The notes beneath the pieces are model-generated. The model was not told the origin of the DNA. It made no database searches and saw only the letters and a program-made list of their open reading frames with translations. Positions 1 to 64,000 of a DNA stretch of 64,000 nucleotides are shown here, in pieces (within the stretch, counting starts at the first letter, position 1; each line of letters opens with the position of its first letter). The stretch comes from Candidatus Doudnabacteria bacterium RIFCSPHIGHO2_12_FULL_48_16 (GTDB lineage Bacteria; Patescibacteriota; Doudnabacteria; UBA920; O2-02-FULL-48-8): assembly GCA_001780035.1 (NCBI GenBank), contig MFEY01000004.1, forward strand, positions 10,399 to 74,398. The letters run 5' to 3'. Both the position numbers and the translations under genes were made by a program.

Positions 1-121
1 CAAAGGCAGCAATAATCAAAACCAAGGTCGAGAGGCCAAAAAAAAGCGGAAAGCGGCTCGTGCCAAATAAAAGCAAAAACAGCAAAACCGCCAAAGTTAT
101 GGAAAAAATTCTAGTAAACAT
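1..121 (-). CDS. Partial CDS. N-terminus of a hydrophobic membrane protein; start at 121, continues off the window
   Basis: Reverse complement of 1-121 reads MFTRIFSITLAVLLFLLLFG... with no stop before the window edge. Confidence 0.3.
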   Translation of the reverse strand, partial: MFTRIFSITLAVLLFLLLFGTSRFPLFFGLSTLVLIIAAF

Positions 122-154
122 ACTTTATAACCATACCATTTTTCGGCCGAAAAA

Positions 155-961
155 TCAATCTTTTTTTAACCTCAAAAGCATGATTGCCGAAATGATCAGA
201 ACGCTGACGGCCGTAACCTGATCAACCCGAATGCCGTGTATCCAAAAACTATCGTTGCGAATCGCTTCCACCCCAAACCGGGCCAGCGAATATAACCCCA
301 AATAAGTCCAGCCTATTGCGCCGGGCCGGGTCCGGCCAATAAATTTTAACAGGATCAAAAAGATTATTATATCCGCAGCCGCCTCATACAAAAACGCCGG
401 GTGGACAAACTGGCCGTTAACCAGCATTTTCCAGGGCAAAGCGGTTGGAGTGCCAAAGGCTTCCTGGTTAAAAAAATTGCCGAACCGGCCCACGGCCTGG
501 GCCAGCGGCACCGACAGGGCGACCAGATCAAACAGTTGGTAAAAACTGTAGGCTTTTTTTCGGCTATAGATGACGGTAAAAATTAGTCCCGCGATCAGGC
601 CGCCGTAGATGGAGATGCCGCCGTGCCAAATTCTGTAAATTTCGGATAAATTCTGGCCGAAATAACTCCAATTAAACCCCACATAATAGATGCGGGCGCC
701 CAAAAAACCAACAATGACCGCCCAAAAAGTATAATCATCCACTGCCTGCTTACTGATGCCAAAACGCCAGGATAGGTGTCGGGCACAAAAATAGGCGCTG
801 GCAATTGCCAAGCCCATGGTCAAGCCATACAAGCGCAAATGAAAAAACCCAGCATCAATGACAGGGTTAATCACGAGATTGCCACTAAATGCTGGAATAA
901 AAACAAAATAAATTAGCAGAAGCGCTGCTAGTGTTGAAAGCGGCCAAATAAATTTTCTCAT
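155..961 (-). CDS. lgt: Prolipoprotein diacylglyceryl transferase
   Basis: GRFGNFFNQEAFG signature and multi-TM. The likely start is the internal Met MRKFIWPL at about 961, which avoids overlap with the next gene. Confidence 0.85.
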   Translation of the reverse strand: MRKFIWPLSTLAALLLIYFVFIPAFSGNLVINPVIDAGFFHLRLYGLTMGLAIASAYFCARHLSWRFGISKQAVDDYTFWAVIVGFLGARIYYVGFNWSYFGQNLSEIYRIWHGGISIYGGLIAGLIFTVIYSRKKAYSFYQLFDLVALSVPLAQAVGRFGNFFNQEAFGTPTALPWKMLVNGQFVHPAFLYEAAADIIIFLILLKFIGRTRPGAIGWTYLGLYSLARFGVEAIRNDSFWIHGIRVDQVTAVSVLIISAIMLLRLKKD

Positions 962-974
962 AGGTTCCTTCCAA

Positions 975-1553
975 TTAAAACAGGCTCGCCTGTTTGGCCG
1001 CCGGCTTTCGGGCGGCTGGTTCGACAAACTTGACCTGAATTTCCCGGGTTTCAAAATAATCTTTATAGATCAGCTTATTGTATTTAAGCACATAGTCGTA
1101 GATTTCTTTGGTGATCTTCACATCATCCAGACAATACTTTTTCAGCTCTTCCAGCTGGCCCAGCTTCCAAAACTTCAAAGCTTGCAGGCCATCGCCGGAC
1201 TTGCCGACGCCCAAAGTCATTTGCGCCAAATTGTCCAATTTAACACGGTGGCCGATTATTTTTTCCACTTCCTCCAGAATATCCAGATAAGGCAGTTCTG
1301 AAAGTTTAAAATTCAAATACGGCTGCAGCACCTGGAAGTCAAAATTCTTAATGTTAAATCCGATGATCTGGTCGGCCTCGGACAGCATTTCGCCTAATTT
1401 ATGCATCTGGTCTTCGGCAAAAGCCAAATATTTATTTTGCGGATAGGAATAAATCCCGCAGACGGAAACTTTCAGCAGATGGTTTTTGCCAAATCCCCCG
1501 ACATCTTCAAAGGACTTCTGTGTCTCCAGATCTAATACAATTTTATTGAGCAT
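975..1553 (-). CDS. DEDDy-type 3'-5' exonuclease domain protein
   Basis: Exo motifs LDLETQ (DxE), GFNIKNFDFQVL and YCLDDVKITKEIYDY (YxxxD). Confidence 0.6.
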   Translation of the reverse strand: MLNKIVLDLETQKSFEDVGGFGKNHLLKVSVCGIYSYPQNKYLAFAEDQMHKLGEMLSEADQIIGFNIKNFDFQVLQPYLNFKLSELPYLDILEEVEKIIGHRVKLDNLAQMTLGVGKSGDGLQALKFWKLGQLEELKKYCLDDVKITKEIYDYVLKYNKLIYKDYFETREIQVKFVEPAARKPAAKQASLF

Positions 1554-1684
1554 TTTGTTATCTGTTATCTAGTCTATGTTGTCTGCCTTACCAATTATAG
1601 CACAATCGATTTTAGATAAAATAAGCTCCGGTTTGGTAAAAAATATCTTTTCTGTTATAATATTGAGGCAATTTTTAAATTTTT

Positions 1685-3091
1685 ATGACACGCACACTCA
1701 TCAAAGACACTGCCAACAAGGTTGGCGAAATGGTTTTGATCAAAGGCTGGGTTAATATCCGCCGCGATCACGGCAAACTGATCTTTTTGGATATCCGCGA
1801 CCGATCCGGGCTCATTCAGGTGGTGATCAATCCAAAAGTTTCCGCTGAAGCCCATCAAGCCGCTTCGGAACTGCGCAACGAATTTGTCGTCGAACTGGAA
1901 GGCATGATCAATCCCCGCTCCGAAAAGCAAATCAACGCGCATTTAGAAACTGGCAAGATTGAAATGGAAGTTACCAGACTTGAGATTTTAAGCCACGCCA
2001 AAAATTTACCTTTCGAAATCAACGAAGACACACGCAAGGTCAACGAGGAAATGCGGATGAAGTTCCGCTACCTCGATTTGAAATCCGAACGCATGGCCAA
2101 GAACATGCGCCTGCGCTTCAAAGCGGCCGGATTAGTCCGCGAATACCTGACCAAAGAAGGATTTGTCGAAATCGAAACTCCAATGCTGACCAAATCCTCG
2201 CCCGAAGGCGCGAGAGACTTTTTGGTTCCCTCCCGCCTGCAACCAGGAAACTTTTACGCCTTGCCCCAAGCCCCCCAGCAATACAAGCAACTGCTCATGA
2301 TTGCGGGGATCGAAAGATATTTCCAAATGGCCCGCGCCATGCGGGATGAAGATTTGCGCGGCGACCGCCAATTGGAACACACCCAGATCGATTTGGAAAT
2401 GTCATTTGTCAAAGAACGCGATGTCTTGGATCTCGTGGAAGGCCTGATGATTCATGTGGCAGAATCGTGCGGCAAAAAGATTTGGAAGAAGCCTTTCCCG
2501 GTTTTTACCCACGAAGAAGCCGTAACGCAATTCGGCGCGGATAAATTCGATTTGCGTGGGCCTGACAAAGATCCTAATGTAATGGCCTTTGCCTGGGTCG
2601 TGGATTTCCCGCTTTTGGAATGGGATGAAGACGAGAAGCGCTACACCTTTGCTCATAATCCTTTTTCCGCGCCTAAAGCTGAACACGTCGAAAAGCTCAT
2701 GAAGGGCGAGGATTTGCCGAACTTGCGGGCCCAACAGTACGACTTGGTTTGCAATGGCTTTGAATTAGCGTCCGGCGGTGTCCGCATCTCGGACCCGACC
2801 GTCCAGCGCAAAGTCTTTGAAATCATGGGGCTCACGCCAGAACAAACCGAAGAGCGCTTTGGTCATTTGATCGCGGCTTACGAATACGGAGCGCCCCCGC
2901 ATGCCGGCATGGCTCCGGGATTTGACCGCCTCGTCATGTTGCTAGCGAATGAAGAAAACATTCGTGAAGTTATTGCCTTCCCAGTCAATTCCTCGGGCCG
3001 CACTTCAGTTATGGATGCACCGTCCCCGGCGACAGACAAACAATTGAAAGATCTTCATATCAAGGTTGATTTACCCAAAGACAAGAAATAA
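1685..3091 (+). CDS. aspS: Aspartate--tRNA ligase, short form lacking the GAD insertion; probably non-discriminating
   Basis: Class II motifs FYALPQAPQQYKQLLM and GMAPGFDRLVMLL. Length 468 aa. gatB is present in the window. Confidence 0.85.
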   Translation: MTRTLIKDTANKVGEMVLIKGWVNIRRDHGKLIFLDIRDRSGLIQVVINPKVSAEAHQAASELRNEFVVELEGMINPRSEKQINAHLETGKIEMEVTRLEILSHAKNLPFEINEDTRKVNEEMRMKFRYLDLKSERMAKNMRLRFKAAGLVREYLTKEGFVEIETPMLTKSSPEGARDFLVPSRLQPGNFYALPQAPQQYKQLLMIAGIERYFQMARAMRDEDLRGDRQLEHTQIDLEMSFVKERDVLDLVEGLMIHVAESCGKKIWKKPFPVFTHEEAVTQFGADKFDLRGPDKDPNVMAFAWVVDFPLLEWDEDEKRYTFAHNPFSAPKAEHVEKLMKGEDLPNLRAQQYDLVCNGFELASGGVRISDPTVQRKVFEIMGLTPEQTEERFGHLIAAYEYGAPPHAGMAPGFDRLVMLLANEENIREVIAFPVNSSGRTSVMDAPSPATDKQLKDLHIKVDLPKDKK

Positions 3092-3274
3092 ATGCGCCCT
3101 TATAGAATTGTCCAAGTATTCATAATTATTTTCACTGCTGTAATAGCACTGGTATTAGCAATAAATTATTTACTGGATGGATACGTAAAAGAAGGCGTGT
3201 TGGCCATAGTGGCTGAATTAATAATTCTGAGCATCTTTGTTTGGAACTATAAATACTACTTTCATCGAAATTAA
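3092..3274 (+). CDS. Small hydrophobic membrane protein (hypothetical)
   Basis: 60-aa ORF with two predicted TM helices, directly after aspS. Confidence 0.3.
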   Translation: MRPYRIVQVFIIIFTAVIALVLAINYLLDGYVKEGVLAIVAELIILSIFVWNYKYYFHRN

Positions 3275-3385
3275 AAAATAGCACCATTGCGAGAAGGCGA
3301 ATACTTAAGTGCTAATTTTGTCGCCGACGAAGCAATCTTATCAAAGATCGCCACGCGCCTGCGGCGCTCGCGATGGTTAAACCTT

Positions 3386-3850
3386 ATGATCTCCAAACCC
3401 CTAGAAAAATTACTGAAACAAAGCAAAGTTAAATATGAAATCGTAGAACATCGCAAAGTCTATACGGCTTTTGATTCGGCGGAAACCCAGGATCTGAAGC
3501 TTGGCGAAGTCGCCAAAGCGGTTTTATTGAAGGGAAAGAAAAATCTTTATCTCGCCGTGCTCCCGGCTGGCAATAACTGTGACTTCAAGGCCTTGGACAA
3601 ACTGGCTGGGGATAAATTATCCATGGCGAAAGAAAGCGATATCAAGAACAAACTAAAAACCAAGATCGGCTTGATCCCGCCATTTGGCTCATTGTTCAAA
3701 CTGCCGGTATTTCTGGATAAGAAACTCTTGAAGAACAAAAAAATCAATCTCCCGGCCGGATCCTACACAGAATCTGTGGTTATGACGATTAAGGATTATA
3801 TAAAACTGGAAAACCCGATCGCCGGTAACTTTAGTGTCAAGAAAGGCTAG
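3386..3850 (+). CDS. YbaK/ProX-type aminoacyl-tRNA deacylase domain protein
   Basis: VEHRKVYTAFDSAE, KAVLLKG, IGLIPPFG motifs. Probable start at internal Met MISKPL. Confidence 0.65.
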   Translation: MISKPLEKLLKQSKVKYEIVEHRKVYTAFDSAETQDLKLGEVAKAVLLKGKKNLYLAVLPAGNNCDFKALDKLAGDKLSMAKESDIKNKLKTKIGLIPPFGSLFKLPVFLDKKLLKNKKINLPAGSYTESVVMTIKDYIKLENPIAGNFSVKKG

Positions 3851-3857
3851 CCTCGCA

Positions 3858-3878
3858 ATCCTGAATTTAATTCAGGAT
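3858..3878. terminator. Palindromic hairpin ATCCTGAATTtaAATTCAGGAT downstream of the deacylase gene
   Basis: Perfect 10-bp inverted repeat. Confidence 0.45.
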
Positions 3879-3928
3879 CTCTCCTAAAATTCCGAATCAA
3901 GTCCAGAATTGCGTATTTTCAAAAGTAA

Positions 3929-4642
3929 ATGCAAATCAAAACCGCACAATTTGAAGGCCCGCTGGATCTGCTGCTGCAGTTGATTCAAGAGCAGCGTATG
4001 GATATTTCGACCGTTGCCTTGGCCGGCGTAACCGAGCAATTCCTCTCTTACGTTAAAAATTTACAGAATAAAAACCCAGTCAACCTGGCGGATTTCCTGA
4101 TCATTGCGGCCAAACTCCTGGTCATTAAATCCAAATCCCTGCTCCCCAACCTGGAATTGGGCATTGAGGACGAAGAGGCGGCCTTTGATCTGACCGCCCA
4201 GCTACTGACATACAAAAAATTCAAAGAAGTCGCCAAATTTCTGCGGCGATTGGATTTTAAACACAAACAGTCTTGGACCCGGGATGTGGATTTTCTCGAT
4301 AAAATCACATTTGTCCCCGATCCCGATGCCGACATTCAAGCATTGGCCAACAGCCTTAGGACCCTGGCGGCCGAACTCAAAGACATCGTGCGGCTGCCGC
4401 AACAGGTCATGAAAGAGATAGTTTCAATATCGGATAAAATCGCCCATATTCAAAAATTGATTTCGGAAAAGATTGAGACCTCCCTCTCCTCTCTCCTGAA
4501 AGAAGCCAGGACCAAAACCGAGGTAATCGTAACTTTCCTGGCGCTGCTCGAACTGACCAAGCAAAAAGTTTTAACAATCGAACAAAGCGAAGCCTTTGCG
4601 GACATTATGATCAAAAAACGCGAACCAAATGAATCGGCTTAA
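3929..4642 (+). CDS. scpA: Segregation and condensation protein A
   Basis: FEGPLDLLLQLI N-terminal signature. Overlaps scpB. Confidence 0.85.
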   Translation: MQIKTAQFEGPLDLLLQLIQEQRMDISTVALAGVTEQFLSYVKNLQNKNPVNLADFLIIAAKLLVIKSKSLLPNLELGIEDEEAAFDLTAQLLTYKKFKEVAKFLRRLDFKHKQSWTRDVDFLDKITFVPDPDADIQALANSLRTLAAELKDIVRLPQQVMKEIVSISDKIAHIQKLISEKIETSLSSLLKEARTKTEVIVTFLALLELTKQKVLTIEQSEAFADIMIKKREPNESA

Positions 4643-5189
4643 ATCCCAAATTTTATCAATTCTGTTCGTCGCCTCGAAGCCCGTTGGCCTAAAAGAGCTG
4701 GCCGACGCCTTGGAAACAGAGGAGGCCCAAATCAAACAGGCGGTGACGGAGATCGTGGCCGGCAATCAAAATTCCGGCATTATCTTGCTGGCCCACAACA
4801 ACAAATTGCAGCTATCTTCCAATCCCGACAACAGTTCGCAAGTCAAAAAATTCTTATCCCTCGAGCTGCGGGAAAAACTCACCGATGCCTCGCTTGAAAC
4901 CCTGGCGATCATTCTTTACAAACAGCCGGTGTCCAAAGCCGAGATAGAAAATATCCGCGGCGTCAATTCCCAATACTCCCTCCGGCATTTGCTGATTCGC
5001 GGCTTAATTGAAAAAATCCCTTCTCCTTCGGACAAGCGGATACAGCTTTACAAAACCACTCTGGAATTCATGCAGCATCTCGGGATAAAGGATATGAAAG
5101 AATTGCCGGATTTTGACGAGTTAACCAAAGGGATTGAGCTTTCGCCAAAAGTCGAAAGCTTTCAGGCATTAGAAAACAATGCTATCTAA
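4629..5189 (+). CDS. scpB: Segregation and condensation protein B
   Basis: Tandem winged-helix ScpB-like sequence (LETLAIILYKQPVSKAEIENIRGV), directly after scpA. Confidence 0.8.
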   Translation: MNRLKSQILSILFVASKPVGLKELADALETEEAQIKQAVTEIVAGNQNSGIILLAHNNKLQLSSNPDNSSQVKKFLSLELREKLTDASLETLAIILYKQPVSKAEIENIRGVNSQYSLRHLLIRGLIEKIPSPSDKRIQLYKTTLEFMQHLGIKDMKELPDFDELTKGIELSPKVESFQALENNAI

Positions 5190-5243
5190 AGATTTCCTGA
5201 CTCTTTTAGGCATTCTAGCTATGATTAGGCGGCATCAAATCAA

Positions 5244-5267
5244 CCCGGCCTCTCGCGAAAGGCGGGG
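5244..5267. terminator. Hairpin CCCGGCCTCTCGCGAAAGGCGGGG, a CGCGAG-loop terminator family
   Basis: Near-identical to the hairpin at 11678 and related to the one at 37846. Confidence 0.5.
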
Positions 5268-5283
5268 TTATCGTTGATAGTGA

Positions 5284-5466
5284 TTAGTAGCTAAAACGTT
5301 CTCTTAGGTTAAAAAGGCAGATCTTGGCCACTTGTTCGACTGCTGCGTCATGGTAAGTCTGCAGCAAATTCTTGACCCAGCGTTCAAATTCGCGAAACGC
5401 CTTTTTACTGTTTACTTGTTGGGCTTTATCTTTAATTTCATAGAGAAGCAGCAGTGGTGTAGACAT
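5284..5466 (-). CDS. Small helical hypothetical protein
   Basis: 60-aa ORF with a plausible amphipathic sequence; no homology recognised. Confidence 0.25.
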   Translation of the reverse strand: MSTPLLLLYEIKDKAQQVNSKKAFREFERWVKNLLQTYHDAAVEQVAKICLFNLRERFSY

Positions 5467-5540
5467 ATATTTTATTTATTTCTTAATGATGAGTCTTTTT
5501 CTAATCGATAGGGACGGCGTATTGTTACACTTGAATTTTA

Positions 5541-6545
5541 TCACTCTATTTTACCCGAAAGCAAGTCCTTGGCCAGGGCCCACATTCCCCAATCATTATG
5601 CTGTTTGGCCAGCCAATACCACCATTCCACTCCCCAAAGATAATTGTCATGAAACCCAGCGGCTTTCGCATATTCGATATTCTCGCGGAAGACCTTGGGA
5701 TTCATAAGAGCCATCTGAGTATTAAGGTCAATTTTGCTGACTGAGTCCGAAAGCCAAGGCTCGGCCTGCAACTCCACGCCGATCAGATTGCGCATGGGCG
5801 TAAAAGTTTGAACGACCCCGGCCTTGATTCGAAAAAATGCCGGCGGCAGAGGGTAGCGAAAATATCCGGTAAAATCATTGCGGACCACCCGATACATAGT
5901 TGTTCCAAACAAGTCCGCCCCGGTGGTTGCGGTTGGGAGCCAACGGCCAAACTCCCCGCTATCGGCCACCATAACGGGCCGGCTATCCAATGATTTCACC
6001 AAAGCTATTTCTTCTTTCAAAAAATCCCGGTTGGCTTTTGGGCACATTTCGCCAAATCCAAACAATGGTTCATTCTGAACTTGCCAAATTTTAACCGCTT
6101 CAAAAGATTTAAAATGATTAATGGCCGCAACGACCATTTCAAGCTCAGCATTCTGCTGCTCAAATTCCGATAAGTCCCTGGCCCACGAAGGGACGTGGCA
6201 CTCGGGCCAACGGGGTTGTTTTTTACCGACGACCAAAATGACTTCGGTATCATATTGTCGGGCTAAATTTAAAAAATCATCAATTTCGGCAAAATCATAG
6301 GTGCCTCGCTGGCGTTCGATCTGGTTCCAATAGGCACTAAGGCGAATTTTGTCCGGTTTTAAATCGGACAAGATATCCAAATACAGCTGCCGAGGATCGA
6401 ATCCCAGTTCCCTAGCCCGGGATTGAGAAAAATTCAGGCCCCAGCTAAACTCAGTAGCCGGTTGAAATTGATGATAGAAAAAAATCCCAGCCGCCAGGAA
6501 AACTAAAACGATAAAACCTGATAATTTTAAATACTTATGCTTCAT
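5541..6545 (-). CDS. Membrane-anchored glycoside hydrolase, clan GH-A (GH5-like) TIM barrel
   Basis: N-terminal TM, QVQNEP catalytic-acid-type motif, W/Y-rich barrel. Confidence 0.55.
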   Translation of the reverse strand: MKHKYLKLSGFIVLVFLAAGIFFYHQFQPATEFSWGLNFSQSRARELGFDPRQLYLDILSDLKPDKIRLSAYWNQIERQRGTYDFAEIDDFLNLARQYDTEVILVVGKKQPRWPECHVPSWARDLSEFEQQNAELEMVVAAINHFKSFEAVKIWQVQNEPLFGFGEMCPKANRDFLKEEIALVKSLDSRPVMVADSGEFGRWLPTATTGADLFGTTMYRVVRNDFTGYFRYPLPPAFFRIKAGVVQTFTPMRNLIGVELQAEPWLSDSVSKIDLNTQMALMNPKVFRENIEYAKAAGFHDNYLWGVEWWYWLAKQHNDWGMWALAKDLLSGKIE

Positions 6546-6651
6546 CCCGTTAGAAATAGTGATTAGTTAATAATTAGAATCTTTATACTGGAACCCGTTC
6601 AGTTCTATTTTGGTCATAAATCAAACTACGTAAAATTTCTAACGGGACTCA
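6546..6651 (-). repeat. Inverted-repeat element copy a (CCCGTTAGAAAT...ATTTCTAACGGG). It fills the gap between the transporter stop and the GH5 ATG
   Basis: The first 26 nt are identical to copy b at 52458. The arm abuts the ATG. Confidence 0.7.
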
Positions 6652-7542
6652 TAGACTAAGAAATACCAAGCCAGTTGTAATTAAAGCGATGGCAATAATT
6701 TTTTGCGCCAGAATACTGCCGGTAATATCTTCTTTCAAAATCTTGGGGTAAAATTCGGAAAACACGATACCCAACAGCAGCACGAACACAAATTGAACCC
6801 CCTGGAGAGCATTAACAATCACAACGCTGCCGAGCGCTATCGCGTAATTTTGAAGCAAACTGCCGGCGGCGCCGGCCATATGGGACGAATAAAACAAAAA
6901 TTTACTTTGTTTTGATGTCTGTCTCGGGGCGGCCATAATATCATGGCGGGTTTTCGGGCTGAGCAACAATAAGGCTGCCCCCAGCGCTAATCCCAACCGA
7001 GTCCAAATCAAACCGGAAATAAAATTAGTTTCATTATATATATATTTGGTCAGAATGAAGGAGACTGCAAATAAAAATGCGGCCAGGACCATATCGCGCC
7101 AGCCCAAGGCGTGCCAGCCGGTCTTGGTCTTTTTGAAATCAATCACAACGGCGCCAATCACAAGTAAAGCAAACGCCAATAGCTGGGTGTGGTTTAGGCT
7201 ATCCAGGCCGGTAAAGTAAGCCAAAATCAGAGTAAAAAACGGAACCAGCCCGCCCTCAATCGGCAAAATTCTCGAAATGCTGGCGCGCTGGATCGACAAA
7301 TAGAAAAAATATAATGCAAAGGTAAACGCGATACCGGCGAGCGCGGCAACCAGATAATTGGCCGGAGTCAAGGCGTGGATGCCGAAGGGCAATAATGCCA
7401 GAACGGCCAGACTGCTGATTCCCACATAAAAAGCATAAACCCCGGGGTTGCCGATTCTTTTGGTCAGCAAAAATTTATCAGCCACGCCATTAACGGCCAA
7501 TAAAATATAAGCGATAACGGCAATCAAAATCCAGGAGACCAT
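6649..7542 (-). CDS. DMT/EamA-like 10-TM transporter
   Basis: Duplicated 5-TM hydrophobic architecture. Confidence 0.5.
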   Translation of the reverse strand: MVSWILIAVIAYILLAVNGVADKFLLTKRIGNPGVYAFYVGISSLAVLALLPFGIHALTPANYLVAALAGIAFTFALYFFYLSIQRASISRILPIEGGLVPFFTLILAYFTGLDSLNHTQLLAFALLVIGAVVIDFKKTKTGWHALGWRDMVLAAFLFAVSFILTKYIYNETNFISGLIWTRLGLALGAALLLLSPKTRHDIMAAPRQTSKQSKFLFYSSHMAGAAGSLLQNYAIALGSVVIVNALQGVQFVFVLLLGIVFSEFYPKILKEDITGSILAQKIIAIALITTGLVFLSL

Positions 7543-8766
7543 TTAGTTAAATTTAATTTCCTTAAATATTTCGGCTGAGGGACGGATTTTGCGCTCTTGA
7601 GTCGCATAATTGACTTCAATCAAGCCGAAGCGCGGCCCAAATCCGTCATGCCATTCATAATTATCGGTCAGCGACCAGTGGAAATAGCCCCGCAGATCAA
7701 CTCCTTGATCCAGGGCTTTGGTCAGCCAAGACAGCGTCTCACTCAAAAATTTTGGCCGGCGGGTATCAGCCGCGTCCGCCAAGCCGTTTTCCGTAATGTA
7801 AATCGGTTTTTTATATGTTTTTAGATCCAAAAGCAAATGATAAATTCCTTCCGGGTGCAGAACCCAGCCCATATCGGAACGGCTCAGCTGATCATCCAGT
7901 TTCATTTGGCCGTAAGTGAAGTTGCGGTTCATTTCATCCATGCCGTGCCGCCAACTGAATTTACACCGGTTATAAAAATAATAATTGAGTCCGATAAAAT
8001 CCTGATACTGTTCGATTTTTTGCAGAAAATAGTGATTGCCGATCCGGTCGGCGATGTAGGCCGTGAGCCGGTCAAGCAAATTATTTTTTCCATAGGCTTC
8101 AAAATAGGCGAAATTTTTGGCAATGCCGATCGGCACCGGACCCAGCGCCTGCTTAATGGCTCTGTAGCCAGCTTTGTGCGCTTCGATTAAGTTGTCCACC
8201 ACCTTGCGGGTCAACAACAGATTTTTCTTAAACGGCGGATGATGGCCCCGCTTATAGGAAGCCATGGCGTAAACTTCCGGTTCATTGAGCGTGACCCAAA
8301 GATCGATTTCCTTGCCCAAATTCTGCGCCACGAACCAAGCATACCGGCCAAACGCCTCAATACCCTCTTTTGTCTCAAACCCCCCTTTATCCGCCAGCCA
8401 TTGGGGCAAAGTCCAATGCCACAGAGTGACCATGCGGGTCAGCCCCTGCTCCTTCATTGACTGCAAAACCTTTTTATAGTGTTCAATGGCCTTGCTGTCC
8501 CAGCGGCCTTCCTTCGGCTCAATCCTGGCCCATTCAATCGAAATTCGCATGGCATTGAGGCCAATGCTCCTGGCCAAGCCAAAATCTTCCGGATACCGGT
8601 TGTAATGATCGCAAGCGGCACCGGATTTGGGTAGTTTGCCCGCCTGCTCCCAATGCCACCAATCCGAATTGATGTTGTTGCCCTCAACCTGGTGCGCGCT
8701 GGCAGCGGCACCCATTAAAAAATCGTTTGGAAATTGAAATTTTGTTTCCTGACTTGGGGTTTCCAT
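7543..8766 (-). CDS. GH1 family beta-glucosidase/beta-galactosidase
   Basis: TLNEP acid/base and ITENG nucleophile motifs; HWSLTDNYEW. Confidence 0.85.
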   Translation of the reverse strand: METPSQETKFQFPNDFLMGAAASAHQVEGNNINSDWWHWEQAGKLPKSGAACDHYNRYPEDFGLARSIGLNAMRISIEWARIEPKEGRWDSKAIEHYKKVLQSMKEQGLTRMVTLWHWTLPQWLADKGGFETKEGIEAFGRYAWFVAQNLGKEIDLWVTLNEPEVYAMASYKRGHHPPFKKNLLLTRKVVDNLIEAHKAGYRAIKQALGPVPIGIAKNFAYFEAYGKNNLLDRLTAYIADRIGNHYFLQKIEQYQDFIGLNYYFYNRCKFSWRHGMDEMNRNFTYGQMKLDDQLSRSDMGWVLHPEGIYHLLLDLKTYKKPIYITENGLADAADTRRPKFLSETLSWLTKALDQGVDLRGYFHWSLTDNYEWHDGFGPRFGLIEVNYATQERKIRPSAEIFKEIKFN

Positions 8767-8852
8767 AGCTCTTTAATTATACCATTTTTACCGAAAAAAC
8801 CGAACCGTCGTGTCAATACAAAAAACCCGATCGTCAAATCGGATTTTTTGTC

Positions 8853-8927
8853 TGGTGACCTCACAGGGAATCGAACCCTGATTCTAGCGTTGAGAACGCT
8901 ATGTCCTAACCGTTAGACGATGAGGCC
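8853..8927 (-). tRNA. tRNA-Glu (anticodon CTC)
   Basis: Cloverleaf reconstructed by hand: acceptor GGCCTCA/TGAGGTC, T-loop GGTTCGATTCC, anticodon loop TTCTCAA, encoded CCA. Confidence 0.8.
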
Positions 8928-8955
8928 TTAATCTACAGCTAATTATACGATTTTA
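8907..8955. repeat. Direct repeat copy A (22 nt of the tRNA-Glu 5' end plus about 27 nt of flank)
   Basis: TAACCGTTAGACGATGAGGCCT is identical at 10668-10689; the flank is about 75% identical. Confidence 0.7.
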
Positions 8956-8981
8956 TACAATTTACATCAATAACCAAAAAA

Positions 8982-9003
8982 CCCTCCGGTGATTACGGGA
9001 GGG
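8982..9003. terminator. Hairpin CCCTCCGgtgattaCGGGAGGG flanking the island ORF
   Basis: Near-duplicate of the hairpin at 10452-10472. Confidence 0.5.
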
Positions 9004-9034
9004 TTTTGTTTTTCGGTCTGGATTAACAGAATTA

Positions 9035-10375
9035 TTAAATTCTATTTACAAGCACTTCGGGTAGCTGGAGTATTTTGTCTCCTTGGCTAAACCCGTTTCT
9101 TATTATCGCCGTGATTACACCATTCGGCAGACTTGATTTTTTAGTAGCAGATCTCCCCACGTGATAACGGGAATCAAAGCCAGTCTTCCCTAATGCAATA
9201 GGTATCACTTTTATGCCCGCTGATCCCAATAACGCATCCATCGGGGCTTTGATATCTTTAAACTGACTTAGCCAGGCATTAGCTTGGTCCAGAGGTCTTA
9301 AGCTTTCGGGATCGCCTGTGGCACTCATATACTTATACCCCTCGTTATTAACCAATTCATTATATAACAGGTCGAAGCCACCTAGATTATCCGTGATATA
9401 TCTTGACTGATCAAAATTTTTAAGTTTTTCACGCTCCCCGCTGGTAAGAACACAAAATTTAAACAACACATCTTTCACGCTCTGAGTGATTTTCTCCTGT
9501 TGCTCAACCGAACCTCCCGCACCTATCTCGCCTTTAACGAACTTTCCAACCACGCCTAAATTTTTTGCCGCATTTGCATACCGCTCCACTGGCTGCAACA
9601 TACCCTTAAAAGTATTTCTAATACCCAGGTCTTGTGGGCGTTCTGAGGAGGCTTTATCGATTTTCGAGTTGAACACAACCAGCTTGACAAAAAAATCTGT
9701 CTGACGCTGCTTCACCTGCTCTATATCTTCTTGATTTCTTGAATAGACATCCAGTACTAAAGCCTGATCCAGAGTCAATCTTTCATCTTCAGCAATTCCA
9801 GCTCGCCATGTTTGTTCTTCCGATGTGGCAGTCTGTAGGTCGCTCTGCATTTGACTGAGGGATTGTTCAAGATCAACCACTTCCTTCTTGTAGCCGGGGA
9901 TAAAAACTTCTTCCCATTTGGTAAGTGCCGCTTGAGCCTCGGCAAGTGCTGCTTTAGCACGTTCTACACCGTCTTTTTCGGACACCAATAGAGAACCAGG
10001 TTTTACCCGAGCTTCCGCTTGTCTTAACTCATCATGCGCTTGTTGTAGAAATTCTTTACGCTTTTCTACGCTTTCTAGGAAATCTCTACTCCCTCGACGG
10101 AGTTGCGATTTGGCATATTCCAGAGGAGTGCGGGCTTCAATCATCTTACGCACAATGGCGGTACGGGCTTCAAAAAAATTGATTGATTTGGATAAATTCG
10201 CCTGTCCTTCCGGTCGTTCCAGAAGAGCTGTTATCTTGCCCTTTAGTGCTTCGGGGGCTATCGCCGCTACTCCTGAAAAGTCTTGTTCTACTGTGTTATT
10301 ACCAGCAATTTCTGGCCTACGCATTCCTGTGCTTGGATCAATATCTTCTCCGAATCTCTGTTCTTCATCATCCAT
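9035..10375 (-). CDS. Hypothetical 446-aa coiled-coil-rich protein, cargo of the tRNA-Glu island
   Basis: No recognisable domain. Codon usage is rich in AGA/AGG/GGA/ATA, unlike neighbouring genes. Confidence 0.5.
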   Translation of the reverse strand: MDDEEQRFGEDIDPSTGMRRPEIAGNNTVEQDFSGVAAIAPEALKGKITALLERPEGQANLSKSINFFEARTAIVRKMIEARTPLEYAKSQLRRGSRDFLESVEKRKEFLQQAHDELRQAEARVKPGSLLVSEKDGVERAKAALAEAQAALTKWEEVFIPGYKKEVVDLEQSLSQMQSDLQTATSEEQTWRAGIAEDERLTLDQALVLDVYSRNQEDIEQVKQRQTDFFVKLVVFNSKIDKASSERPQDLGIRNTFKGMLQPVERYANAAKNLGVVGKFVKGEIGAGGSVEQQEKITQSVKDVLFKFCVLTSGEREKLKNFDQSRYITDNLGGFDLLYNELVNNEGYKYMSATGDPESLRPLDQANAWLSQFKDIKAPMDALLGSAGIKVIPIALGKTGFDSRYHVGRSATKKSSLPNGVITAIIRNGFSQGDKILQLPEVLVNRI

Positions 10376-10451
10376 AGCGATTTGATTAATTCATTATACT
10401 AACAAATATAGTATATTTAACTTAGTCCTTAAGTTCAAGTGATACAAAAAT

Positions 10452-10472
10452 CCTCCCGTGATCAACGGGAGG
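10452..10472. terminator. Hairpin CCTCCCGtgatcaaCGGGAGG
   Basis: Direct-repeat partner of the hairpin at 8982. Confidence 0.5.
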
Positions 10473-10499
10473 ATTTTTGGTTTGCGGCTTTTGATTAAC

Positions 10500-10667
10500 G
10501 GAAGAGTTTAACGACTTTGGCCATGAACTGGCCAGTGACGTTTTTGAACTTGACCCAACTGCCATCCCCCACACTGATGTCGGCTGCAGTTTTAGTTTCC
10601 CCGTCAATCTTAACTTTAGTGTTCACGTCTACAGTTACGGTCTGCGTCTGACCGGTAACGCTGTTGG
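10500..10667 (-). pseudogene. C-terminal fragment of a paralog of the secreted protein at 11709-12338
   Basis: Hand translation ...VNTKVKIDGETKTAADISVGDGSWVKFKNVTGQFMAKVVKLFR* aligns with ...ADTKVMINGESKTIADIQVGDSGWVKFKNEAGTLIAKFFNLFR*. No start codon; it runs into repeat B. Confidence 0.6.
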
Positions 10668-10716
10668 TAACCGTTAGACGATGAGGCCTGAAATTAGCTT
10701 AATTATATCGTTTTGT
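10668..10716. repeat. Direct repeat copy B of the tRNA-Glu 5' segment
   Basis: See copy A. Confidence 0.7.
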
Positions 10717-10754
10717 TCTGGTATAATCAATGCATGATTTGATATAATACATCA

Positions 10755-11663
10755 ATGAAACGATTTTTTTCCGGAATTTTTATTGCGCTCCTCTTAAGCG
10801 GCCTGGGGGTTTGGAGTTATGCCAAATTCCACGTAGTACCCTGCAGCGAACCGGTTAAATATTCTCTCGGCCGGTTTGATGGGCAGTTCGGAATTAATCA
10901 GGAACAATTCCTAGCCGATATTGAAGCGGCCTCCAACATCTGGGCCACCGCCGCAAGCGGCCAGTCTTTATTTGTCTACGATCCGGCCGGATCGCTCAAA
11001 ATCAATCTAGTCTATGACTCCCGGCAAGAAACCACCAACCGGCTGCGGAGCCTGGGAATAAGCATTGAAGACACCAAAGATTCATACGACAAACTAAAAC
11101 TAAGATATCAAACCTCAAAATCCGATTACGAGTTGGCCAAACAGGCTTATGAAAACGAATTAGCCAAATACCAGCAAGACCAGAATGACTATAACCAGCA
11201 GGTCAATTACTGGAATTCCCGCGGCGGCGCGCCCAAAGAAACCTACGACTCGCTGGCGAGCCAAAAAAAACAGCTCGACCAGCGCCGGGCCCAATTAACG
11301 GCCGACCAGGCCGAGCTTAATCAACTGGTCGCCAACCTCAATGCCATAATTGATGCGCTCAATCAACTGGGCAAAAAACTGAATTTGAATATCGCCGATT
11401 ATAACAATGTCGGCGCCTCCCAAGGATCAGAGTTTGAAGAAGGCCTTTATGTTGAAAGTTCGACCGGCAAATATATCGATATTTATGAATTCGACAATCA
11501 AACCCAGTTGGTGCGCCTTCTGGCTCACGAACTGGGCCACTCCCTGGGCCTGCTTCATGTCGATGACTCCGAGGCCATCATGTATCGCCTTAACTCTTCC
11601 ACCAACCAAATCGCGACCGGCGCCGACATCGCGGAACTCAAAGCCATCTGCAAGTTGCCATAG
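10755..11663 (+). CDS. Membrane-anchored metzincin (matrixin-like) zinc metalloprotease with a long coiled-coil segment
   Basis: HELGHSLGLLH (HExxHxxGxxH) plus Met-turn AIMY; N-terminal TM. Confidence 0.65.
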   Translation: MKRFFSGIFIALLLSGLGVWSYAKFHVVPCSEPVKYSLGRFDGQFGINQEQFLADIEAASNIWATAASGQSLFVYDPAGSLKINLVYDSRQETTNRLRSLGISIEDTKDSYDKLKLRYQTSKSDYELAKQAYENELAKYQQDQNDYNQQVNYWNSRGGAPKETYDSLASQKKQLDQRRAQLTADQAELNQLVANLNAIIDALNQLGKKLNLNIADYNNVGASQGSEFEEGLYVESSTGKYIDIYEFDNQTQLVRLLAHELGHSLGLLHVDDSEAIMYRLNSSTNQIATGADIAELKAICKLP

Positions 11664-11677
11664 CTTAGTATAACAAA

Positions 11678-11702
11678 CCCCCGCCTCTCGCGAGAGGCGG
11701 GG
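11678..11702. terminator. Bidirectional terminator CCCCGCCTCTCGCGAGAGGCGGGG between convergent genes
   Basis: Perfect hairpin. Confidence 0.6.
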
Positions 11703-11708
11703 TTAAAC

Positions 11709-12338
11709 TTAGCGGAAAAGATTGAAGAATTTGGCAATCAGAGTGCCCGCCTCGTTCTTAAATTTTACCCAACCGCTGTCCCCAACTTGGATATCGGCGA
11801 TGGTTTTACTCTCACCGTTGATCATGACCTTGGTGTCTGCGTTGGTGGTGACAGTCTGTGATACTCCGGTCAAACCATTGGTAATGGTTATGGAATTGTC
11901 GGTGACGGCCGTAACTTTGCCTGAGGCTCTGGTTACCGGCCGGCTAAGGTCACGGACCTGCGTGGCGGTCAAGACTGTACCGCTAATGCTGCCGGATACA
12001 ATTACCTTATCCCCGGCCTTAAGGTCAGCCCAACTTAAAACCGCTTCGTCGTTGCCCTTGATTTTGGTATCGCTATTGATGACGACGGTTACCTGGCCGT
12101 TACCCATAAGGTCAGACAAATGTTTGCCAGCTTTGGCGTTGAATACCAGACTTGAAGAAGTTGCCGAGTTAACGGTTCCCCAGAATTGGAATTTGTTAAG
12201 TCCCAATCGCAAACCGCCAGCTTGCTCCGCCTTGACCTTGATAAAACCATGGCTCTCGTTTTCATGAGCCGAGGCTATGCTGACGGTAGCGGTAAGCGCC
12301 AGCGCTGCGATCGTAAGAACTGCAAGTAGTTTTTTCAT
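11709..12338 (-). CDS. Secreted beta-rich repeat protein (hypothetical)
   Basis: Signal peptide MKKLLAVLTIAALALTA; repeated K/V/T beta-strand modules. Paralogous fragment at 10500. Confidence 0.5.
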   Translation of the reverse strand: MKKLLAVLTIAALALTATVSIASAHENESHGFIKVKAEQAGGLRLGLNKFQFWGTVNSATSSSLVFNAKAGKHLSDLMGNGQVTVVINSDTKIKGNDEAVLSWADLKAGDKVIVSGSISGTVLTATQVRDLSRPVTRASGKVTAVTDNSITITNGLTGVSQTVTTNADTKVMINGESKTIADIQVGDSGWVKFKNEAGTLIAKFFNLFR

Positions 12339-12468
12339 AAATTTCCTTTCTCCCTCCATTCATTGAATCGAAGCATTGCCAGTGAGGTTACAAACTTTAA
12401 GGGTAAAACAAACAAAAAAATAAGCCCTTTCGGCTCTAACTAATAAAGACGAAAAAAATAATTTTTTG

Positions 12469-13728
12469 TTACAGCCAACTTTCTGACTGGCGCACCAGCA
12501 GCTGTGGTGCCAGGTTGGGCTCTAGCATAATTTCTTTGACAATTTTTTCCATGCGCGCGGCTTGAGAACCTTTGACCAAGATAGTATCGCCGGGAAGCAA
12601 GGCTGATCGGACCGAGATTTTGGCGGAATCAGAAGTGGCGAACCATTGAGCGCGGCCGCTAAATTTTCGCGCCTGCAATCCCTCCCGGATAATTTTGGCT
12701 TCCTCCCCGACCAAATAAACCAGCCCAATGGCGCTTTCCACAATTTTGGCCGCGACATCAATATGGCCGCTGCGAGTTTGGGCTCCGAGCTCAGTCATTG
12801 AGCCCAAAACTGCAATTTTTCGCCCTAATGCCAGATTATTCAAAGTATCAAGAGCCGCAATTGTGGAAGCGGGGGCGGCATTATAAGTGTCGTCGATAAT
12901 TGCCGTCTGCCTGATACCGGCAATTAAGCGCTGCCGGCCTTGCGACGGCTCGTAGGATTTAAGCGCTTCCGAGGCTTCGACTAAATTTATATCAAACTGC
13001 AATCCGACGGCGACGGCGGCCAGAGCTGCATACACCGCGGGCTTGCCCAGCGAGTTCGGCAAAAAAAACGGAAGAACAGTTCCTTCATAGTGAACCTTAA
13101 AATTCGAACCCCAGGTTCCCTCTACTTGCATCAAGCGGAAATCAGAAGCTTTGATTTGGGCTTCTCGAGCAAACCCAAAGCTGACCACTTTTGCTTTGGT
13201 CTGAATCCGGCCTTCCTGCACCTTCGGGCTGTCAAAATTTAGAACGGCCGCGGCCTCGAGTGGAAGTTTTTTGATCAAACTCAGTTTTTCCCGGGCCAGC
13301 TCCGATTGATCGGTAAAAAACTGCAGGTGTGAAATTCCGATATCGGTAACCACGGCCACGTCGACCTTGCCCAAAATCTTCATCAAATACGCGATATTGC
13401 CGGGGCGATCCACGCCCAGCTCCAGAACCAAAACTTGCGGATAATCGGCGTGAGCCAATTTCGCAATGCTCTTGAGAAAAATCCAGGCCCAACGCAACAA
13501 GTTGCGCCCGCCGGTCTGTTCGCCGGCAATCGTCAACGGCAGTCCGATTTCGTTGTTGTAATTCCCCCGGCTTTGGCGCACCGAATATTTGGTCTGCAAG
13601 ACGCGCAAACAGGCTTCCTTGGTGGAAGTTTTGCCGACGCTGCCGGTGATCGCCACGATCTTCGGATGATACCGCCAGAGAAACAGTTTTGCCAGGATGG
13701 CCAGATTTTTTTCCAAAAGTGTGCGCAT
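12469..13728 (-). CDS. murF: UDP-MurNAc-tripeptide--D-Ala-D-Ala ligase
   Basis: ITGSVGKTSTKE P-loop, GNYNNEIGLP. Confidence 0.85.
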   Translation of the reverse strand: MRTLLEKNLAILAKLFLWRYHPKIVAITGSVGKTSTKEACLRVLQTKYSVRQSRGNYNNEIGLPLTIAGEQTGGRNLLRWAWIFLKSIAKLAHADYPQVLVLELGVDRPGNIAYLMKILGKVDVAVVTDIGISHLQFFTDQSELAREKLSLIKKLPLEAAAVLNFDSPKVQEGRIQTKAKVVSFGFAREAQIKASDFRLMQVEGTWGSNFKVHYEGTVLPFFLPNSLGKPAVYAALAAVAVGLQFDINLVEASEALKSYEPSQGRQRLIAGIRQTAIIDDTYNAAPASTIAALDTLNNLALGRKIAVLGSMTELGAQTRSGHIDVAAKIVESAIGLVYLVGEEAKIIREGLQARKFSGRAQWFATSDSAKISVRSALLPGDTILVKGSQAARMEKIVKEIMLEPNLAPQLLVRQSESWL

Positions 13729-13729
13729 A

Positions 13730-15484
13730 TTATTGCCGCGACGGCGGCACTTGAAAGTAATTTAGAATAAATTGAGCAATTTGACCAAAGGCCGGGGCCG
13801 CTGTCGATTCGGCGAATTTCACGTCTTTCGGGTTATCTATCCGCACCAGCATCAAAAATTGTGGATCGTCCACCGGCCCAAAGCCGACAAATGATCCAAT
13901 ATTGCGGTTGGGGTCATAACCGCTTCGATCCGTAAACGCCACCTGTGCTGTCCCGGTTTTGCCGGCAATGTAGTAACCCTTAACCGCCGCTCTTTTGCCA
14001 TGTCCGTTTTCCACTACGTCCACCAGCATTGCCGAAATTGTGGATGCGGTTTTGGCATCAATAACCTGATCGCCCGGGTCATGATCGGTTTTTATTTCAT
14101 CTCCATTGGGCTGGACGATTCTGTCGATAATGTATGGTCTGACCAGTTGACCGCCATTGGCAAAAGGAGAATAGGCCTGAATAATCTGAAGTGGGGTGAC
14201 GCTGATCCCCTGGCCAAACGAGGCCGTGGCAAAAAAAACATCACCTTTCTTATTTAAGTTGTCGAGATTACCGCCATGATTGGGCAGTTCAAAATTAACC
14301 GCCTGGCCAAAGCCCAATTTTTTAACGTATTCCCTGAACTTGTCATTTCCGATCTGCTGTTGGGCAAAAACCGCGCCGGTGTTAAGGGATTCATCCAAAA
14401 CCCGGATCATGCTCTGATCGCCCAAAAAATCAGCCGGGCTGGAATTTTTAATAATTTTATCATCCACCTGGATGGATCCGGTGTTGTTGTAAGTGGAATC
14501 GGGTGTAACCTTGCCCTCGTTGATTGCCGCGGCCAAGGTTACCGCCTTGAATATCGAGCCGGGCTCATAATCACCTGCGGCCACTTGATTGGCAAAAATC
14601 GACAAATCTTTGACCTTGCCGTAGTTATTGGCATCAAAACTCGGGTAATTGGCCAGAGCGAGCACCGCTCCGGTTTTAGGATTGATAACTGTGACCGAAC
14701 CGTTGTCAGCCCCGTGGTCTTTGACTGTCCGGGCCAAAACCTCTTCCGCCTTGTATTGAATGGCTGAATCCAGGGTCAGATAGATATCGTCGCCATTGCG
14801 GGCGGGAACAAAATTGCGCGAAGCGACCGTGATCAACCGGCCCCTGCTGTCAGTTTCGGCGCCCAAAGATCCCTTCCTCCCCGTCAGCTCATCGTTGTAA
14901 TTGCCTTCAATGCCGTATTGCCCAACCCGGTCATTGCCTTTGTAGCCCAAAAATCCGACGACCTGGCTGGCCAAATTTGATTCGGGATAAAATCGCGCTT
15001 CCTGGGCCTGAATATAAATGCCTTTGACTTTTAACGACTCAATTGCCTTGGCCTGTTCGTCGGTCATATCTTTGGTCAGTGGCACATAACTCCCATTGCC
15101 GGAAATCTTGGCCAGTAAATCTTTGGTTGACAGGCCCAGATGCCCCGCCAGCTTGTTGGCGGCCTGTTCTTTGTCGGTGATTTCCTTCGGAATGGCGTAG
15201 ACCATATTTTTGGAAATGGTCGTGGCCACCAACACCGTCGAGCCCGGCGAGCCCGCCAAATATATATCACCGCGCTTGGAATCGATCGTGGTCGAAAACC
15301 CGCGCTGATTGGCGGCCAGAGATTCATAATATTTATGGTTAACAACCTGCACCATAAACAAGCGGGCGCCGAGAATAAATATAAACAAGGCCAGGGCGAG
15401 CAATAATAAAAAAATTCTTAAGTTGTAAGAATTTTTGACCCCGGGTGGGTTAATGGCAATGTTATTTGAGCGCGAAGTTGGCAT
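13730..15484 (-). CDS. ftsI: Penicillin-binding protein transpeptidase (FtsI/PBP2-like)
   Basis: N-terminal TM, SxxK (GSIFKAV) and KTGTAQV motifs. Lies within the dcw cluster. Confidence 0.85.
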   Translation of the reverse strand: MPTSRSNNIAINPPGVKNSYNLRIFLLLLALALFIFILGARLFMVQVVNHKYYESLAANQRGFSTTIDSKRGDIYLAGSPGSTVLVATTISKNMVYAIPKEITDKEQAANKLAGHLGLSTKDLLAKISGNGSYVPLTKDMTDEQAKAIESLKVKGIYIQAQEARFYPESNLASQVVGFLGYKGNDRVGQYGIEGNYNDELTGRKGSLGAETDSRGRLITVASRNFVPARNGDDIYLTLDSAIQYKAEEVLARTVKDHGADNGSVTVINPKTGAVLALANYPSFDANNYGKVKDLSIFANQVAAGDYEPGSIFKAVTLAAAINEGKVTPDSTYNNTGSIQVDDKIIKNSSPADFLGDQSMIRVLDESLNTGAVFAQQQIGNDKFREYVKKLGFGQAVNFELPNHGGNLDNLNKKGDVFFATASFGQGISVTPLQIIQAYSPFANGGQLVRPYIIDRIVQPNGDEIKTDHDPGDQVIDAKTASTISAMLVDVVENGHGKRAAVKGYYIAGKTGTAQVAFTDRSGYDPNRNIGSFVGFGPVDDPQFLMLVRIDNPKDVKFAESTAAPAFGQIAQFILNYFQVPPSRQ

Positions 15485-15815
15485 CTTTGATATAGGTCAC
15501 ATTGGTTACTGGCACGAACCGGCCGGCCGCGGCCTGGCCCTGGATTTGATTGATTGACTGCAAATCCGATGACTGAATTTGCAGGGTTTGCTGTTCATAT
15601 TCCTCTGCCTCCAGCCGCGTTTCCACCCGTTTGATCTCATAGCCCTTGGTGCCCAACGAGCTGATAGTGAACAGATAGCCAAAACCCAAAAGCAGAGTGC
15701 CAGCCATTAAAATCAAATTCAATTTTTGAGCGGAGTTCCAGGTCCCGATCCGGGGTTTGGAAGCCGTTAATGGCAAAGATAAAGTTAAATCACGCATGTG
15801 CCGCCTAACATTCAC
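15462..15815 (-). CDS. ftsL: Cell division protein FtsL-like
   Basis: Single TM plus coiled-coil, positioned between rsmH and ftsI. Confidence 0.55.
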   Translation of the reverse strand: MNVRRHMRDLTLSLPLTASKPRIGTWNSAQKLNLILMAGTLLLGFGYLFTISSLGTKGYEIKRVETRLEAEEYEQQTLQIQSSDLQSINQIQGQAAAGRFVPVTNVTYIKDANFALK

Positions 15816-15899
15816 GTATCATGAATCACGTATCGCGAATCATGTTTTAGTTTGTTTTTGTTTTCATGTTACATGTTACGTGTTCCATGCTACATGATT

Positions 15900-16829
15900 T
15901 CAAATTTTCTGCGCCGCCCTGAGTTTGGCCGGTTTGCTGCGCGAGTTGGTTTTAATCTCTTCTTCGGACGCTGTTGCGGGCTTGCGGGTCAGAATCCTGA
16001 GAGTTGAAATTTTGTCGCAAACGCAGGTCGGAAATTCAGGCGGACAAACGCACTCGCGGGCCTGCTCGTTAAAAAATTCTTTAACAATCCGGTCTTCCAG
16101 AGACTGAAACGAAATGACTACCAGGCGGCCGGCTGGTTTTAAAAGCTTTAGGCATTTAGGCAAAACGGTTTTCAAATTTACCAGCTCCCGGTTGACTTCG
16201 ATTCGGAGCGCTTGAAAAATCCGTCGTTGAGAATCTGCGGCCTTGAATTGAATCGGCTTCGGCAAAGCCTGTTTGATAATTTCAGCCAATTGGCCGGTGC
16301 TTAGAATCGATCCTTTTTGCCGGTGAGCCACTATTTCCCGGGCAATTCTGCCGGCAAACTTCTCTTCCCCAAAGTCCTTAAAAATTTCTGCCAATTCGTG
16401 AACATGGTAATGGTTTACGACCTGTTCTGCCGTTACCTTACTCGAGGAATCGAACCGCATATCCAGCGGGCCTTCGCTTTGGAACGAAAACCCCCGCTTG
16501 GCTTGATCAACCTGGTCGGAGGAAAAACCCAGATCCAGGAGGATCCCGTCAAGTTCGGTTATGGAGTGCTCGGCGCAAATCGAATCCAAGTCCACATAAT
16601 TTCCCTTTACCAAAGTGGCTCTTTGGTTCAGGCTCTCTTGGACAAGCCTCTCTCGCAGCTTGTCCAAAGAAGTCTGATCCAAATCAATCCCCAAAACTTG
16701 GTTAACCGGGTTGGAATTTAAAATTGCGATCGTATGGCCGCCGCTCCCGACCGTGCCGTCGGCAAACCGGCCGCCGGAGGCCGCATTCAAATATTCAAGC
16801 GTTTCCTTCAGCAGGACGGGTACGTGCAT
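15900..16829 (-). CDS. rsmH: 16S rRNA m4C1402 methyltransferase
   Basis: MHVPVLLKETLEYL N-terminus and SAM-binding motifs. Confidence 0.85.
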   Translation of the reverse strand: MHVPVLLKETLEYLNAASGGRFADGTVGSGGHTIAILNSNPVNQVLGIDLDQTSLDKLRERLVQESLNQRATLVKGNYVDLDSICAEHSITELDGILLDLGFSSDQVDQAKRGFSFQSEGPLDMRFDSSSKVTAEQVVNHYHVHELAEIFKDFGEEKFAGRIAREIVAHRQKGSILSTGQLAEIIKQALPKPIQFKAADSQRRIFQALRIEVNRELVNLKTVLPKCLKLLKPAGRLVVISFQSLEDRIVKEFFNEQARECVCPPEFPTCVCDKISTLRILTRKPATASEEEIKTNSRSKPAKLRAAQKI

Positions 16830-16960
16830 ACTTTTTCTCTCTTAAGCAAGGCGCTGGTGCAAAATTAGCCTTCGCAGGCCGACCTTAGTCGGCCGAGAAC
16901 GCAGGCTGTCCCGACGTTAAGTCGGGAACAGCCGGTAATTTTGCACGAACGCCGAGCGAT

Positions 16961-17428
16961 TTACACTCCCAGTTCTCCCAATTTTTCAGCAATCGCCGTG
17001 CTTTCCCGTTCGGTATTCTTCTTGTAATCAAGCCACAACCGCTCATCCCAGATTTCAATGCGGTTATAAAGCCCGGCCACAACCACCCGCTTGGTCAGCG
17101 TTGCGAATTTCCGCAAATAATCCGGAATCATCATCCGACCCTGCTTGTCCAACTCTGCATCAAATGCCCCCGCCAGCATGAGCCGCGAAAAAGCGCGGGA
17201 ATTGGCCTGCGTCAAAGGCAACGCCGCTATCTTGGCCGCAATGACTTCCCATTCCTTGGTCGGATAGAGAAAAAGACTTTGATCCAAGCCGCGGGTCACG
17301 ACAGCCGATGCATTTAAAAGAGCACGAAACTTTGCCGGAATGGCGATTCGACCCTTGGCATCCATGCTAACTGTAAATTCCCCAATAAACATGACTTTCT
17401 TTGTTTCTTGAACAGTGATGTTCTCCAC
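16961..17428 (-). CDS. mraZ: Transcriptional regulator MraZ
   Basis: Duplicated SpoVT/AbrB-type motif DAKGRIAIPAKFR. GTG start. Confidence 0.85.
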   Translation of the reverse strand: MENITVQETKKVMFIGEFTVSMDAKGRIAIPAKFRALLNASAVVTRGLDQSLFLYPTKEWEVIAAKIAALPLTQANSRAFSRLMLAGAFDAELDKQGRMMIPDYLRKFATLTKRVVVAGLYNRIEIWDERLWLDYKKNTERESTAIAEKLGELGV

Positions 17429-17474
17429 TTTTCCCCACGATTATCCACAATTCACCATTTACAATTCATTATAT
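17424..17474 (-). promoter_or_regulatory. Putative mraZ promoter (-10 TATAAT) with three GTGGN direct repeats spaced 5 nt apart (MraZ-box-like operator)
   Basis: Minus strand reads TATAAT ...GTGGA taatc GTGGG gaaaa GTG(start)GAG. Confidence 0.45.
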
Positions 17475-17607
17475 TCCACTCTATGACACACGTCAAAGGT
17501 TCTGTAACAAATAAAAAAGGCCGTAAACCGGCCAAAATACGCTAAAAACCAACGAATCTGTCAAGTTTTAAGCCTACTTGTCCCCACCAAGCTTTTTTCC
17601 TAAAAAA

Positions 17608-17626
17608 CTGCCCCAAATCGGGGCAG
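17608..17626 (-). terminator. Rho-independent terminator CTGCCCCaaatcGGGGCAG followed by a T-run on the minus strand
   Basis: Hairpin plus TTTTTT. Confidence 0.55.
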
Positions 17627-17632
17627 TTTGTG

Positions 17633-17731
17633 TTATTCAGTCTCTTCGGTATTTGTTTCTTCCTTTACTTCCTTTTCATCCGTATCAGCGTCATCATCAG
17701 ATGGATTCGTTTTGTCATCATCCATGATCAT
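17633..17731 (-). CDS. Possible 32-aa highly acidic peptide MIMDDDKTNPSDDDADTDEKEVKEETNTEETE
   Basis: Small ORF immediately followed by the terminator; below the ORF-track cutoff. Confidence 0.25.
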   Translation of the reverse strand: MIMDDDKTNPSDDDADTDEKEVKEETNTEETE

Positions 17732-17780
17732 AAAATTGGATTAATAATTTCCAACAGTATACCCGATTGCCGCGGGTTGG

Positions 17781-18017
17781 TCAATTCTTTGTAAGTAAAA
17801 ACTTAATAATTGTGGATAAACTTTCCCAAATATTCTTAAGAATGGGCACCGAAGCCGGCAAAAGCACAATCAATACGATTATATAAATAAATTCACGCTT
17901 AATGACCTTAAAGATTCCTATGGCCAGACAGACTGCCAGGGCCAAGGATACGATTCCGTGCAAATTTTCCGGAAAATAACTTAAAAATTGATTGTAGATA
18001 GATACAATTTGATCCAT
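17781..18017 (-). CDS. Small 2-TM membrane protein (hypothetical)
   Basis: Two predicted TM helices. Confidence 0.35.
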   Translation of the reverse strand: MDQIVSIYNQFLSYFPENLHGIVSLALAVCLAIGIFKVIKREFIYIIVLIVLLPASVPILKNIWESLSTIIKFLLTKN

Positions 18018-18034
18018 GGGTCAAATATGGTTAA

Positions 18035-18598
18035 TTATTTTTTCTTAATTTTATCAACTGCCAAGACCGGATCGTTCTCGAGGATATTCTTAACAAACCG
18101 GTCATTCATGACCCGACGATAATCAAACTCTTGCGGGGTCAATACGGTAAAGCCAACCTCTTGCTCGGCCAGTTTCGAAGCCAGTTTCAAAAAGTTCTCG
18201 AGCCTGGATGCGCTGATTCTGCCGACGAACAATAGATCGGTTTCCACTCTCGGCTTACCTACAAATACCCCGGTTAAAGCCACCAGCTTGCAGTCCCCGA
18301 CCCGGCCAGCGGCCAGGGCCAATATATCCTTGGGCACATGTTTGGCTTTCCTTAAAAAACCAATCAGTTCCGGATAGAGGGCAAATCTCCTGTTCATCTG
18401 ATAATACCGGATCCGCTTTTTTTCAGACGTCACCAGGAAATTCATCTTGTCCAATTCCCTCAGGGTCGCGCGGAGCAATTTTTGGGGGCAGCGCGAAAGC
18501 AGCCGCAATTCGGTAAACGAAAAGGCACGCTTCGGATGCGCCAAAAGAAGATTAATCAATTGAGTTTTGGGTTTCGACGAGAGCAGTTGCGCAAGCAT
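18035..18598 (-). CDS. Winged-helix DNA-binding domain protein (hypothetical regulator)
   Basis: N-terminal wHTH-like segment. Probable ATG start at MLAQLL preceded by TGCTATAAT. Confidence 0.4.
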   Translation of the reverse strand: MLAQLLSSKPKTQLINLLLAHPKRAFSFTELRLLSRCPQKLLRATLRELDKMNFLVTSEKKRIRYYQMNRRFALYPELIGFLRKAKHVPKDILALAAGRVGDCKLVALTGVFVGKPRVETDLLFVGRISASRLENFLKLASKLAEQEVGFTVLTPQEFDYRRVMNDRFVKNILENDPVLAVDKIKKK

Positions 18599-18699
18599 GG
18601 CCTGATTATAGCACAATCAGCTTATTATTCAATAATTAGGCTTTTGGGCAAATTTGTAAAACGCATTTATATTCGCTAAAATGATAACTACGTTAATAT

Positions 18700-20610
18700 A
18701 TGGCGCGGCTAGAAACACAAATCAACCAAATATACCTAACAGACCCGGCGAACAAAAAGACTTCGCTGATTCTTTACGAAGAGCAAATCTCCCCATCCGC
18801 CCAGCTCTTCATCCTGGCCGAACTTTGGGACATCCGAAAAAAAACAGAAGAAACTGACTTAAAAAAAATTTCAGAAATTATCCTGGAATCGTTCCGGGCC
18901 AACAAGCGCCTAGCCGCCGAGGCGCTGTTTGAATCCTCGCTGGCCCAGATCAACCAAAACCTAGCCGATCTCGCCCACAGCGGCCGCAAGTCCTGGGTCG
19001 GCAAGTTCTCCGCCGTGCTTTGCCTCAAATCCGGTGATAATATTTTCGCGGCCAATGACGGCGCTTGCGCGTGTTTCTTGCATCGCAAAGGTGAACTGGT
19101 TGAAATCCTGCCCGCGGAAAAACGCGGCGACCACCCATTCAAAACATTTATCAACTTCACCCAGGGCCGCTTGGCTCCTTCCGACAACCTGATTATCAAT
19201 ACCTCCAATATTTTTGATTATGTCTCGATCGAACATTTTTCCGAGATATTGAACCGACAAACCCCGGAGCAGGCCTCTGTGGAAATCTCAAAAATTTTAC
19301 AGGATTCATTAAACGAATCCCAGGCCTTCTGCGCCTTTCTCCTCAGTTTCACCAAACCTCAAGCGGCCGGCGCCCCGGCTCAGCCCGAGACAAAGCCGGA
19401 ACCGATTTATGCTCCGTTACCCGAAGATTTGCCCCCGTCAGAGGCCAATGCCAGATTTGGCAAACTGTCTTTTTCCCGGCCCGCCTGGCTCGCAAAGCCA
19501 AAAATTCGGCTGGGCCGGATCGCCGCCTTGCAGAAACTGCAATGGTCATATTTCCAAAACCTGTCCCGCCCCGCTAAATTTTTCTTTATCAGTTTTTCAA
19601 TCTTTCTGATTCTTTTTTTGGCCAACCTGACCAACTACCTGGTCAATCGCCATTACAAAACGGTCCAGATGAGAATTGAAAACCAAATTACCCTGGTTAA
19701 TCAGGATCTGACGGAAGCTCAATCCGCAATTATTTACAAAAACAACGACGAGGCCTTAAACGCCATGAACCGGGCCCAGAAAGATTTTGAAACCTTGCTT
19801 GGCATGGACGAAGTCGCCGCCAAAAAACTCGAGCCCCGGCTGGAAAACGTCAAAACCCAGATCAACAAAATCAGCCGGATCGAAAACGCTCAGGTGATCG
19901 CAACGCTCAAACGCAATCCGGTATCACTCGGCAAAGCCCCGACCGCTTTTCTTTTGGCCGGCGAGGATTCCAATTCCCTGTCGCAGTATAGCGGCAGCGC
20001 GCTGAAAGAATATTTCCTGCTCAACAGCCTCAAAAACAATGTCACCGGAATTGCTTTCATGCCGGGCGTCGGAGTGGTTGTAAGCAGCGGCAATCTCGTA
20101 TCCAAAATCAACCAGGACATGCAGCAATTTGAAACGATTGTCAGCGTTGATCAGGGGCAATTATCGGCTATCCGGGCCGGTGCGGGCGGATTGTATGTGC
20201 TTGACCTGGCCGGCCGGCAAGTGCTTCGGTTGACGCTGAATAAAACCAAAATCCAATCAACAAAAGCTGCTTCGATCGAAAACGGCGATATCCGCGACAT
20301 TGGCGCGGATAAGGATTTATACATACTATCAGCCGACCGTTTAACAAAGATCTCCGGCGGGGCCAGCACCAATATCCCCTTGCCCAATCTCACCGACGGC
20401 ATTTCCAACGCCAATAAACTGTTTGTCGGCGCCAACCTTTACATTCTCGAAGCCAACAAAAAAAGAGTGGTCGTTATTAGCAAAACCGGATCACTCTTAA
20501 ATCAAATTTATTTCCCCAATGCCCGGGATTTGCGCGATCTGTATATTGACGAAGCGGCGAGAAGCATGTATTTGCTCGACGGCGACAAACTGGAAAAAAT
20601 CACTTTTTAG
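18700..20610 (+). CDS. Hypothetical 636-aa membrane protein
   Basis: Central TM (FFFISFSIFLILFL); no recognised domain. Confidence 0.45.
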   Translation: MARLETQINQIYLTDPANKKTSLILYEEQISPSAQLFILAELWDIRKKTEETDLKKISEIILESFRANKRLAAEALFESSLAQINQNLADLAHSGRKSWVGKFSAVLCLKSGDNIFAANDGACACFLHRKGELVEILPAEKRGDHPFKTFINFTQGRLAPSDNLIINTSNIFDYVSIEHFSEILNRQTPEQASVEISKILQDSLNESQAFCAFLLSFTKPQAAGAPAQPETKPEPIYAPLPEDLPPSEANARFGKLSFSRPAWLAKPKIRLGRIAALQKLQWSYFQNLSRPAKFFFISFSIFLILFLANLTNYLVNRHYKTVQMRIENQITLVNQDLTEAQSAIIYKNNDEALNAMNRAQKDFETLLGMDEVAAKKLEPRLENVKTQINKISRIENAQVIATLKRNPVSLGKAPTAFLLAGEDSNSLSQYSGSALKEYFLLNSLKNNVTGIAFMPGVGVVVSSGNLVSKINQDMQQFETIVSVDQGQLSAIRAGAGGLYVLDLAGRQVLRLTLNKTKIQSTKAASIENGDIRDIGADKDLYILSADRLTKISGGASTNIPLPNLTDGISNANKLFVGANLYILEANKKRVVVISKTGSLLNQIYFPNARDLRDLYIDEAARSMYLLDGDKLEKITF

Positions 20611-23530
20611 GTTCCGTAAGCTGCCCAATATTAAACGGGAAGTTGACTAGGTCCGGGTTAATCACCCGCAAGAGCAGATACGAACCGAATAATAAAACCA
20701 TTCCGATGACCGCACCCCAAATATATTCCTTGCCCTTGGTCGCTTGTTCGGCGTTGCCCGCTGAGGTCATGACATAATAGCCACCCAAAATGGTCATCAG
20801 CACGGCCAATAACGATGCAATCCCCAACGACCAGACATAAATTTGATTAATTAATTTCTGTAGAGTCTTGGAATCCACAGAGCTGCTCGCTGCCTGAGAC
20901 TGCGGCGGCGGCGCCAGGGCCAGGAACGGCGCATTAACACTCTGAAAACTGGTCCCGACCACGCTCGTGTAATTTCTGCTAGCCAGAGTTAAGGCTCCGT
21001 TCGGCGTTATCGCGCTAGTGATATTAAAGCTGCCCAAGGCCGCAGCTAATGCGGCTTTGATCGCAAAGAGTTTATTGAGCCAGTTAATGCCTGTGGTATC
21101 GGAAACGGAAATTGCCAATTCGGAATTGTAAACAAAACCGGTATCGGCTATCTCCGTTATCCAAGCATTGCCGTCCCAATCCCCGCTGGCCACAAAGAAT
21201 GAGCCTGTCCATGGGTTGTAATCCACGGTATTGCTGGCAAATCCCTCGGAAACGGGATTGATCCCCAGCGTAATCACCGGATACTCGTCTGAAGCCCTCC
21301 CGTCATCATAGACGGTTCGCCCCCAGGTCCCGGCCACGGCCTCGTCCCGGTCCCGTTCCATCCAGATGATCATGGCTGCGCCGCTCTTTGGCGAATACGC
21401 GATGTGAGCGCCGGAAAATCTATTGCGGCCGGGATAAGTTTTGGTCAATTGTACCGGTTCCCCGACCCTCTGCAGCGTCTGGGCGTTGATCCGGACCAGC
21501 ATAATCCGATCATCCTCATTTGCCGTATCGTTGCCCGACACGACAGCGGCAAAAGCAACCCAATATTCGTTGAGTTTGCTGTTGAAAGCAATGCCGGCTT
21601 GGCCCTGATACGGGTAGGAGTCAATGACCATGATCTGATCCGAGACAGTCCCTTGCTCACTCACTGTCTTTAAACCCAAGAACGCTCCGGATGGCTCGTA
21701 AAGCACCAGAAATTTTTTGCTGGCTGAATCATACGCCAGGCCGTTCAAAAAAGCGGCCCCTTGATTGATCGCAAAATCTGAACCCTGAACGGTGCCATCG
21801 GCTGAGACAAACCGGCCATATTGGCTGCGGCAGCGGTTGCCGCAGGGCCGGGTATCTTCCCAGACGACCAAAAACTTTTCGAAATCCGGACTATAAGCCA
21901 CTTTGGGCGTACCAGCCCCACCCGAGCTGTCAATCCGGAAAGCCGAGCCTTTGGGCGCCATGGTCTTGGGATCCGCCAGAAAACCGACAATCTGGCGATC
22001 GGCATCAGCCACAAATTTGCCGGCTGCAATCAGCACAGAATCAGTCTTCGCGCCGTAGGCCGCGCCGATTCCTCCCTGGCCATCGGCAGGAAAAACCACC
22101 GGCTTTGAGGGATCTGTCCCCGGCTCATGTCCCCGAGTTTGCGGCTTGTTCAGATCATTGGCGTTGCACATCAAAAGCATTGTGGGATCTTCGGGTAATG
22201 GGTCGCAAACGATGCCGTTCGGGATTTGTTCTTCCGTAACGGTGACGGACAAAGGTTTGCCGTTGGAAGTCAGGCCCGCAGAAAAAATCCGAACCGTGTA
22301 ATTGTCAGCCGGCAAGTCTGCCGGAATGACAATGGTCGTCCGCGTGCCATTGGCGCTAACCTGCCCGCCATAGGAATCAATCCGACCATCGCTGGCATAA
22401 AATTCCACGGTTGCCGACAAATTGCTACCCCTGATGACCAGAGATTGGCCAGCCGTGGCCCGCGACAAATTCAGCGAATCAATGTGGGGAGCTCTGGGAA
22501 TCGGCGATTCCGAACAATCAGCACCGCAAAGATCAACCCGCGGAGCGGCATCGGAGACAGTCGTTACGATCAGCTGGCCGCGGGCATCGCTGGCAGCGAT
22601 GACAAACTTGTCCCCGGCGTGAACCACGCTAAAGGAGGCGGCGTGGGCATTAACAACGATAACGCTGCGCTCACCCCACGGCCGAAGCATCATAAACTCA
22701 TCGGTGTCATTCCAAGCCTCGGTCGCCAGCCAAATCCGGCCGTTGACGCTCAGGAGCTGCGGAATACTTTCATTCATTCCCCGAACCGCAGACAGATCAA
22801 CGTCTTTGCCGGAAGGATCGATTCCATGCACCGGCCCGTATCCGCCGTAAGCAATATAGCCGTTCAAAACATCAGCGCCAAAATATGGTGTCTGAGGCGT
22901 ATAAACCTTATTAAGTCCGCTGCCTCTGTAAACACAAATCGCATCGTTGTCGTTGCTGCAGGCGTGAACCAACAAATCCCCGCCAAGGGCCATGGCCCCG
23001 CCGGGTCGGGTTTGATCTAAAATTCTATTGTCTTTCACAATTTGGGTCACCGCCTTATAAGAAGCCCAGTGCCCATCCTTGGCCACAAAGTTATTGCCCA
23101 AAACCAGTTGCGGGTTATCCGCCGTTTTTTTGGGAACCCACTCGCCGACCTTGACTTCATAACGGTAAAATCCCGGCTGGCCATCCTCAATTTCGCAAAC
23201 AAAGGTCAGGGTGTCCGGTTGAATCCACTGGCCGGCAATACAGCGGTGCGCTCGATTGGCAATGTCAGCCGGATCGCGGAAGTCCCAATTCTGGCCGGTC
23301 TGTAAATCGGTAACCCAACTCTCGCCCCAGTTGCCATAGGTGATAAAGCGCCCGTTGGGCGAAAGGTCCGGCCACCAGCCGTTGATGGTCTGAGGCGGCG
23401 ACCAGCTGCTCAGGTTCGGAGCCCGCTCGGGGCTGGCGGCCAGCAGCGGCGAATCCGTTTGAGGCAAACCCAAAGCCAGGACCAAAATGGCGGCCAAACC
23501 CAGATTGATAAATTTTTTAGCGGTAATCAT
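20600..23530 (-). CDS. Large secreted surface protein (976 aa) with C-terminal double-TM anchor; beta-propeller/Ig-like content suspected
   Basis: Signal peptide MITAKKFINLGLAAILVLALG; C-terminus GGYYVMTSAGNAE...IWGAVIGMVLLFGSYLLL. Last gene of the tight operon. Confidence 0.6.
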   Translation of the reverse strand: MITAKKFINLGLAAILVLALGLPQTDSPLLAASPERAPNLSSWSPPQTINGWWPDLSPNGRFITYGNWGESWVTDLQTGQNWDFRDPADIANRAHRCIAGQWIQPDTLTFVCEIEDGQPGFYRYEVKVGEWVPKKTADNPQLVLGNNFVAKDGHWASYKAVTQIVKDNRILDQTRPGGAMALGGDLLVHACSNDNDAICVYRGSGLNKVYTPQTPYFGADVLNGYIAYGGYGPVHGIDPSGKDVDLSAVRGMNESIPQLLSVNGRIWLATEAWNDTDEFMMLRPWGERSVIVVNAHAASFSVVHAGDKFVIAASDARGQLIVTTVSDAAPRVDLCGADCSESPIPRAPHIDSLNLSRATAGQSLVIRGSNLSATVEFYASDGRIDSYGGQVSANGTRTTIVIPADLPADNYTVRIFSAGLTSNGKPLSVTVTEEQIPNGIVCDPLPEDPTMLLMCNANDLNKPQTRGHEPGTDPSKPVVFPADGQGGIGAAYGAKTDSVLIAAGKFVADADRQIVGFLADPKTMAPKGSAFRIDSSGGAGTPKVAYSPDFEKFLVVWEDTRPCGNRCRSQYGRFVSADGTVQGSDFAINQGAAFLNGLAYDSASKKFLVLYEPSGAFLGLKTVSEQGTVSDQIMVIDSYPYQGQAGIAFNSKLNEYWVAFAAVVSGNDTANEDDRIMLVRINAQTLQRVGEPVQLTKTYPGRNRFSGAHIAYSPKSGAAMIIWMERDRDEAVAGTWGRTVYDDGRASDEYPVITLGINPVSEGFASNTVDYNPWTGSFFVASGDWDGNAWITEIADTGFVYNSELAISVSDTTGINWLNKLFAIKAALAAALGSFNITSAITPNGALTLASRNYTSVVGTSFQSVNAPFLALAPPPQSQAASSSVDSKTLQKLINQIYVWSLGIASLLAVLMTILGGYYVMTSAGNAEQATKGKEYIWGAVIGMVLLFGSYLLLRVINPDLVNFPFNIGQLTEPKK

Positions 23531-24092
23531 ATTTGCATGGTCCCAGATACTTATTCACTTCGCTGTTATAAATGGCAATGCAATAGAGCTGTCCGGTCAG
23601 GTTGTCGCGCATCGTGACCCACGGCAAATCGCCATTGACCGGTTCAACCAGGGCGCCGGCCACAGCGCCGGAGTTGGCGGCGACCGGGACGATGTTATAA
23701 ATCGGCGGTTCGCTCATAAATTCGATACCCGATGGAATTGCGGCCAAGATCTGACCAGAGTCGGCAAGGTGGCTCAACGAAAAAGCCAGTTCGTGATAAA
23801 AATTGCGCCCGATGACGGCCAGGTCGCGGTCGCCCACTCCGTGTTCGAGCAGCGCCAAGCTGGCATTGCCCGCCTGCCCATAAAATTCATTAATGGAGTC
23901 AAAAACCAAGATCAAATTATCAAAATAAGGCCCGTCCCCCATGGTCTGCTGCCAGGCCACGGACAATCGGCCGGTCATTTCGTCCTGCAGGGCAGCCAGT
24001 TCGGTTCGGTTGGTTGGTTGCAGCACGAAAAGGGCCGTCAGTAAGATAAATCCGGCCAGACCGTAGAATAATTTTTCGGCTGCTTGCGTCAT
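23517..24092 (-). CDS. Small N-terminally anchored membrane protein, paralog 3 of 3
   Basis: N-terminal TM; shares the NEFYGQAG-type motif with the two upstream genes. Confidence 0.5.
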   Translation of the reverse strand: MTQAAEKLFYGLAGFILLTALFVLQPTNRTELAALQDEMTGRLSVAWQQTMGDGPYFDNLILVFDSINEFYGQAGNASLALLEHGVGDRDLAVIGRNFYHELAFSLSHLADSGQILAAIPSGIEFMSEPPIYNIVPVAANSGAVAGALVEPVNGDLPWVTMRDNLTGQLYCIAIYNSEVNKYLGPCKYDYR

Positions 24093-24115
24093 CAGACTCA
24101 GTTTTGATTTAAATT

Positions 24116-24571
24116 TTAATATTCCATTTCTATGCTAATCCCCGCCACGCTCCCTTGCCCGATGGTTGCCGACAAATCCAACAGTGAGGCCATTTGGATA
24201 CTCGACTGGCTGTAAAATTCTGTCACGCCGGACACGACCTGGGCCAGATCGTTGTCCGATCCGCTCAGATCAAATAACGGCATGGCCGCGTCGGTCGCCT
24301 GCTTGTAGAAATCGTTCACTCCCTCGACCACGCCGATCATCGGCGCGAACACGGTCGAAAGTTGAACTTGGGTCTGTTTTAAATTTTCGGTGAAGTCGAA
24401 AATCGTCAGCGCCTCCTGCCAGTCAGCTTTCGTCGTTAAGCCAAACAGGGCTCCTTCCAAAACCAAGAGGCCGGTCATAGCCAACGCCAGATAATAAACC
24501 TGGTAATGTTTGGATTTGAAAATTTTTCGGATTGTATTGGACTTTGCTTTTGCTTTTGTTTTAGTTTTCAT
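24116..24571 (-). CDS. Small N-terminally anchored membrane protein, paralog 2 of 3
   Basis: Basic N-terminus plus TM; NDFYKQAT motif. Confidence 0.5.
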   Translation of the reverse strand: MKTKTKAKAKSNTIRKIFKSKHYQVYYLALAMTGLLVLEGALFGLTTKADWQEALTIFDFTENLKQTQVQLSTVFAPMIGVVEGVNDFYKQATDAAMPLFDLSGSDNDLAQVVSGVTEFYSQSSIQMASLLDLSATIGQGSVAGISIEMEY

Positions 24572-24572
24572 T

Positions 24573-25097
24573 TTAGTGATTGATATTGATTAAAAATTTC
24601 TCCGCTTGCCGCCAATCGACCTTGGGCGGCTGGTAAAATAAATGTTCTGGCTCTGGCGCAACCGGCGCCGCTCTTTCAATTGCGACTCCGGCAACCTGCC
24701 CACCGCTCGATACCGGGGCGGGTTGATTGGCCAAATAATAATCGAACGTCACCTGATCGGAGTAATAAAGAAAGTCCGAATACAGAAATGCTGTCTGCCG
24801 GCTTAAGTTTTCAAAATATTCAATGTGACCGGCCGGCATAACTGCGACCTCGCCAAATGCCTTATAGAATTCCTGAAAAAATTGGTGCGGCATCGCCCAT
24901 ACCACTTGAAAATCCCCGGCGGAATGCGCCACCTGTTGATGCAGATCAAACATGTTTAAAGCGGAAACGAAATTGTCTTGCTGCTTCGGGTTTAAATTCA
25001 TAAACAGAATTGCTCCGATCAGCAGAATGCCCAGCGCAATGAAAATCACCAGACCGGCCTCAAACCAATTTAAATTTTTATAATCGGTTGAGTGCAT
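24573..25097 (-). CDS. Small N-terminally anchored membrane protein, paralog 1 of 3
   Basis: N-terminal TM; QEFYKAFG motif. Confidence 0.5.
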   Translation of the reverse strand: MHSTDYKNLNWFEAGLVIFIALGILLIGAILFMNLNPKQQDNFVSALNMFDLHQQVAHSAGDFQVVWAMPHQFFQEFYKAFGEVAVMPAGHIEYFENLSRQTAFLYSDFLYYSDQVTFDYYLANQPAPVSSGGQVAGVAIERAAPVAPEPEHLFYQPPKVDWRQAEKFLININH

Positions 25098-25099
25098 GC

Positions 25100-25333
25100 T
25101 TATGGTAAAAAATTTAAATACCGCCCCAACTGAGTCAGGCGCGATTGCGACTCTAAGTGCTGTTTTTTCAGATACTCAAACAAGTCTTCGCGGGTGACCA
25201 GCCAGTCGCGGCCAATCTTGCGGGCTTTAAGCTTGCCTTTGCGCGCCAAGAGATTTAGATAATCAGCGCTATATGGAGAGTATTCGGCCGCGGCTTTTAA
25301 AGACAAGAGTTCTTTTGTGTCTGTTTTATTCAT
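25100..25333 (-). CDS. Excisionase-family (HTH_17-like) DNA-binding protein
   Basis: LLSLKAAAEYSPYSADYLNLLARKGKLKARKIGRDWLVTREDL matches the HTH_17 pattern. Start at MNKTD. Confidence 0.6.
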   Translation of the reverse strand: MNKTDTKELLSLKAAAEYSPYSADYLNLLARKGKLKARKIGRDWLVTREDLFEYLKKQHLESQSRLTQLGRYLNFLP

Positions 25334-25334
25334 T

Positions 25335-25483
25335 TTATTTTGGCAAATTCCCACGCCACCGAAATTTAAGTATTGTATAAAGACGGCGGGGTCCGCCAGA
25401 GGCGGGAAAATAATCCGCGCTGTATGGAGACAGCTCGGCCGCTTCTTTCAAACTTAAAAGATCCACCCCAACCCTTTGATTCA
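25335..25483 (-). pseudogene. Decayed tandem copy of the HTH gene 5' end
   Basis: Reads MNQRVGVDLLSLKEAAELSPYSADYFPAS...; LLSLKEAAELSPYSADY matches LLSLKAAAEYSPYSADY, then the sequence diverges. Confidence 0.5.
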
Positions 25484-25589
25484 TTTTTGTTTTTGTTTCC
25501 GCTGTTTTTGGGCTAAACCCAGAATTTTACCTGCCCGCCTATTTTGGGCTTGGTGACAGGGTCGGCTAACCCATACTATATCTGTAATA

Positions 25590-25598
25590 ATTATAGCA
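25590..25598 (-). promoter_or_regulatory. Extended -10 TGCTATAAT on the minus strand
   Basis: One of at least six copies of this motif in the window. Confidence 0.45.
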
Positions 25599-25599
25599 T

Positions 25600-25630
25600 A
25601 AAAACAGCCTCTTGTCCAGAGGCTGTTTTT
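25600..25630. terminator. Bidirectional terminator AAAAACAGCCTCTtgtccAGAGGCTGTTTTT downstream of rplL
   Basis: Perfect hairpin with A/T runs. Confidence 0.7.
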
Positions 25631-25706
25631 AAATTGATCTAATTAGTCTAATCGATCTGATTTCTAAACGACAACTTAGGTCAATTAAAAATTAGTAATT
25701 AGAAAT

Positions 25707-26078
25707 TTACTTCAGCGTTACCTTGGCGCCAGCTTCTTCCAGCTTCTTCTTTAATTCTTCCGCTTCGGCCTTGGCAATGTTTTCTTTGATTGCTTTAGGC
25801 GCTGCGTCGACCAAGTCCTTGGCTTCTTTCAGGCCCTTGCCGGTCGCTTCGCGCACAACCTTGATGACGTTGATCTTGTTGGCGCCGCTATCGGTAAGCT
25901 CAACTGTAAATTCGGTCTTCTCTTCTCCGACGCTCGGCGCAGCCGAGGTCGGAGCTCCGACTGCAAACGTCGGAGCGGCACTAACGCCGAACTTTTCTTC
26001 CAGGGTTTTCACCAATTCGGAAAGTTCCAGCGCGGTCAGCTTTTCAATCTCAGAAACGATGTTATCAAAATTTGCCAT
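25707..26078 (-). CDS. rplL: Ribosomal protein L7/L12
   Basis: [32 protein letters not shown]. Confidence 0.9.
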
Positions 26079-26125
26079 ATTATTTAAATTAATCAATTAA
26101 TTCTTTAATTGCTAAGAATCGACCT

Positions 26126-26647
26126 TTAGCCTTTCTTATCCTTAATTGCGTTAAGCACGTTCAACAGATTTCTGGTATTGCCGGAAAGCACGGTGACCAA
26201 TCCCCTGGCAGGTCCCTGCAGGACCGACAGCAGCTGAGCGATCAATTGCGGTTTGGTTGGCAGCGTTGCTAAACGCATCACGACATCAGAGCCGATCATT
26301 TCATTGTTAAAAATTCCGCCGCCTAAAATCAGCAGTGGCTGATCTTTGGTCATGCCCTTCAAAATTCGGGCCGGGGCGGTTTCTTCCTCGTTCGATACGG
26401 CCATGGCCACCGGACCATTGTATTTGAACTTGTCGGCGTTGATGCCGATTGCCGCCAGGGCTTTCTTAAGCAGAGTGACTTTCACAACCTGATACTTCAC
26501 ATTTTCTTTGCGCAAATTCTTGCGAACCTGATCCAACTGTTTGACGGAAAGGCCGCGGTATTCGGTAAACACCACGCCCTTGGCGCCCTTAAGATCTTCG
26601 GTCAGCGAAGCGAGTGCGGCTTCCTTTTCTTTTCTTGTTACTGCCAT
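26126..26647 (-). CDS. rplJ: Ribosomal protein L10
   Basis: L10 family sequence, upstream of rplL. Confidence 0.9.
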   Translation of the reverse strand: MAVTRKEKEAALASLTEDLKGAKGVVFTEYRGLSVKQLDQVRKNLRKENVKYQVVKVTLLKKALAAIGINADKFKYNGPVAMAVSNEEETAPARILKGMTKDQPLLILGGGIFNNEMIGSDVVMRLATLPTKPQLIAQLLSVLQGPARGLVTVLSGNTRNLLNVLNAIKDKKG

Positions 26648-26925
26648 ATAGATTTAGGATTAAGGATTTAAGATTAAAGTGTAGAACCTAAATCCTACAA
26701 CCTTAATCCGTATTAATAAAAAACCCGCTATCCAAAGACGGGGTTCATGTCATCCTGAACTTGTTTCAGGATCTCTTCCTACCCGGCGGATTAAGGCCTA
26801 GCGGCCAGCAGGGGTCTTTGGCTATTGAATTCCTCAATATTTTATACTGTTTTCCGGCATCCGTCAAGAGATAAAAAACCGAGCCGAGATGTCTCCTAAA
26901 GAGAGGGACATCTCGGCGCATACAT
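26648..26925 (-). promoter_or_regulatory. rplJ leader. Contains an upstream terminator hairpin (26893-26925), a candidate promoter (-35 TTGACG, -10 TAAAAT) and a leader attenuator hairpin CCCGTCtttggataGCGGG plus U-run
   Basis: Read on the minus strand. Confidence 0.45.
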
Positions 26926-27172
26926 CGGCTGAATCTGACGCTTAGGGGGCTGGCGAGTCCCCAAAACGAGCCCTTTCCAGCGTAGCCCGCGGAACGGTCA
27001 AGATCCAGTCGCGGTTGCACGTGCCATCGCCGCCTTTATACACTTCGTGCCCACCCTTAGCGGAGTAGATACGGACGGTGGCGTCGTTCTCGCCCTTCCA
27101 GGCCTTGATCCTGACGACGGTCTTGGCCGGCAATGTGCACGACTGGCCAACTGTGACCCATATCTTATATGA

Positions 27173-27198
27173 AAAACCCGCGCTGTTCAAACGCGGGT
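27173..27198. terminator. Hairpin AACCCGCGctgttcaaaCGCGGGTT downstream of mltG
   Basis: Perfect 8-bp stem with T-run. Confidence 0.55.
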
Positions 27199-27229
27199 TT
27201 TCTATTTACTACTTGCTGGTTACTATTTA

Positions 27230-28279
27230 CTATTTTAAATATTTCACCTTGTTGGCGTTATGCTCAGCCAAAGTTTTGGCAAAATAAGCCGTGCCCTCCG
27301 GCGCATTGAGAAAATAGAAATAATCCGACTCGGCCGGAAAAATCGCGGCCCGGATCGAACCAATCCCGGGGTTAGAAATGGGCGTCGGTGGCAAGCCTTT
27401 GACCTGATAAGTATTGTAAGGCGACTTAATTTTAGTGTCTGCAATGGTCACTGAACGGTCGGCTTTGCCCGTAATGTAATTAACTGTGGCATCGGATTCC
27501 AGGCCCATACCGATGCGGAGGCGGTTATAAAACACCGAGGCCACGAGTTCGCGTTCCTTCTGCATGAGGACCAGATCATTCTGGCTAATCACTTCCTTGT
27601 TGCGGCCGACTTCCTTCTCAATGATGGAAGCGACAATTAACTGATCCCCAGAGAGCGCTTGATTGCCCAACTTAACTTCGAAATTCCTAAGCATCTTCTC
27701 AATCAAATCCTGGGGCAAATCAGTTTTACCTATCTTATAAGTGTCCGGATACAAAAAACCTTGGTAATTGAACTTGAGCCCAAGTTGAGAAAACTTGGTA
27801 TTAAAATCGTCGCGGGTCAACGCATGCTGAAAATCCACTTCCGCAAAGACATTTTTCTGCGCCAGGTTGCGGGCAATTTGGTCATTGGTCCAGCCTTCAA
27901 TAATCGTCACGCTCCGATCCGACGGAATGACGCGGCCGTGCGTGATTACGTCCACGATTTCGGCAATGCTCATATTGCGATCCAGCTGATACTGACCGGC
28001 CTGAATTTTGGCCGCCGCATGATTGATGTAAGTGTAAGCCCAAAAGATCACTGGGCTGCCGATTAATTTTTGCGCGGTTAAGTCCCTACCGATCCTCTGG
28101 GCGGTCGCGCCCGGTTTGATCTCAAACGCCACCGGATAACTGTCCGAGCTTTGGGCATGATGGACCTTGGTTAAATAAATGGCGACCAAGACCAAAACAG
28201 CCGCCAAGCCCAAGCCGGCGGCCAGGCTGGCGATTTTGATTCGGCTTTTATTTGGCTTTTGGACGGAATAATCTTCCAT
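27230..28279 (-). CDS. mltG: Endolytic murein transglycosylase (YceG family)
   Basis: N-terminal TM, YceG-like core with YNTYQVKGLPPTPISNPG. Confidence 0.8.
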   Translation of the reverse strand: MEDYSVQKPNKSRIKIASLAAGLGLAAVLVLVAIYLTKVHHAQSSDSYPVAFEIKPGATAQRIGRDLTAQKLIGSPVIFWAYTYINHAAAKIQAGQYQLDRNMSIAEIVDVITHGRVIPSDRSVTIIEGWTNDQIARNLAQKNVFAEVDFQHALTRDDFNTKFSQLGLKFNYQGFLYPDTYKIGKTDLPQDLIEKMLRNFEVKLGNQALSGDQLIVASIIEKEVGRNKEVISQNDLVLMQKERELVASVFYNRLRIGMGLESDATVNYITGKADRSVTIADTKIKSPYNTYQVKGLPPTPISNPGIGSIRAAIFPAESDYFYFLNAPEGTAYFAKTLAEHNANKVKYLK

Positions 28280-28346
28280 ATGGCTATTATGGCAAATTAA
28301 AATCCCGGCTTCAACCGGGTTCTTGATTCTAGATTCTTGATTCTGT

Positions 28347-28826
28347 TTATTGGCGTAGACTGACGCGCTCCTCCCGGCTGCCGAACAGCTGCACCACCAC
28401 GGTCGTGCCGTTGGAGTTGACGGTCGCTAAGCCGACCTCGGAATAAAAAGGCGACAGGATATTGGCCCGATGCGAGCTTGAGGCCATGAGCGATGATTCG
28501 AGTTCCAAAGGATCAGTAAACCCTAGGGCTAAATTTTCCCCGGCATACGCGTAATCGTAGCCGAGGGCCTTGAACCAATGCCAGGGCTCAATGCCTTGCG
28601 GCGAAGTGTGCGCAAAATATTTATTGGCGGCCATATCCTGGGCCTTGGCCAGAGCAGCCAGATTCAGAGTCGGGTTAATTTCAAGAGCCGCCAAACCGCG
28701 GCTTTGGCGGTCGTGGTTGAGGGTATTCAAAATATCGCCAATGGCCAAAGTTTGGGGCGACAAACTCGAGCCGGAAAGCGCGAATAAACCCAAAATTAGC
28801 AAGCCTAAACGCAATTTAAAAGCCAT
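28347..28826 (-). CDS. Secreted CAP/SCP/PR1-like domain protein
   Basis: Signal peptide, HDRQSRGL, GENLA, SSSHRANIL motifs. Confidence 0.65.
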   Translation of the reverse strand: MAFKLRLGLLILGLFALSGSSLSPQTLAIGDILNTLNHDRQSRGLAALEINPTLNLAALAKAQDMAANKYFAHTSPQGIEPWHWFKALGYDYAYAGENLALGFTDPLELESSLMASSSHRANILSPFYSEVGLATVNSNGTTVVVQLFGSREERVSLRQ

Positions 28827-28837
28827 TTGTATTTTTA

Positions 28838-28934
28838 CCCCGTTAGAGATAACCAGTTTAGTATCTACACCGGGTGTTTATTTATCACTAAGTCATTGAT
28901 TAAATGCCGCTTTTGCAGATAATCTCTAACGGGG
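28838..28934 (-). repeat. Inverted-repeat element copy c (CCCCGTTAGAGAT...ATCTCTAACGGGG), 11 nt upstream of the CAP gene ATG
   Basis: Same arm family with a G variant; TGCTATAAT promoter about 60 nt upstream. Confidence 0.6.
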
Positions 28935-29139
28935 TGAATTTTTGTTTTGTTTTTGTTTCGACAGTTGTCTTTTGTGACAGAGAGATTCTCTGTAAACTTT
29001 CTACTTATATTATAGCATATATTACTCCGACGCGCAAGACCTTTCAAGAATCTTTCTTAAGTCTTGTAGTCGGAGCCCCGATTTCATTAAAAATATTAAT
29101 AGCAGACGTCGGGGTAGCAAATTTTTCGGCATCCGTCAA

Positions 29140-29159
29140 CCTGCCTGCCGGCAGGCAGG
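29140..29159. repeat. Perfect palindrome CCTGCCTGCCGGCAGGCAGG, copy 1
   Basis: Identical 20-mer at 29935 and 59653. Confidence 0.8.
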
Positions 29160-29228
29160 TTAAAAAAACAGCCGCTGGTGTGCGGCTGCTTGATTTTTGA
29201 TGAAAACTGGAAAGAACTATAAAAAGTT

Positions 29229-29927
29229 TTAGGATTTGATGTCTTTTTCAATCATATCCAAAACCTTGGATGCGTGCTCCTTACCACCGAGGCCAAATGC
29301 GAGTCCGCCGGCAATTGCCAGCATGGCAATAATGCCGGTAAACAACGTTTGGACGAACGGCTGAGCAACTCCGAGCTGGTCTAAGGTCGCAAGAACCGTA
29401 AAGACCATAACTGCCCATTGGGTAATTGAACCCAAAAGATCAGCGGAGTGAAGACCGGCAGCTTTGACGCTGTGGCGGACCAGGCGGGCCAAGAATTGAG
29501 CCACCATGGTGCCGATCAGCATAATACCAGCTGCGGCAATCACCATCGGAATATAAGCCAGCACGCTGTTTAAGAACGCGGAAATTTGGGTGAGGCCGAG
29601 TATGTCTGCCGCAGCCAAGAAGATAGCTACGAGCAGGAACCATTTAACCAGCCAGGCCACCGTGCCGGAGACACTCATTCTGACCCCAGTGCGGGCGGAC
29701 AATTCGTCCAGACCCAGCTTGTCGCCGACTTCATCGAGTTTGAGCGAGTTGAGAACTTGTTTGACAAGTTTGGCCACAAACACGGCCACAACCCAGCCCA
29801 CGATCAGGATGATAACTGCGACCAGGAATTCCGGCAGAAATCCGATCAGGCGACTATAAAGAGCCTGAAGTGACGTGGTCACTGCCGAAGAATAAGCGTT
29901 ACCATAATAAGTTGACATTGAATTCAC
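29229..29927 (-). CDS. Membrane protein with two conserved-TM-helix-type repeats (hypothetical)
   Basis: Multi-TM; internal repeat architecture. Flanked on both sides by the 20-nt palindrome. Confidence 0.5.
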   Translation of the reverse strand: MNSMSTYYGNAYSSAVTTSLQALYSRLIGFLPEFLVAVIILIVGWVVAVFVAKLVKQVLNSLKLDEVGDKLGLDELSARTGVRMSVSGTVAWLVKWFLLVAIFLAAADILGLTQISAFLNSVLAYIPMVIAAAGIMLIGTMVAQFLARLVRHSVKAAGLHSADLLGSITQWAVMVFTVLATLDQLGVAQPFVQTLFTGIIAMLAIAGGLAFGLGGKEHASKVLDMIEKDIKS

Positions 29928-29934
29928 CCCCTTC

Positions 29935-29954
29935 CCTGCCTGCCGGCAGGCAGG
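29935..29954. repeat. Perfect palindrome CCTGCCTGCCGGCAGGCAGG, copy 2; 8 nt upstream of the RBS GGGAAGGGGG of gene 29229-29927
   Basis: Identical to the other two copies. Confidence 0.8.
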
Positions 29955-30505
29955 CGCTTCCCTCAGCGCCTTATGCGACAGGATATCCGATCAAATGATC
30001 GAACTCGACCTAGTTAATTTTCCAATTCACCCCCCACACCAGAAAACAGTGCGATGGATGCCCCAGACTTCACCAGTCTAGAAAAATATCTTAAAACGAA
30101 AACATTTTTCACGACTTGTGGTGTGGGGGTTAACTTGGAATCAAAGTTAATTAGACGCGATCCGAATGGTCCGAATTTTCATCCGAATTACCCGAATAAC
30201 TGCTGTTTAAAACTCTTTTCGGCTTCAGATAAGCTGCTCTGAAATTTATTATTAAGCCAAGTTCCGCATTAGCCGCCCGGAGATATCTTTGCATGCATAC
30301 CTGGAAACAAATGCCGGTTATTTGATAAGACTCTTTGGGAAATATTATTCGTGGCATTCGGATGCATTCGTGGATTAGGATCGCGTTTATATCCAGGAAT
30401 CACGATAAGCAAGACAAAAAGACCAAGGCCCGAAATATCGGTTTTACTTGGCAAATCGACAATTGAGCTTGTCTTTTGTTTCCATCAAATTTTATCGTTA
30501 TATAT

Positions 30506-30514
30506 ATTATAGCA
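30506..30514 (-). promoter_or_regulatory. Extended -10 TGCTATAAT (minus strand) at the start of a roughly 550-nt leader
   Basis: Motif match. Confidence 0.4.
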
Positions 30515-30592
30515 CATTTTGGAATCGCCGTCAATGAGCCAATAAAAAACGGGTCAACGGTAAGCTTTGTCATGCTTTCCGTTGACCCCACG

Positions 30593-32092
30593 TCAGATGG
30601 CGAACAGGCGTTCGGCGATCCCGAAGTGGATGCCGACGTCGTCCCTCACCGTCAGCCGGTTACCCTGAGGATCTTCGCCGGTGCCGCACGGAATCGTGCG
30701 GACCTTACCATCGGCGAACATGCGGTAGAGCTTGTCGCGCAGCGCGTCAGCGACCTGGCCCCGGTTCTCTCCCGGCTTGACGGTCGCGTTGCCGATCAGA
30801 TACGCGACACGCGTGCCATCCGAGATGAAGGTCCCATCCTTGTAGCCCATCCCCGCCGGCAGCAGGGTCACGTTGTTCTTCTTGAGCCCCTTGAGATCAA
30901 GCATCATCGGCTCGCCCGGCTTGTGGCGCCAAGGGTAGCCTTTGTATTCCCCGCCCGGGCCGGGACCGGTGACGAGCGCGATAGTCATCGCGATCTGGTC
31001 ATCCCTCACATCCGGCTTGACCTCGTCGAGGTGCCCTTCGAACATCGCCATGATCAGCTGGCCGAAGTTGCGCACGAGGCGCAGCATGACCTGGAACTCC
31101 GGTTCGGGCGGCCGAATGTTGATCTCGCAGACGCGAATCGACGCCGGCTTGCCGAACTCGTTGAAGAACACCATGCATCCCGGATACAGGATGCAGGGCC
31201 GCAGGATGCCGCGGCGCCTCATCTCCTCGATCAACGGCCGGAAAACTTGCTTTACCGCCATCTCGAGCAGTTCCTGAGAATGCACGGGGTGCGGCCCCAG
31301 GCTCGCCATGCCACCGGTCACCGGATTGTTCCGGCTGATCTGACCGGCGAACCGGCCCTGGTAGTCCATGGCCGTGGGCAGGATCTGGAAGTTGCCGTGC
31401 ACGTCGACGAGGGCAGTGAAGCTGACCTCGATTCCCGCCATGTAGGACTCCATGAGCAGGGGCCAGGGAAGACCCGGCCCAAGCAACTTCCTGTAGGACT
31501 CGGCGTAATCTGCCATCAGCGTCTCGTAGACTTCGCGGATCTCCCACGGGCTGCCGATGAACCGCGCGCCTTTGCCCGCCGCCTGGAACGGATACTTCGC
31601 ATAGGCGCCGCCGTGCTGTTCCAGGTATCGCAGACACGCTCTGAGAAACGGCTGGTAATGCCTGGCTTCGATCGCAACCCAGTCGGGAGCCACCGGCACC
31701 CGCGCCGAAGCGCAGAGTTGTTTGCATGTTACCTTGTCGCCCTCGATGAATGAAGCCGCCGCGGTCAGGCCGGCGACCCGGTCCCCGAACCCCGCTTCGG
31801 TCATCCGATCCACGAAGCCGTCGATCTGCAGGGCTTCCGGCATCGGCACCACGTAGTCGATTTCGTCGTCTGACAGCGCGCGCAGCACACGCGCGGCGTA
31901 ATCCTGCACCGAGGAACCTCCCGGCACCTCGAGGAAATCAACTGGCCAGCCAGCCAGTTCGGCATAGGGCTTCATTGCGGGCATGCCACGAATCACCACT
32001 CCCTGGAACTCGCCTTTCTCGCCGCTACGGCTGACAGTCAGTGCCGAAAGAAACGTGCGGGCGTCAGAGCCTGCAAATCCGATTCGCTTCAT
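30593..32092 (-). CDS. ATP-grasp ligase of the PurD (phosphoribosylamine--glycine ligase) family, with a long N-terminal extension
   Basis: CEINIRPPEPEFQVMLRL aligns with PurD EFNCRFGDPETQPIMLRM; AAGKGARF aligns with AAGKGVIV. High GC. Confidence 0.6.
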   Translation of the reverse strand: MKRIGFAGSDARTFLSALTVSRSGEKGEFQGVVIRGMPAMKPYAELAGWPVDFLEVPGGSSVQDYAARVLRALSDDEIDYVVPMPEALQIDGFVDRMTEAGFGDRVAGLTAAASFIEGDKVTCKQLCASARVPVAPDWVAIEARHYQPFLRACLRYLEQHGGAYAKYPFQAAGKGARFIGSPWEIREVYETLMADYAESYRKLLGPGLPWPLLMESYMAGIEVSFTALVDVHGNFQILPTAMDYQGRFAGQISRNNPVTGGMASLGPHPVHSQELLEMAVKQVFRPLIEEMRRRGILRPCILYPGCMVFFNEFGKPASIRVCEINIRPPEPEFQVMLRLVRNFGQLIMAMFEGHLDEVKPDVRDDQIAMTIALVTGPGPGGEYKGYPWRHKPGEPMMLDLKGLKKNNVTLLPAGMGYKDGTFISDGTRVAYLIGNATVKPGENRGQVADALRDKLYRMFADGKVRTIPCGTGEDPQGNRLTVRDDVGIHFGIAERLFAI

Positions 32093-32136
32093 GGGTCCAC
32101 TCTCCTTCTAAAAATCCCCCTGCAACTTGATTTCAT

Positions 32137-32173
32137 AGCTTATCACTTTGTCCGCGCTTGGGCAAATAAAAAA
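32137..32173 (-). promoter_or_regulatory. Duplicated promoter-like module TAGCTTATCACTTTGTCCGCGCTTGGGCAAATAAAAA, copy 1, upstream of the purD-like gene
   Basis: Identical 37-mer at 33000-33036. The minus strand gives TTGCCC-N17-TAAGCT. Confidence 0.5.
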
Positions 32174-32228
32174 CGTCAACGGAAGCCTCCCAACTTCCGC
32201 TGACGTATCGTGAGAAAACAGGCCTCGT

Positions 32229-32963
32229 CTACCCCTTCGGGAAGATATGCCGGGCGCAGCGCTTGATCTGGTCGAGTAGCGCCGCTTCGTGGGGGAGAAC
32301 CAGATCGTCGTCGAACTTGATCTCCTGCACGCGGTTCTCCGAGAATGCCCGAAGGGTTCTGATCTGCACCTCGTGCTCGAACGGCAGGAGGCGCGCGGCC
32401 AGAGTCTCGGGATCATCGGTCTTGATCTCGATCGAGGATCGGGCGTAGTCGAGCACCGCGCCCTCGTCGAATTCCACCGTGACCCGCTGAGCCACGGCTT
32501 CGGTCCAGAAGTTGCGCTGCATCTCGCGCACGAATGCCAAGCGCGCGCAATGGGTCTGCCGGCCGTGCAGCTTGCCGAAGTCAGGCCGGCCGGGACGGAT
32601 CGGGCCGGCGTGCTGATTGACTGCCATGCCCGCAAACGCTTCGATGAGATTGGCTGGCGTCCTGGGGATCCAGCCATACTGGCCCCAAAAATCAGCGCCA
32701 CACCGCCGCGTGATCCGCAACAGTTCTTCGCCGTAGGCTTCGGGCGAGGAGAATTCCGACTTCTTGACCACGAAGATGTCCCTGCCCATCTCGAGCCCAT
32801 GCGCCTCGGCCTTCATGATCGCGCCGATCCCGTCCGTGCTCGCGATCACGCACGCCGGTTCAACGTAAGGCAGACGGCTATCCTTAGTTGCCTGCAGGAT
32901 CTGGTTCATGGTCGTGCCGCCGCCGGATACCGCGAGCGCCACCCGTAACTTATTTCCTCTCAC
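32229..32963 (-). CDS. Formyltransferase of the PurN/Fmt family (PurN-like)
   Basis: VALAVSGGGTT N-terminus, NQHAGPI (N-x-H-x-x-LP-type) and downstream H and D. Probable GTG start after AAGGGGGA. Confidence 0.55.
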   Translation of the reverse strand: MRGNKLRVALAVSGGGTTMNQILQATKDSRLPYVEPACVIASTDGIGAIMKAEAHGLEMGRDIFVVKKSEFSSPEAYGEELLRITRRCGADFWGQYGWIPRTPANLIEAFAGMAVNQHAGPIRPGRPDFGKLHGRQTHCARLAFVREMQRNFWTEAVAQRVTVEFDEGAVLDYARSSIEIKTDDPETLAARLLPFEHEVQIRTLRAFSENRVQEIKFDDDLVLPHEAALLDQIKRCARHIFPKG

Positions 32964-32999
32964 ACGTCCCCCTTTGAGAATAATAAAAAGGACTTCCAG

Positions 33000-33036
33000 A
33001 TAGCTTATCACTTTGTCCGCGCTTGGGCAAATAAAA
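33000..33036 (-). promoter_or_regulatory. Duplicated promoter-like module, copy 2, upstream of the purN-like gene
   Basis: See copy 1. Confidence 0.5.
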
Positions 33037-33098
33037 ACACCGCTTGATGAGGGCGGAGTTTTTAGGTTTGAATTCTGGTTTAACCCGTCTGACGGGTT

Positions 33099-33383
33099 TT
33101 AGAGAATCGCGTCTTTGGCAGCTTTGGCTACCCGGAACTTCACGACCGTCTTAGCGGCAATCTTGATCGATTCGCCGGTGGCGGGGTTGCGGCCCATGCG
33201 GGCATCGCGGTGCTTTTTGAGCAGCTTGCCCAAACCCGGGATGGTGAACTCACCATTGTTCTTAGCTTCGCTGTAAGCCAGATTGGCAATAGCTTCCAGC
33301 ATTTCGCCGACCTCTTTGCGGGTCTTGCCGGTCTTTTCGGCAAGCGCGTTGAGGGTTTCGGACTTGGTCATACCTTTGGCCAT
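33099..33383 (-). CDS. hup: DNA-binding protein HU/IHF family
   Basis: Typical HU sequence GEFTIPGLGKL...RNPATGESIKI. Confidence 0.85.
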   Translation of the reverse strand: MAKGMTKSETLNALAEKTGKTRKEVGEMLEAIANLAYSEAKNNGEFTIPGLGKLLKKHRDARMGRNPATGESIKIAAKTVVKFRVAKAAKDAIL

Positions 33384-33513
33384 AAGGATACCCTTTCTTA
33401 AATTTTACCCCTACACCACGGCTTGGCGTGAGGGCTTATTAACAATACGTAAACCAGTATAGCAAATCCCCAATGTTTCGGCTAGTCTTTGTCAAGATTC
33501 TCAGCAAGGGGGG

Positions 33514-35295
33514 CTATTTGCTAAACCCGCCGGCTTGAATCTGCCAGAGTTTTTGGTAAACGCCCTGGCGGGCCTTCAGAAGCTCCGCGTGCTTGCCTTC
33601 TTCCACGATTTGGCCTTTTTTGATGACCACGATCCGATCCATCTGCATGATCGTGCTTAAGCGGTGCGCGATTGAGATAGTGGTCTTGCCTTCGATCAAA
33701 TGCTTGAGCGCGTCCTGAATCAGCAATTCGGATTCCGAATCCAGGCTCGAGGTGGCTTCATCCAGAACCAGGATCGGCGCATCCTTAAGAATTGCCCGCG
33801 CGATCGCCACGCGCTGGCGTTCCCCGCCGGAAAGCTTCACACCACGCTCGCCAACAAAGGTATTGTAGCCGTCCGGGAAAGAAGTAATGAACTCGTGAGC
33901 GTGGGCGAGCCGGGCGGCTTCGTATATTTCTTCTTCGGACGCATTCGGCCGCGCGTAAGCGATGTTGTCATAGAGCGACCGATGAAACAGGATCGGATCC
34001 TGCGGCACGAGCGCGATCTGGTCGCGCAAGCTGTCCTGCGTAACTTTCGAAATATCCTGACCGTCGATCAGGATCGCGCCTTCCTGAATGTCGAAAAATC
34101 GCAGCAGCAATTTGACGATCGTGGTTTTGCCGCCGCCCGACGGGCCAATCAGGGCCACCCGCTCCCCCGGCGCAATCGTCAGATTGAAATCGCCAAAGAC
34201 TTTGCGCTTGCCGCTGTAATTGAAGCTGATGTGGTTGAAATTAATCTGGCCTTTGGCCACGCGTAGGGGCTGGGCCTGCGGCGCATCCTGAATTTCATGC
34301 GGCGCGGTCAGAATCTCGGTCATCTCTTCCGCATCGCCCAAGCGCGAATAGATATTTTTTATCTGCCGGCCCAGATCCCACAACCGCTGGAACATTTGGA
34401 TCATATAACCTTGCAACAGGGCAAAATCGCCCAAAGTCAAACCACCCTGTTTCCAGCTTTTGACCGCCAAAGTCAGAATGGTAAATTCCAAAATGGCAAA
34501 CAAAGCCCCTTGGATAGCCTCGTTGATCGAACCCAAATCCCAAGTCCACTTCCTGACCAGATATTGCTTCAGGGTCAGGCGGCTAAACGATTTCGATTCC
34601 CTGCTCAAGCCCCCGAACAATTTCACATTGATGTTGTTGGTCACCGTATCCGCCAGGCGGCCGCCGACTTCCGTATCCAGTTCCGCGCTGGTCACGTCAT
34701 ATTTCAATTTGTATAGAGCGAACCAAACCGTGAACGCCACAAACACCGCCGACCAGATCAAAACGACCAGGGCAAAAATCGGCTTCAGGAAATATAAAAC
34801 CGCGGCGATGATGATGATCTTGATTGCCGTTGGCATCAGGCTCCAGTAGATCTGGTCCGTGATGTCCTCGAAGGCCCGCTCGTATCGGCCGATTTTTTTG
34901 ACCAGGCTGCCGGCAAAGTTATTGCTGAAGAAATTGAATGAGTGCCGGTGCAGATAATTGAAACAGGTATTGAGCAGATCCCGCATGATGCTGGGCTGAA
35001 AAACGTTGTTGACGAATGTCGCCAACCGCCAAAACAGCCAGGCCACCGCGGCAGCGGCCAGGATCTTGGTCACCACCATCAGAATCGGCGCCACCGGAGC
35101 GTTAGCCGCCAACAGGTTGAACAATTGCTTATAAAAATACGGGCCAAAGGATTCGGCCGCCGTTGCCCCGAGCAGGCCGATGGTCAATAGCAAAATCAGC
35201 CCAGGATAGCGCCGGGCATGCTGCCAAAATATTCGAAATGTCTGTTTACTCTTGAAATCCATAAATATAAGCAAGCCAAATAAAGCCTGCTCCAC
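33514..35295 (-). CDS. ABC exporter, fused permease and ATPase (MsbA-like)
   Basis: 6-TM N-terminal half, Walker A GPSGGGKTT, LSGGERQRVAIARAIL. Confidence 0.85.
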   Translation of the reverse strand: MEQALFGLLIFMDFKSKQTFRIFWQHARRYPGLILLLTIGLLGATAAESFGPYFYKQLFNLLAANAPVAPILMVVTKILAAAAVAWLFWRLATFVNNVFQPSIMRDLLNTCFNYLHRHSFNFFSNNFAGSLVKKIGRYERAFEDITDQIYWSLMPTAIKIIIIAAVLYFLKPIFALVVLIWSAVFVAFTVWFALYKLKYDVTSAELDTEVGGRLADTVTNNINVKLFGGLSRESKSFSRLTLKQYLVRKWTWDLGSINEAIQGALFAILEFTILTLAVKSWKQGGLTLGDFALLQGYMIQMFQRLWDLGRQIKNIYSRLGDAEEMTEILTAPHEIQDAPQAQPLRVAKGQINFNHISFNYSGKRKVFGDFNLTIAPGERVALIGPSGGGKTTIVKLLLRFFDIQEGAILIDGQDISKVTQDSLRDQIALVPQDPILFHRSLYDNIAYARPNASEEEIYEAARLAHAHEFITSFPDGYNTFVGERGVKLSGGERQRVAIARAILKDAPILVLDEATSSLDSESELLIQDALKHLIEGKTTISIAHRLSTIMQMDRIVVIKKGQIVEEGKHAELLKARQGVYQKLWQIQAGGFSK

Positions 35296-35384
35296 TTAAT
35301 AAGACGTGTTTGCTTGCGCTTTGTTTCAAAATGGAACAATATTGAAACTTTTGCCGATTTTTGTTATAGTATCCAAGCAGTTTG

Positions 35385-35459
35385 GCCCAGATAGCTCAGC
35401 TGGTAGAGCAGCTCCATGGTAAGGAGCAGGTCAGCGGTTCAAATCCGCTTCTGGGCTCC
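35385..35459 (+). tRNA. tRNA-Thr (anticodon GGT)
   Basis: Hand-folded cloverleaf; anticodon loop ATGGTAA, T-loop GGTTCAAATCC, encoded CCA. Confidence 0.75.
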
Positions 35460-35503
35460 AGAAACGCCTGACGTTTCCAGAGAATTAATTCTAGCAATAA
35501 TAT

Positions 35504-35659
35504 ATGTCTCAGGACAGCCGAATCTCGATGGAGTGCACTATTTGCCACCATGTCAATTATGATTCCCGCAAGAACAAAAAATTGACCCCGAACCGCTTGG
35601 TAATCGAAAAATTCTGCAAGTGGTGCAAGAAACACACTCAACACAAAGAAACTAAGTGA
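35504..35659 (+). CDS. rpmG: Ribosomal protein L33
   Basis: Hand translation MSQDSRISMECTICHHVNYDSRKNKKLTPNRLVIEKFCKWCKKHTQHKETK shows the C-x-x-C...C-x-x-C zinc ribbon and a KKHTQHKE tail. Missed by the ORF track because it is under 60 aa. Confidence 0.7.
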   Translation: MSQDSRISMECTICHHVNYDSRKNKKLTPNRLVIEKFCKWCKKHTQHKETK

Positions 35660-35678
35660 TTAGTTTCTTTTCGGATAC

Positions 35679-35752
35679 GGGGGCGTGGTGAAGTGGTATC
35701 ACAAGGGTCTCCAAAACCTTTGTCGGGGGTTCGATTCCCTCCGCCCCTGCCA
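35679..35752 (+). tRNA. tRNA-Trp (anticodon CCA)
   Basis: Anticodon loop CTCCAAA, T-loop GGTTCGATTCC, encoded CCA. Confidence 0.75.
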
Positions 35753-36073
35753 ATAAAAATTCTATCGAGTTACCGAGAAGGCTTAGATAATATTCGAGAC
35801 CAAAAACACAGCTTATGCGACTCGTGTTTTTTGTTTGTACTATTTACGCAATCAGTCTGACGGCTTTTTCCTTGAAAGCCAGTCTTGATTTTAGACAACT
35901 GAGGATGTTGCATTTCTCGACGCTACTGCCATGTTGGAGCACGTACTTGGTGTAGTTTTTCAGTTCAACATCCTTGACCTGGATTTTGTCTTTATTGTTC
36001 GAGCTTCGCAGAAAATCATTAAAATGCTAAAATATTAGTAAATGATTAACTTTTGGAAATAGAATAATAAAAT

Positions 36074-37468
36074 ATGTGGCACTTCACGAAAATGCTACGT
36101 GCGTCGTCGTTTACCTTTGGCACATACACAGTTGATGCCGCTCGCTCAACAATCACCTTTACATACCGTGTGGAATTTCAAAGCGGGAGAATAAGGACGT
36201 ATACTGATCGTCTCTTTTTTGAAGGCGTATCACCAGAATTGTGGGAGAAGGTACCCAAAGCCGTGTTAGAGGCGACACTCCAGGCACTGCTCCTTATGAT
36301 CGGCATCAACTACTGGTGTGTCCTCCCGACTAACAATATTCGTATTGAAGGGTTTACGCTTACGCGTGAGCAGGCCCGCTTCTGGGACTCGCTCTATTTA
36401 AATGGACTTGGCGAATTTTTCTATTTCAATAAGATCGATTTCCATAATCTTATTTCTTTTCCGTACGACGATTCCGCTACCGTGCCTAGGGCCGCCCGAT
36501 TCGAACCACCCAAGCGAGCGCTTCTCTTGAACGGAGCGGGTAAAGATTCCATCCTTTCGGCCGAAATGTTGAAAGCGTCAGGTACGCCATTTGATTTTTT
36601 CGCTTTTGCCCCGACACCTGCGCACAAACGTATTGCTGCGCTCGTCGGTGCTAAAACTATAACTGTCAAGCGTCGTCGCGACTCACAACTCGGATGGATC
36701 ACTCTATTCCTTGGAATATCGAGTGCATACCCGTCGGTCTCCACGTTTACGTTCATAGCCACACTGCTCGCTGAACTTCTCGGCTACAACTCGATCATCT
36801 TTTCCAACGAACGCAGCGCTGATTTCGGCAATCTCACCTACCTCGGCTTGCCGGTGAATCATCAATGGTGCAAATCATCCGAGGCAGAAAAGTTGACCAA
36901 CGATTACATACAATCCTTTATAACACCCGACATTTCGATGCGCTCGCTCTTGCGGCAATATAGCGAACTGGAGATTGTGCGGCGTTTCGTGCGCTATCCG
37001 CAGTATCTCTACAACTTTACGAGTTGTAACACCTATTTTTGGCTTCCTCGTATCCAGCAACTCCTGTTACGCACAAATTACTGGTGCAATTCATGTCCGA
37101 AATGCGTATTCCTCTTTGCCTGCTTCTCGGCATTTCTGCCAAAAAAAGAAATGATTAATATCTTCGGTGCCGATCTCTATGCTAAAAAGCACCTCCTGCC
37201 TCTGTTCAGGCGCATCCTTGGCATTGAAGGATTTAAGCCGTTTGATTGTGTTGGTGAACCTGAAGAAATGATTCTCGCTATGCATTATGCGGCACAATGC
37301 AAGGAATATTCCGGTGAACCGGCGATGCGGCTTTTTGAAGAATATTTTCCGCCAGACTACAATTTTGATGAGCTCGCGCGGAGGGTCTTCGCCGATGACC
37401 ATGATGAGATAATGGAGACACGACCTGATCTGTACCCCGAAGTAGTGTCTCATTTGTCCCATTTGTAA
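36074..37468 (+). CDS. PP-loop ATP pyrophosphatase superfamily protein with a QueC-like core and unique N- and C-terminal extensions
   Basis: LLLNGAGKDS (SGGxDS-like) at about residue 155; SCNTY...CNSCPKC Zn motif resembling QueC SCY...CGKCDSC. Codon usage differs from neighbouring genes. Confidence 0.5.
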   Translation: MWHFTKMLRASSFTFGTYTVDAARSTITFTYRVEFQSGRIRTYTDRLFFEGVSPELWEKVPKAVLEATLQALLLMIGINYWCVLPTNNIRIEGFTLTREQARFWDSLYLNGLGEFFYFNKIDFHNLISFPYDDSATVPRAARFEPPKRALLLNGAGKDSILSAEMLKASGTPFDFFAFAPTPAHKRIAALVGAKTITVKRRRDSQLGWITLFLGISSAYPSVSTFTFIATLLAELLGYNSIIFSNERSADFGNLTYLGLPVNHQWCKSSEAEKLTNDYIQSFITPDISMRSLLRQYSELEIVRRFVRYPQYLYNFTSCNTYFWLPRIQQLLLRTNYWCNSCPKCVFLFACFSAFLPKKEMINIFGADLYAKKHLLPLFRRILGIEGFKPFDCVGEPEEMILAMHYAAQCKEYSGEPAMRLFEEYFPPDYNFDELARRVFADDHDEIMETRPDLYPEVVSHLSHL

Positions 37469-37873
37469 AATTCTCGCCTTAACCATGAGAGCCAAAAAAT
37501 CAAAATAAGACAGCGGTTTGTTACTGTCTCACAGCCAAATGCAACATATCCTAAACCCCGGTTTTAACGTTGCATTTGAACAGCCTGATGAAGTATCTAA
37601 TAATGCCTATTTTGGAACACGGCACGCGGGCTTAAGGCGTGTTCCAAATGTTCCAAAATCCATCTTGGAGTGCAAATCACCAATACTATAGACTGTCCCA
37701 AACTGTCCCATTTTGCTAAAACCAACGCCTACCGAGAGCCATTAATCAACAAGGGAAGGGTTATACCAAAACCTCTTTGAAAATGTTATCATGGGTAAGT
37801 AAGATCGACTTGTTCTGCCAAATGCTTTGAATAAAGTGTCTCCCCCCCGCCGTTCGCGAGCGGCGGGGTCTAA

Positions 37874-37901
37874 AACCGTTCGCGTAGGTCCGATTCCTAC
37901 A
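37874..37901 (+). repeat. tRNA 3'-half-like remnant GTAGGtccgattCCTACatcccccgCCA, a degenerate copy of the tRNA-Trp T-arm and acceptor end
   Basis: About 70% identical to the tRNA-Trp 3' 32 nt, with compensatory stem changes. Confidence 0.4.
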
Positions 37902-37907
37902 TCCCCC

Positions 37908-37932
37908 GCCAAAAAATCACCTGTTCAAGCAG
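37908..37932. terminator. Bidirectional terminator CACCTGttcaagCAGGTG with T-runs on both strands
   Basis: Hairpin plus TTTTTT. Confidence 0.6.
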
Positions 37933-37973
37933 GTGGTTTTTTGATTATAGCCGGCTCAGACGTATGGTTTTGG

Positions 37974-38696
37974 TCATTTGGCCACGGGCAGCGTGAAATA
38001 AAATGTTGTGCCTTTGTTTTCTTCGGACTTAAACCAGATCCGGCCGCCGGAGGCTTCGATAAAAATCTTGGAGATAAACAACCCGAGGCCCGTGCCGGTC
38101 GTTTCAAGAGTCAGCACATTGGTCCCCCGAAAAAAGCGGTTGAATATCTGGCTTTGCTGCTCTTTCGGAATCCCGACTCCGGTATCGGCAATCGAAACCA
38201 GGGCAAACTCCCCGTCCCGGCCGAGGTTAACCGCGATCCGGCCGCCGTCCGGGGTAAAGGCAATGGCATTGGAAATCAGGTTGTTGACCGCTTGCTTGAT
38301 CTTATTCGGTTCGGTGCGCACTAGCGGGAACGGTTCCTGCTCGATCGTAAAACTGACCTGAAGTTTTTTCTTTTTAATTTCTTTTTCTTTTTCCTTAACC
38401 ATGCTCTGGACAATGTCGGTTAAATCCGTCGCTTGCAGATAAAGCTTAGTTTGGCCCTGCTCAATCCGAGAAACTTCCAGCAAATCATTGACCAGGGCGA
38501 TCATGCGCTCGTTAGAGCTGTTAATCTTCTCGATAAAATCTTTTTGCTTTTTGTTGAGATTGCCAGTATCGGATTTTTGCAGTAATTCCAATAACCACTT
38601 AATTCCCGACAACGGCGTGCGCAACTGGTGGGAAGTTAAATTTACGAAATCCGATTGAACCTTGCTTAGCGAATTCTTTTTCTTTTTTTCGGCCAT
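37974..38696 (-). CDS. Soluble histidine kinase (HisKA plus HATPase_c)
   Basis: H-box LTSHQLRTPLSGI; N, G1 and G2 boxes. Confidence 0.8.
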   Translation of the reverse strand: MAEKKKKNSLSKVQSDFVNLTSHQLRTPLSGIKWLLELLQKSDTGNLNKKQKDFIEKINSSNERMIALVNDLLEVSRIEQGQTKLYLQATDLTDIVQSMVKEKEKEIKKKKLQVSFTIEQEPFPLVRTEPNKIKQAVNNLISNAIAFTPDGGRIAVNLGRDGEFALVSIADTGVGIPKEQQSQIFNRFFRGTNVLTLETTGTGLGLFISKIFIEASGGRIWFKSEENKGTTFYFTLPVAK

Positions 38697-38701
38697 AAAA
38701 A

Positions 38702-40474
38702 TTATTTAATTGCCGCCGGAGCCGCGACCACCGGGGCCGATTCAGGGCTTATCGGTAAGGCGCAAAAGAAGGTCGAGCCGCGGTCGACTTCCGAAAACAC
38801 CCCGACCGTGCCGCCATGAGCTTCCACGATGCCTTTGCAGATAACCAACCCCAGGCCTGTGCCTTTTTTTTCGGACGCCGCCGATTGCTCAAGCTGGGTG
38901 AACTTATTGAACAGTTTTGACAACTGGTCATCGGGAATTCCCAAACCGGTATCGGTTACGGCCAAAACCAGCTCGTCCGCACCAAAACTTGGATCTTTGA
39001 GTCCCGGCCAAACCAGGCCCTGGGAGGCGACCTTCTCCGACAATTTTTGGCCTTTTTTTAAAATGAATGCCGAGACCATGATTTTACCCTGCTTGGTAAA
39101 TTTGATCGAGTTGGAAATAAAATTGTTAAGAACCTGGCCGATTTTATTGTCATCCACGGATACGGGCCCGATCCCCTCCTCAATCCGGCTTTCGAGGGCC
39201 AGATGATTGTCCTGAGCCAGGGAGCTGAACGACTGGATGCGCATTTTGACCACGTCGCCGATATTGGTTGCGCGCCGCATGATCTGGAACTTGCCGGCTT
39301 CCAGTTTGGCCACATCGAGCAGATCATTGACCAAATCCAGCATCGAAGCGGAGTTGGAAACGATCAATTCAATAAAATCCTGATATTTTTTCTGCTCATT
39401 CTTTATCTTGTCCTCTTTGAGCAGGTTGGCAATCGAGCGGATGCCGGTCAACGGGCTGCGTAATTCATGGACCATCATGGAAGTGAAATCGTCCCGCATT
39501 TTTTCGATGGCTTTTTCCTTGGTGATATCATGAAATAAAACCACCGCGCCCAGAGCCTCGTTGGCCGAATCTTTCACCGGGCTGATCAGAATTCGCAAGA
39601 CTTTGTCGTTGATTTGAACCTGCTCCTCCACCAAGAGCTTGTCGTTGCGGATACTTTCTTCGATTTTGGTCCGCAGGTCCATTTTCGAAGCCAACTGATC
39701 CAAGACATCAAAAATCGTGGCCGAAGATTTGGCAATGCCGAGCATTAGCCGGGCCTGCGGGTTGATTACCAGCAGCCGATTTTTTGTATCCACCATCAAC
39801 ACTCCGTCGGCCATGGATTCGACCATGGAGTTTAGCTTGCCTTTTTCCTGGGTCAGAATGTTTTCGAGTTTCGACACCGCGGTGGAAGCCTGGTTCATAA
39901 TCGTATAAAGAATTGTCATTTCTTCTTCTTTATACAGACCGTCTTTGGTGGAAGAAATGTTGAGCAAGCCAACCGGCTGGTCGTTGATCACAACCGGGAT
40001 GTTGAAGAACGATTTGGCCGAGTTCTTGTTTGTCTCGTCGGTAATGGTGCCGGAAATGCTTTCATCGATCTCATCGAGTTTAATTTCATGGCCGGCGAGA
40101 GCTGATAGTGCCGCTACCATGCCATTTTTAACTTCCGTAATGAAATTTTTATTGACTGATTCTTCTAGAACGCAATGGAAAATGACCTTACCTTCTTCGC
40201 CCAGCAACAAATAACCGACGGTCGAGTAATCCAAAAGGTTGCGCAAGGAGCCGATGATAACATCCACAATTTTTTGCACATTTAACGAATAACCGATGCG
40301 GTCGCCCAGTTCCTTCAAAATGGAAACTTCATACATGCGCCGCTGCATTTCCGTTTCTTTTGTATGCAGGCTATTGCGCATCCGCTTATTCTCGATCCAA
40401 ATAAAAACAAGGACAATCGCCGTATAGATTGCCAGAAGTGAAAAGATTTGAGTATATTGAAGCCCAAACATCAA
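38702..40474 (-). CDS. Membrane-anchored sensor histidine kinase with GAF/PAS-like sensor domains
   Basis: N-terminal TM; H-box HELRSPLTGI; HATPase motifs. Confidence 0.8.
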   Translation of the reverse strand: MMFGLQYTQIFSLLAIYTAIVLVFIWIENKRMRNSLHTKETEMQRRMYEVSILKELGDRIGYSLNVQKIVDVIIGSLRNLLDYSTVGYLLLGEEGKVIFHCVLEESVNKNFITEVKNGMVAALSALAGHEIKLDEIDESISGTITDETNKNSAKSFFNIPVVINDQPVGLLNISSTKDGLYKEEEMTILYTIMNQASTAVSKLENILTQEKGKLNSMVESMADGVLMVDTKNRLLVINPQARLMLGIAKSSATIFDVLDQLASKMDLRTKIEESIRNDKLLVEEQVQINDKVLRILISPVKDSANEALGAVVLFHDITKEKAIEKMRDDFTSMMVHELRSPLTGIRSIANLLKEDKIKNEQKKYQDFIELIVSNSASMLDLVNDLLDVAKLEAGKFQIMRRATNIGDVVKMRIQSFSSLAQDNHLALESRIEEGIGPVSVDDNKIGQVLNNFISNSIKFTKQGKIMVSAFILKKGQKLSEKVASQGLVWPGLKDPSFGADELVLAVTDTGLGIPDDQLSKLFNKFTQLEQSAASEKKGTGLGLVICKGIVEAHGGTVGVFSEVDRGSTFFCALPISPESAPVVAAPAAIK

Positions 40475-40483
40475 AAGAATTGA

Positions 40484-40789
40484 TTAAGCTTTGGTGGCAG
40501 CAGCCAGTTGGGAAAAGCCGACTCCCAGCATTATCAGGCCCAGTAAACTTAAGCTATCCTGAGCCAGTGACAAACTGGGGCTGTTGGCAATTATGGAAAA
40601 ATTGATCAAGACCCGCTCCAGCACGGCCACGGCCACAAACAACATGCCCAAGCCCAAAAAACGGACGGCCCGCCCGATGATCCCGCCGTAAACCCTGGTC
40701 GTGACCCAGAGGTTATAAAACACACCGATGATTATGATGGCAATGAAGGCCTGGATGAACAAATTGGCCTGGGACGAAAAATCGTACAT
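40484..40789 (-). CDS. Small 3-TM membrane protein (hypothetical)
   Basis: Hydrophobic 101-aa ORF within the two-component operon. Confidence 0.35.
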   Translation of the reverse strand: MYDFSSQANLFIQAFIAIIIIGVFYNLWVTTRVYGGIIGRAVRFLGLGMLFVAVAVLERVLINFSIIANSPSLSLAQDSLSLLGLIMLGVGFSQLAAATKA

Positions 40790-40792
40790 ATT

Positions 40793-41062
40793 TTAAATAT
40801 TTAATTTTATTCCCGGGTATTTGGCAAACACGGGATTGAGAATATTTTTGACAATCTGTCCGGACAAGGCGATATATTCGTTGATCAGATTTTGCAAAAT
40901 TTGCTGCGGATCCCCGTCCAGGCTTTCCACTTTGCCGGAACTGTCAAAATTCAAGCCGGTCACATTTTTCGCCTTGATCAAAACGATCGACGGCCCCAAA
41001 ATCAGCGTCTGCTTGGCAATAATGTCGTTGATAAGATTTTTGTAATCTTCGGGTTCAGCCAT
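40793..41062 (-). CDS. Hypothetical 89-aa protein
   Basis: ORF within the operon; no domain recognised. Confidence 0.35.
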   Translation of the reverse strand: MAEPEDYKNLINDIIAKQTLILGPSIVLIKAKNVTGLNFDSSGKVESLDGDPQQILQNLINEYIALSGQIVKNILNPVFAKYPGIKLNI

Positions 41063-41093
41063 TTGATTTGAGTTTCTACAGACGGGGGTTTAA

Positions 41094-41519
41094 TTAAGCT
41101 TGCGGCGGCACCGTTGGCGTCGCGAGTGTCCCAAATTGTTTGCGTTCAAGCACGGTTTTAATCTTGCTGACCAGTTCTTCCAGGCGGTAATTGGCCTTGA
41201 CCAGATAGTCCATGGCGCCAAGCGATAATGCGTCCGAAACTTTGTCATAGTCGGAAAGGTTAGTCAAAATTACGACCGGGATATCTTTGCTAGCCGGACT
41301 GTCTTTGATTTGCTTGAGAGCCCCGATGCCATCTAGGCGCGGCATAACCAAATCCAAAAGAATCAAATCTGGTTTTTCTGAAGCCGCTTTTTCGACCCCC
41401 TCGACTCCGTCTTTGGCGCCGACTACTTCAAAGCCCTCTTGTTTAAGTTCCTCGGACAGAGCGGTTAGAAGAATTTCCTCGTCTTCAACGACCAAAATCC
41501 TAGTTTTTTTGTCTTCCAT
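41094..41519 (-). CDS. Stand-alone response regulator receiver domain (CheY-like)
   Basis: VVEDEE, LILLDLVMP (phospho-acceptor Asp), conserved K. Confidence 0.8.
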   Translation of the reverse strand: MEDKKTRILVVEDEEILLTALSEELKQEGFEVVGAKDGVEGVEKAASEKPDLILLDLVMPRLDGIGALKQIKDSPASKDIPVVILTNLSDYDKVSDALSLGAMDYLVKANYRLEELVSKIKTVLERKQFGTLATPTVPPQA

Positions 41520-41568
41520 GCTATTTTTGTTAATAATTTGTTTCTTTGAGCTAATTTAAAGCTTTAAT

Positions 41569-41577
41569 ATTATAGCA
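41569..41577 (-). promoter_or_regulatory. Extended -10 TGCTATAAT for the two-component operon
   Basis: Motif match about 50 nt upstream of the start. Confidence 0.45.
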
Positions 41578-41645
41578 TAAACATCTGTCAAAAGTAAAAT
41601 AATATTCCCGTAAAGAAAAAATACCTCTTTTCGAGGTATTTTTTC

Positions 41646-41732
41646 TGGTGGGCAGGATAGGATTCGAACCTATGAAGGCGCAAGGCCAGCTGATTTACAG
41701 TCAGCCGCGTTTGACCACTTCGCTACCTGCCC
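41646..41732 (-). tRNA. tRNA-Tyr (anticodon GTA), long variable arm
   Basis: Hand-folded: acceptor GGGCAGG, anticodon loop CTGTAAA, T-loop GGTTCGAATCC, CCA. Confidence 0.75.
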
Positions 41733-41775
41733 CTTCGGGGTCCCCAAAAAATGTTTTAGCATTTTTGGGGTTTTC

Positions 41776-41851
41776 TGGAGCCGGCTGTCGGATTTGAACC
41801 GACGACCTGCTGTTTACAAAACAGCTGCTCTGCCAACTGAGCTAAGCCGGC
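41776..41851 (-). tRNA. tRNA-Thr (anticodon TGT)
   Basis: Acceptor GCCGGCT, anticodon loop TTTGTAA, T-loop GGTTCAAATCC, CCA. Confidence 0.75.
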
Positions 41852-41873
41852 ATGTCCGACAAGCTATTTTAGC

Positions 41874-42725
41874 CTATATTTTTAATTTCATCAATTTCTC
41901 CCGGGCGAATTTGTTGGTCGGTTCAACCGCCAAAATTTGCTCCAGAACTTCTTCGGCGCGGACTTGGTTTCCAATTTTTATGTAAGCATCAGCCAGCAGC
42001 GTCAAATAATTGGTATTCAGTTTATCGAGCGTGATCGCCTGACTGAGCGCCTTAATGGCCCGGACGGTTTCGTCCAGGGCTAGGAAACAGAGCGCCAAAT
42101 TAATCCAGCGAGTCGGGATTTTACTGTTAATGGCCAGGGCTTTTTCGTAGCACTGCACGGCCTTGGGAAATTCTCCCAGAGAATAATAAGACAATCCCAG
42201 ATTGCTAAAATAAATATCGCGGGCGGGATCAAGCTTGATCAGATACTCATAAGTCTGGGCTGCTTCCGTAAAGTTTTTAACCTGAAGATAATGCCGACCA
42301 AGGGATTCGTAAGCCTGTTTGTCGGTGGGATTTTTTTTGATCGCTTCTAGGTAAGTCTCTTCCGGATTCAAGCGCTCCCCGGTTTTCACAGTCAACTCCT
42401 GGGCCTCCGGCAGCCAGAGCGGCTCTTGTTCGGACGAGCGGATCCGGATCCGGAAGACGCTCTTGACTTTCTGATACTGAGTTTGAATGGTTTTGGCAGT
42501 AGCGGGTTTTAAATCCTTAGCCTCCAGGACAAAATGCCACAGGCTCTGGCCCATAACCTTCAGCTTGGACCTAAAATAAGTCCGGAGCCGGGTCGGTTGC
42601 TCGACCGCGCTGGTTAATCGAACTTTAACTAGCGGGCGTTGAAGGACCTGGGAAAACCGAAACAAAAACAAACCCATGATTGTGAGCAGTGAGACAATGA
42701 AAACAATGGCGGCAAAAATTACCAT
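41874..42725 (-). CDS. TPR-repeat protein with N-terminal membrane anchor
   Basis: Multiple 34-aa TPR-like repeats. Confidence 0.6.
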   Translation of the reverse strand: MVIFAAIVFIVSLLTIMGLFLFRFSQVLQRPLVKVRLTSAVEQPTRLRTYFRSKLKVMGQSLWHFVLEAKDLKPATAKTIQTQYQKVKSVFRIRIRSSEQEPLWLPEAQELTVKTGERLNPEETYLEAIKKNPTDKQAYESLGRHYLQVKNFTEAAQTYEYLIKLDPARDIYFSNLGLSYYSLGEFPKAVQCYEKALAINSKIPTRWINLALCFLALDETVRAIKALSQAITLDKLNTNYLTLLADAYIKIGNQVRAEEVLEQILAVEPTNKFAREKLMKLKI

Positions 42726-42733
42726 AGGTATTG

Positions 42734-43318
42734 TTAGACACCCAAAACAAATCTGACAAACCGGCGCACTTGGATATTTTCGCCGAGCTTACCGACTTTT
42801 TCGGCGACCAGATCTTTAACTTTTTTGTCTGGCTCACGCACGTATGGCTGATCCAGCAGGCAAACCTGTTCGTAATATTTTTCCAGCTTGCCGGCCATAA
42901 TTTGCTCCTGCATATTCGCCGGCTTGTCCTTGATTTGTTCCGCGTAAATCTGCTTTTCATTATCAATCGCGTTGGCTGGCACTTCTTCGCGCGAAACATA
43001 CAGTGGCGAAGCTGCCGCAATATGGAGGGCAATTTCATTGCCCAATTCTTTAAATTCCTGATTGCGGGCCACGAAGTCCGTTTCGCAGTTAAGCTCCAGC
43101 AGCACCCCGACCTTATCGCCGGCGTGGATATACGAGGTTATAATTCCTTCTTTCGCCGAGCGTTCAGCTTTTTTGGCCAGGGACGCGTGGCCTTTCTTAC
43201 GCAAATAAACCACGGCGTCCTGAAAACTGGCTGATTCCTGGAGGGCTTTTTTGGCGTCCATCATTCCGGCGCCGGTCTGGTCCCGCAATTTTTTGATTTC
43301 ATCTGGTGTAATATTCAT
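42734..43318 (-). CDS. tsf: Elongation factor Ts
   Basis: N-terminal UBA-like IKKLRDQTGAGMMDAKKAL. Confidence 0.9.
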   Translation of the reverse strand: MNITPDEIKKLRDQTGAGMMDAKKALQESASFQDAVVYLRKKGHASLAKKAERSAKEGIITSYIHAGDKVGVLLELNCETDFVARNQEFKELGNEIALHIAAASPLYVSREEVPANAIDNEKQIYAEQIKDKPANMQEQIMAGKLEKYYEQVCLLDQPYVREPDKKVKDLVAEKVGKLGENIQVRRFVRFVLGV

Positions 43319-43365
43319 ACGTTTATTTTTTTAATCTTATAGCTATCAACTTTCAATTATTGTGG

Positions 43366-44097
43366 CTATTTCGCGACCGCTGCGGCTTCGGTCTGCGTGA
43401 TCATGTTCTGAGACAGCTGAACCCGACCTTCATTGATCGCCTCAGCCATAATGTGCGCCATAAAGCTGATAACCTTAATTGCATCATCGTTGGACGGGAT
43501 CATGTAATCGATTTTGGTCGGGTCGGAATTGGTATCCACGATTCCGATCACTTTGACTTTGCTCTGGCGCGATTCTTCCACCGGAATATGGTCATATTTG
43601 GCGTCAAGAACGAAAATTGCGTCCGGCAGCTTTTTCATGTCTTTGATCCCGGAAAAAAATGTTTTCATTTTTTCCACTTCTCGGGCAATCATCAGCTGTT
43701 CTTTCTTTGTGTATTTTTTGATCTCGCCGTCTGCGATCATTTTTTCATATCGGTCCATTTTTTTGATCGTTCGCTGGATCGTCCGGAAGTTGGTAAATGT
43801 CCCGCCTAGCCAGCGTGTGACCACGTAGGGCATGCCGCAGGATTCGGCGGCTTTGCGAACGTCTTCTTTGGCTTGCCGCTTGGTACCCACGAATAAGATT
43901 GTTCCACCGGCACTGGCTGTGACCTTGGCAAAATTCAAAGCTTCCAACAATTTTTGCTTGGTTTTTTCCAAATCAAAAATATGGATGCTGTTGCGGGTGG
44001 TAAAGATAAAGGGAGCCATTTTGGGATTCCACAACGATTTCTTGTGTCCAAAATGCACGCCCGCCTTTAACATCTCCATCAAGGTGATGTTGCGCAT
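43366..44097 (-). CDS. rpsB: Ribosomal protein S2
   Basis: LKAGVHFGHKKSLWNPKM. Confidence 0.9.
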   Translation of the reverse strand: MRNITLMEMLKAGVHFGHKKSLWNPKMAPFIFTTRNSIHIFDLEKTKQKLLEALNFAKVTASAGGTILFVGTKRQAKEDVRKAAESCGMPYVVTRWLGGTFTNFRTIQRTIKKMDRYEKMIADGEIKKYTKKEQLMIAREVEKMKTFFSGIKDMKKLPDAIFVLDAKYDHIPVEESRQSKVKVIGIVDTNSDPTKIDYMIPSNDDAIKVISFMAHIMAEAINEGRVQLSQNMITQTEAAAVAK

Positions 44098-44099
44098 AA

Positions 44100-44890
44100 A
44101 CTATAAGTTCCTTTCTTCGGCTACTTTCGTCATCTGATTGTCGGATTTCCACGGTTCATTGTCTTGATCCGTAAAAACAGGCCCGAAACCATCAGCCACC
44201 GCCTTAGCGGGGTCCCGCCTACTATTTAGACCAATAGCAGTGGCGGGAAAAGTATGAATGATTAATAGCCAAACGAGTTTAACATAAAACCGTCCGGAAA
44301 GCAAGACAGGCAAGAAAAAAGAGGCGCCAAACGGGGAGCCTCGAACGCTAAGGGGGGTGACCAGGCTCGCAGAATCGCTACGAACCAAGGCGGAGTCGGT
44401 GGCAGCGCCCGGTGAGTCAAAACGCGTTGACCCAGTCACTCCCCCTCGTTTCCGTTGTTTCCGGCCCTGAATGTGTTCGTGTAAGTTTTGTCTTCACCTG
44501 TTATGAAGCCTTACAAGAACAGTCAGCCAGTCAGTGTGTCACATCACCGCCGGTTTTTTGACCTTCCGCAACGGAAATTTAATTCCCTCTTTATAATTCG
44601 GGTAAGCCGGACCAAAGTTAGCTAGGCGCTCCCAAAGCGCCCCGGCCCACTCCGGTCCGGCTCCTCACTTGCCGATCCTTCCCCTCCAATGGTGCGTCAA
44701 AACAGCATCAAGCTCTCCGGCTGCAAAAAATTGCCGGGGCATCAGATAACTGCTCTGAAACAGCTGTGTCGAAGCTGAGAACCCTAACAGCTGTTTTTTC
44801 CTCGCCGAGGACCGAACAAGATCGTAAGTAAGCACACCCTAACAATTTTTGGCCGGACTGTCAATCCCGCTTGACCGGATCGGGTTTTTG
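44100..44890. other. Roughly 0.8 kb GC-rich noncoding region with many stable nested hairpins; candidate structured RNA of unknown class
   Basis: No credible ORF in any frame. GC visibly above the local background. Plus-strand intrinsic terminator at 44758-44810. Confidence 0.35.
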
Positions 44891-44914
44891 TGCTAGAATT
44901 TTTGAGCTATGAAT

Positions 44915-45020
44915 CCCATTAGAAATTCGAATGCATTCAAACTACTGCATAAGAATTATAACCAGCGGGGAATAATACAAGCTAAGCCAATTTACTAACT
45001 AATCAAAATTTCTAAACGGG
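44915..45020 (+). repeat. Inverted-repeat element copy d (CCCATTAGAAAT...AAATTTCTAAACGGG) forming the rpmE 5' UTR and abutting the ATG
   Basis: -10 TGCTAGAAT at 44891. Shares the TAACTAATCA subterminal segment with copies a and b. Confidence 0.6.
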
Positions 45021-45269
45021 ATGAAAAAAGACTTACACCCCCAATATTTTACCAACGCGAAGATTGTTTGCGCCTGCGGCAATACCTTTGTTACCGGCTC
45101 TACCAAGCAAGAGCTGCATGTTGAAATTTGCGCCAACTGCCATCCGTTCTACACCGGCAAACAAAACCTGATCGACGCTGCGGGGACGATTGATAAATTC
45201 AAGAAAAAAGCGGCCAAGAGCACGGAACTGAAAGCCAAGAAAATTTCTAAAAAACTCCAAGCCGCTTAA
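45021..45269 (+). CDS. rpmE: Ribosomal protein L31
   Basis: MKKDLHPQY...CxCG...CxxCHPFYTG. Confidence 0.9.
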
Positions 45270-45409
45270 TATACAAAAAATACGCCAAAAGAGCTATACT
45301 TCAGCTAGGCGTATTTTTTGTTAATTTTCAATTAACAAGCATCAATGATCAAATAATAATCAATAAATCAATTGTCAATTAAATACTTGAAAATTGATAA
45401 TTAACCCAT

Positions 45410-46465
45410 ATGGAAATCAACTACCTACCGCTTAAAAAAGAATCCGAAGAGATCCTGGAGAAGCTCTCCAATACTACGGATTCGCAAGAACTCGCGAAAC
45501 TCGGCCGGCGCCAAGCCGAGCTTTTGCCATTGGTCAATAAAATCGACCGGATCGAAAAGATTAAAATCGAAATCGCCGAACATGAAAAGCTCGTGGCCGA
45601 AAAATCAGAGCTGGCTGAGATGGCTCTCGCTGAACTCCCGGCCCTGCAATCCGAACTGGATGAGCTGTTGGAATATTTACGGATCGCCATGCTGCCGAGG
45701 GATCCGTATGACGACAAAAATATTGTTATGGAAATCCGGGCCGGGGCCGGGGGTGACGAAGCGGGATTGTTTGCCAGCGAGCTGTTCCGCATGTATTCCA
45801 AATATGCCGAAAGGCTCAAATACAAAACCGTCATCGTGGCCGCCAGCCGCACCTCCATCGGCGGCTACAAAGAAGTGATTTTTGAAATTCTGGGCCAAGG
45901 CGCTTATTCCAAATTTAAATATGAATCCGGAGTCCACCGGGTCCAGCGGGTGCCGGAAACCGAAAAAGCCGGCCGCGTTCACACGTCGACAATCACAGTG
46001 GCGGTCATGCCGGTGATTGAGGAAGTCGACTTCAAAATTGATCCCAAAGATATAAAAATGGAGGCCACGACGGCTTCCGGGCATGGCGGGCAATCGGTCA
46101 ACACCACTTATTCCGCCGTCCGCATGACCCATTTGCCGACCGGAATTATGGTCGTCATGCAGGATGAGCGCAGCCAAGCCCAAAACCGGGAAAAAGCCAT
46201 GATGGTTTTGCGCGCACGTGTCATGGCTCTGGAAGAAGAGCGCAAACGCAAGGAGCTGAGCGACAAACGCAAATCCCAGATCGGCACCGGCGACCGGTCA
46301 GAAAAAATCCGAACTTACAACTTTCCCCAGGACCGCATCACCGACCATCGGATCAACCAAAACTGGAGCCAGATCCAAACTATTCTCGATGGCGGCATGG
46401 GTCCAATCACCGAAGCCATGATTGCGGAGGATCAGCGCCGGCAACTCGAAAATCTGAACAAATGA
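45410..46465 (+). CDS. prfA: Peptide chain release factor 1
   Basis: GGQ motif [11 protein letters not shown]; PET tripeptide in the PxT position. Confidence 0.85.
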
Positions 46466-47352
46466 CCATTCGACAAGCATTAAACTCCGCCACTAGGATC
46501 CTTAAACGCAAAAGCACTTCCCCATCTTTGGATGCCGAGGTGCTTTTGGCATACGTGCTTAAAAAACCCAAAACAGACATTTTTGTCCGTATGGACAATT
46601 TTGTCTACAAGCGAGATCGACAAAAATTTTTAGCACTAATCAAGAAACGTTCGCAAGGCTGGCCGGTCGCTTATTTAACCCATGAAAAAGAATTTTTCGG
46701 CTTGAAATTCTACGTCGATAAAAACGTGCTGATCCCCCGCCCGGAAACCGAAGGGCTGGTTGATCTGGTTCTCGAAAAATTAAAAATTGTAAATTATAAA
46801 TTAAAAATCTTGGACATTGGGACTGGCTCGGGATGCATTATTGTTAGTTTAGCCAAGTCTTTGCGCAATGCTGAACTTGTTTCAGCATCCCAACCAAGAG
46901 ATCCTGAAATAAATTCAGAATTTCGATACTTTGCTTCTGACATCTCCTCTGCCGCTCTTAAAATTGCTCGCAAAAATGCCCGCCGGCACAAGGTTAAAGT
47001 TAACTTTAAAAAATCAAATCTTTTATCCGCATGGAAAAATCAACGATTTGACGTCATCGTCGCCAATCTTCCCTATCTGGCCAAAGAAACTGACCCCAGC
47101 ACCAAATTTGAACCTAAAAAAGCTCTAATCGCAAAAAACCACGGATTGGGCTTAATTGCAAAACTGCTCCAACAAATCTCAACGCTCAGCGCTCCTCCCT
47201 CAGCGCTCTTTCTAGAAATTGGCCACGACCAGGGGGCCAAAATAAAAAAATTGGCAGCCAAATGGCTGCCAAGCTTTGATACAAAAATATTCAGAGATAT
47301 GTCGGGAAAAAATCGCTATGCGATCCTGAACGCCCCAGACCTTATTCTTTAG
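46462..47352 (+). CDS. prmC: Release factor glutamine methyltransferase (HemK)
   Basis: GTGSGCI SAM motif and NLPY (NPPY-type) motif. 4-nt overlap with prfA. Confidence 0.8.
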
Positions 47353-48055
47353 ACTTTTTTTCTTCTTTCTTTTCCGGCTTATTGTCTGGCTTCTCCGCTC
47401 CCTCAACAACTGCCTCGGCGGCCACTTCCGGTTTGACAACGCCCTCCACCTTGGTCACGTCTTCGGTCACCACTTCATCCAAAGCTTTCATTTCTTCTTC
47501 TGAACGAGGAGGCGCAACGTTGACGATCAATTCGTCAGGATTACCCAAAACAACAACCCGGCTGCCGACTTTCAAATCAGACAAGCGGACCATGTCTTCA
47601 AAGCCGCCCAGTATCGAAATATCAACTTCAATTGCGTGGGGCAAATCAGCCGGCAGACATTCGACTTCGACTTCCGTTAAGTTCTTAACGAGTGTGCCAC
47701 CCAAAGTTTTAACCGCCGCGGATTCGCCCACAAGATGGATCGGAACCTTAACTTTGAGCTTTTGGCTCATGTCCACGGCATAAAAATCCACGTGAATGGG
47801 CTGATCATACAAATAATGCCGCTGGACCTCCTGAATCAGGACCGGTTGGGGCTTGCCGTCCACAATCAAACTAACAATAGTGCTCTCGCCGGCGCTCTTA
47901 AACGCCTTGGCAAATTCCTTTTCGTTGAGTTCAATCTGCTGAGTATCGACTTTATGGCCATACAAAACCGCCGGCAGCTTGCCTGCGGCGCGGAGTTTGG
48001 CGACCTGTCGTCCGGTCACGGTTCGTTTGGTAGCTTGAATGGCTATCTGTTCCAT
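47342..48055 (-). CDS. rplY: Ribosomal protein L25 (Ctc form)
   Basis: MEQIAIQATKRTVTGRQVAKLRAAGKLPAVLYG. Start at the internal Met. Confidence 0.8.
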   Translation of the reverse strand: MEQIAIQATKRTVTGRQVAKLRAAGKLPAVLYGHKVDTQQIELNEKEFAKAFKSAGESTIVSLIVDGKPQPVLIQEVQRHYLYDQPIHVDFYAVDMSQKLKVKVPIHLVGESAAVKTLGGTLVKNLTEVEVECLPADLPHAIEVDISILGGFEDMVRLSDLKVGSRVVVLGNPDELIVNVAPPRSEEEMKALDEVVTEDVTKVEGVVKPEVAAEAVVEGAEKPDNKPEKKEEKKSKE

Positions 48056-48121
48056 AAGTAAAATATCTGCCTCAGGATAACACTTTTTGAAGAATTGGTC
48101 AAACCTGTATAAATAAAGCAT

Positions 48122-48160
48122 CCGTCGGCCGAAGAGGATCTTCTCCCTTCAGCCGACGGA
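48122..48160. terminator. Hairpin CCGTCGGC...GCCGACGG downstream of thrC
   Basis: 8-bp stem. Confidence 0.45.
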
Positions 48161-48191
48161 TTAGAATCCAATACTCGACGCCGCGGACTGC

Positions 48192-49361
48192 CTAGCCCAG
48201 AACGTCGATGTATTTATACATGCCGCCGGTGTTGAAGACGACCACCGTGTCGTCCTGTTTGATCGAACCGGCTTCACGGAGCACGTGCACCGCGTGCATC
48301 GCCGCACCACCCTCAGGTGCCGCATTGATGCCTTCAAAGCGACCGAGGTCGCGCATGCCCTGAACCATGTCCGTGTCCGCGACGGCGACCGCTGCGCCCT
48401 GGCTCTCACGCACGGCGCGCAGAACCAGAAAATCGCCAATGGCCCGAGGCACCCGCAAGCCGTCCGCGATTGTGGTCGCGTTCTCCCACGGCCGGGCCTT
48501 CTCCGTACCTTCATCGAATGCACGCACGATCGGCGCGCAGTTGGCGGCCTGAACCGTGACCATATGCGGCCGCTTGACTGGATCGATCCACCCCATGGCG
48601 CTCATTTCCTCGAACGCCTTCCACATGCCAACCATGCCGGTTCCGCCACCGGTCGGGTAGATGATCCAATCGGGCAAGCGCCAACCGAACTGTTCGGCGA
48701 GTTCGTAGCCCATGATCTTCTTGCCCTCGATGCGATACGGCTCCTTGAGCGTAGAGACGTCATACCAGCCGAGCGGTCCGCCCGTTTCGGCGGCAATCCG
48801 ACCGGCGTCAGTAATGAGTCCATCCACGAGTGTGACCTTGGCGCCGTACAACTCGCATTCGCGGATGAACGGCGTCTTCACGTCGCGCGGCATAAACACC
48901 TGAGCCTCAAGTCCCGCCTTGGCCGCATACGCTGCCATGGCACAGCCGGCGTTGCCGGCCGTGGGGATGGACAGGACCTGGGCGCCGAGATACATGGCCC
49001 GTGTCACAGCCGCGGACAGCCCGCGCGCCTTGAACGAATTGGTCGGGTTCAGTGATTCATCCTTGACGAAAAGTTTCGTGAGACCGAGCTCGCGCCCCAG
49101 CCGTTCGGCGTGAACCAGCGGTGTCCAACCCTCGCCGAGCGACACCGGCGCCTCACCAGGCAGCAGTGGCATCACTTCGCTATACCGCCACATCGATCGC
49201 TCGTCCATGATCATGGCGCTGCGACCCTTTTTGCAGGCGGCATCGAGGTTGTAGCGCACCAGCAACGGCATCCCGCACTCGCAGAGATGGTGCGGTTGTC
49301 GAGGATCGAATGGACCGGCGCCACAAGGCACTGAACATTCCAAATAAAATGACAGTCGCAT
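48192..49361 (-). CDS. thrC: Threonine synthase with N-terminal Zn-ribbon (high-GC gene)
   Basis: FVKDESLNPTNSFKARG PLP-lysine signature; CSVPCG...CECG ribbon. Confidence 0.75.
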   Translation of the reverse strand: MRLSFYLECSVPCGAGPFDPRQPHHLCECGMPLLVRYNLDAACKKGRSAMIMDERSMWRYSEVMPLLPGEAPVSLGEGWTPLVHAERLGRELGLTKLFVKDESLNPTNSFKARGLSAAVTRAMYLGAQVLSIPTAGNAGCAMAAYAAKAGLEAQVFMPRDVKTPFIRECELYGAKVTLVDGLITDAGRIAAETGGPLGWYDVSTLKEPYRIEGKKIMGYELAEQFGWRLPDWIIYPTGGGTGMVGMWKAFEEMSAMGWIDPVKRPHMVTVQAANCAPIVRAFDEGTEKARPWENATTIADGLRVPRAIGDFLVLRAVRESQGAAVAVADTDMVQGMRDLGRFEGINAAPEGGAAMHAVHVLREAGSIKQDDTVVVFNTGGMYKYIDVLG

Positions 49362-49501
49362 GTCAGTCTCCTCACAAAACGGTTTTGCCCGGAAATGAGC
49401 AGAACCAAAGATCCTCTTTCGAATTGATAGAGTATCTTATCAATCGAGAGCAAAGAAGTCAAACAAAAAAATCCCGCCAACAGCAAAATTAAATTTAAAA
49501 A

Positions 49502-49858
49502 TTATTTCAGGATGGATCTAAAATCCCCGTCGAATTCTCTCAAGAACTCATGAGTCGCCAGGACTTCATCGGAGGAAATCGGCTGGCTGTTTTTGAACTT
49601 GCTGGTATCTTGCGATGTCAGATCAGTCACCATGCCGATGGAGAAAATCTCCGGCCCGTCAATGGCAATCGAAAATACCACCGAACTTTTACATTTGTCG
49701 CAGTCGGTATGGACCAAGATGCTGCGGCCCATCATCGGCTTGTCGTCAGCCGCGTCAATGATTTTGGTCTGCGACGCTTCGTATTTATGCCCGCAGACAG
49801 GACAGCGCAGAATATGCGCCAGCCATTGCAAAATTCGATTTAAATCAAACTTTTTCAT
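49502..49858 (-). CDS. Zn-ribbon protein (hypothetical)
   Basis: CPVCGH...CDKCK. Confidence 0.4.
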   Translation of the reverse strand: MKKFDLNRILQWLAHILRCPVCGHKYEASQTKIIDAADDKPMMGRSILVHTDCDKCKSSVVFSIAIDGPEIFSIGMVTDLTSQDTSKFKNSQPISSDEVLATHEFLREFDGDFRSILK

Positions 49859-49924
49859 TCGTAATTGTTACTCGATACCCCAAAATCTGTATGCCTTAAG
49901 TTTATTACACTTTTTGACCCCCCG

Positions 49925-51352
49925 TCAATCAGCTGACGTTTCCGGAAGCAACCGAGGGCGGCAATCGTAAATGCCGATATAATTGTCGGTTTCGTTGGAA
50001 GTGCTGGGGAACAATTTAAGTGGCTGGCAGAACTCGACAAACACCGCGCGCGAAAAATATCCTTCAAATCCCGTTTGGTTAATTCCATACTCCGGATAGT
50101 CGCTGATTCTGGCCAGCAAGTAAATCCCCTCCGTAGCGGCCTGCCGACTGACAGTTTCCAAATCCAGGGTGCCAGCGGAAAAAACCTGGGCATTGGTATC
50201 GATATAATTGCCAAAAAGTTTTTTGCCCGATAGCAAAGCGACGGCCGGCGCCAGCTCATGCGAACCATAAATTTGGCTGTGAGCGGTTTGCGCCTGCAGA
50301 AAACTTCCGATTTCTTGAACGTTCAAAAACCGGCCGCTAAGCAATACCGTGGTTTGATATTGATAAAAGCCAAACAGCAAATTAACCACCAAAGCCAGCA
50401 GCGCCACTAGTGCCAGCGGTCTGACTTCCGGGCTTTGGACCGCTCTAGCGGCAAAGCCGACGGAGAGCAGGACCAAATAAGGGAATAAAAATGACAAATA
50501 CAGATAATAGAGATCCCGAAAAAACAGAAAAAAAATAACCGAGAAAGCCAGCGGCCAGAAATATTCCCGCCCGGATTTATAAAACACGCCAGCCAGGCCG
50601 GCCAGCCAGAATGCCCATTCGTGGCTTAAGAAGAACCGCCAGACCGCCCACGAGTTGAGGCCGGACGTGCGATGCAATTGATGTAAGATAATCGAATCAA
50701 TCAGGCCCCGGGGTGACATAAGCAAAAACGGCAGCATCACAATTGTCCCGCTCGCCGCCAGCCCCCAGATAAAATGCCAGGAAAATTTTTTGGCCAAAAT
50801 CAAATACAGCAGCCAACCGAGCAATGCCGGCAGCGCATAAAGCTTGGTCAGCGCGGCCAAAGACCAAAAAACCCCGGACCAAAACGGATGTCGGGCCTGG
50901 TATAAAAAATCCCCGAGCAATGCGAACAGAACAACCAATTGCACTCCGGTGGAAAAATCCGAAGTGGCCAGAACGGTAAACGAAAATAAATAAAGGACCG
51001 GCGCCAAGAAAGCTAGGTGGTTCGTCGGCTTAAGCAAGCGCCAGAGCAAAACGGCGTTGATAATCTGCAAAATTACCGGTATTGTCTGATACCATAGCCA
51101 GTGGGTGCCAAAAATTGTCCGAACCAGGCTTAAAAACAGCACGAAGAACGGCGGATCAGCCAAAAAGAAATCCCGATAAGGCCAATGGCCATGCAAAAAC
51201 TGATCCACCATATACAAATACGCGTTGCCGTCGCCAAACCGCCAGGCCAGGTTTGAAAGTTTGTAAATTAAAAAAGCCAAGCAGGCTGAAATCACAATCA
51301 GGTTCTGTCTGGTAAATATATATTTAAATATGTATTTTAATCTATCCGGCAT
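49925..51352 (-). CDS. Multi-pass membrane protein, GT-C-fold glycosyltransferase-like (ArnT/PMT-like)
   Basis: About 11 TM helices with an aromatic-rich large loop. Confidence 0.4.
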   Translation of the reverse strand: MPDRLKYIFKYIFTRQNLIVISACLAFLIYKLSNLAWRFGDGNAYLYMVDQFLHGHWPYRDFFLADPPFFVLFLSLVRTIFGTHWLWYQTIPVILQIINAVLLWRLLKPTNHLAFLAPVLYLFSFTVLATSDFSTGVQLVVLFALLGDFLYQARHPFWSGVFWSLAALTKLYALPALLGWLLYLILAKKFSWHFIWGLAASGTIVMLPFLLMSPRGLIDSIILHQLHRTSGLNSWAVWRFFLSHEWAFWLAGLAGVFYKSGREYFWPLAFSVIFFLFFRDLYYLYLSFLFPYLVLLSVGFAARAVQSPEVRPLALVALLALVVNLLFGFYQYQTTVLLSGRFLNVQEIGSFLQAQTAHSQIYGSHELAPAVALLSGKKLFGNYIDTNAQVFSAGTLDLETVSRQAATEGIYLLARISDYPEYGINQTGFEGYFSRAVFVEFCQPLKLFPSTSNETDNYIGIYDCRPRLLPETSAD

Positions 51353-51356
51353 TGTT

Positions 51357-52457
51357 TCAGTCAAACCTGACCGCCCGTTGCCGCGCAATCACGCTTTGCA
51401 CCAGGCCCAAAGCGAGCATAGTGGTAATGAGCGAGCTGCCGCCATAACTGAGCAGCGGCAATGGAATGCCGGTCACTGGCATCAAACCGACATTCATCCC
51501 AATGTTGATTAAAAACTGGATCAAGAGCATAAAAAATATCCCCAGGGTCAGATACATCCCAAAGTTATCGCGGGCCAGCTTGCAGGCTTTAATGATTCGG
51601 GCAAACATGACGCCAAACATCGTTAAAATAAACAAGCTGCCGACCAGGCCCAATTCTTCAGCCGTGGAAGCAAAAATGAAGTCAGTTTGCCGCTCCGGCA
51701 AAAACTTAAGCTGGGATTGCAGGCCGCGGCCGACTCCCCGGCCGGTCATGGAGCCTGACCCGACCGCGATGATTGATTGAATGACATTGTAGCCCCGGCC
51801 GCGGGGATCGGCTTGCGGGTCCAAAAACGTATAGATCCGGTTTTTCTGGTAATCATGCAGCACAAAAAACCAGCCGAACACGCCCAAGACCACGGCGATC
51901 AAAGCCAATATGGCCAGATGTTTTTTGTTCATTCTGGAAAACAGCAACATGCAAAGCCAGGTCAAAAATAGGACCAATGAGGTCCCCAAGTCCGGCTCAA
52001 TTAAAATCAGGCCGGCCGGGACAGCGACGTATACGGCGGAGAGCAGGACATACCAGAGACTCTTAATCTTTTCGCCTGATTGATCCAGGAATTTGGCCAT
52101 AATGATGACCATAAACAGCTTGGCAAATTCCGCCGGCTGCAAACGGAAAATCCAGAGGTCAATCCAGCGAGTCGAGCCCTGAATGTTTCGGCCGAATAGC
52201 CAGACCGCGATCAGCAGCAAAACCGTAATTATATACAAAACTCCCGTGGTTTTTTTTAGCTTGCGATAATCAAAAAACGCCACGGCAAACAAAGCCACAA
52301 AACCCAGGACGGCGTAAACCGACTGGCGACCGAGCAAATTGGTTGGGCTATTGAGTGTTGTGGAATAAATCATCAACAAACCCAAAACGAGCAGCAGAGA
52401 ACTGCTGCTGAAAATATAAAGATCAAAGTATTTGAATCCCGAGAGCCAATTTCTCAT
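51357..52457 (-). CDS. ftsW: SEDS family peptidoglycan polymerase FtsW/RodA
   Basis: 10 TM; SIIAVGSGSMTGRGVGRG and FIFASTAEELG motifs. Confidence 0.85.
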   Translation of the reverse strand: MRNWLSGFKYFDLYIFSSSSLLLVLGLLMIYSTTLNSPTNLLGRQSVYAVLGFVALFAVAFFDYRKLKKTTGVLYIITVLLLIAVWLFGRNIQGSTRWIDLWIFRLQPAEFAKLFMVIIMAKFLDQSGEKIKSLWYVLLSAVYVAVPAGLILIEPDLGTSLVLFLTWLCMLLFSRMNKKHLAILALIAVVLGVFGWFFVLHDYQKNRIYTFLDPQADPRGRGYNVIQSIIAVGSGSMTGRGVGRGLQSQLKFLPERQTDFIFASTAEELGLVGSLFILTMFGVMFARIIKACKLARDNFGMYLTLGIFFMLLIQFLINIGMNVGLMPVTGIPLPLLSYGGSSLITTMLALGLVQSVIARQRAVRFD

Positions 52458-52524
52458 CCCGTTAGAAATAGTGATTAGTTAATTTATATTATTTTTACAA
52501 TCAACGCAGAATTTCTAACGGGAC
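52458..52524 (-). repeat. Inverted-repeat element copy b; fills the gap between the stop of gene 52525-53343 and the ftsW ATG
   Basis: TGA-GTCCCGTTAGAAAT...TAACTAATCACTATTTCTAACGGG-ATG. Confidence 0.7.
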
Positions 52525-53343
52525 TCATTGCTGGTCAAAAGGCGATATGCCCGCATCGGTTGATAAAATATTACGGTCAAAAATATTTATTTCCGGGACA
52601 ATCTCAGCCCGCACTGCGCCGGTAACCGGGCTGGCCCAAACATACTGGAAGGTCCGCGTTTCGCCGGACCGGACCTGATTTAGATAAGTGAAATTCACTC
52701 CCACCACTTCATTTTTGGCATTATAAAGCGCCACTGGCAGATTGATTTGATTGATGGTAAACGCGCTCAGGTTCCGGATTCCCGCTGAAACCAAGGTCGC
52801 ATCATTGCCGGTTTTAAAACTGACGCGCTCCAATTCAACGGTCAGACTCAGTGCCGGCTTGCGCAAGAACTCCGTGGCCTCCAAAGTTACCTGTATGGTC
52901 TCCGGTTTCTGTTGGGAGGTGAAACGAGAAAACACGACCAGTTTTTCCGAAGCCGGGAGAATAAAAACTGCACCGGCAATCCGGTTGATCAAAGTGCCCC
53001 CCAAGGTTTTGAATTCCACGGTGTAACGCTGGGCGGGAGTGCCCCATTCCAAATTGACGTTTTTGATCCTAATATATCCGGAGTAAGCGTTCTGGCCGAG
53101 GCTGAAAATTTTCTGATCCATAACCGAGAGCGGCACGGTGACGGCTTCGGTGTAAATCACCTGTGGCGGATGATAACTGCTCACGATTGCCCGCGTCAAC
53201 AAAAATTTGGCCGTATAAAACATCGGAATGATAGCAACAATCGTGATGATCAGGGCATACCACCATCCCCGGCCGGTTTCGGTCAAAAGATCGCCGGCAA
53301 TCAACCCCCATTCTTGCAACCGTTCATTTTTATTTAAAGCCAT
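52525..53343 (-). CDS. N-terminally anchored hypothetical protein (beta-rich periplasmic domain)
   Basis: Single TM, no recognised domain. Confidence 0.45.
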   Translation of the reverse strand: MALNKNERLQEWGLIAGDLLTETGRGWWYALIITIVAIIPMFYTAKFLLTRAIVSSYHPPQVIYTEAVTVPLSVMDQKIFSLGQNAYSGYIRIKNVNLEWGTPAQRYTVEFKTLGGTLINRIAGAVFILPASEKLVVFSRFTSQQKPETIQVTLEATEFLRKPALSLTVELERVSFKTGNDATLVSAGIRNLSAFTINQINLPVALYNAKNEVVGVNFTYLNQVRSGETRTFQYVWASPVTGAVRAEIVPEINIFDRNILSTDAGISPFDQQ

Positions 53344-53471
53344 TGTGTTTCTCAGGTTTAAAAAGGCAAATAAATTATACCACTTCTTGTACCAAAATCA
53401 AAACAATCTAGGTCACTTTTCATGCAACTCCTTTCATACAACTCTACAACTCCTTGCCTCTTTCCTACCCA

Positions 53472-53509
53472 CATAGTACACTTTAAGCGATCGTGTAATC
53501 CGTACTATG
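53472..53509 (+). repeat. 38-bp direct repeat 1 (CATAGTAC-N22-GTACTATG), ending on the ATG of gene 53507
   Basis: Partner at 54073-54110 is about 80% identical; each copy has 8-bp palindromic ends. Confidence 0.65.
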
Positions 53510-54061
53510 AAACCAAAAAACGAATTATCATATAAAATCTTAAAAATACTTAGCGTAGGAGCCCTGATTACGGCAGTCTCGATACTCTCCCCGACCCTAC
53601 CTTATGTCTTGCTGCGTGCATATTTGAGGCGGAAACTCAGGACTAAGTATACTCCTTATCAAATTAATAATAGCTTGGCCTATTTGAAGCGTAAAAAATT
53701 TATTGCTTTTAAGTTCAAAGAACGCAAACTTAAAATTATGATTAGTAAACTTGGTCGGCGGCATTTTGCTAAACAAAGCATGAATGAAATCGAGATCAAA
53801 CCCACAACATGGGATAGACGATGGCGATTGTTGACTTTTGATATTCCGGAAAATCACAAAGGCGCTAGACAAACATTTCGCCGTAAACTAAAGGATCTGG
53901 GATTTTTTCACTTTCAACGTAGCGTCTTTATTTTCCCTTACGCCTGTGAGCTTGAGCTCGGAGAACTGGCGAATATTTTGGATATCAGGGAATATGTGCA
54001 TATACTAATTTGTGACCGGTTCCCAGGCGACCAACCCTTAGTCAAAAAATTCAAACTATAA
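53507..54061 (+). CDS. PaaX-family-like transcriptional regulator (winged helix plus C-terminal domain)
   Basis: WDRRWRLLTFDIPENHKGARQTFRRKLKDLGFFHFQRSVFIFPY resembles the PaaX C-terminal pattern. Confidence 0.4.
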   Translation: MKPKNELSYKILKILSVGALITAVSILSPTLPYVLLRAYLRRKLRTKYTPYQINNSLAYLKRKKFIAFKFKERKLKIMISKLGRRHFAKQSMNEIEIKPTTWDRRWRLLTFDIPENHKGARQTFRRKLKDLGFFHFQRSVFIFPYACELELGELANILDIREYVHILICDRFPGDQPLVKKFKL

Positions 54062-54072
54062 CAATTCCGGAC

Positions 54073-54110
54073 CATAGTACATTTTAAGCGATCGCGCATT
54101 TTGTACTATT
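54073..54110 (+). repeat. 38-bp direct repeat 2
   Basis: See repeat 1. Confidence 0.65.
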
Positions 54111-54159
54111 GAATATTATTAAACATTAAACGAATAAAGATAAAAAAATAAAAGAAAAA

Positions 54160-54195
54160 CGGGTCTCGCGTGCACTTGCGTGCACGCGAGACCCC
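54160..54195 (-). terminator. Terminator GGGTCTCGCGTGCActtgcgTGCACGCGAGACCC plus T-run, downstream of the asparaginase operon
   Basis: 14-bp perfect stem. Confidence 0.65.
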
Positions 54196-54215
54196 GGAAT
54201 CGTGTTTGACCACTG

Positions 54216-54563
54216 TCACGACTGGACCGGTCGGTCGGACTGAGGAGCGATGGCGGCAATGGTAGCGCGGGTATATGCGATACCTCTGCGGTGCATCTCC
54301 GCCAAAACCCGATTTGCGTTCATCGGGTTCTCGATCACGTTGTAGCCAACGGCGGCTGTGACCGAACACTCGCCATTGGGCTTGTCGATGACCACGGCCG
54401 ACATGACCTTGAAATCGACAGCCTGACAAATTGTGCTCAAGCTGCCCAGAAACTGCTGCGTCGCGTGGTTGATCAGCTCTGTGGCCATCGCTTCGCGCTT
54501 TGCCTGATCCTTTTCAGCGCGAATCCGATCGAGGCTTGCCGACGGGCTATTCCACATTATCAC
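54216..54563 (-). CDS. Small protein, possibly GlcG/DUF336-like
   Basis: High-GC ORF overlapping the asparaginase gene by 17 nt; weak resemblance only. Confidence 0.3.
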   Translation of the reverse strand: MIMWNSPSASLDRIRAEKDQAKREAMATELINHATQQFLGSLSTICQAVDFKVMSAVVIDKPNGECSVTAAVGYNVIENPMNANRVLAEMHRRGIAYTRATIAAIAPQSDRPVQS

Positions 54564-55689
54564 TCCTCCTCCTCCTCGCTGTCGGCTTCGGGTTGAACCA
54601 CATCGTTACATCCTCATCGATTCCCGGAAGCAGTTCGCCCACAATGTTGGTTGAGATGAACTCCTGAATTCGCGCCGGATCGTTGGGGTACATCGCGATA
54701 GCCTGGCGGAATTTGAAATCCGCCATGTCTGGGGTCAGACTCTCGAGACTCAAAGCCCCAGCGTCCTTGGCCTTCTTGCCCAGTTCGTAACGGTCAAGAA
54801 TGACTCGGCCATCTTCAAACGGAGACAAAATTCCCACGTGGATGCCCGCTTCCGTTGCGGCCTTGATGGCATCGATCCAAGAGTACTCCTCGCCGGATTC
54901 ATCATCCCGCCAGTTCTTGTCAGGGATGTTGCCGGCGCCCTTGGCCTCGAGAATCACACCCTTGAGCCGGCGTTTGGTCACCATGTCCATCAAAACCCAC
55001 GGCGGTGTGTCGGCTGAAACCTTAAAGGTCGCGACCCAACGCTCGAAGTTCACGTCGAGACGTAATCCCTGAACAGCCAGGACGCGATCCTTGCGCTGCA
55101 GCCCTTCCTCGAGCCGGATGTGTGGCCATGAATGCGCCACGGGATGACGGCCAGGGGTATGAAACGCATTCGGATCGGACTCTGCGCGCTTGCGCACGCG
55201 ACTGCCGTCCAAAACGTCTCCGATACAGACGCTGTAGACGCCCACCACGCCATGGTTATGGAATGCCTTGGCGACTCGCAACGTATTGCCGATCTGCATG
55301 GCGACGTCTGAGCCAATTTCGCTCTTGCTCATCTGTGCACCGATCACGAAGACCGGTTTCTGCAACGAGAGCTTGAAAATCATGCTCAAGGCGCCACAGG
55401 TTTCAGCGAGACTGTCCGTGCCGTGAAGAACGACGAACGCGTCGTGGTCGTCGTAGCTCTTACGAATCTCTCCAGCCATGGCCACGCGCTCGATGTGCTG
55501 GATGTTCGTTGAATCCTGGCGACTCACGAAGTCAGCCAAGGTCAACTCAACGTCCAGTGGGATGTTGATTCCTCTCAGCAACTCCTCGGCCGACTGCGCC
55601 GGCCGCAGAGGTTCACCGATCATCCCCAAAGTGCCACCGGTGTTTAGAACGTAAACCTTCATCTCGTCACTCCTACTATTTTTGCACAC
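54547..55689 (-). CDS. L-asparaginase family protein (high-GC gene)
   Basis: VLNTGGTLGM (TGGTIA-type) and HGTDSLAETCGAL (HGTDT-type) motifs. Confidence 0.7.
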   Translation of the reverse strand: MCKNSRSDEMKVYVLNTGGTLGMIGEPLRPAQSAEELLRGINIPLDVELTLADFVSRQDSTNIQHIERVAMAGEIRKSYDDHDAFVVLHGTDSLAETCGALSMIFKLSLQKPVFVIGAQMSKSEIGSDVAMQIGNTLRVAKAFHNHGVVGVYSVCIGDVLDGSRVRKRAESDPNAFHTPGRHPVAHSWPHIRLEEGLQRKDRVLAVQGLRLDVNFERWVATFKVSADTPPWVLMDMVTKRRLKGVILEAKGAGNIPDKNWRDDESGEEYSWIDAIKAATEAGIHVGILSPFEDGRVILDRYELGKKAKDAGALSLESLTPDMADFKFRQAIAMYPNDPARIQEFISTNIVGELLPGIDEDVTMWFNPKPTARRRRSDNVE

Positions 55690-55821
55690 CTGTTAAGGGT
55701 GGCTGCCTGGAACCTCCAAACGCATATAGCGCCTGGCACAGGACCTGTGAATATAGCGTTTTTAAAGCGTTTTGTCAATAGTTTTGCATTGTTTCTGATT
55801 TTTGCCATAATACCACTACTT

Positions 55822-58800
55822 ATGAGCAAGTTCACGCATTTACATGTCCACAGCCATTATTCCTTGCTTGATGGCTTGTCCAAAATCGACGAGCTGGTTT
55901 CCGCCGCCAAAAAATTAAACATGGAGGCGCTGGCACTGACCGACCATGGTGTGATGTATGGCACGATTCCTTTTTACAATGCGTGTCTGGAAGCCGGGAT
56001 CAAACCAATCATTGGTGTGGAAGCCTATATCGCCCCGCGCAGTCTCACGGATAAATCCGGCAAGATTGACTCTGACTACTATCACCTGACGCTTCTGGCG
56101 GCTAATGACGCGGGCTACAAAAATTTACTTAAACTTACGACCATCGCACATCTCGAAGGATTTTATTACAAACCGCGCATCGATCTAGAAACGCTCAAAA
56201 AACATTCGGAAGGACTGATTTGTCTGTCCGGTTGTCAGCGAGGTGAATTGTCCCGCGCTTTGGTTAATCATACTGATGTGGAAGTCAGGCAAGTTTTGCA
56301 AAAATATCTTGACATCTTCGGTCCAGAAAATTTTTATGTCGAGATCCAGCGCAACAGCCGGGAACCGAATCCCGGCGAGGAAACTTTAACTCAAAAGCTA
56401 ATCACCTTAGCCAAAAAAGAAAGCCTCAAACTTGTGGCCACTGCGGATTGCCATTACATCAACTCCGATGATGCCGAAGCTCAAGACGTCATGGTTTGTA
56501 TCGGCACAGGCCGCACAGTTAATGACCAGGATCGGCTCGATATGCGCTCGCACGATTTGTCACTCAAAAGCGCCGGCCGCATGCTGGAATTATTCGCGGA
56601 TGTGCCAGAGGCGGTAGCGAACACCATGGAAGTGGCGGACAAGTGTAATTTAAAAATTCTGATTAACCAGCGCTACTTCCCCAATGTCGACGTCCCAGCA
56701 GGACAAACTACGGCCGAATATTTACGCGCAGTCACCCAGCAACGCGGCTTGGCGCTATATGGCAAAAATGGCCAGATCCCCGAAGAAATTCAAAAACGGA
56801 TTGATTATGAGCTCAATATTATTATCAAAAAGGGCTTTGATACTTATTTCCTCATGGTCGCGGATGTCGTCGAGGGCGCGCACCAACACGGCGCGGTCAC
56901 GAATACCAGGGGCTCGGCGGCTGGCTCCATCGTCGCTCGGATCCTGGGGATCACCAGTGTCGATCCAATTTATTATCAATTGCCGTTTGAGCGATTTCTC
57001 ACCGAACACCGACCGACCCCGCCGGATATTGATTTGGATATCGCGGATACGCATCGGGAAGAAACCATTGCCTACATTACCGCCAAATATGGGCACGATA
57101 AAGTTGCCCAAATCATTACCTTTGGAACCATGATGGCACGCGCCGCGATCCGGGATGTGGGTCGCGCGCTTGGTATAGCCTATGGTAAATGCGACCAAAT
57201 TGCGAAAATGATCCCCATCGGCAAACAAGGCTTCCACATGACTCTGGACAAGGCGCTCGATCTCAATCCAGATCTCAAAGCCGCGTATGAGCGCGACCCG
57301 GAAACCAAACAAATCCTCGACATTGCCAGAAAACTCGAGGGGTGCGCTCGCCACGCTTCCGTGCATGCCGCGGGCGTGGTGATCACACCGAAAGCGCTGA
57401 CTGAATACATGCCCCTACAGCACGAACCAGACGGTGAAAAAATCATCACGCAATACGACATGTATGCCCTCGACATCAACACGAGCGGGCCCAAAGCCCT
57501 CGGCGTGGTCAAACTCGACTTACTGGGTATCCGCAACCTGTCCATCCTTGAATCCGCCGTCAAAATTGCCGAAAAACGACATGACGTTAAAATCGACATT
57601 TACAATCTCCCTCAACCGGATGCCAAAACTTTTAAATTACTCGCCGACGGCCATACTTTCGGCGTCTTCCAAATGGGCTCCTCAGGCATGACACGGTATC
57701 TCATGGATCTGCGGCCAAAAAGCATTTTCGACATCATGGCCATGATCGCCCTATACCGCCCGGGTCCAATGGGCATTATTCCGGAATACATCTCGCGCCA
57801 GCACAGCCGCAAAAAAATCGAATACTTTGACCCGCGCATGAAGGATTACCTCGAGCGCAGTCTCGGATTATTAGTTTACCAAGAAGACGTCTTGCTCACC
57901 GCTATCCACATCGCCGGCTACTCCTGGGAAGAAGCGGACAAACTGCGCAAAGCCATGGGCAAGAAAATCCCGGCGGAAATGGCCAAACAAAAAGAAAAAT
58001 TCACCAAAGGCTCTGTGGCCAATGGCATGTCGGCACAAAAATCGGAAGAACTATTTGCTCTGATTGAACCATTCGCGGCCTATGGTTTTGGTAAGGCACA
58101 TGCCGCCTCTTATGGAATCGTGAGTTACCAGACCGCGTATATGAAAGCGAACTACACCGTGGAGTTTATGGCCGCGCTTATGACCGCGGAATCCGGAGAT
58201 ATGCCAACCATTACCGAAGCCGTGGATGAATGCCGCAAATTAAGCATCAAGGTATTGCCTCCCGATGTCAATGAAAGTTTGGCCAACTTTACCGTGATTG
58301 ATCAGCAAAACATCCGTTTTGGTCTAAACGCGATTAAAAATTTAGGATCAGATGTGATTGATCTGATTATTGAGCAACGAAAAACCGGCGGCCAATTTCT
58401 CTCTCTGGAAGATTTTATCAAACGAATGCAAACTCGCAATTTTAACAAAAAATCGTGGGAAGCCCTGGTCAAATCCGGCGCTATGGATATTTTAGGCGAA
58501 CGCAACCAGCTTTTGGCCAACACCGAAACAATCTTAGACTTTGCCCGCGGCCAGAACAAACAAACCAACCAGGCGAGTTTGTTCGGCAGCGGCATGATTG
58601 AGCCAGCCAAATTAAAACTTCGGCCAGCTAAACCCGCCACCAAAAAAGAAAAACTGGGCTGGGAAAAAGAATTGCTGGGCATGTATATCAGCGCCCATCC
58701 TTTGGACGAGCATTCCGAACTGCTTAAAAGAACCGCAATGCCGATCCGGCAAATGATTGAAAACAACACCCAGCAGGCCGCGGTCGGCGGCATCATCAGC

Positions 58801-59229
58801 CGGGTGCAAAAAATTCTGACCAAAAAAGGCGACCCGATGGCTTTTATCGACGTGGAAGATTTATCCGGGACCATTGAAGTGATCATATTTCCCAACCTCT
58901 ATGCTCAAATAAAAAACTTGATCAATGAATCCACGCTGGTCCTGGTCAAAGGCAAACTGTCGGACAAGGACGGCGAACCCAAATTCCTGGCGGATGAGAT
59001 TAAGCCGCTGGGACAACAGTCATTGCCGGTGCAGCCGACCGCTGTCAGCGTTAAAATTCCCGCCGCCGCCACCGACGAGCTGTTTGAGCAGCTCAAGGAA
59101 GCCTTTGAATCCTCCCCGGGCGATTTGGCGGTCAATTTGATCATCAATGAACAAAAAGTGAAAACGCCATTTCGGATTGCGCTCAATGCCGAATTAAAAA
59201 CCAAAATCCGGGAAATTCTGGGCTCCTAG
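55822..59229 (+). CDS. dnaE: DNA polymerase III alpha subunit
   Basis: PHP domain HLHVHSHYSLLDG; start at internal Met MSKFTHL; 1135 aa. Confidence 0.9.
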   Translation: MSKFTHLHVHSHYSLLDGLSKIDELVSAAKKLNMEALALTDHGVMYGTIPFYNACLEAGIKPIIGVEAYIAPRSLTDKSGKIDSDYYHLTLLAANDAGYKNLLKLTTIAHLEGFYYKPRIDLETLKKHSEGLICLSGCQRGELSRALVNHTDVEVRQVLQKYLDIFGPENFYVEIQRNSREPNPGEETLTQKLITLAKKESLKLVATADCHYINSDDAEAQDVMVCIGTGRTVNDQDRLDMRSHDLSLKSAGRMLELFADVPEAVANTMEVADKCNLKILINQRYFPNVDVPAGQTTAEYLRAVTQQRGLALYGKNGQIPEEIQKRIDYELNIIIKKGFDTYFLMVADVVEGAHQHGAVTNTRGSAAGSIVARILGITSVDPIYYQLPFERFLTEHRPTPPDIDLDIADTHREETIAYITAKYGHDKVAQIITFGTMMARAAIRDVGRALGIAYGKCDQIAKMIPIGKQGFHMTLDKALDLNPDLKAAYERDPETKQILDIARKLEGCARHASVHAAGVVITPKALTEYMPLQHEPDGEKIITQYDMYALDINTSGPKALGVVKLDLLGIRNLSILESAVKIAEKRHDVKIDIYNLPQPDAKTFKLLADGHTFGVFQMGSSGMTRYLMDLRPKSIFDIMAMIALYRPGPMGIIPEYISRQHSRKKIEYFDPRMKDYLERSLGLLVYQEDVLLTAIHIAGYSWEEADKLRKAMGKKIPAEMAKQKEKFTKGSVANGMSAQKSEELFALIEPFAAYGFGKAHAASYGIVSYQTAYMKANYTVEFMAALMTAESGDMPTITEAVDECRKLSIKVLPPDVNESLANFTVIDQQNIRFGLNAIKNLGSDVIDLIIEQRKTGGQFLSLEDFIKRMQTRNFNKKSWEALVKSGAMDILGERNQLLANTETILDFARGQNKQTNQASLFGSGMIEPAKLKLRPAKPATKKEKLGWEKELLGMYISAHPLDEHSELLKRTAMPIRQMIENNTQQAAVGGIISRVQKILTKKGDPMAFIDVEDLSGTIEVIIFPNLYAQIKNLINESTLVLVKGKLSDKDGEPKFLADEIKPLGQQSLPVQPTAVSVKIPAAATDELFEQLKEAFESSPGDLAVNLIINEQKVKTPFRIALNAELKTKIREILGS

Positions 59230-59265
59230 TTGCACAAAAAATACCGAATGGCTATAATAAAAGCA

Positions 59266-59470
59266 GAGGTTTTTGAGAGCGAGGAAGTGGCTACCAACCA
59301 TTGAGTTCTCACGCTGAACACTTGCGTTAAAGAGTAAATTAAGAGCGTAGAGCGTGCAGCGCCGAGCGTGTAGTTTCTACACCCTCAACCCTGTCCCCTA
59401 TACCCTAACTTTGGGTGGAACCATCCGTGAGGATCCCAAGCAGAATTATCTGTTTGGGTATTTTTATTTC
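59266..59470 (+). promoter_or_regulatory. Candidate T-box riboswitch leader for thrS
   Basis: -10 TATAAT at 59253. Specifier-like loop CUACCAA (ACC plus A), GCUGA motif, GGGTGGAACC T-box-like sequence, terminator CCCAAGCAG...CTGTTTGGG plus U-run. Confidence 0.45.
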
Positions 59471-59500
59471 TTAAATCTTTAATCTCCAATCTTAAATCTT

Positions 59501-61270
59501 ATGAAAGAACACAATCAGTTAGACAACCTTCGCCATTCCGCTGCCCATCTTTTGGCTGCGGCTGTCATGAAAATGTGGCCGAACACCAAGCGTGCGATCG
59601 GTCCCTCGATCGAAGATGGTTTTTACTTTGACTTTGAATTCGACCAGGCCGACCTGCCTGCCGGCAGGCAGGTCTCGGAAAAAGATTTTCCGAAGATCGA
59701 AAAGACCATGAAACAGATAGTCAAAACCTGGGACGGTTTTGAACGCCATGAATTATCCGCCGACGATGCCAAAAAAGAATATCCAGGCAATCCTTACAAA
59801 CACGAGCTTGTAGATGAATTCAGTGGCAAGGGCGAAAAGCTCACTTTCTACAAATCCGGCGATTACTGGGATCTCTGCCGCGGCGGCCACGTGGACAATC
59901 CAAAAAAAGAATTACAGCACTTCAAATTGCTCTCCATCGCCGGCGCTTATTGGCGCGGTTCGGAAAAGAATAAAATGCTAACCCGCATCTACGCGACAGC
60001 TTTTCCAACTAAAGAAGAACTGGATCAGCATTTGTTCATGCTGGAAGAAGCCAAAAAAAGAGACCACAAAAAACTCGGCAAAGAATTAGACCTCTTTGTG
60101 TTCTCGGAATTGGTTGGCCCGGGCTTGCCGCTTTATACCCCCAAAGGCACAGAGACGCTTTATGAAATCAAAAACTTTTCCCGCGCGCTCAGAAAAGACA
60201 TGGGCTATCTGGAAGTCCAAACCCCACAAATCAATAAAGGACAATTGTTTAAAATTTCCGGGCATTACGACAAATTCCACGATGGTATGTTCCGAGTTGT
60301 TTCTCACTATTCGGAAGAAGAATATTTCATGAAACCCATGAATTGTCCGCAGCATACGCAAATCTATGCTTCTCGTCCGCGTAGCTATAAAGATCTTCCC
60401 ATAAAACTGGCTGACTTGGCTATGTTATACCGTGACGAAAAACCCGGACAGCTTTCGGGTCTAACCAGGTTACGCTCTTTTTCTCAGGACGATGCCCATT
60501 GTTTTTGCCGCGAAGACCAAATCGAACAAGAGTTTGATCTCCTGCTGCAAGCTATAGAAAAAGCCATGAAAACTTATGGTCTGAACTACTACATCAGATT
60601 CTCCTTGCGCGACGAAAATAACAAAGACGCTTATTTGGGCAGTGATGAGGTCTGGCAGAAATCCCAGAAACTTCTGGAAGAGCTACTGCAAAAAAGAAAA
60701 CTTGATTATAAAAAAGCCGAAGGCGAGGCTGCCTTCTACGGTCCCAAGATGGACTTAATCGTCAAAGACTCACTGGGTCGCGAATGGCAATTATCAACCA
60801 TTCAGCTGGATTTTAATATGCCGGAGCGGTTTGGACTGGAATATACTGACGTACACGGCCAAAAAGCCATTCCAATAATGATTCACAGCGCCTTGGTAGG
60901 TTCCCCTGAAAGATTCTTTGGCGTCGCTATCGAACACTTCGCTGGCGCCTTCCCGGTCTGGCTCGCCCCGGTCCAGGTCAAAATATTGCCCATCACGGAC
61001 AAGCAGAATGAGTATGCTCATGAGCTTGCTACTGAGCTTGCTACTGAGCAGATCCGAGTCGAACTCGATGACCGCTCCGAGTCCGTCGGCAAAAAAATCC
61101 GCGGGGCGGAAATGGAAAAAGTGCCTTACATGCTGATTGTGGGTGAAAAAGAAGTGGAAGCCAAATCCGTGGCGGTCCGAGCACGCAATCAGAAAGACTT
61201 GGGCGTCATGAAACTCAATCAATTTATCGACAAAATCCGTGAGGAAATCAAAACCCGAAGGCTATCTTAA
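59501..61270 (+). CDS. thrS: Threonine--tRNA ligase
   Basis: HSAAHLLAAA, class II core, anticodon-binding domain. Contains the in-frame palindrome (DLPAGRQV). Confidence 0.9.
   Translation: MKEHNQLDNLRHSAAHLLAAAVMKMWPNTKRAIGPSIEDGFYFDFEFDQADLPAGRQVSEKDFPKIEKTMKQIVKTWDGFERHELSADDAKKEYPGNPYKHELVDEFSGKGEKLTFYKSGDYWDLCRGGHVDNPKKELQHFKLLSIAGAYWRGSEKNKMLTRIYATAFPTKEELDQHLFMLEEAKKRDHKKLGKELDLFVFSELVGPGLPLYTPKGTETLYEIKNFSRALRKDMGYLEVQTPQINKGQLFKISGHYDKFHDGMFRVVSHYSEEEYFMKPMNCPQHTQIYASRPRSYKDLPIKLADLAMLYRDEKPGQLSGLTRLRSFSQDDAHCFCREDQIEQEFDLLLQAIEKAMKTYGLNYYIRFSLRDENNKDAYLGSDEVWQKSQKLLEELLQKRKLDYKKAEGEAAFYGPKMDLIVKDSLGREWQLSTIQLDFNMPERFGLEYTDVHGQKAIPIMIHSALVGSPERFFGVAIEHFAGAFPVWLAPVQVKILPITDKQNEYAHELATELATEQIRVELDDRSESVGKKIRGAEMEKVPYMLIVGEKEVEAKSVAVRARNQKDLGVMKLNQFIDKIREEIKTRRLS
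59653..59672. repeat. Perfect palindrome CCTGCCTGCCGGCAGGCAGG, copy 3, inside thrS
   Basis: Extends to the 24-nt GACCTGCCTGCCGGCAGGCAGGTC, encoding DLPAGRQV. Confidence 0.8.
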
Positions 61271-61379
61271 GGCGGAAAAACGCGAGCTCAAAAAACGCCC
61301 GCGCATGAAAGTCCACGGCGCGTCTTTAAAGCGACCTTCAAAATTCGCCGGTTTAAAACTTGCCAAAAAGAAAAAATAA

Positions 61380-61508
61380 CTGTCTTTGCGAGGAGGCGCT
61401 TTATCGCCTTGCTTTATCTTAGGCGCCGACGAAGCAATCTCATTCTTGAACAGAGATTGCTTCGCTCGCGCGATAGTTAATACTCATTGGCGCTCGCTCG
61501 CAAAGACA
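61380..61508 (+). other. Nested hairpin structure between thrS and miaA
   Basis: Outer IR CTGTCTTTGCGAG / CTCGCAAAGACA; inner perfect hairpin GAAGCAATCTC...GAGATTGCTTC. Confidence 0.4.
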
Positions 61509-61516
61509 ATCTGCTT

Positions 61517-62413
61517 ATGCTTAAATCCAATAAACTCATAGTCATTCTTGGCCCTACTTCCTCCGGTAAATCATCCCTCGCCATCAAACTCGCCCGAAAG
61601 TTCAAGGGCGAGATTATTTCCGCTGACTCGCGACAAGTTTATAAAGGCATGGACCTGGGGACGGGTAAGGTCACCAAAAAAGAACAACAACTAATCCCCC
61701 ATCATTTGCTCAACGTTGCCTCGCCCAAAAAACAATTTACCGTGGCGGAATTTAAACCGCTCGCCCAAAAAGCGATTCAAAAAATCCAAGCCAAAAAGAA
61801 ATTGCCGTTTTTGGTCGGCGGCACGCCGTTTTACATTTACGCCACGATTGACGACCTTCAAATCCCGGGGGTTGCGCCAAATTTCAAATTACGCAATCAA
61901 TTACGTAATAAAACCACGACCCAGCTTTTCGCTATGCTGAAAAAACTGGATCCAAGAAGAGCCAAAAACATTGACCCGCACAACCCTCGGCGCTTAATCC
62001 GAGCGATTGAAATCATCAAATCCACCGGTAAACCTGTACCCGCTCTCTCATCCCGCAGAGCTCACCCTGAGGCGCTCATTCTTGGGATCAAAAAAGACTT
62101 GGCTAAGCTTTATAAACTTATCGACGCGCGATTGGAACTACGGCTCAAAGCGGGCCTAATCGGCGAAGTAAAAAAACTCCGCAAGCTAGGAGTTTCGTGG
62201 AAGCGCTTGCAAGAGTTTGGTTTGGAATATCACTTTGTTTCGCTTTATCTGCAAAATAAACTGACTTATGACGAAATGATGCTCCAACTCAAAAACGGGA
62301 TTCATAAATTCGCCAAACGCCAAATGACCTGGTTCAAAACCGACTCGCGAATCAAGTGGATTAAAAATCAAAAACAAGCCGAACGGCTCATTAAGAAATA
62401 CTCGCAATCCTGA
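61517..62413 (+). CDS. miaA: tRNA dimethylallyltransferase
   Basis: GPTSSGKS P-loop, ISADSRQVYKGMDLGTGK. Confidence 0.85.
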   Translation: MLKSNKLIVILGPTSSGKSSLAIKLARKFKGEIISADSRQVYKGMDLGTGKVTKKEQQLIPHHLLNVASPKKQFTVAEFKPLAQKAIQKIQAKKKLPFLVGGTPFYIYATIDDLQIPGVAPNFKLRNQLRNKTTTQLFAMLKKLDPRRAKNIDPHNPRRLIRAIEIIKSTGKPVPALSSRRAHPEALILGIKKDLAKLYKLIDARLELRLKAGLIGEVKKLRKLGVSWKRLQEFGLEYHFVSLYLQNKLTYDEMMLQLKNGIHKFAKRQMTWFKTDSRIKWIKNQKQAERLIKKYSQS

Positions 62414-62490
62414 CGCAGGTCAGGATCTCTGATTTAAGACTGAGACCCTGAATCCCGCCAAAGGGACGGGCAGGCAAGTTCAGGGTTGCG

Positions 62491-63966
62491 TTAACTCTGT
62501 AATTCTTTTTTCAGAATTTCGTTGATCACTTGCGGGTTGCCTTTGCCTTTCAGTTCTTTCATGGTCTGGCCGACCAGAAAACCGAACGCCTTTTCGCCTT
62601 TGGTTTTGGCGTCCTCGACACCCTTGGGGTTTTCCGCAATCACTTTTCGGACCACGTCCAAAATCAAGCCTTCATCCGAGACTTGAGCCAGACCCAGCTC
62701 ATCCAAAATATTGGACGGGTCTTCACCTGTTGCAAACATTTTGGCGAAGACATCTTTGGCGGCGAGGTTGGAAACCTTGCCCTGACGGATCAATTTGATC
62801 AACTCGGCAAAATTTTCTGGGGTCACTTTCGAATCTTGCGGCAGCATTTTGCACTCGTTGAGCGCGGCCAAAAAATTGCCCAAAATCCAGTTGGCAGCGG
62901 CAAATCCGTATTTGCCATCATCGGCCTGCTTTTCAACCTGCAGCCACTCATCTAATTCTGATATCACGTGCTCAAAATAATTAGCGAGTTCTTTGTAAGC
63001 CACCAACGTGTATGCGTCCTTATCAGACAACGAATAATCACTCATAAACCGCTCCTTGCGGGCCTTTGGCAGTTCCGGCAAGTCGCGGCGCAACTCCTCC
63101 AGATAGGCCTTGGTAAACTGCATGATGGGCAAATCCGGCTCCGGGAAATAGCGGTAGTCCTGGGATTCTTCTTTCGACCGTTGCGAAACCGTAATCGCCT
63201 TGTCATCGACCCAGCCGCGGGTTTCCCGCGCCGGCGTTTGGCCCTGGTCCAAAAGTTCAGCCTGCCGTTTGATCTCATATTCAATGGCATTGGCCACGGC
63301 TTTAAAAGAATTCATATTTTTGACTTCCACTTTGTAGGGCGGAAACCCGCTCTCGCCAATTTTGCGCAAGCTGACGTTGGCATCACAGCGCAAATGGCCC
63401 TTCTCCATATCGGCATCGGAGACGCCCAGGTAGCGCATGATGTTTTGCAGTTCCTGCAAATAAACCTTGGCTTCTTCGGCCGACCGGATATCCGGCTCCG
63501 AAACGATTTCCAACAGCGGCGTGCCAGCGCGGTTGTAATCCACCAAACTGTAGTCGGCCCCGGCGGGGTGCATTAATTTACCGGCATCTTCTTCCAGATG
63601 CGCGCGGGTGATTCCAATCGTTCGGGTGTCCCCATTGGTCATTGTAATTGTCATTTGTCCGCGGCCATTGATCGGCATATCGAATTGCGAAATCTGATAG
63701 CCCTTCGGTAAATCGGGATAAAAATAATTCTTGCGGTCAAATTTGGAATACTCGGCAATTTCGCAATTCAAAGCCAACCCGACCTTCAGGGATTTTTCAA
63801 CCGCTTCGCGGTTGATGACCGGCAAAGTCCCCGGTTGGCCGGTGCAGAGCTCACAGATATGAACATTCGGCTCGGCCGCTTCAGCGTTCGGGGAGCCGCA
63901 AAACATCTTAGATTTAGTTTTTAGTTGAACATGGACTTCAAGTCCGATGACTGGTTCGTATTTCAT
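62491..63966 (-). CDS. gatB: Asp-tRNA(Asn)/Glu-tRNA(Gln) amidotransferase subunit B
   Basis: MKYEPVIGLEVHVQL N-terminus, C-terminal YqeY-like tail. Confidence 0.9.
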   Translation of the reverse strand: MKYEPVIGLEVHVQLKTKSKMFCGSPNAEAAEPNVHICELCTGQPGTLPVINREAVEKSLKVGLALNCEIAEYSKFDRKNYFYPDLPKGYQISQFDMPINGRGQMTITMTNGDTRTIGITRAHLEEDAGKLMHPAGADYSLVDYNRAGTPLLEIVSEPDIRSAEEAKVYLQELQNIMRYLGVSDADMEKGHLRCDANVSLRKIGESGFPPYKVEVKNMNSFKAVANAIEYEIKRQAELLDQGQTPARETRGWVDDKAITVSQRSKEESQDYRYFPEPDLPIMQFTKAYLEELRRDLPELPKARKERFMSDYSLSDKDAYTLVAYKELANYFEHVISELDEWLQVEKQADDGKYGFAAANWILGNFLAALNECKMLPQDSKVTPENFAELIKLIRQGKVSNLAAKDVFAKMFATGEDPSNILDELGLAQVSDEGLILDVVRKVIAENPKGVEDAKTKGEKAFGFLVGQTMKELKGKGNPQVINEILKKELQS

Positions 63967-64000
63967 TTTATTGAGAGTTTGGATTGGTCACTGGCGGCTC

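Follow-up and report, generated by a model that had tools for sequence, protein, structure and literature searches.

Why should a short inverted repeat end exactly where genes begin? In the 64,000-nt stretch of a Candidatus Doudnabacteria genome analysed here (the window), the first-pass annotation had described four such repeats, and had proposed for them a role in translation or RNA processing, stabilisation of the 5' end by a hairpin, or mobility as a MITE with a preference for start codons. Here we ask what these repeats are, why they are found where they are, and how a gene whose start codon is part of a hairpin could be translated.

Four copies in the window

An arm search of the whole window recovered paired arms at 6546/6646, 28839/28933, 44915/45019 and 52458/52522 and no other pair, which bears out the four copies (c1 to c4) and their positions. 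The two-arm pattern matched c1, c2 and c4 and had 0 matches in shuffled window sequence; the arms of c3 carry one mismatch and a 1-nt bulge. Perfect arms of about 12 nt had been reported. Their inverted arrangement stands, but the repeat measures 13 bp when its outer pair is counted, and c3 is not perfect. This outer pair, T...A in c1, c3 and c4 and C...G in c2, belongs to the repeat, and the A of an abutting ATG is therefore the last base of the element. The reported abutment was confirmed in this form: the last base of the element is also the first base of the GH-like gene (6545), of rodA/ftsW (52457) and of rpmE (45021), and the ATG of the CAP gene (28826) lies 11 nt off.

In the ORF listing, c1 (6545..6647, minus strand, 103 nt) is located between an EamA-family gene and a GH42-like glycosidase gene. 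Its arms occupy 6635-6646 and 6546-6557, its terminal T is at 6647, and its terminal A at 6545 is the A of the glycosidase-gene ATG. The upstream target duplication, TGAG (6648..6651, minus strand), contains the TGA stop of the EamA-family gene (6649-7542). The downstream one, TGAA (6541..6544, minus strand), is identical to it at three of four positions and supplies the TG of the ATG together with the first two bases of codon 2. The same listing places c4 (52457..52523, minus strand, 67 nt; arms at 52511-52522 and 52458-52469) between a 272-aa gene and rodA/ftsW, with the terminal A at 52457 as the A of the rodA/ftsW ATG. Its two TGAG duplications match perfectly; the TGA of the upstream one (52524..52527, minus strand) is the stop of the 272-aa gene, and the downstream one lies at 52453..52456 (minus strand). 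In both c1 and c4 the upstream TGA stands 1 nt before the 13-bp repeat, so that, as had been observed, the element fills the intercistronic gap.

The arms of c3 (44914..45021, plus strand, 108 nt) are decayed, reading CCCATTAGAAAT at 44915-44926 and ATTTCTAAACGGG at 45008-45020, and its terminal A (45021) is the A of the rpmE ATG. TGAA is duplicated upstream (44910..44913, plus strand) and downstream (45022..45025, plus strand). Together with A44909, the upstream copy preserves the original rpmE ATG, which, read directly from the sequence, now opens a 29-codon upstream ORF. A promoter-like site (44871..44899, plus strand), composed of TTGACC, a 17-nt spacer and the extended -10 TGCTAGAAT, ends 9 nt before this upstream ATG copy. 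Finally, c2 (28838..28934, minus strand, 97 nt) has C/G ends and the arms CCCGTTAGAGAT/ATCTCTAACGGG, with A>G and T>C on both; the paired segments lie at 28839-28850 and 28922-28933. It is situated in the 5' UTR of a CAP-domain gene, and its flanks, TTCA and TAAA, form an imperfect duplication. This copy had been taken for the entire 5' UTR of the CAP gene, but the extended -10 TGCTATAAT (29017-29009, minus strand) lies about 67 nt upstream of it.

The segment TAACTAATCA(C/A) adjoins the ATG-proximal arm in c1, c3 and c4, in agreement with the subterminal segment described for three of the four copies. A supposed related fragment near 5270 did not hold up: the 12-mer ACTAATCACTAT (5277-5288) belongs to the host, in which it is conserved where a 60-aa ORF stops, and in its place a relative (locus L131) has CTACTAGTAACTATCAA with no arm nearby. 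We therefore rejected the 12-mer as an element relic. Predicted folds of the copies comprise stems of 13-14 bp, with -19 to -34 kcal/mol and z-scores of -2.1 to -5.8, and these predicted stems take in the A of the start codon and, by G-U pairing, the U.

Evidence for a non-autonomous DNA transposon

Related Candidatus Doudnabacteria genomes lack the element at each of the four window sites. Strains nearly identical to the window share its copies, and the empty sites come from more distant relatives, in which the flanks are joined with a single copy of the 4-mer. At rodA and the glycosidase gene the empty site is an ATGA stop/start overlap, at rpmE it is a leaderless-type promoter immediately preceding the ATG, and at the CAP gene it is a 5' UTR. 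For c4, the rodA site is empty in L124, L126, L128, L129, L130, L139 and L140. It reads CAACAATGAGAAGCTGG, also given as CAACAATGAGAAGC, in L124 (RodA 87% identical) and GCCATGAGGAATTGG, also given as GCCATGAGGAAT, in L126 (RodA 76% identical), both with an ATGA gene overlap; the window junction is precisely such an ATGA empty site plus T-CCCG...CGGG-A and a second TGAG. The rpmE site of c3 is empty in L126, L128, L129 and L130, where TTGAC, a 17-nt spacer, TGCTAnnnT and 9 nt are followed by ATGAAAAA. In the window the same promoter is followed by A-TGAA-T, the element and A-TGAA-AAAAG. The glycosidase site of c1 is empty in L132 (CTTATGAGAAC, ATGA overlap), and L169 is without the element in the A-rich leader that corresponds to the CAP 5' UTR.

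A 101-nt copy with a perfect TGAA duplication occupies the c1 site in L131, which belongs to the same genome as L124. Its interior matches that of c1 in the opposite orientation and within the same subfamily (z 6.0 versus 1.6). This inverted copy arose either when the site was hit again by an independent insertion or when the segment between the arms was inverted, and on its account we rejected a strict orientation of the element relative to the gene. The seven related RodA-bearing loci L124-L130 (about 110 kb) are without any family member; the window copies are thus lineage-specific insertions. A search of metagenomes for an empty rodA allele of the same species gave 0 matches.

In species-representative genomes the two-arm pattern yielded at least 119 loci with paired arms, and the sample including the window copies is n=140. 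Among the matches listed, the family is carried by more than 100 bacterial species from at least eight named groups; according to the record titles, the groups among these matches are Patescibacteria (many classes), Planctomycetota, Omnitrophota, Deltaproteobacteria, Gammaproteobacteria, Nitrospirota, KSB1, WOR-3 and Stahlbacteria. A search of viral contigs yielded only 3 matches. The terminal inverted repeats are 13 bp long, (T/C)CCCGTTAGA(A/G)AT, with an interior that varies freely. The copies listed range from 27 to 386 nt (median 90) and share no conserved ORF; arm-only versions of 27-36 nt exist. In 136 copies listed, the 13-bp repeat is complementary in 96-100%, and pairing along the arms ends sharply after position 12, with 38% at position 13. 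The terminal pair just outside the CCCG core is C-G in 71 of these copies, T-A in 58 and another combination in 7. Since this outer base pairs with its partner, it belongs to the element.

Insertion duplicates a 4-bp target with the consensus R-TNNA-Y, in which R and Y are the flanking consensus. Among the copies listed, left positions -5 to -2 match right positions +2 to +5 in 69-83% per position, and other registers match at chance. The 4-bp repeat is perfect in 77 of the 140 copies listed, compared to 8.1 ± 2.6 (maximum 19) with permuted right flanks. The duplicated 4-mers vary by copy (TGAA, TAAA, TCAA, TCCA, TGAG, TGGG, CCCG and others) and therefore represent a duplicated target, not a fixed motif. 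About 45% of the copies listed, c2 among them, lack a perfect duplication, which fits age or recombination between copies. A duplication of 5 or 6 bp was rejected, as both outer bases matched in only 6 of the 37 C/G-ended copies with a perfect 4-bp duplication; in 13 of these 37 they matched on neither side.

These results identify the four repeats as copies of a MITE, a DNA transposon of the non-autonomous type: they are short and non-coding, have terminal inverted repeats and a duplication of fixed length, and occupy sites of which filled and empty orthologous versions exist. The proposal of a MITE with start-codon preference was thereby supported by the target duplications, the four empty orthologous sites, the many copies and genomes and, as detailed below, an approximately 18-fold excess at start codons. 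The element is of a known kind with two unusual traits, namely the same 13-bp ends across phyla and a precise rebuilding of start codons at genes without a Shine-Dalgarno (SD) sequence. Within about 4 kb of any copy, and in about 0.9 Mb around the copies, we found no autonomous element or transposase. All-against-all clustering of 956 ORFs from the loci returned only housekeeping families, so no protein family recurs beside the copies; where arms with matching duplications stood 300-6000 bp from each other, they belonged to separate small copies, and locus L098, which has five copies, contains only housekeeping genes. Mobilisation is probably achieved by a DDE-type cut-and-paste transposase acting in trans. 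A gathering-threshold Rfam scan of the window detected only five tRNAs and no family at the elements, and Rfam E-value scans of c1 and six structured copies returned nothing at the elements. In the literature searched, for the arm sequences themselves, for MITEs in CPR genomes and for palindromic repeats with leaderless genes, we found no description of the element and no relevant occurrence of its arm sequence.

Siting at start codons and the proposed route to translation

In 52 of the 140 copies listed (37%), the terminal purine of the element is the first base of an ATG or GTG with at least 80 open codons behind it. Only 2.1% of the TNNA sites and 9.4% of the TGAR sites in the same loci would qualify, so that the excess over all TNNA sites is about 18-fold among the copies listed. 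Thus, the positional bias toward start codons on which the first-pass proposal depended does exist (52 of 140 copies listed versus about 2% of TNNA sites). Surviving copies concentrate at A|TGAR start codons in the window genome and in many SD-poor genomes.

Insertion at A|TGAR keeps the old ATGA upstream, and the terminal purine forms a new ATG or GTG with the duplicated TG. The rebuilt codon is ATG in T/A-ended and GTG in C/G-ended copies, with both reading frames intact; at starts, C/G-ended copies thus have the form ATGAAC|...|GTGAAx, in which the G of the start codon comes from the element. The ATGA is kept upstream in 29 of the 52 start-abutting copies listed. Among the copies listed from CPR genomes, 32 of 45 with T/A ends are at starts, versus 8 of 36 with C/G ends.

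TANNNT placed 5-10 nt before an ATG is a signature of leaderless or near-leaderless transcripts. Such a -10-like box precedes the upstream ATG copy in 23 of 51 copies listed (shuffled flanks: 10.3 ± 2.7, maximum 21 in 2000), and 12 of the 23 boxes are extended -10 boxes. The missing SD sequence had been regarded as unusual, but it is ordinary here: the genome is SD-poor, with an SD-like motif at only 8 of the 47 long ORFs of the window, and many window ORFs have a -10 box just before their ATG. The landing places are thus SD-independent starts, either ATGA-overlapped or leaderless-type. Both integration preference and purifying selection probably contribute to the positional bias, and avoidance of coding sequence would by itself hardly account for the 18-fold excess.

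How could a gene be translated whose start codon is closed into a stem? In the mRNA, the arms would form a stem of 13-14 bp that takes in the A(U) of the rebuilt start codon and hides the new AUG. The retained upstream ATGA still serves, either as the TGA stop of the upstream gene or as the AUG nearest the transcript 5' end, and a ribosome that ends translation at the retained UGA, or begins it at the retained AUG, would sit directly 5' of the stem. Given its mRNA channel and helicase activity, a ribosome in this position must unwind the 5' arm. The loaded ribosome would thereby melt the 5' arm and free the start codon for coupled initiation or re-initiation. From the arrangement of stops, starts and arms, we infer that melting of the hairpin by a ribosome loaded at the retained stop or AUG would be the likeliest route to translation. 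If an upstream-loaded ribosome opens the stem, SD-less start codons would be a safe harbour for the element. The upstream ORF always opens with M-x-P-V-R-N/D, because the repeat is open in that frame. That this ORF must stop at the main AUG was unsupported: it stops within 12 nt of it in only 13 of 37 copies listed and earlier in the rest, and tight stop-start coupling is therefore not a general requirement.

Taken as a whole, the best explanation is a MITE sited at start codons, with, probably, coupled translation of the genes behind it and mobilisation of the DDE type, and we hold this explanation with good confidence.

Alternative explanations and known systems

The first-pass annotation had also asked for compensatory changes, and these were found: both arms change together at positions -1, 10, 11 and 12. 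At position 10 the copies listed have A-T in 102 cases, G-C in 31 and a mismatch in 3, compared to an estimated 49 mismatches under independent choice. Positions 11 and 12 also covary, in copies unconstrained by the search pattern. Covariation of the arms could be produced by transposase variants that each require identical ends, or by a requirement for the hairpin. In addition, an internal (A/G)CGGG that repeats the 3' end is present in 19-21 of 52 interiors read in gene orientation, versus 2 for its complement (copies listed). It could serve as a subterminal site for protein binding or, in the RNA, pair with the 5' arm in place of the 3' arm. A subfamily of 63-69 nt in six CPR genomes has a conserved, covarying second helix and UUCG-type loops. 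The concerted arm changes and the strand-biased RCGGG are not obviously predicted by a purely selfish element, and might stem from constraint on a hairpin of RNA or of single-stranded DNA. An extended version of the preferred explanation, which we regard as doubtful, is that the family is specialised on SD-less starts (leaderless or ATGA-coupled), that its transposase recognises R-TGAA-Y, and that the hairpin and the internal decoy of the 3' end act as an obligatory gate opened by the ribosome, followed by re-initiation or bypass. If this were true, insertion would make the translation of a leaderless or overlapping gene depend on an upstream ribosome, and the element would be a mobile, reusable translational coupler and switch for streamlined CPR bacteria.

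In one alternative, the hairpin would primarily be a cis-regulatory RNA of the host that switches translation, marks a site of processing or stabilises the 5' end, with mobility incidental or ancient. The predicted stem that sequesters the A(U) of the AUG, the arms covarying at four positions, the strand bias of the possible alternative 5'-arm partner, the second helix with its UUCG-type loops in the 63-69-nt subfamily and the prevalence of T/A-ended copies at starts in CPR genomes all point in this direction. However, presence varies among close relatives, with all four window sites empty in some of them, the host genes are unrelated housekeeping genes of no common function, and L131 carries the same subfamily at the same site in opposite orientation, which together speak against a function primarily for the host. 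Even copies in one genome have unrelated interiors or interiors only about 70% alike, some copies of 27-36 nt consist of arms only, and no Rfam family was matched; we consider a host RNA unlikely. Less probable still is ribosome bypass, in which the duplicated AUG-NN would provide matched take-off and landing sites around a compact hairpin. Bypassing has precedents in phage T4 gene 60 and the mitochondrial 'byp' elements, identical AUGAR stands on both sides of a stable hairpin at the 29 start-abutting copies with a retained ATGA (of 52 listed), and leaderless-type transcripts are predicted to begin at the upstream AUG. Yet the data call for no more than ordinary initiation at the rebuilt ATG or GTG, the landing codon becomes GUG in C/G-ended copies, and many copies are located away from start codons altogether, which makes bypass very improbable.

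Other types of mobile DNA were considered as well. REP/REPIN sequences, which are mobilised by RAYT, share with the element an extragenic position, a similar size, the ability to form hairpins and the existence of minimal palindromic units, and a palindrome of this type or of the IS200/IS605 type could be copied as a DNA hairpin by a single-strand Y1 (HUH) transposase. In that case one would understand why the hairpin is the only conserved feature and arm-only copies are minimal, why the arms change in concert, as expected of a folded single-strand substrate, and why no DDE transposase was found near the copies. REPINs, however, are not known to have target duplications and carry a conserved GTAG head, and HUH single-strand transposition is not known to yield a target duplication or a palindromic target, such as the clear 4-bp duplication and R-TNNA-Y target seen here. 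The arms are not themselves palindromes, no neighbouring gene recurs and no RAYT-like gene was seen near the copies. We therefore rejected REP/REPIN membership, and hairpin copying of this kind is, in our estimate, quite improbable. An integron attC-type or other site-specific recombination site would match in its length range (57-115 nt), its conserved ends and free interiors, and in GTTAGA/TCTAAC cores that resemble attC core sites (GTTRRRY/RYYYAAC). But the polarity is reversed, with GTTAGA on the 5' arm reading inward as opposed to RYYYAAC...GTTRRRY in attC, and the element occurs in single copies between housekeeping genes, with target duplications and without arrays, so that we give this possibility hardly any credence. 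Elsewhere in the window, a tRNA-fragment repeat at 8909 and 10670 was rejected as an integrase island, the ORF between the two having only a weak GrpE match.

Among known repeats, the Correia/NEMIS elements of Neisseria, enterobacterial ERIC and pneumococcal RUP resemble the element in being short and non-coding, with terminal inverted repeats, target duplication and many copies, and also in their presence or absence between relatives, their co-transcription with neighbours and their long RNA hairpin. Each of them is known from a single genus or family, and the duplicated target is TA. In contrast, the same 13-bp ends are found here over several phyla, the duplication is a 4-bp R-TNNA-Y target, and in 37% of the sampled copies the element lies exactly on a start codon that it rebuilds. 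With regard to translation, -4 (ATGA) overlaps are tied to termination-reinitiation coupling. The element resembles systems of ribosome-mediated start-codon unmasking (MS2 coat-replicase and overlapping ATGA pairs) in that a stop stands directly before a helix hiding a downstream AUG, but differs from classical coupling in that the helix is made by a mobile element and the putative coupling spans 60-115 nt. Termination-reinitiation coupling at -4 overlaps is the subject matter of one published study (PMC10666635).

MIRUs are 40-100 bp long, lie between cistrons of polycistronic operons, have filled and empty sites and carry tetranucleotide direct repeats (PMC3184786). Their terminal repeats are imperfect at most, and they are restricted to mycobacteria and often arranged in tandem (PMC3184786). 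The element occurs as single copies with perfect inverted ends in non-mycobacterial phyla, which sets it apart from MIRUs, for which no start codon rebuilt from the element end is described. Neisseria REP2 and Borrelia IR repeats do lie immediately upstream of genes and contribute an ATG initiation codon (PMC3184786), but they carry a promoter and ribosome-binding site and are without terminal inverted repeats; the element brings no SD sequence and only one base of the start codon. With piggyBac/IS1380 transposons it shares the 4-bp duplication of a T...A target and ends beginning with CCC. The repeat of piggyBac is CCCTAGAAAGATA and its target TTAA. TTAA is absent among the perfect duplications seen in the copies listed, which distinguishes the element from piggyBac proper. 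IS1380 transposases have been used as prokaryotic outgroup of piggyBac (PMC10813416), and a piggyBac/IS1380 link by analogy would be only a lead.

The element matters for gene calling in uncultivated lineages, as it puts 60-115 nt and a spurious upstream ATG before true starts, sometimes turns ATG into GTG, and creates short M-x-P-V-R-N/D... ORFs. It marks leaderless and ATGA-overlapping starts as places that tolerate sizeable insertions, and provides a natural experiment in which SD-less translation has to deal with an AUG paired in a stable helix. That more than 100 species of at least eight groups share near-identical 13-bp ends implies either a widespread transposase or repeated horizontal transfer among bacteria of groundwater and sediment. 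Engineering might also make use of a transposon end that restores the start codon and duplicates only 4 bp.

The rodA junction received other insertions too. In other Doudnabacteria it contains two further, unrelated palindromic inserts, one in L125, L137 and L138 and one in L127, which suggests that rodA-type junctions are generally permissive or attractive to inserts.

Palindromic inserts at the rodA junction and the c1 site

The junction between rodA and its upstream gene, which harbours the window copy c4, was occupied by other palindromic sequences in relatives. In another Doudnabacteria (locus L125, 9860-10000), we found an inverted-repeat element of ~135 nt (CCCAGTAATACAACTTCGAT...ATCGAAGTTGATATACTGGG) that is distinct from the c1-c4 family and was also present in the relatives L137 and L138. 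The L125 element is positioned at the ATGA junction of the upstream gene and rodA, the same site as that of c4, with ATGA on either flank. A 172-nt insert with nested palindromes (ATCCCGGAATCCCGC...GCGGGATATCCGGGAT) was located at the rodA junction of a further relative (L127, 9829-10000) and represents a third kind, unrelated to the other two. The rodA junction appears to be a recurrent landing site of palindromic elements.

At the site of c1, the closest relative (L131, 3898-4000) carried a 101-nt c1-subfamily copy in inverted orientation, of which both the arms and the TGAA duplication are perfect. This copy represents either a separate insertion into the c1 site or an arm-to-arm inversion.

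Structured, minimal and half copies

Among loci from other genomes, we identified a 63-69-nt subfamily (L044 3732-3794, L057 5434-5496 and L056 1150-1215, with further members at L116 1617-1682, L020 972-1037 and L061 2236-2304). Its second helix is conserved and covaries (GCCCGC/GCGGGC, and CCUCGC/GCGAGC in L061). The members also form hairpins of the UUCG type and have an asymmetric internal loop (1 nt/3 nt), and fold z-scores range from -3.9 to -5.7. Rfam contained no match to this subfamily. Minimal copies of 27-36 nt (L092 6817-6843 and 7024-7050, L134 3963-3989, L100 3979-4014) consist of the two arms and a 3-4-nt loop, with little else. Judging from these copies, the arms by themselves seem to be enough for persistence or spread of the element. 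At L103 2038-2049, a lone 3' arm (CACATTTCTAACGGG) adjoins the ATG of a NAD-dependent epimerase-like gene. No 5' arm partner was found within 4 kb, and the arm looks like a half element left as a deletion remnant.

Translation signals and other features of the window

Across the whole window, an SD-like motif at -18 to -3 was detected in only 8 of the 47 long ORFs, indicating an SD-poor genome. Many long ORFs carry a TAnnnT box 6-11 nt upstream of the ATG, which suggests that leaderless or short-leader genes are widespread in this genome.

The rpsB-rpmE spacer measures 923 nt in the window (44098-45020, including c3) versus 211 nt in the relative L126. It contains a 112-aa ORF on the minus strand (44101-44439) without a Pfam match, and its small ORFs differ among other relatives. 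An Rfam search found nothing in this region. Positions 44098-44908 look like a variable islet.

An arginine-rich 425-aa ORF with a TTG start (30476-31753, plus strand) is probably a shadow ORF. The sequence in which it lies is GC-rich, and the opposing minus strand carries an ORF of 499 aa (30592-32092). Furthermore, a 22-nt repeat (TAACCGTTAGACGATGAGGCCT) occurs twice in the window (8909-8930 and 10670-10691), separated by a 446-aa ORF whose only match, to GrpE, is weak. The copy at 8909-8930 falls within a tRNA gene (8856-8927, minus strand), and the repeat may be a duplicated tRNA fragment.

Follow-up and report, generated by a model that had tools for sequence, protein, structure and literature searches.

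A tRNA-Glu gene in a member of the CPR has been split at its D-loop by an insertion and rebuilt with sequence that the incoming DNA brought along. We analysed 64,000 nt of Candidatus Doudnabacteria bacterium RIFCSPHIGHO2_12_FULL_48_16 (GCA_001780035.1, contig MFEY01000004.1, forward-strand positions 10,399–74,398), a stretch referred to here as the window; the Doudnabacteria are uncultured CPR bacteria. We document the insertion, its boundaries, the ancestral state, and the foreign composition and GrpE-like fold of the inserted gene product, whereas the splice itself was apparently made by recombination without an integrase. The locus is a tidy and fairly ordinary scar of gene transfer that leaves current understanding in place. 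Its interest lies in the resolution: gene acquisition by these tiny, host-dependent bacteria is poorly documented, and here the states before and after the acquisition, at an essential tRNA gene, are both known. Members of the CPR have few recognisable mobile elements, yet their competence genes are conserved. The features of the locus are collected in Table 1.

Table 1. Features at the tRNA-Glu locus (positions in the window; a dot marks features without strand).
Feature	Position	Strand	Basis
Intrinsic terminator 3′ of tRNA-Glu	8818–8851	-	Inverted repeat; fold −18.4 kcal/mol, z = −5.1
tRNA-Glu(CTC), intact, regenerated, CCA encoded	8853–8927	-	ARAGORN; Rfam tRNA 61.3 bits
Repeat A, 22-nt identity block, tRNA nt 21 to −1	8907–8928	.	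Exact match
Predicted insert-borne promoter of the regenerated tRNA, TTGATG-17-TATAAT	8942–8970	-	Promoter scan, 10/12 matches
Inner direct repeat, copy A: terminator hairpin (8978–9007) and relic resembling the end of a DUF5666 gene (GATTAAC)	8972–9037	.	Alignment; fold −15.8 kcal/mol
Cargo gene, 446 aa, long helical N-terminal part and GrpE-like C-terminal domain	9035–10375	-	ORF; Pfam; AF2; Foldseek
Promoter-like site 5′ of the cargo gene, TTGAAC-17-TATACT	10410–10438	-	Consensus scan, 9/12 matches; weak
Inner direct repeat, copy B: terminator hairpin (10445–10479) and 3′ end/stop of the DUF5666 fragment	10442–10510	.	Alignment; fold
DUF5666-family 3′ fragment, ~62 codons, fused to the displaced tRNA fragment	10495–10698	-	BLASTP; codon alignment
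Repeat B, original tRNA-Glu 5′ end, displaced	10668–10689	.	Exact match; BLAST; L007 alignment
Predicted native tRNA-Glu promoter, now orphaned, TTGATT-17-TATAAT	10702–10730	-	Promoter scan; L007 flank orthology, z = 12.3
Matrixin-like (M10) metalloprotease gene, resident, conserved tRNA-Glu neighbour in all relatives	10755–11663	+	Pfam; synteny L007, L008, L010, L011
DUF5666 secreted protein gene, resident, intact, homologous to the fragment	11709–12359	-	Pfam DUF5666 4.4e-12; BLASTP

The identical repetition of 22 nt from the tRNA-Glu 5′ end, which had been noticed in the original prediction, is exact: TAACCGTTAGACGATGAGGCCT is present as repeats A and B, spaced 1,761 bp apart (0 copies expected from shuffles), and nowhere else in the 64-kb window. 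Repeat A spans the acceptor 5′ strand, the D-stem 5′ strand, and the entire D-loop, so the breakpoint in the tRNA gene falls between A21, at the end of the D-loop, and G22. A BLAST search of the tRNA against the window matched nucleotides 1–21 at 10688–10668 (E = 8.6e-7), in the same orientation as tRNA-Glu and on its 5′ side, which is the combination of tDNA and cognate fragment used by Islander. The body of the gene (nucleotides 22–66) is identical to the tRNA of the relative L007. A motif dispersed across the genome was rejected as an explanation, the 22-mer and the hairpin type described below each being confined to two places in the 64 kb.

The flanks of the two repeats had been estimated to be about 75% identical. 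That figure holds only approximately: 25 nt match in register at 96%, farther out a 1-nt indel is needed, and the alignment of the 45-nt flanks is only marginally above that of shuffles (z = 2.4, 19/500). The shared part consists of predicted sigma-70-like promoters with identical geometry (Table 1), the native one sitting in the intergenic region that it shares with M10, which runs in the opposite direction. Such an abrupt fall in identity, from 22/22 to a marginal flank, points to a recent join of diverged sequences. We rejected an old in-place tandem duplication, because the stub, although neutral, is still perfect beside a flank that has diverged.

The ancestral state is given by the relatives. 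In all four that are syntenic (L007, L008, L010, and L011), tRNA-Glu lies directly upstream of the M10 gene, and the cargo gene is absent from the fetched loci; this identifies repeat B as the original 5′ end, now displaced, and the segment as a genuine insertion. Indeed, repeat B and its flank correspond at nearly every base to the 5′ end and flank of the L007 tRNA (z = 12.3), and a tRNA-Glu BLAST detected the tRNA fragment in none of the relatives examined. An insertion or recombination scar at tRNA-Glu, as originally proposed, is thereby supported, but the empty site that had been expected, tRNA-Glu beside an intact paralog gene, is replaced in the relatives by tRNA-Glu beside M10. The acceptor stem carries U5 C6 in the window, C5 U6 in L007, L010, and L011, and U5 U6 in L008.

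Each of the 24 contigs read, all with the identical M10 gene, has the insert, without presence/absence polymorphism among them, and three assemblies agree in every base of the island DNA. A scan of JGI metagenome contigs for the empty-site DNA pattern returned no matches and is uninformative, because a profile scan of the same collection missed the organism of the window, which the collection thus seems not to contain. The M10 protein gave just distant, non-syntenic matches in other CPR phyla when compared with species-representative genomes, and the insert unit was found nowhere else in the searches made.

Within the insert, both hairpins that had been said to bracket the ORF were found. They are the sole two of their kind in the window, and both fold as predicted intrinsic terminators, hairpin B with a perfect 15-bp stem (−23.6 kcal/mol, z = −6.9). 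Their likeness is in fact that of a direct repeat of about 65 nt (8972–9037 versus 10442–10510; z = 13.5, 0/2000 shuffles), of which the two copies are only about 77% identical. The relic in copy A resembles the final codons and stop of a DUF5666 gene.

A truncated DUF5666-family gene occupies the far end of the insert. As originally described, it is a C-terminal paralog fragment that has no start codon and whose frame enters repeat B; it shares 56% identity with the C-terminal end of the resident DUF5666 protein (BLASTP, E = 2e-22) and about as distant from the L007 ortholog (56%). The fragment had been read as what remained of a disrupted resident gene. However, it lies between both repeats and therefore came in as part of the insert; of the resident genes, it was tRNA-Glu itself that was split. 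The GC3 of the fragment (0.59) is native-like, and in each of the four relatives a DUF5666 gene stands one gene away from tRNA-Glu, both of which argue for a chromosomal character of the insert. A word-indexed search of low sensitivity found no parent or donor of the 61-aa fragment.

This fragment and the tRNA stub are joined at tRNA nucleotide 21. Homology to the DUF5666 motif S-[IV]-[TS]-[IV]-[TQ]-N extends three codons into the 22-nt block, its [IV]-[TS]-[IV] part running through CTA ACG GTT (L-T-V), and then ends, so that the left ~10 nt of repeat B, TAACCGTTAG on the plus strand, also carry on the DUF5666 frame. Pfam makes no domain call over the codons that enter the tRNA fragment, and we roughly estimate the probability of a three-codon run by chance at ~1%. 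Homology reaching ~10 nt into the tRNA block suggests a microhomology joint, and these ~10 nt are likely such a joint. A microhomology joint to a chromosomal-type gene fragment would favour recombination over the action of an integrase.

The 446-aa ORF is real and helix-rich, and the foreign codon usage attributed to it is borne out: its GC3 of 0.383 is the lowest among the 47 ORFs of the window (the others range from 0.42 to 0.81, with one exception at 0.391), AGR accounts for 12 of its 28 Arg codons, and by synonymous-codon likelihood it is the least typical of the 47 (z = −2.6). Together with its absence from the loci fetched for the four relatives, this composition upholds the view of the gene as foreign cargo.

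The protein had been thought to have no recognisable domain. It has one: residues 299–444 match positions 37–164 of the 165 of Pfam GrpE (PF01025), with a score of 28.1 bits against a cutoff of 25.8. In the AF2 model (pLDDT 81, pTM 0.71), which shows a GrpE-like fold, a long helix and a small beta-domain superpose on GrpE structures (1dkg, 3a6m, 4ani). Eight of the nine best Foldseek matches in the PDB are GrpE (seven at a probability of at least 0.98, one at 0.97; structures 9a81, 3a6m, 1dkg, 9bls, 9blt, and 4ani), with weak E-values (at least 1.6e-3) and TM-scores of 0.4–0.5 over the C-terminal part only. A search of PDB sequence profiles was dominated by coiled-coil matches and contained no GrpE, so a fold search was required to reach the GrpE structures; NCBIfam gave zero matches, its GrpE models included, and a structural search of BFVD gave coiled-coil noise alone. 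The GrpE-matching region contains the conserved motif G-x-T-x-F-D-S-x-x-H ... P-E-V-x-V-N-R.

GrpE is the nucleotide exchange factor of DnaK, and the cargo protein, judging by its modelled domain, probably interacts with Hsp70/DnaK. In contrast to GrpE proteins of about 170–200 aa, it has a long additional helical N-terminal region. Its gene also differs from canonical grpE in being accessory, compositionally foreign, and confined to very few genomes, and in not standing beside dnaK, dnaJ, or hrcA in the window; Pfam scans and precomputed Pfam matches located no dnaK or dnaJ in the 64 kb.

The explanation that we prefer, and to which we assign about an even chance, is that foreign chromosomal DNA was captured by recombination, with the tRNA as its anchor. 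The ancestral order would have been GH1 ... tRNA-Glu(CTC) / M10 protease / DUF5666 / MurF, and the 1,761 bp would have recombined in between tRNA nucleotides 21 and 22, at the 3′ edge of the D-loop. In order, the incoming DNA would have contributed tRNA-Glu nucleotides 1–21 and a promoter, a terminator, the AT-shifted GrpE-like gene, a related terminator, and the 3′ end of a DUF5666 gene. The donor may have been the equivalent neighbourhood of another Doudnabacteria-like organism that already held the GrpE-like gene. One end would have been made by homologous recombination in the tRNA, which varies hardly at all among the relatives; this left junction is either inside the tRNA or farther left. 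The other would have been made by illegitimate joining, the donor DUF5666 sequence (...CTA ACG GTT ACC AAC...) having as many as ~10 nt in common with the D-arm CTAACGGTTA. The same product could be reached by two routes: homology-facilitated illegitimate recombination (HFIR) acting on linear DNA taken up by transformation, or integration of a circularised fragment by one crossover. The outcome would be a functional tRNA whose promoter was imported; a 22-nt tRNA stub that is dead, stands behind the native promoter, and is fused to an equally dead gene fragment; and one new gene, taken to be expressed. No integrase would have been involved, and the insertion would since have become fixed in the population. 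Because the protein searches yielded no donor sequence, we infer rather than see the length of the microhomology and the chromosomal origin, and the nature of the donor, the joint, and the route are likewise deduced from the sequence.

Recombinational capture has its own difficulties. The homologous anchor would be short, 53–75 nt of tRNA unless it extends to the left; the donor must share the lineage-specific U5 C6 of the recipient; and the second, diverged repeat pair around the cargo is left without a detailed account. Additionally, a regenerated tDNA with a correctly oriented end fragment is the classical signature of an integrase island too.

An integrase is therefore the contender to be taken most seriously, although we consider it unlikely. 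The 22-nt blocks would then be attL/attR cores, and the segment either what is left of a larger island or a CIME-like unit moved by an integrase encoded elsewhere; the element would target the 5′ part of tRNA-Glu and supply a replacement 5′ end and promoter, with a predicted circle junction of DUF5666 fragment, 22 nt, and TAATCTACAGC..., and a predicted empty site of ...TATGTCCTAACCGTTAGACGATGAGGCCTGAAATTAGC.... CIMEs are cis-mobilisable, integrase-less ICE derivatives flanked by att sites that have been described in streptococci. The segment resembles them as a small unit with att-like direct repeats at a tRNA gene and no recombination genes; unlike them, it has no known cognate ICE or integrase, its junction carries a chromosomal gene fragment, and no tandem accretion or second copy was found. 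Much about the locus also recalls the Islander tDNA islands (Hudson, Lau, and Williams 2015; PMC4383910): the target tRNA is split and regenerated by insert sequence, with intact tDNA and cognate 5′ end fragment in the right orientation and layout, the fragment marking the far border; the identity block ends precisely at the tRNA 5′ end; the insert brings a promoter at the correct spacing; and the cargo is compositionally foreign. A displaced 5′ fragment puts the segment in a minority class, as about 4% of integrase-mediated islands (159 of 3,919 in Islander) use 5′ fragments (PMC4383910). However, Islander islands measure 2–200 kb and recombine in the anticodon loop, in the T loop, or at the T/acceptor junction (PMC4383910), whereas the insert is 1.76 kb long and breaks in the D-arm, at the D-loop. 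Neither the island nor Pfam scans of 34 window ORFs (the ORF at 155–1054 apart) contained an integrase, as had been predicted, and there was none among the precomputed Pfam matches, which cover the genes called in the first 20.4 kb or so of the window. DNA adjacent to the putative att site is a truncated chromosomal-type gene, fused to the tDNA fragment, whose homology enters the core. No second instance, empty site, or excised form was found, and comparison with IMG/VR viral contigs, PHROGs, PADLOC, and phage and plasmid records gave no meaningful matches that would identify a viral or plasmid relative. Other members of the cargo family, moreover, are not near tRNAs.

The remaining alternatives fare worse. 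A purely intragenomic rearrangement, in which the tRNA 5′ end and promoter were duplicated and a resident DUF5666 paralog and GrpE-like gene shuffled without transfer, would explain why all 22 nt are identical, the lineage-specific U5 C6 included, why the GC3 of the fragment is native-like, and why a DUF5666 gene resides 1 kb away; yet the unselected stub is perfect while flanks A and B are hardly alike, which one in-place duplication cannot have produced. The fragment, moreover, shows just 56% identity to the resident gene, and the cargo, whose codon usage is the most atypical of the window, is missing from the fetched loci of syntenic relatives; we give this reading little chance. A transposon-like insertion with a long target-site duplication (22–25 bp) inside the tRNA gene is very improbable: despite a perfect direct repeat at the insert borders and a second repeat pair around the ORF, Pfam and repeat scans detected neither a transposase nor terminal inverted repeats in the insert, the inner repeats are only about 77% identical, no copies with ~22-bp duplications were found at non-tRNA sites, and a staggered cut would not produce a repeat that ends at the tRNA 5′ end with promoter-like similarity beyond. 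That the junctions are an assembly chimera, or a misjoin at the repeated tRNA sequence, is scarcely credible, even though the genome is metagenome-assembled and some assemblies break inside the ORF, since positions 8701–10800 are identical in independent JGI, ENA, and NCBI assemblies as well as in all the contigs read.

Recombinational capture draws on processes that are known elsewhere. The com genes are conserved across the CPR, giving the host group competence genes, and Saccharibacteria have been shown to undergo natural transformation (PMC10633639); the window itself contains neither com genes nor recA. Joins by HFIR at microhomologies of 3–10 bp are documented in competent bacteria (PMC6382021 and works cited there). 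As described there (Meier and Wackernagel 2003), HFIR combines one homologous anchor with one illegitimate microhomology joint and needs no dedicated mobility genes, as would be the case here. HFIR usually results in deletion, whereas here it would be read from a natural scar with a very short anchor, and the illegitimate joint would fall inside the anchor gene and yield a duplication. If the recombinational reading is true, the locus offers field evidence that transformation and illegitimate recombination shape CPR genomes. It would also caution developers of island finders that the signature of a tDNA plus fragment can arise without an integrase.

The cargo belongs to the accessory genes, and its movement is not tied to tRNAs. 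In a set of 1.84 billion representative proteins, it is confined to this species, plus one homolog at another locus with 35% identity: a word-indexed search retrieved only the protein itself and a variant lacking 29 aa, and a full HMMER scan added that homolog and ~100 proteins sharing the C-terminal domain only. The homolog is encoded between gatB and miaA in L009, a contig whose GatB is 74% identical to that of the window, where 77 nt separate the two genes. Ten of 15 family members match GrpE at E ≤ 0.01, and in four of the four genomes seen the GC3 of the member is below that of nearly all its neighbours, forming AT-shifted islets. No tRNA was seen near the other members, and no convincing direct repeats flank those in L009, L015, and L016; hence, the nested-repeat architecture is not a family trait. 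Toxin genes stand beside family members in two other genomes, with PemK overlapping the member by 4 nt (L016, L018) and HicAB adjoining it in L015; in the window, the island has no second ORF and no adjacent toxin gene.

The cargo thus reveals an uncharacterised, patchily distributed GrpE-like family, for which the AT-shifted islets and the twofold occurrence of toxin neighbours provide a testable lead. A bolder proposal, speculative and distinctly unlikely as we see it, is that long GrpE-like proteins constitute a mobile CPR module that acts on Hsp70, is in some cases paired with a PemK/MazF-type toxin, and spreads recombinase-free by competence-driven homologous/microhomology recombination at conserved anchors such as tRNA genes. 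Were this so, the window would preserve a natural, datable instance of an integrase-free route, with the tRNA repaired by an imported 5′ half and promoter. Truncated members of the cluster (197–315 aa) look like pseudogenes, but the one fetched (P0232) stops at a scaffold N-gap in L021 and at a contig end in L022. Other truncated members break at similar positions.

The tRNA-Glu(CTC) locus is a real, well-delimited insertion scar with a demonstrable ancestral state, located in a sequence (NCBI GCA_001777705.1, contig MFEU01000011.1, a Candidatus Doudnabacteria CPR MAG) that is the same in the JGI and ENA assemblies. As the original prediction had it, part of the tRNA is repeated: the 64 kb contain exactly two copies of the 22-mer TAACCGTTAGACGATGAGGCCT (by chance, none would be expected), one in the intact tRNA (repeat A) and one as a displaced tRNA 5' end (repeat B). 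The block comprises tRNA nucleotides -1 to 21 (i.e. the 5' acceptor strand, the 5' D-stem strand, and the whole D-loop), and the breakpoint in the tRNA lies between A21 and G22. The similarity also claimed for the adjoining flanks is weaker than stated: over 45 nt each, they align marginally above shuffles (z = 2.4, 19/500), and what they have in common is essentially a promoter of identical geometry. The two matching hairpins noticed around the enclosed 446-aa ORF (the cargo) have no others of that kind in the window and sit in a ~65-nt imperfect direct repeat (~77% identity; z = 13.5, 0/2000 shuffles). Copy B of this inner repeat takes in the last codons and the stop of a DUF5666 gene fragment, and copy A holds a relic of the same DUF5666-end sequence, 8 nt past the cargo ORF stop. 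These inner repeats presumably record an older event in the donor, in which the ORF was inserted at the DUF5666 3' end and its terminator.

Parts of the insertion and its surroundings, ordered as read on the minus strand (insert: 10689 down to 8929)
Feature	Position	Strand	Remarks
Resident DUF5666 gene	11709-12359		
Native tRNA promoter	10730-10702	minus	TTGATT-17-TATAAT
DUF5666-family gene, 3' fragment	10495-10698	minus	no start codon
Repeat B	10668-10689		
Inner repeat, copy B	10442-10510		
Terminator hairpin	10445-10479		perfect; between DUF5666 fragment and cargo ORF
Cargo ORF	9035-10375	minus	446 aa
Inner repeat, copy A	8972-9037		
Second terminator hairpin	8978-9007		related to the first; between cargo ORF and tRNA promoter
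Sigma-70-like promoter	8970-8942	minus	TTGATG-17-TATAAT; just upstream of intact tRNA
Repeat A	8907-8928		
tRNA-Glu(CTC), intact	8853-8927	minus	

Relatives were gathered by a search with the neighbouring M10 (matrixin-like) protein, and the contigs of the closest ones (55-66% identical) were fetched, yielding four syntenic loci (L007, L008, L010, and L011). Each of them has tRNA-Glu(CTC) immediately upstream of, and divergent from, the M10 gene; none has the arrangement of the window, whose presence there was to refute the original prediction, and their fetched DNA contains neither a tRNA-Glu fragment nor a homolog of the 446-aa protein. The L007 tRNA 5' end and intergenic region up to the M10 start match repeat B and its flank almost base for base (z = 12.3). 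Together, synteny, this alignment, and the lack of fragment and cargo in relatives identify repeat B as the original tRNA 5' end, left at its native promoter; the 1,761 bp to its left are an insertion that rebuilt the tRNA with a new 5' end and promoter. The observations behind the original prediction were mostly correct and its interpretation half right. The resident gene that was split is the tRNA and not, as proposed, a DUF5666 paralog: relatives have M10 and then the DUF5666 ortholog, with no DUF5666 gene where the fragment sits, and the fragment, being located between the two repeats, came in with the insert. The 3' side of the tRNA is variable too (L007 7531-7944, L010 1401-1814, window 8767-8852). 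Between GH1 and the tRNA, L007 and L010 each carry an unrelated 137-aa ORF without family match, on opposite strands; in the window, this interval measures just 86 nt and contains a terminator. At 10719-10754, the M10 upstream region has ~22 extra nt compared with L007, repeating a TATAAT-containing motif (ggtataatcaatgc / tgatataatacatca) and giving two candidate -10 boxes for M10.

The DUF5666 fragment matches the C-terminus of the resident DUF5666 protein (56% identity, E = 2e-22), and its frame and homology to the motif S-[IV]-[TS]-[IV]-[TQ]-N run three codons into the 22-nt block and then end. These codons, L-T-V, are CTA ACG GTT; the resident gene has ATA ACC ATT. Given this continuation, up to ~10 nt (CTAACGGTTA, tRNA nucleotides 12-21) possibly belong to both parents, a pattern from which we infer a microhomology joint; by rough estimate rather than computation, a three-codon fit would arise by chance in ~1% of cases. 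With a host-like GC3 of 0.59 and standing ~56% from the resident gene and equally from the L007 ortholog, the fragment looks, as far as its sequence goes, like a DUF5666 gene from another lineage of the same group; a search of low sensitivity found no closer parent. The stub at repeat B is free of selection yet identical to the functional copy at 22/22 positions. An old in-place duplication was therefore rejected, as stub and flank would have decayed alike, whereas the stub is perfect and the flanks are barely alignable. This contrast fits a fairly recent join of DNAs from different lineages, with the tRNA part kept by selection in each lineage before the join.

The best-supported account, to which we give an even chance, is recombinational capture of foreign chromosomal DNA. 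The donor fragment would be the equivalent neighbourhood of another Doudnabacteria-like organism, carrying tRNA-Glu with its own promoter, a terminator, the GrpE-like cargo gene, a terminator, and DUF5666. It would pair with the recipient through the near-invariant tRNA, and an illegitimate joint using the CTAACGGTTA microhomology would resolve the other end. One possible route is homology-facilitated illegitimate recombination of transformed DNA; a circularised fragment entering by a Campbell-type single crossover inside the 22-nt block would give the same product. Homology-facilitated illegitimate recombination with joints of 3-10 bp is well established for competent bacteria (PMC6382021 and works cited there); across CPR, the com genes are conserved, and Saccharibacteria have been shown to be naturally transformable (PMC10633639). 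With the joint back inside the tRNA, no essential sequence was lost, since M10, DUF5666, and MurF are on the right-hand side, and the tRNA stayed functional. The weak points of capture are the short anchor and the putative donor, which must share acceptor-stem bases U5 and C6, absent from sampled relatives. Among the most valuable leads is the putative microhomology junction, which would be evidence from nature that CPR gain genes by transformation.

The main rival is the mini-island of the original prediction, an integrase-less remnant or an element mobilised in trans, which is in our view rather unlikely. A tDNA with a correctly placed end fragment is the signature defining tDNA islands, and ~4% of Islander islands, a minority class, have 5' fragments (PMC4383910); however, the locus does not fit such islands in integrase content, length, or sublocation, a chromosomal gene fragment runs into the 22-nt ‘core’, and no second copy or polymorphism of the insert was found. 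The lack of an integrase, already remarked upon, extends to transposases, neither being present in the island, among the window ORFs scanned, or in precomputed annotations; searches of IMG/VR viral contigs, PHROGs, PADLOC, and phage and plasmid records gave no match. Lower still in likelihood are intragenomic rearrangement, a long target-site duplication, and an assembly artefact. Island DNA (8701-10800) is identical across three assemblies, the insert is present in 24/24 of the contigs read with the identical M10 protein, and M10 and cargo proteins are indexed in an equal number of collection blocks (39). An empty-site pattern scan of the metagenome contig collection was negative, which, like other negatives from that collection, is uninformative for this species, since a profile scan for the cargo family there missed the window organism itself and the collection thus seems to lack it. 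The locus is best described as an integrase-free tRNA insertion in a CPR genome that broke the gene at the D-loop and regenerated its 5' end.

The cargo is indeed foreign in codon usage: its GC3 of 0.383 is the lowest of 47 window ORFs (next 0.391; others 0.42-0.81), AGR makes up 12/28 of its arginine codons, and its synonymous usage is the least typical (z = -2.6). It is not devoid of a recognisable domain, as had been thought. Pfam GrpE matches residues 299-444 (28.1 bits; gathering score 25.8) and also 10/15 aligned family members. An AlphaFold2 model from the family alignment (pLDDT 81, pTM 0.71) has two very long helices (55-123 and 131-192), more helices, and a small beta-domain at the C-terminus; GrpE structures account for eight of its nine best Foldseek PDB matches (9a81, 3a6m, 1dkg, 9bls, 9blt, and 4ani; probability 0.97-1.00), spanning only the C-terminal 130-210 columns with weak E-values. 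With its 446 aa and without an NCBIfam match or a neighbouring dnaK or dnaJ in the window, the cargo is not a canonical GrpE; its NCBI annotation in four sibling MAGs is hypothetical protein. When 1.84 billion representative proteins were scanned in full with HMMER, the matches were the cargo itself, one 35% identical homolog (P0123), and ~100 proteins with only the C-terminal motif (G-x-T-x-F-D-S-x-x-H ... P-E-V-x-V-N-R). Those seemingly truncated versions that were checked proved to be assembly gaps or contig ends near 9440-9487, and independent assemblies break at the same place in the gene (an N-gap at L021 3996-4045; the contig end of L022). With P0002, a variant that lacks 29 aa of the coiled coil through an in-frame deletion (window about 9930-10020), these breaks suggest strain heterogeneity rather than decay.

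The cargo belongs to an uncharacterised family of GrpE-like accessory proteins that is mobile between loci. On contig L009, P0123 is encoded between gatB and miaA; L009 (1984-5787) shares synteny with the window's right end (61487-63966; FtsW, DnaE, ThrRS, MiaA, and GatB; GatB 74% and MiaA 54% identical); the window gatB-miaA gap is only 77 nt (62414-62490), so presence and absence are reciprocal. The family member is AT-shifted against almost all neighbours in all four genomes seen: GC3 0.383 versus about 0.59 in the window, 0.36 versus 0.41-0.58 in L009, and, against the larger flanking genes, 0.571 versus 0.78-0.84 in L015 and 0.462 versus 0.71-0.77 in L016. Small adjacent ORFs in L015 and L016, including toxin genes, are AT-shifted as well (0.485-0.65; lowest in L015, 108 aa, 0.569). 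In L015 (2220-4602), family member P0127, a HicA/HicB toxin-antitoxin pair, and the 108-aa ORF make up an islet of lower GC3 (0.57-0.65) that separates ThrRS from SerRS. In L016 (5597-7428) and L018 (673-2504), an upstream PemK/MazF toxin gene (GC3 0.485 in L016) overlaps by 4 nt the gene of a 475-aa GrpE-like protein, whose GC3 is similarly low, and no small antitoxin gene precedes them; the two may form a toxin plus GrpE-like module, and this pairing is another of the most valuable leads. No tRNA or convincing flanking repeats accompany the other family loci, so the tRNA association belongs to this one event and not to the gene family.

Elsewhere in the window, two adjacent genes (30593-33011; GC 0.62-0.63 against 0.49 in the rest of the window, GC3 about 0.8) probably represent a further block gained by horizontal transfer, here from a donor richer in GC; their products are a GARS_A-type ATP-grasp protein and a formyltransferase. 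Further high-side outliers are a PALP (tryptophan-synthase-beta-like) gene (48192-49361; GC 0.62, GC3 0.74) and an asparaginase gene (54547-55689; GC 0.56, GC3 0.70). The second-lowest GC3 (0.39) belongs to a 184-aa ORF (53507-54061) with a PaaX central/Cas2-like domain (PF20803, 9e-20; CRISPR_Cas2, 3e-5); no CRISPR array was noticed. Low GC3 alone is no proof of foreign origin in this genome, as the PrmC (release-factor methyltransferase) gene (46462-47352; GC3 0.42) overlaps the prfA 3' end in an apparent operon. A 976-aa protein with a C-terminal T4SS-pilin domain (PF18895; 20600-23530) and the adjacent large ORFs without family match (636 and 193 aa; 18700-20610) are typical uncharacterised CPR surface proteins.

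What the first reader, a model, noticed from the sequence alone, without database searches (positions are those of the whole stretch)
20600..25600. Tight operon: excisionase-like HTH, three paralogous small membrane-anchored proteins, 976-aa surface protein with C-terminal double-TM anchor
Five minus-strand genes are packed with 0-3 nt gaps or small overlaps and sit behind an extended -10 promoter (25590). The three small proteins (174, 151, 191 aa) each have one N-terminal TM helix. They share a short conserved core: QEFYKAFGEVAV, NDFYKQATDAAMPLFDL and NEFYGQAGNASLALLEH. That pattern suggests tandem duplication of one ancestral gene. The last gene encodes a signal-peptide protein of nearly 1000 aa. 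Its sequence hints at beta-propeller and Ig/IPT-like content. It ends in two hydrophobic helices (GGYYVMTSAGNAE...IWGAVIGMVLLFGSYLLL) reminiscent of pilin-like or VirB2-like anchors. The layout (small helix-anchored proteins then a giant adhesin-like protein) resembles minor-pilin plus PilY1-type tip modules. No canonical prepilin G/FxxxE motif is present, so it would be a distinct, undescribed surface assembly. The HTH_17 gene has a decayed tandem copy of its own 5' end directly upstream, which suggests recent recombination or mobility.
Basis: partly seen in the sequence, partly recalled or inferred. Interest (0 to 1): 0.8.

Follow-up and report, generated by a model that had tools for sequence, protein, structure and literature searches.

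The report
Pilin-anchored surface protein with paralogous membrane trio
In an ultrasmall groundwater bacterium (Candidatus Doudnabacteria), three related small membrane proteins of unknown function sit beside a large surface protein that is held in the membrane by a conjugation-pilin-type hairpin and displays sugar-binding-type propeller domains, probably for attaching to a host cell.

Summary
The window comes from a Candidatus Doudnabacteria (CPR/Patescibacteria) genome.

- **Large protein.** The 976-aa protein has a signal peptide, a beta-propeller, an IPT/TIG-like domain, a second propeller with six repeat motifs, and a linker. It ends in a hairpin that matches Pfam PF18895 (T4SS_pilin, VirB2-like). 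One related genome carries a bare 135-aa pilin in the same slot, 64% identical to this hairpin. The large protein is therefore a VirB2-like pilin that gained an ectodomain of about 860 aa.
- **Small proteins.** Profile comparison supports paralogy of the three small one-TM proteins: Sa~Sb 95.6%, Sb~Sc 96.3%. Every named homologue but one is from Doudnabacteria. They have no relative of known sequence, and the one modelled (Sc) has no relative of known structure.
- **Synteny.** The order rplJ-rplL, [HTH], small proteins, [variable slot], then a convergent 636-aa gene and the mraZ cell-division cluster is conserved. This argues against a mobile element. A pilin-domain gene fills the slot in only 10 of 19 loci.
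- **Rejected reading.** The type IV minor-pilin/PilY1 interpretation is not supported.

Best reading: a lineage-specific envelope module next to a variable, pilin-anchored, glycan-binding surface protein.

The parts
25599..25631 (-). Intrinsic terminator hairpin of rplL. Its loop carries the -35 hexamer of the next promoter.
   Evidence: 14-bp stem, dG -20.7 kcal/mol, z -5.68, followed by a T run.
25590..25618 (-). Sigma-70-like promoter with an extended -10 (TGGACA-17-TGcTATAAT).
   Evidence: 11 of 12 matches with TG. This is a consensus match only; the site count in the region does not exceed shuffles.
25335..25484 (-). 49-aa upstream ORF. Its first ~26 codons are a diverged duplicate of the HTH gene's 5' end, and its stop lies 1 nt before ATG 25333.
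   Evidence: Sequence read; alignment; blastn 79% over 43 nt, found only in this species.
25100..25354 (-). Small excisionase/MerR-type DNA-binding protein (HTH_17). The likely start is ATG 25333 (77 aa).
   Evidence: PF12728 2e-9; TIGR01764 3e-6, just below its cut-off; PHROG excisionase families ~4e-6. Found in L005, L006, L007, L010, L017, L019, L022 and L033; no HTH gene found in L009, L011, L012 or L013.
24573..25097 (-). Sa: bitopic membrane protein, paralogue 1 (TM aa 15-33, FY motif, GQVAGVAIE motif).
   Evidence: Orthologues occur in 10 further loci; absent in L033.
24116..24571 (-). Sb: bitopic membrane protein, paralogue 2. It has a Lys-rich cytoplasmic N-terminus, a TM helix at aa 25-46, two FYxxAxxxxxxLLDLS repeats and a C-terminal GSVAGISIE.
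   Evidence: 102 hits among 1.84 billion representatives, almost all orthologues of about 100-170 aa. It links Sa and Sc in profile comparisons.
23517..24092 (-). Sc: bitopic membrane protein, paralogue 3. The model shows a TM helix at aa 2-24, three helices at aa 30-111, a disordered linker with GAVAG, and a small 3-stranded C-terminal domain with two invariant Cys.
20600..23530 (-). BIG: 976-aa secreted surface protein. Its start overlaps the end of Sc by 14 nt.
   Evidence: The 14-nt overlap (17 nt in L011) recurs in L005, L006, L007, L009 and L019.
22526..23413 (-). BIG aa 40-335: beta-propeller 1, a module reused in many CPR proteins.
   Evidence: pLDDT mostly 80-94. 43-58% identical (45-55% for most) to modules in proteins that also carry GH5, subtilase or SLT domains.
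22241..22489 (-). BIG aa 348-430: IPT/TIG-like domain.
   Evidence: PF01833 E 0.0037, below the gathering score. Strands are present but the model confidence is low. UniRef names the protein 'IPT/TIG domain-containing'.
21110..22078 (-). BIG aa 485-807: beta-propeller 2, with six repeats of an (I/V)AY(S/N)xxxxx(F/Y)LVxW-type motif.
   Evidence: Model; five regex matches, plus GLAYDSASKKFLVLYE read in the sequence. Homologous domains occur in the slot proteins of L008, L019 and L026.
20660..20872 (-). BIG aa 887-957: T4SS_pilin (VirB2-like) helical hairpin with two TM helices and a short AGNAEQATKGKE loop.
   Evidence: PF18895 1.4e-9, 38.4 bits vs 26.6; NF045849 pilin-like conjugal transfer protein 2e-6, below its cut-off; helices 887-921 and 927-957; 64% identical to the bare 135-aa pilin of L020.
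18700..20610 (+). Conserved convergent neighbour of 636 aa with one central TM helix. It overlaps the BIG 3' end by 11 nt. Whether it belongs to the module is uncertain.
   Evidence: Present in every canonical locus whose sequence extends far enough downstream. TM at aa 292-310. UniRef name 'PPM-type phosphatase domain-containing'. No Pfam hit.

Best explanation
The region holds two linked but separable units in a Candidatus Doudnabacteria chromosome.

**Unit 1: the small proteins.** Sa, Sb and Sc are lineage-specific paralogues (Sb and Sc form the core). Each is anchored by one N-terminal helix with its helical domain outside the cell. They most likely form a hetero-oligomeric complex on the outer face of the membrane. 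In some lineages they are preceded by a small excisionase-type HTH regulator.

**Unit 2: the variable slot directly downstream.** Its core occupant is a VirB2-like type IV secretion pilin.
- In this genome the pilin carries an ectodomain of about 860 aa between its signal peptide and its hairpin. The ectodomain comprises propeller 1, an IPT/TIG-like domain and a six-repeat propeller 2.
- I infer that the protein is exported by Sec. The hairpin then inserts with both ends outside, as in VirB2.
- The propellers would be displayed on the surface as a glycan-binding, or possibly glycan-cleaving, adhesin for contact with a host cell or its envelope.
- Reassortment of ectodomains between lineages (propellers, GH5, SLT, or none) would change the target specificity.

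**Status of each step.**
- Shown: gene structure, domain content, paralogy, synteny and slot variability.
- Inferred: topology, complex formation, glycan binding, and any functional coupling of the trio to the pilin protein.
For: **Domain content.**
- PF18895 is matched above threshold, and the model shows a helical hairpin.
- A bare 135-aa pilin sits in the same slot in L020, 64% identical to the BIG hairpin.
- Syntenic slot proteins range from 135 to 1596 aa. They carry GH5 (L010), SLT after the hairpin (P0002 in L006), or propeller-2 homologues (L008, L019, L026).
- Subtilase domains lie C-terminal to the hairpin in P0017 and P0020. This fits a both-ends-out topology.

**Paralogy and narrow distribution of the trio.**

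**Link between the trio and the pilin gene.**
- The 14-nt overlap of Sc and the slot gene is conserved in five further loci.
- The trio is again followed by a pilin-fusion protein in the relocated locus L008.

**Chromosomal, not mobile.**
- The position is fixed between rplJL and mraZ.
- No relatives of Sc or BIG occur in viral contigs.

**Literature.**
- Patescibacterial T4SS loci carry essential VirB2-like pilin arrays (PMC12102498, PMC12857230, PMC10633639).
- Several essential envelope proteins of a cultured Saccharibacterium have polysaccharide-binding or -degrading domains (PMC10633639).
Against: - Nine of 19 loci with readable downstream sequence have no pilin-domain gene after Sc (L012, L013, L014/L022, L017, L021, L024, L025, L026, L033), so the trio does not need a neighbouring pilin.
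- Large pilin-fusion proteins in other CPR lineages have no trio nearby.
- No T4SS ATPase or channel gene lies in the 64-kb window.
- Propeller similarity to sialidases and lectins is at fold level only (5-9% identity). No catalytic or sugar-binding residues were checked.
- The BIG model has mean pLDDT 66 and was built from 14 sequences.
- There is no expression or localisation data.
Confidence: 0.5

Rival explanations
1. BIG is a true pilus subunit. The hairpin polymerises with small VirB2-like pilins through a T4SS encoded elsewhere in the genome. This would place the propellers along or at the tip of a conjugative-type pilus as the adhesin. The trio would act as pilus-assembly or minor components.
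For: - The hairpin is a full PF18895 match and is 64% identical to a normal-sized pilin in the same slot.
- Patescibacterial T4SSs have multi-pilin arrays that are essential for epibiotic growth (PMC12102498, PMC10633639).
- The Sc/BIG overlap is conserved.
Against: - No virB4, virB6 or virB3 lies within 64 kb.
- An 860-aa load on every subunit is hard to fit into a VirB2 helical filament. This is an inference from known F and T pilus structures.
- Some relatives carry further enzyme domains after the hairpin.
- The pilin gene is absent from about half of the trio loci.
Confidence: 0.2
2. The small proteins have nothing to do with the pilin protein. They would be a Doudnabacteria-specific envelope or division-associated complex that belongs with the conserved 636-aa, 193-aa and 78-aa genes and the mraZ cluster. 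The slot would simply be a permissive insertion site for variable surface genes.
For: - Sb and Sc, the 636-aa gene and the 193-aa gene are present in all canonical loci whether or not the slot is filled.
- The slot sometimes holds non-pilin genes: a GH32/43-like protein in L012 and an anchor-less TIG/propeller protein in L026.
Against: - In L008 the trio has moved away from rplJL/mraZ yet is still followed by a pilin-fusion protein.
- The conserved 14-nt overlap suggests coupled translation.
- No homology to any known division protein was found.
Confidence: 0.25
3. This is the first reader's model: a type IV pilus-like module in which the three small proteins act as minor pilins and the large protein as a PilY1-type tip adhesin.
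For: The layout is superficially similar: small helix-anchored proteins followed by a large propeller protein.
Against: - There is no G(-1)/E(+5) class III signal peptide.
- The Sc ectodomain is modelled as a helical bundle, not a pilin alpha-beta roll.
- There is no PilY1/PilC Pfam hit, and the anchor is a T4SS pilin hairpin.
- No PilB, PilC or PilD genes lie in the neighbourhood.
Confidence: 0.03
4. The cluster is a remnant of a mobile element or prophage. The cues would be the excisionase-like gene, its partial duplication, and cargo genes.
For: - The HTH protein matches excisionase families.
- A partial tandem duplicate of its 5' end is present.
- GC content in 22-24 kb is somewhat higher (0.554) than in the flanks.
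Against: - The chromosomal position is the same in the canonical loci of divergent Doudnabacteria.
- No integrase was annotated in the flanks.
- There are no viral relatives.
- No tRNA gene lies next to the cluster.
Confidence: 0.02

Closest known systems
VirB2/TrbC-type T4SS pilins of Patescibacteria (Pfam PF18895 T4SS_pilin; pilin arrays of Southlakia epibionticum and Nanosynbacter lyticus)
   Same: The C-terminal 70 aa form the same two-helix hydrophobic hairpin with a short polar loop. The organism is in the same phylum. A normal-sized member occupies the same slot in a related genome.
   Different: - An ectodomain of about 860 aa is inserted between the signal peptide and the hairpin.
- The gene is not next to virB4, virB6 or virB3.
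- It is a single gene rather than an array.
- Polymerisation is unproven.
Mbov_0395 / ICE_MMCAP2_0565 pilin-like conjugal transfer proteins of Mycoplasma ICEs (NCBIfam NF045849)
   Same: The hairpin shows weak sequence similarity to this family (27.2 bits).
   Different: The score is below the family cut-off of 40 bits. The cluster is not on an ICE, and the protein is far larger.
Six-bladed beta-propeller sialidases and fucose lectins (e.g. 1w0o, 8uvv, 5mxc)
   Different: Sequence identity is 5-9%. No Asp-box or catalytic residues were established. The resemblance is at fold level only.
Type IV pilus minor pilins plus PilY1
   Same: Both have an operon of small helix-anchored proteins followed by a large propeller-containing protein.
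   Different: There is no prepilin signal, no pilin fold and no PilY1 domain. The anchor family is different.
Excisionase / MerR-type HTH_17 proteins
   Same: The 77-84 aa protein matches PF12728 along the full domain.
   Different: It has no partner integrase. It sits at a fixed chromosomal position and is present only in some lineages, so it is probably a small regulator.

Membership tests
T4SS_pilin (PF18895, VirB2-like) | Sequence match to the family profile above the curated threshold | tested here: met
   38.4 bits vs 26.6, aa 887-950. The syntenic proteins of L009, L010, L011, L019 and L020 also pass.
T4SS_pilin (PF18895, VirB2-like) | Two hydrophobic helices joined by a short polar loop | tested here: met
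   Helices 887-921 and 927-957. Hydropathy peaks at 897-915 and 939-957.
T4SS_pilin (PF18895, VirB2-like) | Small protein (about 70-140 aa) consisting of a signal peptide plus the hairpin | tested here: not met
   BIG is 976 aa with about 860 aa before the hairpin. The L020 orthologous slot gene does meet this feature at 135 aa.
T4SS_pilin (PF18895, VirB2-like) | Encoded beside T4SS genes (virB4, virB3/prgI, virB6) | tested here: not met
   Every ORF of 580 aa or more in the window is accounted for: PBP, ABC transporter, histidine kinase, DnaE, ThrRS, plus the 636-aa gene, which has no Pfam hit, and BIG itself. None gave a VirB4 match. The rest of the genome was not examined.
T4SS_pilin (PF18895, VirB2-like) | Polymerises into an extracellular pilus | not testable with these tools
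   This needs microscopy or biochemistry.
Type IV pilus minor pilins / PilY1 | Class III signal peptide (Gly at -1, Glu at +5) before the hydrophobic helix | tested here: not met
   The N-termini of Sa, Sb and Sc and their orthologues lack it.
Type IV pilus minor pilins / PilY1 | PilY1/PilC C-terminal propeller domain in the large protein | tested here: not met
   Pfam finds no such hit at E<=0.1. The propellers resemble sialidase/lectin and generic WD-type folds.
Type IV pilus minor pilins / PilY1 | Neighbouring PilB/PilC/PilD machinery | tested here: not met
   None appears among the precomputed Pfam annotations of the 23-kb neighbourhood.
Excisionase (TIGR01764) / HTH_17 | HTH_17 domain match | tested here: met
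   PF12728 38 bits vs 27. TIGR01764 scores 27.5 vs 28.8, just below its cut-off.
Excisionase (TIGR01764) / HTH_17 | Partner integrase and location in a mobile element | tested here: not met
   No integrase in the neighbourhood. The position is fixed across genomes.
Sialidase / six-bladed propeller glycosidases | Catalytic Arg triad, nucleophile Tyr/Glu and Asp-box motifs | not tested
   Only fold similarity was obtained. There is no Pfam BNR or sialidase hit.

The most novel reading that the evidence does not exclude
Sa, Sb and Sc may be a dedicated, T4SS-independent machinery that inserts, oligomerises or extrudes VirB2-like hairpin proteins. On this reading Doudnabacteria would build a previously unknown surface structure from a conjugation-type pilin that carries interchangeable glycan-binding or glycan-cleaving heads. 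The C-terminal GxVAG strands of Sa and Sb might complete the small beta-domain of Sc.
Probability: 0.12. Interest if true: 0.8.

Novelty: new variant of a known kind. Interest (0 to 1): 0.45.

Why it matters
CPR/Patescibacteria make up a large share of bacterial diversity and appear to live attached to other cells. How they recognise and hold on to a host is largely unknown.

VirB2-like pilins were recently shown to be widespread in the phylum and essential in a cultured member. In the papers I could search they are described only as small pilins in arrays near virB4.

This locus shows, within one orthologous slot, a series that runs from a bare pilin to pilins carrying propellers, a GH5 domain or a lytic transglycosylase. 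That suggests the pilin hairpin is a general way for these bacteria to display swappable surface modules.

The neighbouring paralogous trio is a compact candidate partner with a narrow distribution. It could be tested by multimer modelling or in enrichment cultures. If the trio proves unrelated, the finding reduces to an ordinary variable surface protein next to lineage-specific membrane proteins of unknown function.

Tried and rejected
- **Small proteins against family libraries.** Pfam, NCBIfam, PADLOC and PHROGs scans gave nothing credible.
- **PDB by sequence.** Searches with BIG, the 636-aa protein and profiles of Sc and Sb found no relatives.
- **Deep search with an Sb profile.** The exhaustive HMMER search of 1.84 billion representatives returned almost only orthologues. 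The three longer multi-stretch hits are unrelated helical-repeat proteins.
- **Unavailable library.** The afdb50 fold library was not on the machine.
- **Small locus samples.** The genome-contig scan returned only 3 loci. The metagenome scan returned 16, many of them short.
- **Viral contigs.** No relative of Sc or BIG was found.
- **Rfam.** Nothing in 20000-27400 reached a gathering score. The 'Phe_leader' match is the rplL terminator.
- **Ribosome-binding sites.** No Shine-Dalgarno sequence precedes any gene here, including rplJ and rplL, so RBS spacing gives no information.
- **Type IV prepilin or Flp-type motif in Sa.** A conserved YxNLxxFE precedes the TM helix. I rejected it because it has no Gly at -1 and no Glu at +5 in the hydrophobic part.
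- **GxVAG as a sorting signal.** I considered it as a sortase- or exosortase-type signal. No TM helix or basic tail follows it, so there is no support.
- **Literature.** Searches for pilin-fusion proteins in CPR found only the general T4SS papers.
Full report
**Origin and gene structure**

An exact look-up of the 976-aa protein places the window in Candidatus Doudnabacteria metagenome-assembled genomes from aquifer samples, for example GCA_001777705.1 contig MFEU01000011.1.

The five minus-strand ORFs are present as described:

| Gene | Coordinates | Length |
|---|---|---|
| HTH | 25354..25100 | 84 aa from GTG; 77 aa from ATG 25333 |
| Sa | 25097..24573 | 174 aa |
| Sb | 24571..24116 | 151 aa |
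| Sc | 24092..23517 | 191 aa |
| BIG | 23530..20600 | 976 aa |

- NCBI and the orthologues use the ATG start for the HTH gene.
- The spacings are 2 nt, 1 nt and 23 nt, then a 14-nt overlap.
- Upstream lie rplJ (26647..26126) and rplL (26096..25707).
- rplL ends in a strong hairpin terminator (dG -20.7 kcal/mol, z -5.7).
- The terminator loop contains the -35 hexamer of a near-consensus extended -10 promoter at 25618..25590. That promoter is a pattern match only.
- No Shine-Dalgarno sequence precedes any gene here, not even rplJ or rplL.
- A 636-aa gene (18700..20610, + strand) converges on BIG and overlaps its end by 11 nt.

**The partial HTH duplicate**

- Between the promoter and the HTH gene lies a 49-aa ORF (25484..25335).
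- Its first ~26 codons (MNQRVGVDLLSLKEAAELSPYSADYF) mirror the HTH N-terminus.
- blastn gives 79% identity over 43 nt. The copy is absent upstream of the HTH genes of L005, L006, L007 and L010.
- Its stop codon lies 1 nt before ATG 25333.
I did not establish whether it is translated.

**The three small proteins**

*Architecture.*
- Each has one N-terminal hydrophobic helix.
- Sb has a Lys-rich N-terminus, which suggests an N-in, C-out orientation (inference).
- Sb contains two copies of an FYxxAxxxxxxLLDLS helix motif.
- Sc has an invariant Cys pair in a small C-terminal domain. This fits an extracytoplasmic location (inference).
- All three share a GxVAG motif. It lies at the very C-terminus of Sb, about 30 residues from the end of Sa, and before the beta-domain of Sc.

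*Paralogy.*

| Comparison | Result |
|---|---|
| Pairwise BLASTP, Sb vs Sc | E 1e-6 (only significant pair) |
| hhalign, Sb (98 sequences) vs Sc (about 60 sequences) | 96.3%, E 1.5e-9, 87 columns |
| hhalign, Sa (11 sequences) vs Sb | 95.6%, E 1.3e-8, 72 columns |
| hhalign, Sa vs Sc | GxVAG motif only, not significant |
| TM removed, Sb vs Sc | 95.5% |
| TM removed, Sa vs Sb | 69.6% |

- The three HMMs hit only each other among the 462 ORFs of the window. This rules out generic TM similarity.
- Paralogy is therefore well supported for Sb/Sc and probable for Sa.

*Distribution.*
- The families are narrow. Sc has 64 homologues, and every one that a source names is from Doudnabacteria, apart from one MAG labelled Methylomirabilota.
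- Sb has 102 hits among 1.84 billion representatives. Almost all are orthologues of about 100-170 aa.

*Structure.*
- The Sc model has pLDDT 80. It shows a TM helix, three further helices (aa 30-111), a disordered linker and a small three-stranded sheet.
- PDB profile searches are empty.

**The large protein**

*Domains.*
- Pfam matches the C-terminal 64 aa to T4SS_pilin PF18895 (38.4 vs 26.6 bits).
- Pfam gives a sub-threshold IPT/TIG match at aa 348-426.
- NCBIfam gives a sub-threshold match to Mycoplasma ICE pilin-like proteins.
- The AlphaFold model has mean pLDDT 66 from 14 sequences. It shows:
  - a signal helix;
  - a confident beta domain at aa 40-335;
  - a low-confidence segment at aa 340-484 that contains the TIG-like strands;
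  - a second beta domain at aa 485-807;
  - a disordered Ala/Ser-rich linker;
  - a two-helix hairpin at aa 887-957.

*Fold matches.*
- Foldseek matches tandem-propeller proteins such as tricorn, Utp21 and LRP6.
- Propeller 2 carries six copies of an AY(S/N)xxxxx(F/Y)LVxW-type motif (plus the sequence).

*Module reuse.*
- Propeller 1 recurs at 43-58% identity (45-55% for most) in CPR proteins of quite different architecture.
- Those proteins also carry GH5 cellulase, subtilase or SLT domains.
- In some of them the enzyme domain follows the hairpin. This fits the both-ends-out topology of VirB2.

**Synteny**

The order below recurs in the canonical Doudnabacteria loci examined; L010 has a local rearrangement and L008 is relocated:

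rplJ-rplL, [HTH], Sa-Sb-Sc, [slot], convergent 636-aa gene, 193-aa gene, 78-aa gene, mraZ-rsmH-ftsL-PBP

- The HTH gene is absent in L009, L011, L012 and L013.
- Sa is absent in L033.
- L010 has the order Sa, 278-aa gene, Sc, Sb.

The slot after Sc is variable:

| Slot content | Loci |
|---|---|
| Pilin-domain genes of 554-1596 aa | L005, L006, L007, L009, L010, L011, L019 |
| Bare 135-aa pilin, 64% identical to BIG aa 871-966 | L020 |
| Pilin-fusion protein in a relocated locus, where a bAvd-like gene interrupts the trio | L008 |
| Anchor-less TIG/propeller protein | L026 |
| Unrelated genes, including a GH32/43-like protein | L012 |
| Nothing | L013, L014/L022, L017, L021, L024, L025, L033 |

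- Counting this window (L001), 10 of 19 loci have a pilin-domain gene directly after the small proteins.
- The 14-nt overlap with Sc is conserved where the gene follows directly.
- Large pilin-fusion genes in other CPR lineages (L015, L016) have no trio nearby.
- Neither Sc nor BIG has relatives in viral contigs.

**Interpretation**

- The anchor is a member, by sequence and predicted shape, of the VirB2-like pilin family. That family is widespread in Patescibacteria, and its members form essential arrays beside the T4SS (PMC12102498, PMC12857230, PMC10633639).
- BIG departs from the family in size and in location. No T4SS gene lies in the 64-kb window.
- The series from bare pilin to decorated pilin within one orthologous slot shows that ectodomains were added to a pilin. 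The hairpin is therefore not an unrelated anchor.
- I cannot tell whether it still polymerises.
- I favour surface display of a glycan-binding or glycan-cleaving head anchored by the hairpin.
- The trio would be a lineage-specific membrane complex whose link to the pilin protein is suggestive but unproven.
  - For a link: the conserved overlap, and co-relocation in L008.
  - Against a link: the trio persists without a neighbouring pilin in about half of the loci.
- The type IV pilus (minor pilin/PilY1) model fails each defining feature that I could test.
- The mobile-element reading is contradicted by the fixed chromosomal position.

**Verdict**

- The large protein is a new variant of a known kind. 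The trio is an uncharacterised lineage-specific family.
- Interest is moderate. The papers I could search do not describe pilin hairpins carrying large interchangeable heads, and the locus offers a clean evolutionary series. Function remains inferred, and such fusion proteins appear common in CPR databases.

Noticed in passing
window 18035-18616 (-): The conserved 193-aa protein downstream of the cluster matches PADLOC candidate defence family PDC-M05A (E 8.4e-17). It sits next to a 78-aa membrane protein and mraZ in every canonical Doudnabacteria locus that extends that far. It has no Pfam hit.
   Followed up: partly
window 18700-20610 (+): This 636-aa protein has one central TM helix. UniRef calls it 'PPM-type phosphatase domain-containing', but it has no Pfam or NCBIfam hit. 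It converges on BIG with an 11-nt overlap and is conserved in all canonical loci that extend far enough downstream. It could be a transmembrane sensor linked to the module.
   Followed up: partly
window 25335-25484 (-): This 49-aa upstream ORF starts with a copy of the HTH N-terminus and ends 1 nt before the HTH start codon. It might be a leader or coupling ORF, or just debris. It is specific to this species.
   Followed up: partly
window 25590-25631 (-): The -35 hexamer of the cluster's promoter-like site lies in the loop of the rplL terminator hairpin, so termination and re-initiation signals overlap.
   Followed up: partly
L008:1-8000: In one relocated copy of the module, a bAvd-like gene (PF22296/PF05635) interrupts the trio. 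Upstream lie another 23S_rRNA_IVP-family gene and a giant protein (5126 aa by the gene call). Avd-like proteins usually accompany diversity-generating retroelements, but no reverse transcriptase was seen in the 12.6 kb held.
   Followed up: no
window 22526-23413 (-) and proteins P0006-P0023: Propeller 1 of BIG is a mobile module found at 43-58% identity (45-55% for most) in many CPR proteins. Those proteins combine it with GH5 cellulase, subtilase, SLT or pilin hairpins. It has no Pfam family.
   Followed up: partly
window 9035-10375 (-): In this 446-aa protein only the C-terminal third (aa 299-444) matches GrpE. This is an unusually long N-terminal extension for a GrpE.
   Followed up: no
L015:3941-8151: A Yanofskybacteria contig carries two tandem large T4SS_pilin fusion proteins (677 and 716 aa) next to an SLT_2 lytic transglycosylase. 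They are followed by a 147-aa one-TM helical protein with no detectable similarity to Sa, Sb or Sc.
   Followed up: partly
window 20000-27400: No Shine-Dalgarno-like sequence precedes any start codon checked, including rplJ and rplL. This organism may rely little on SD-led initiation.
   Followed up: no
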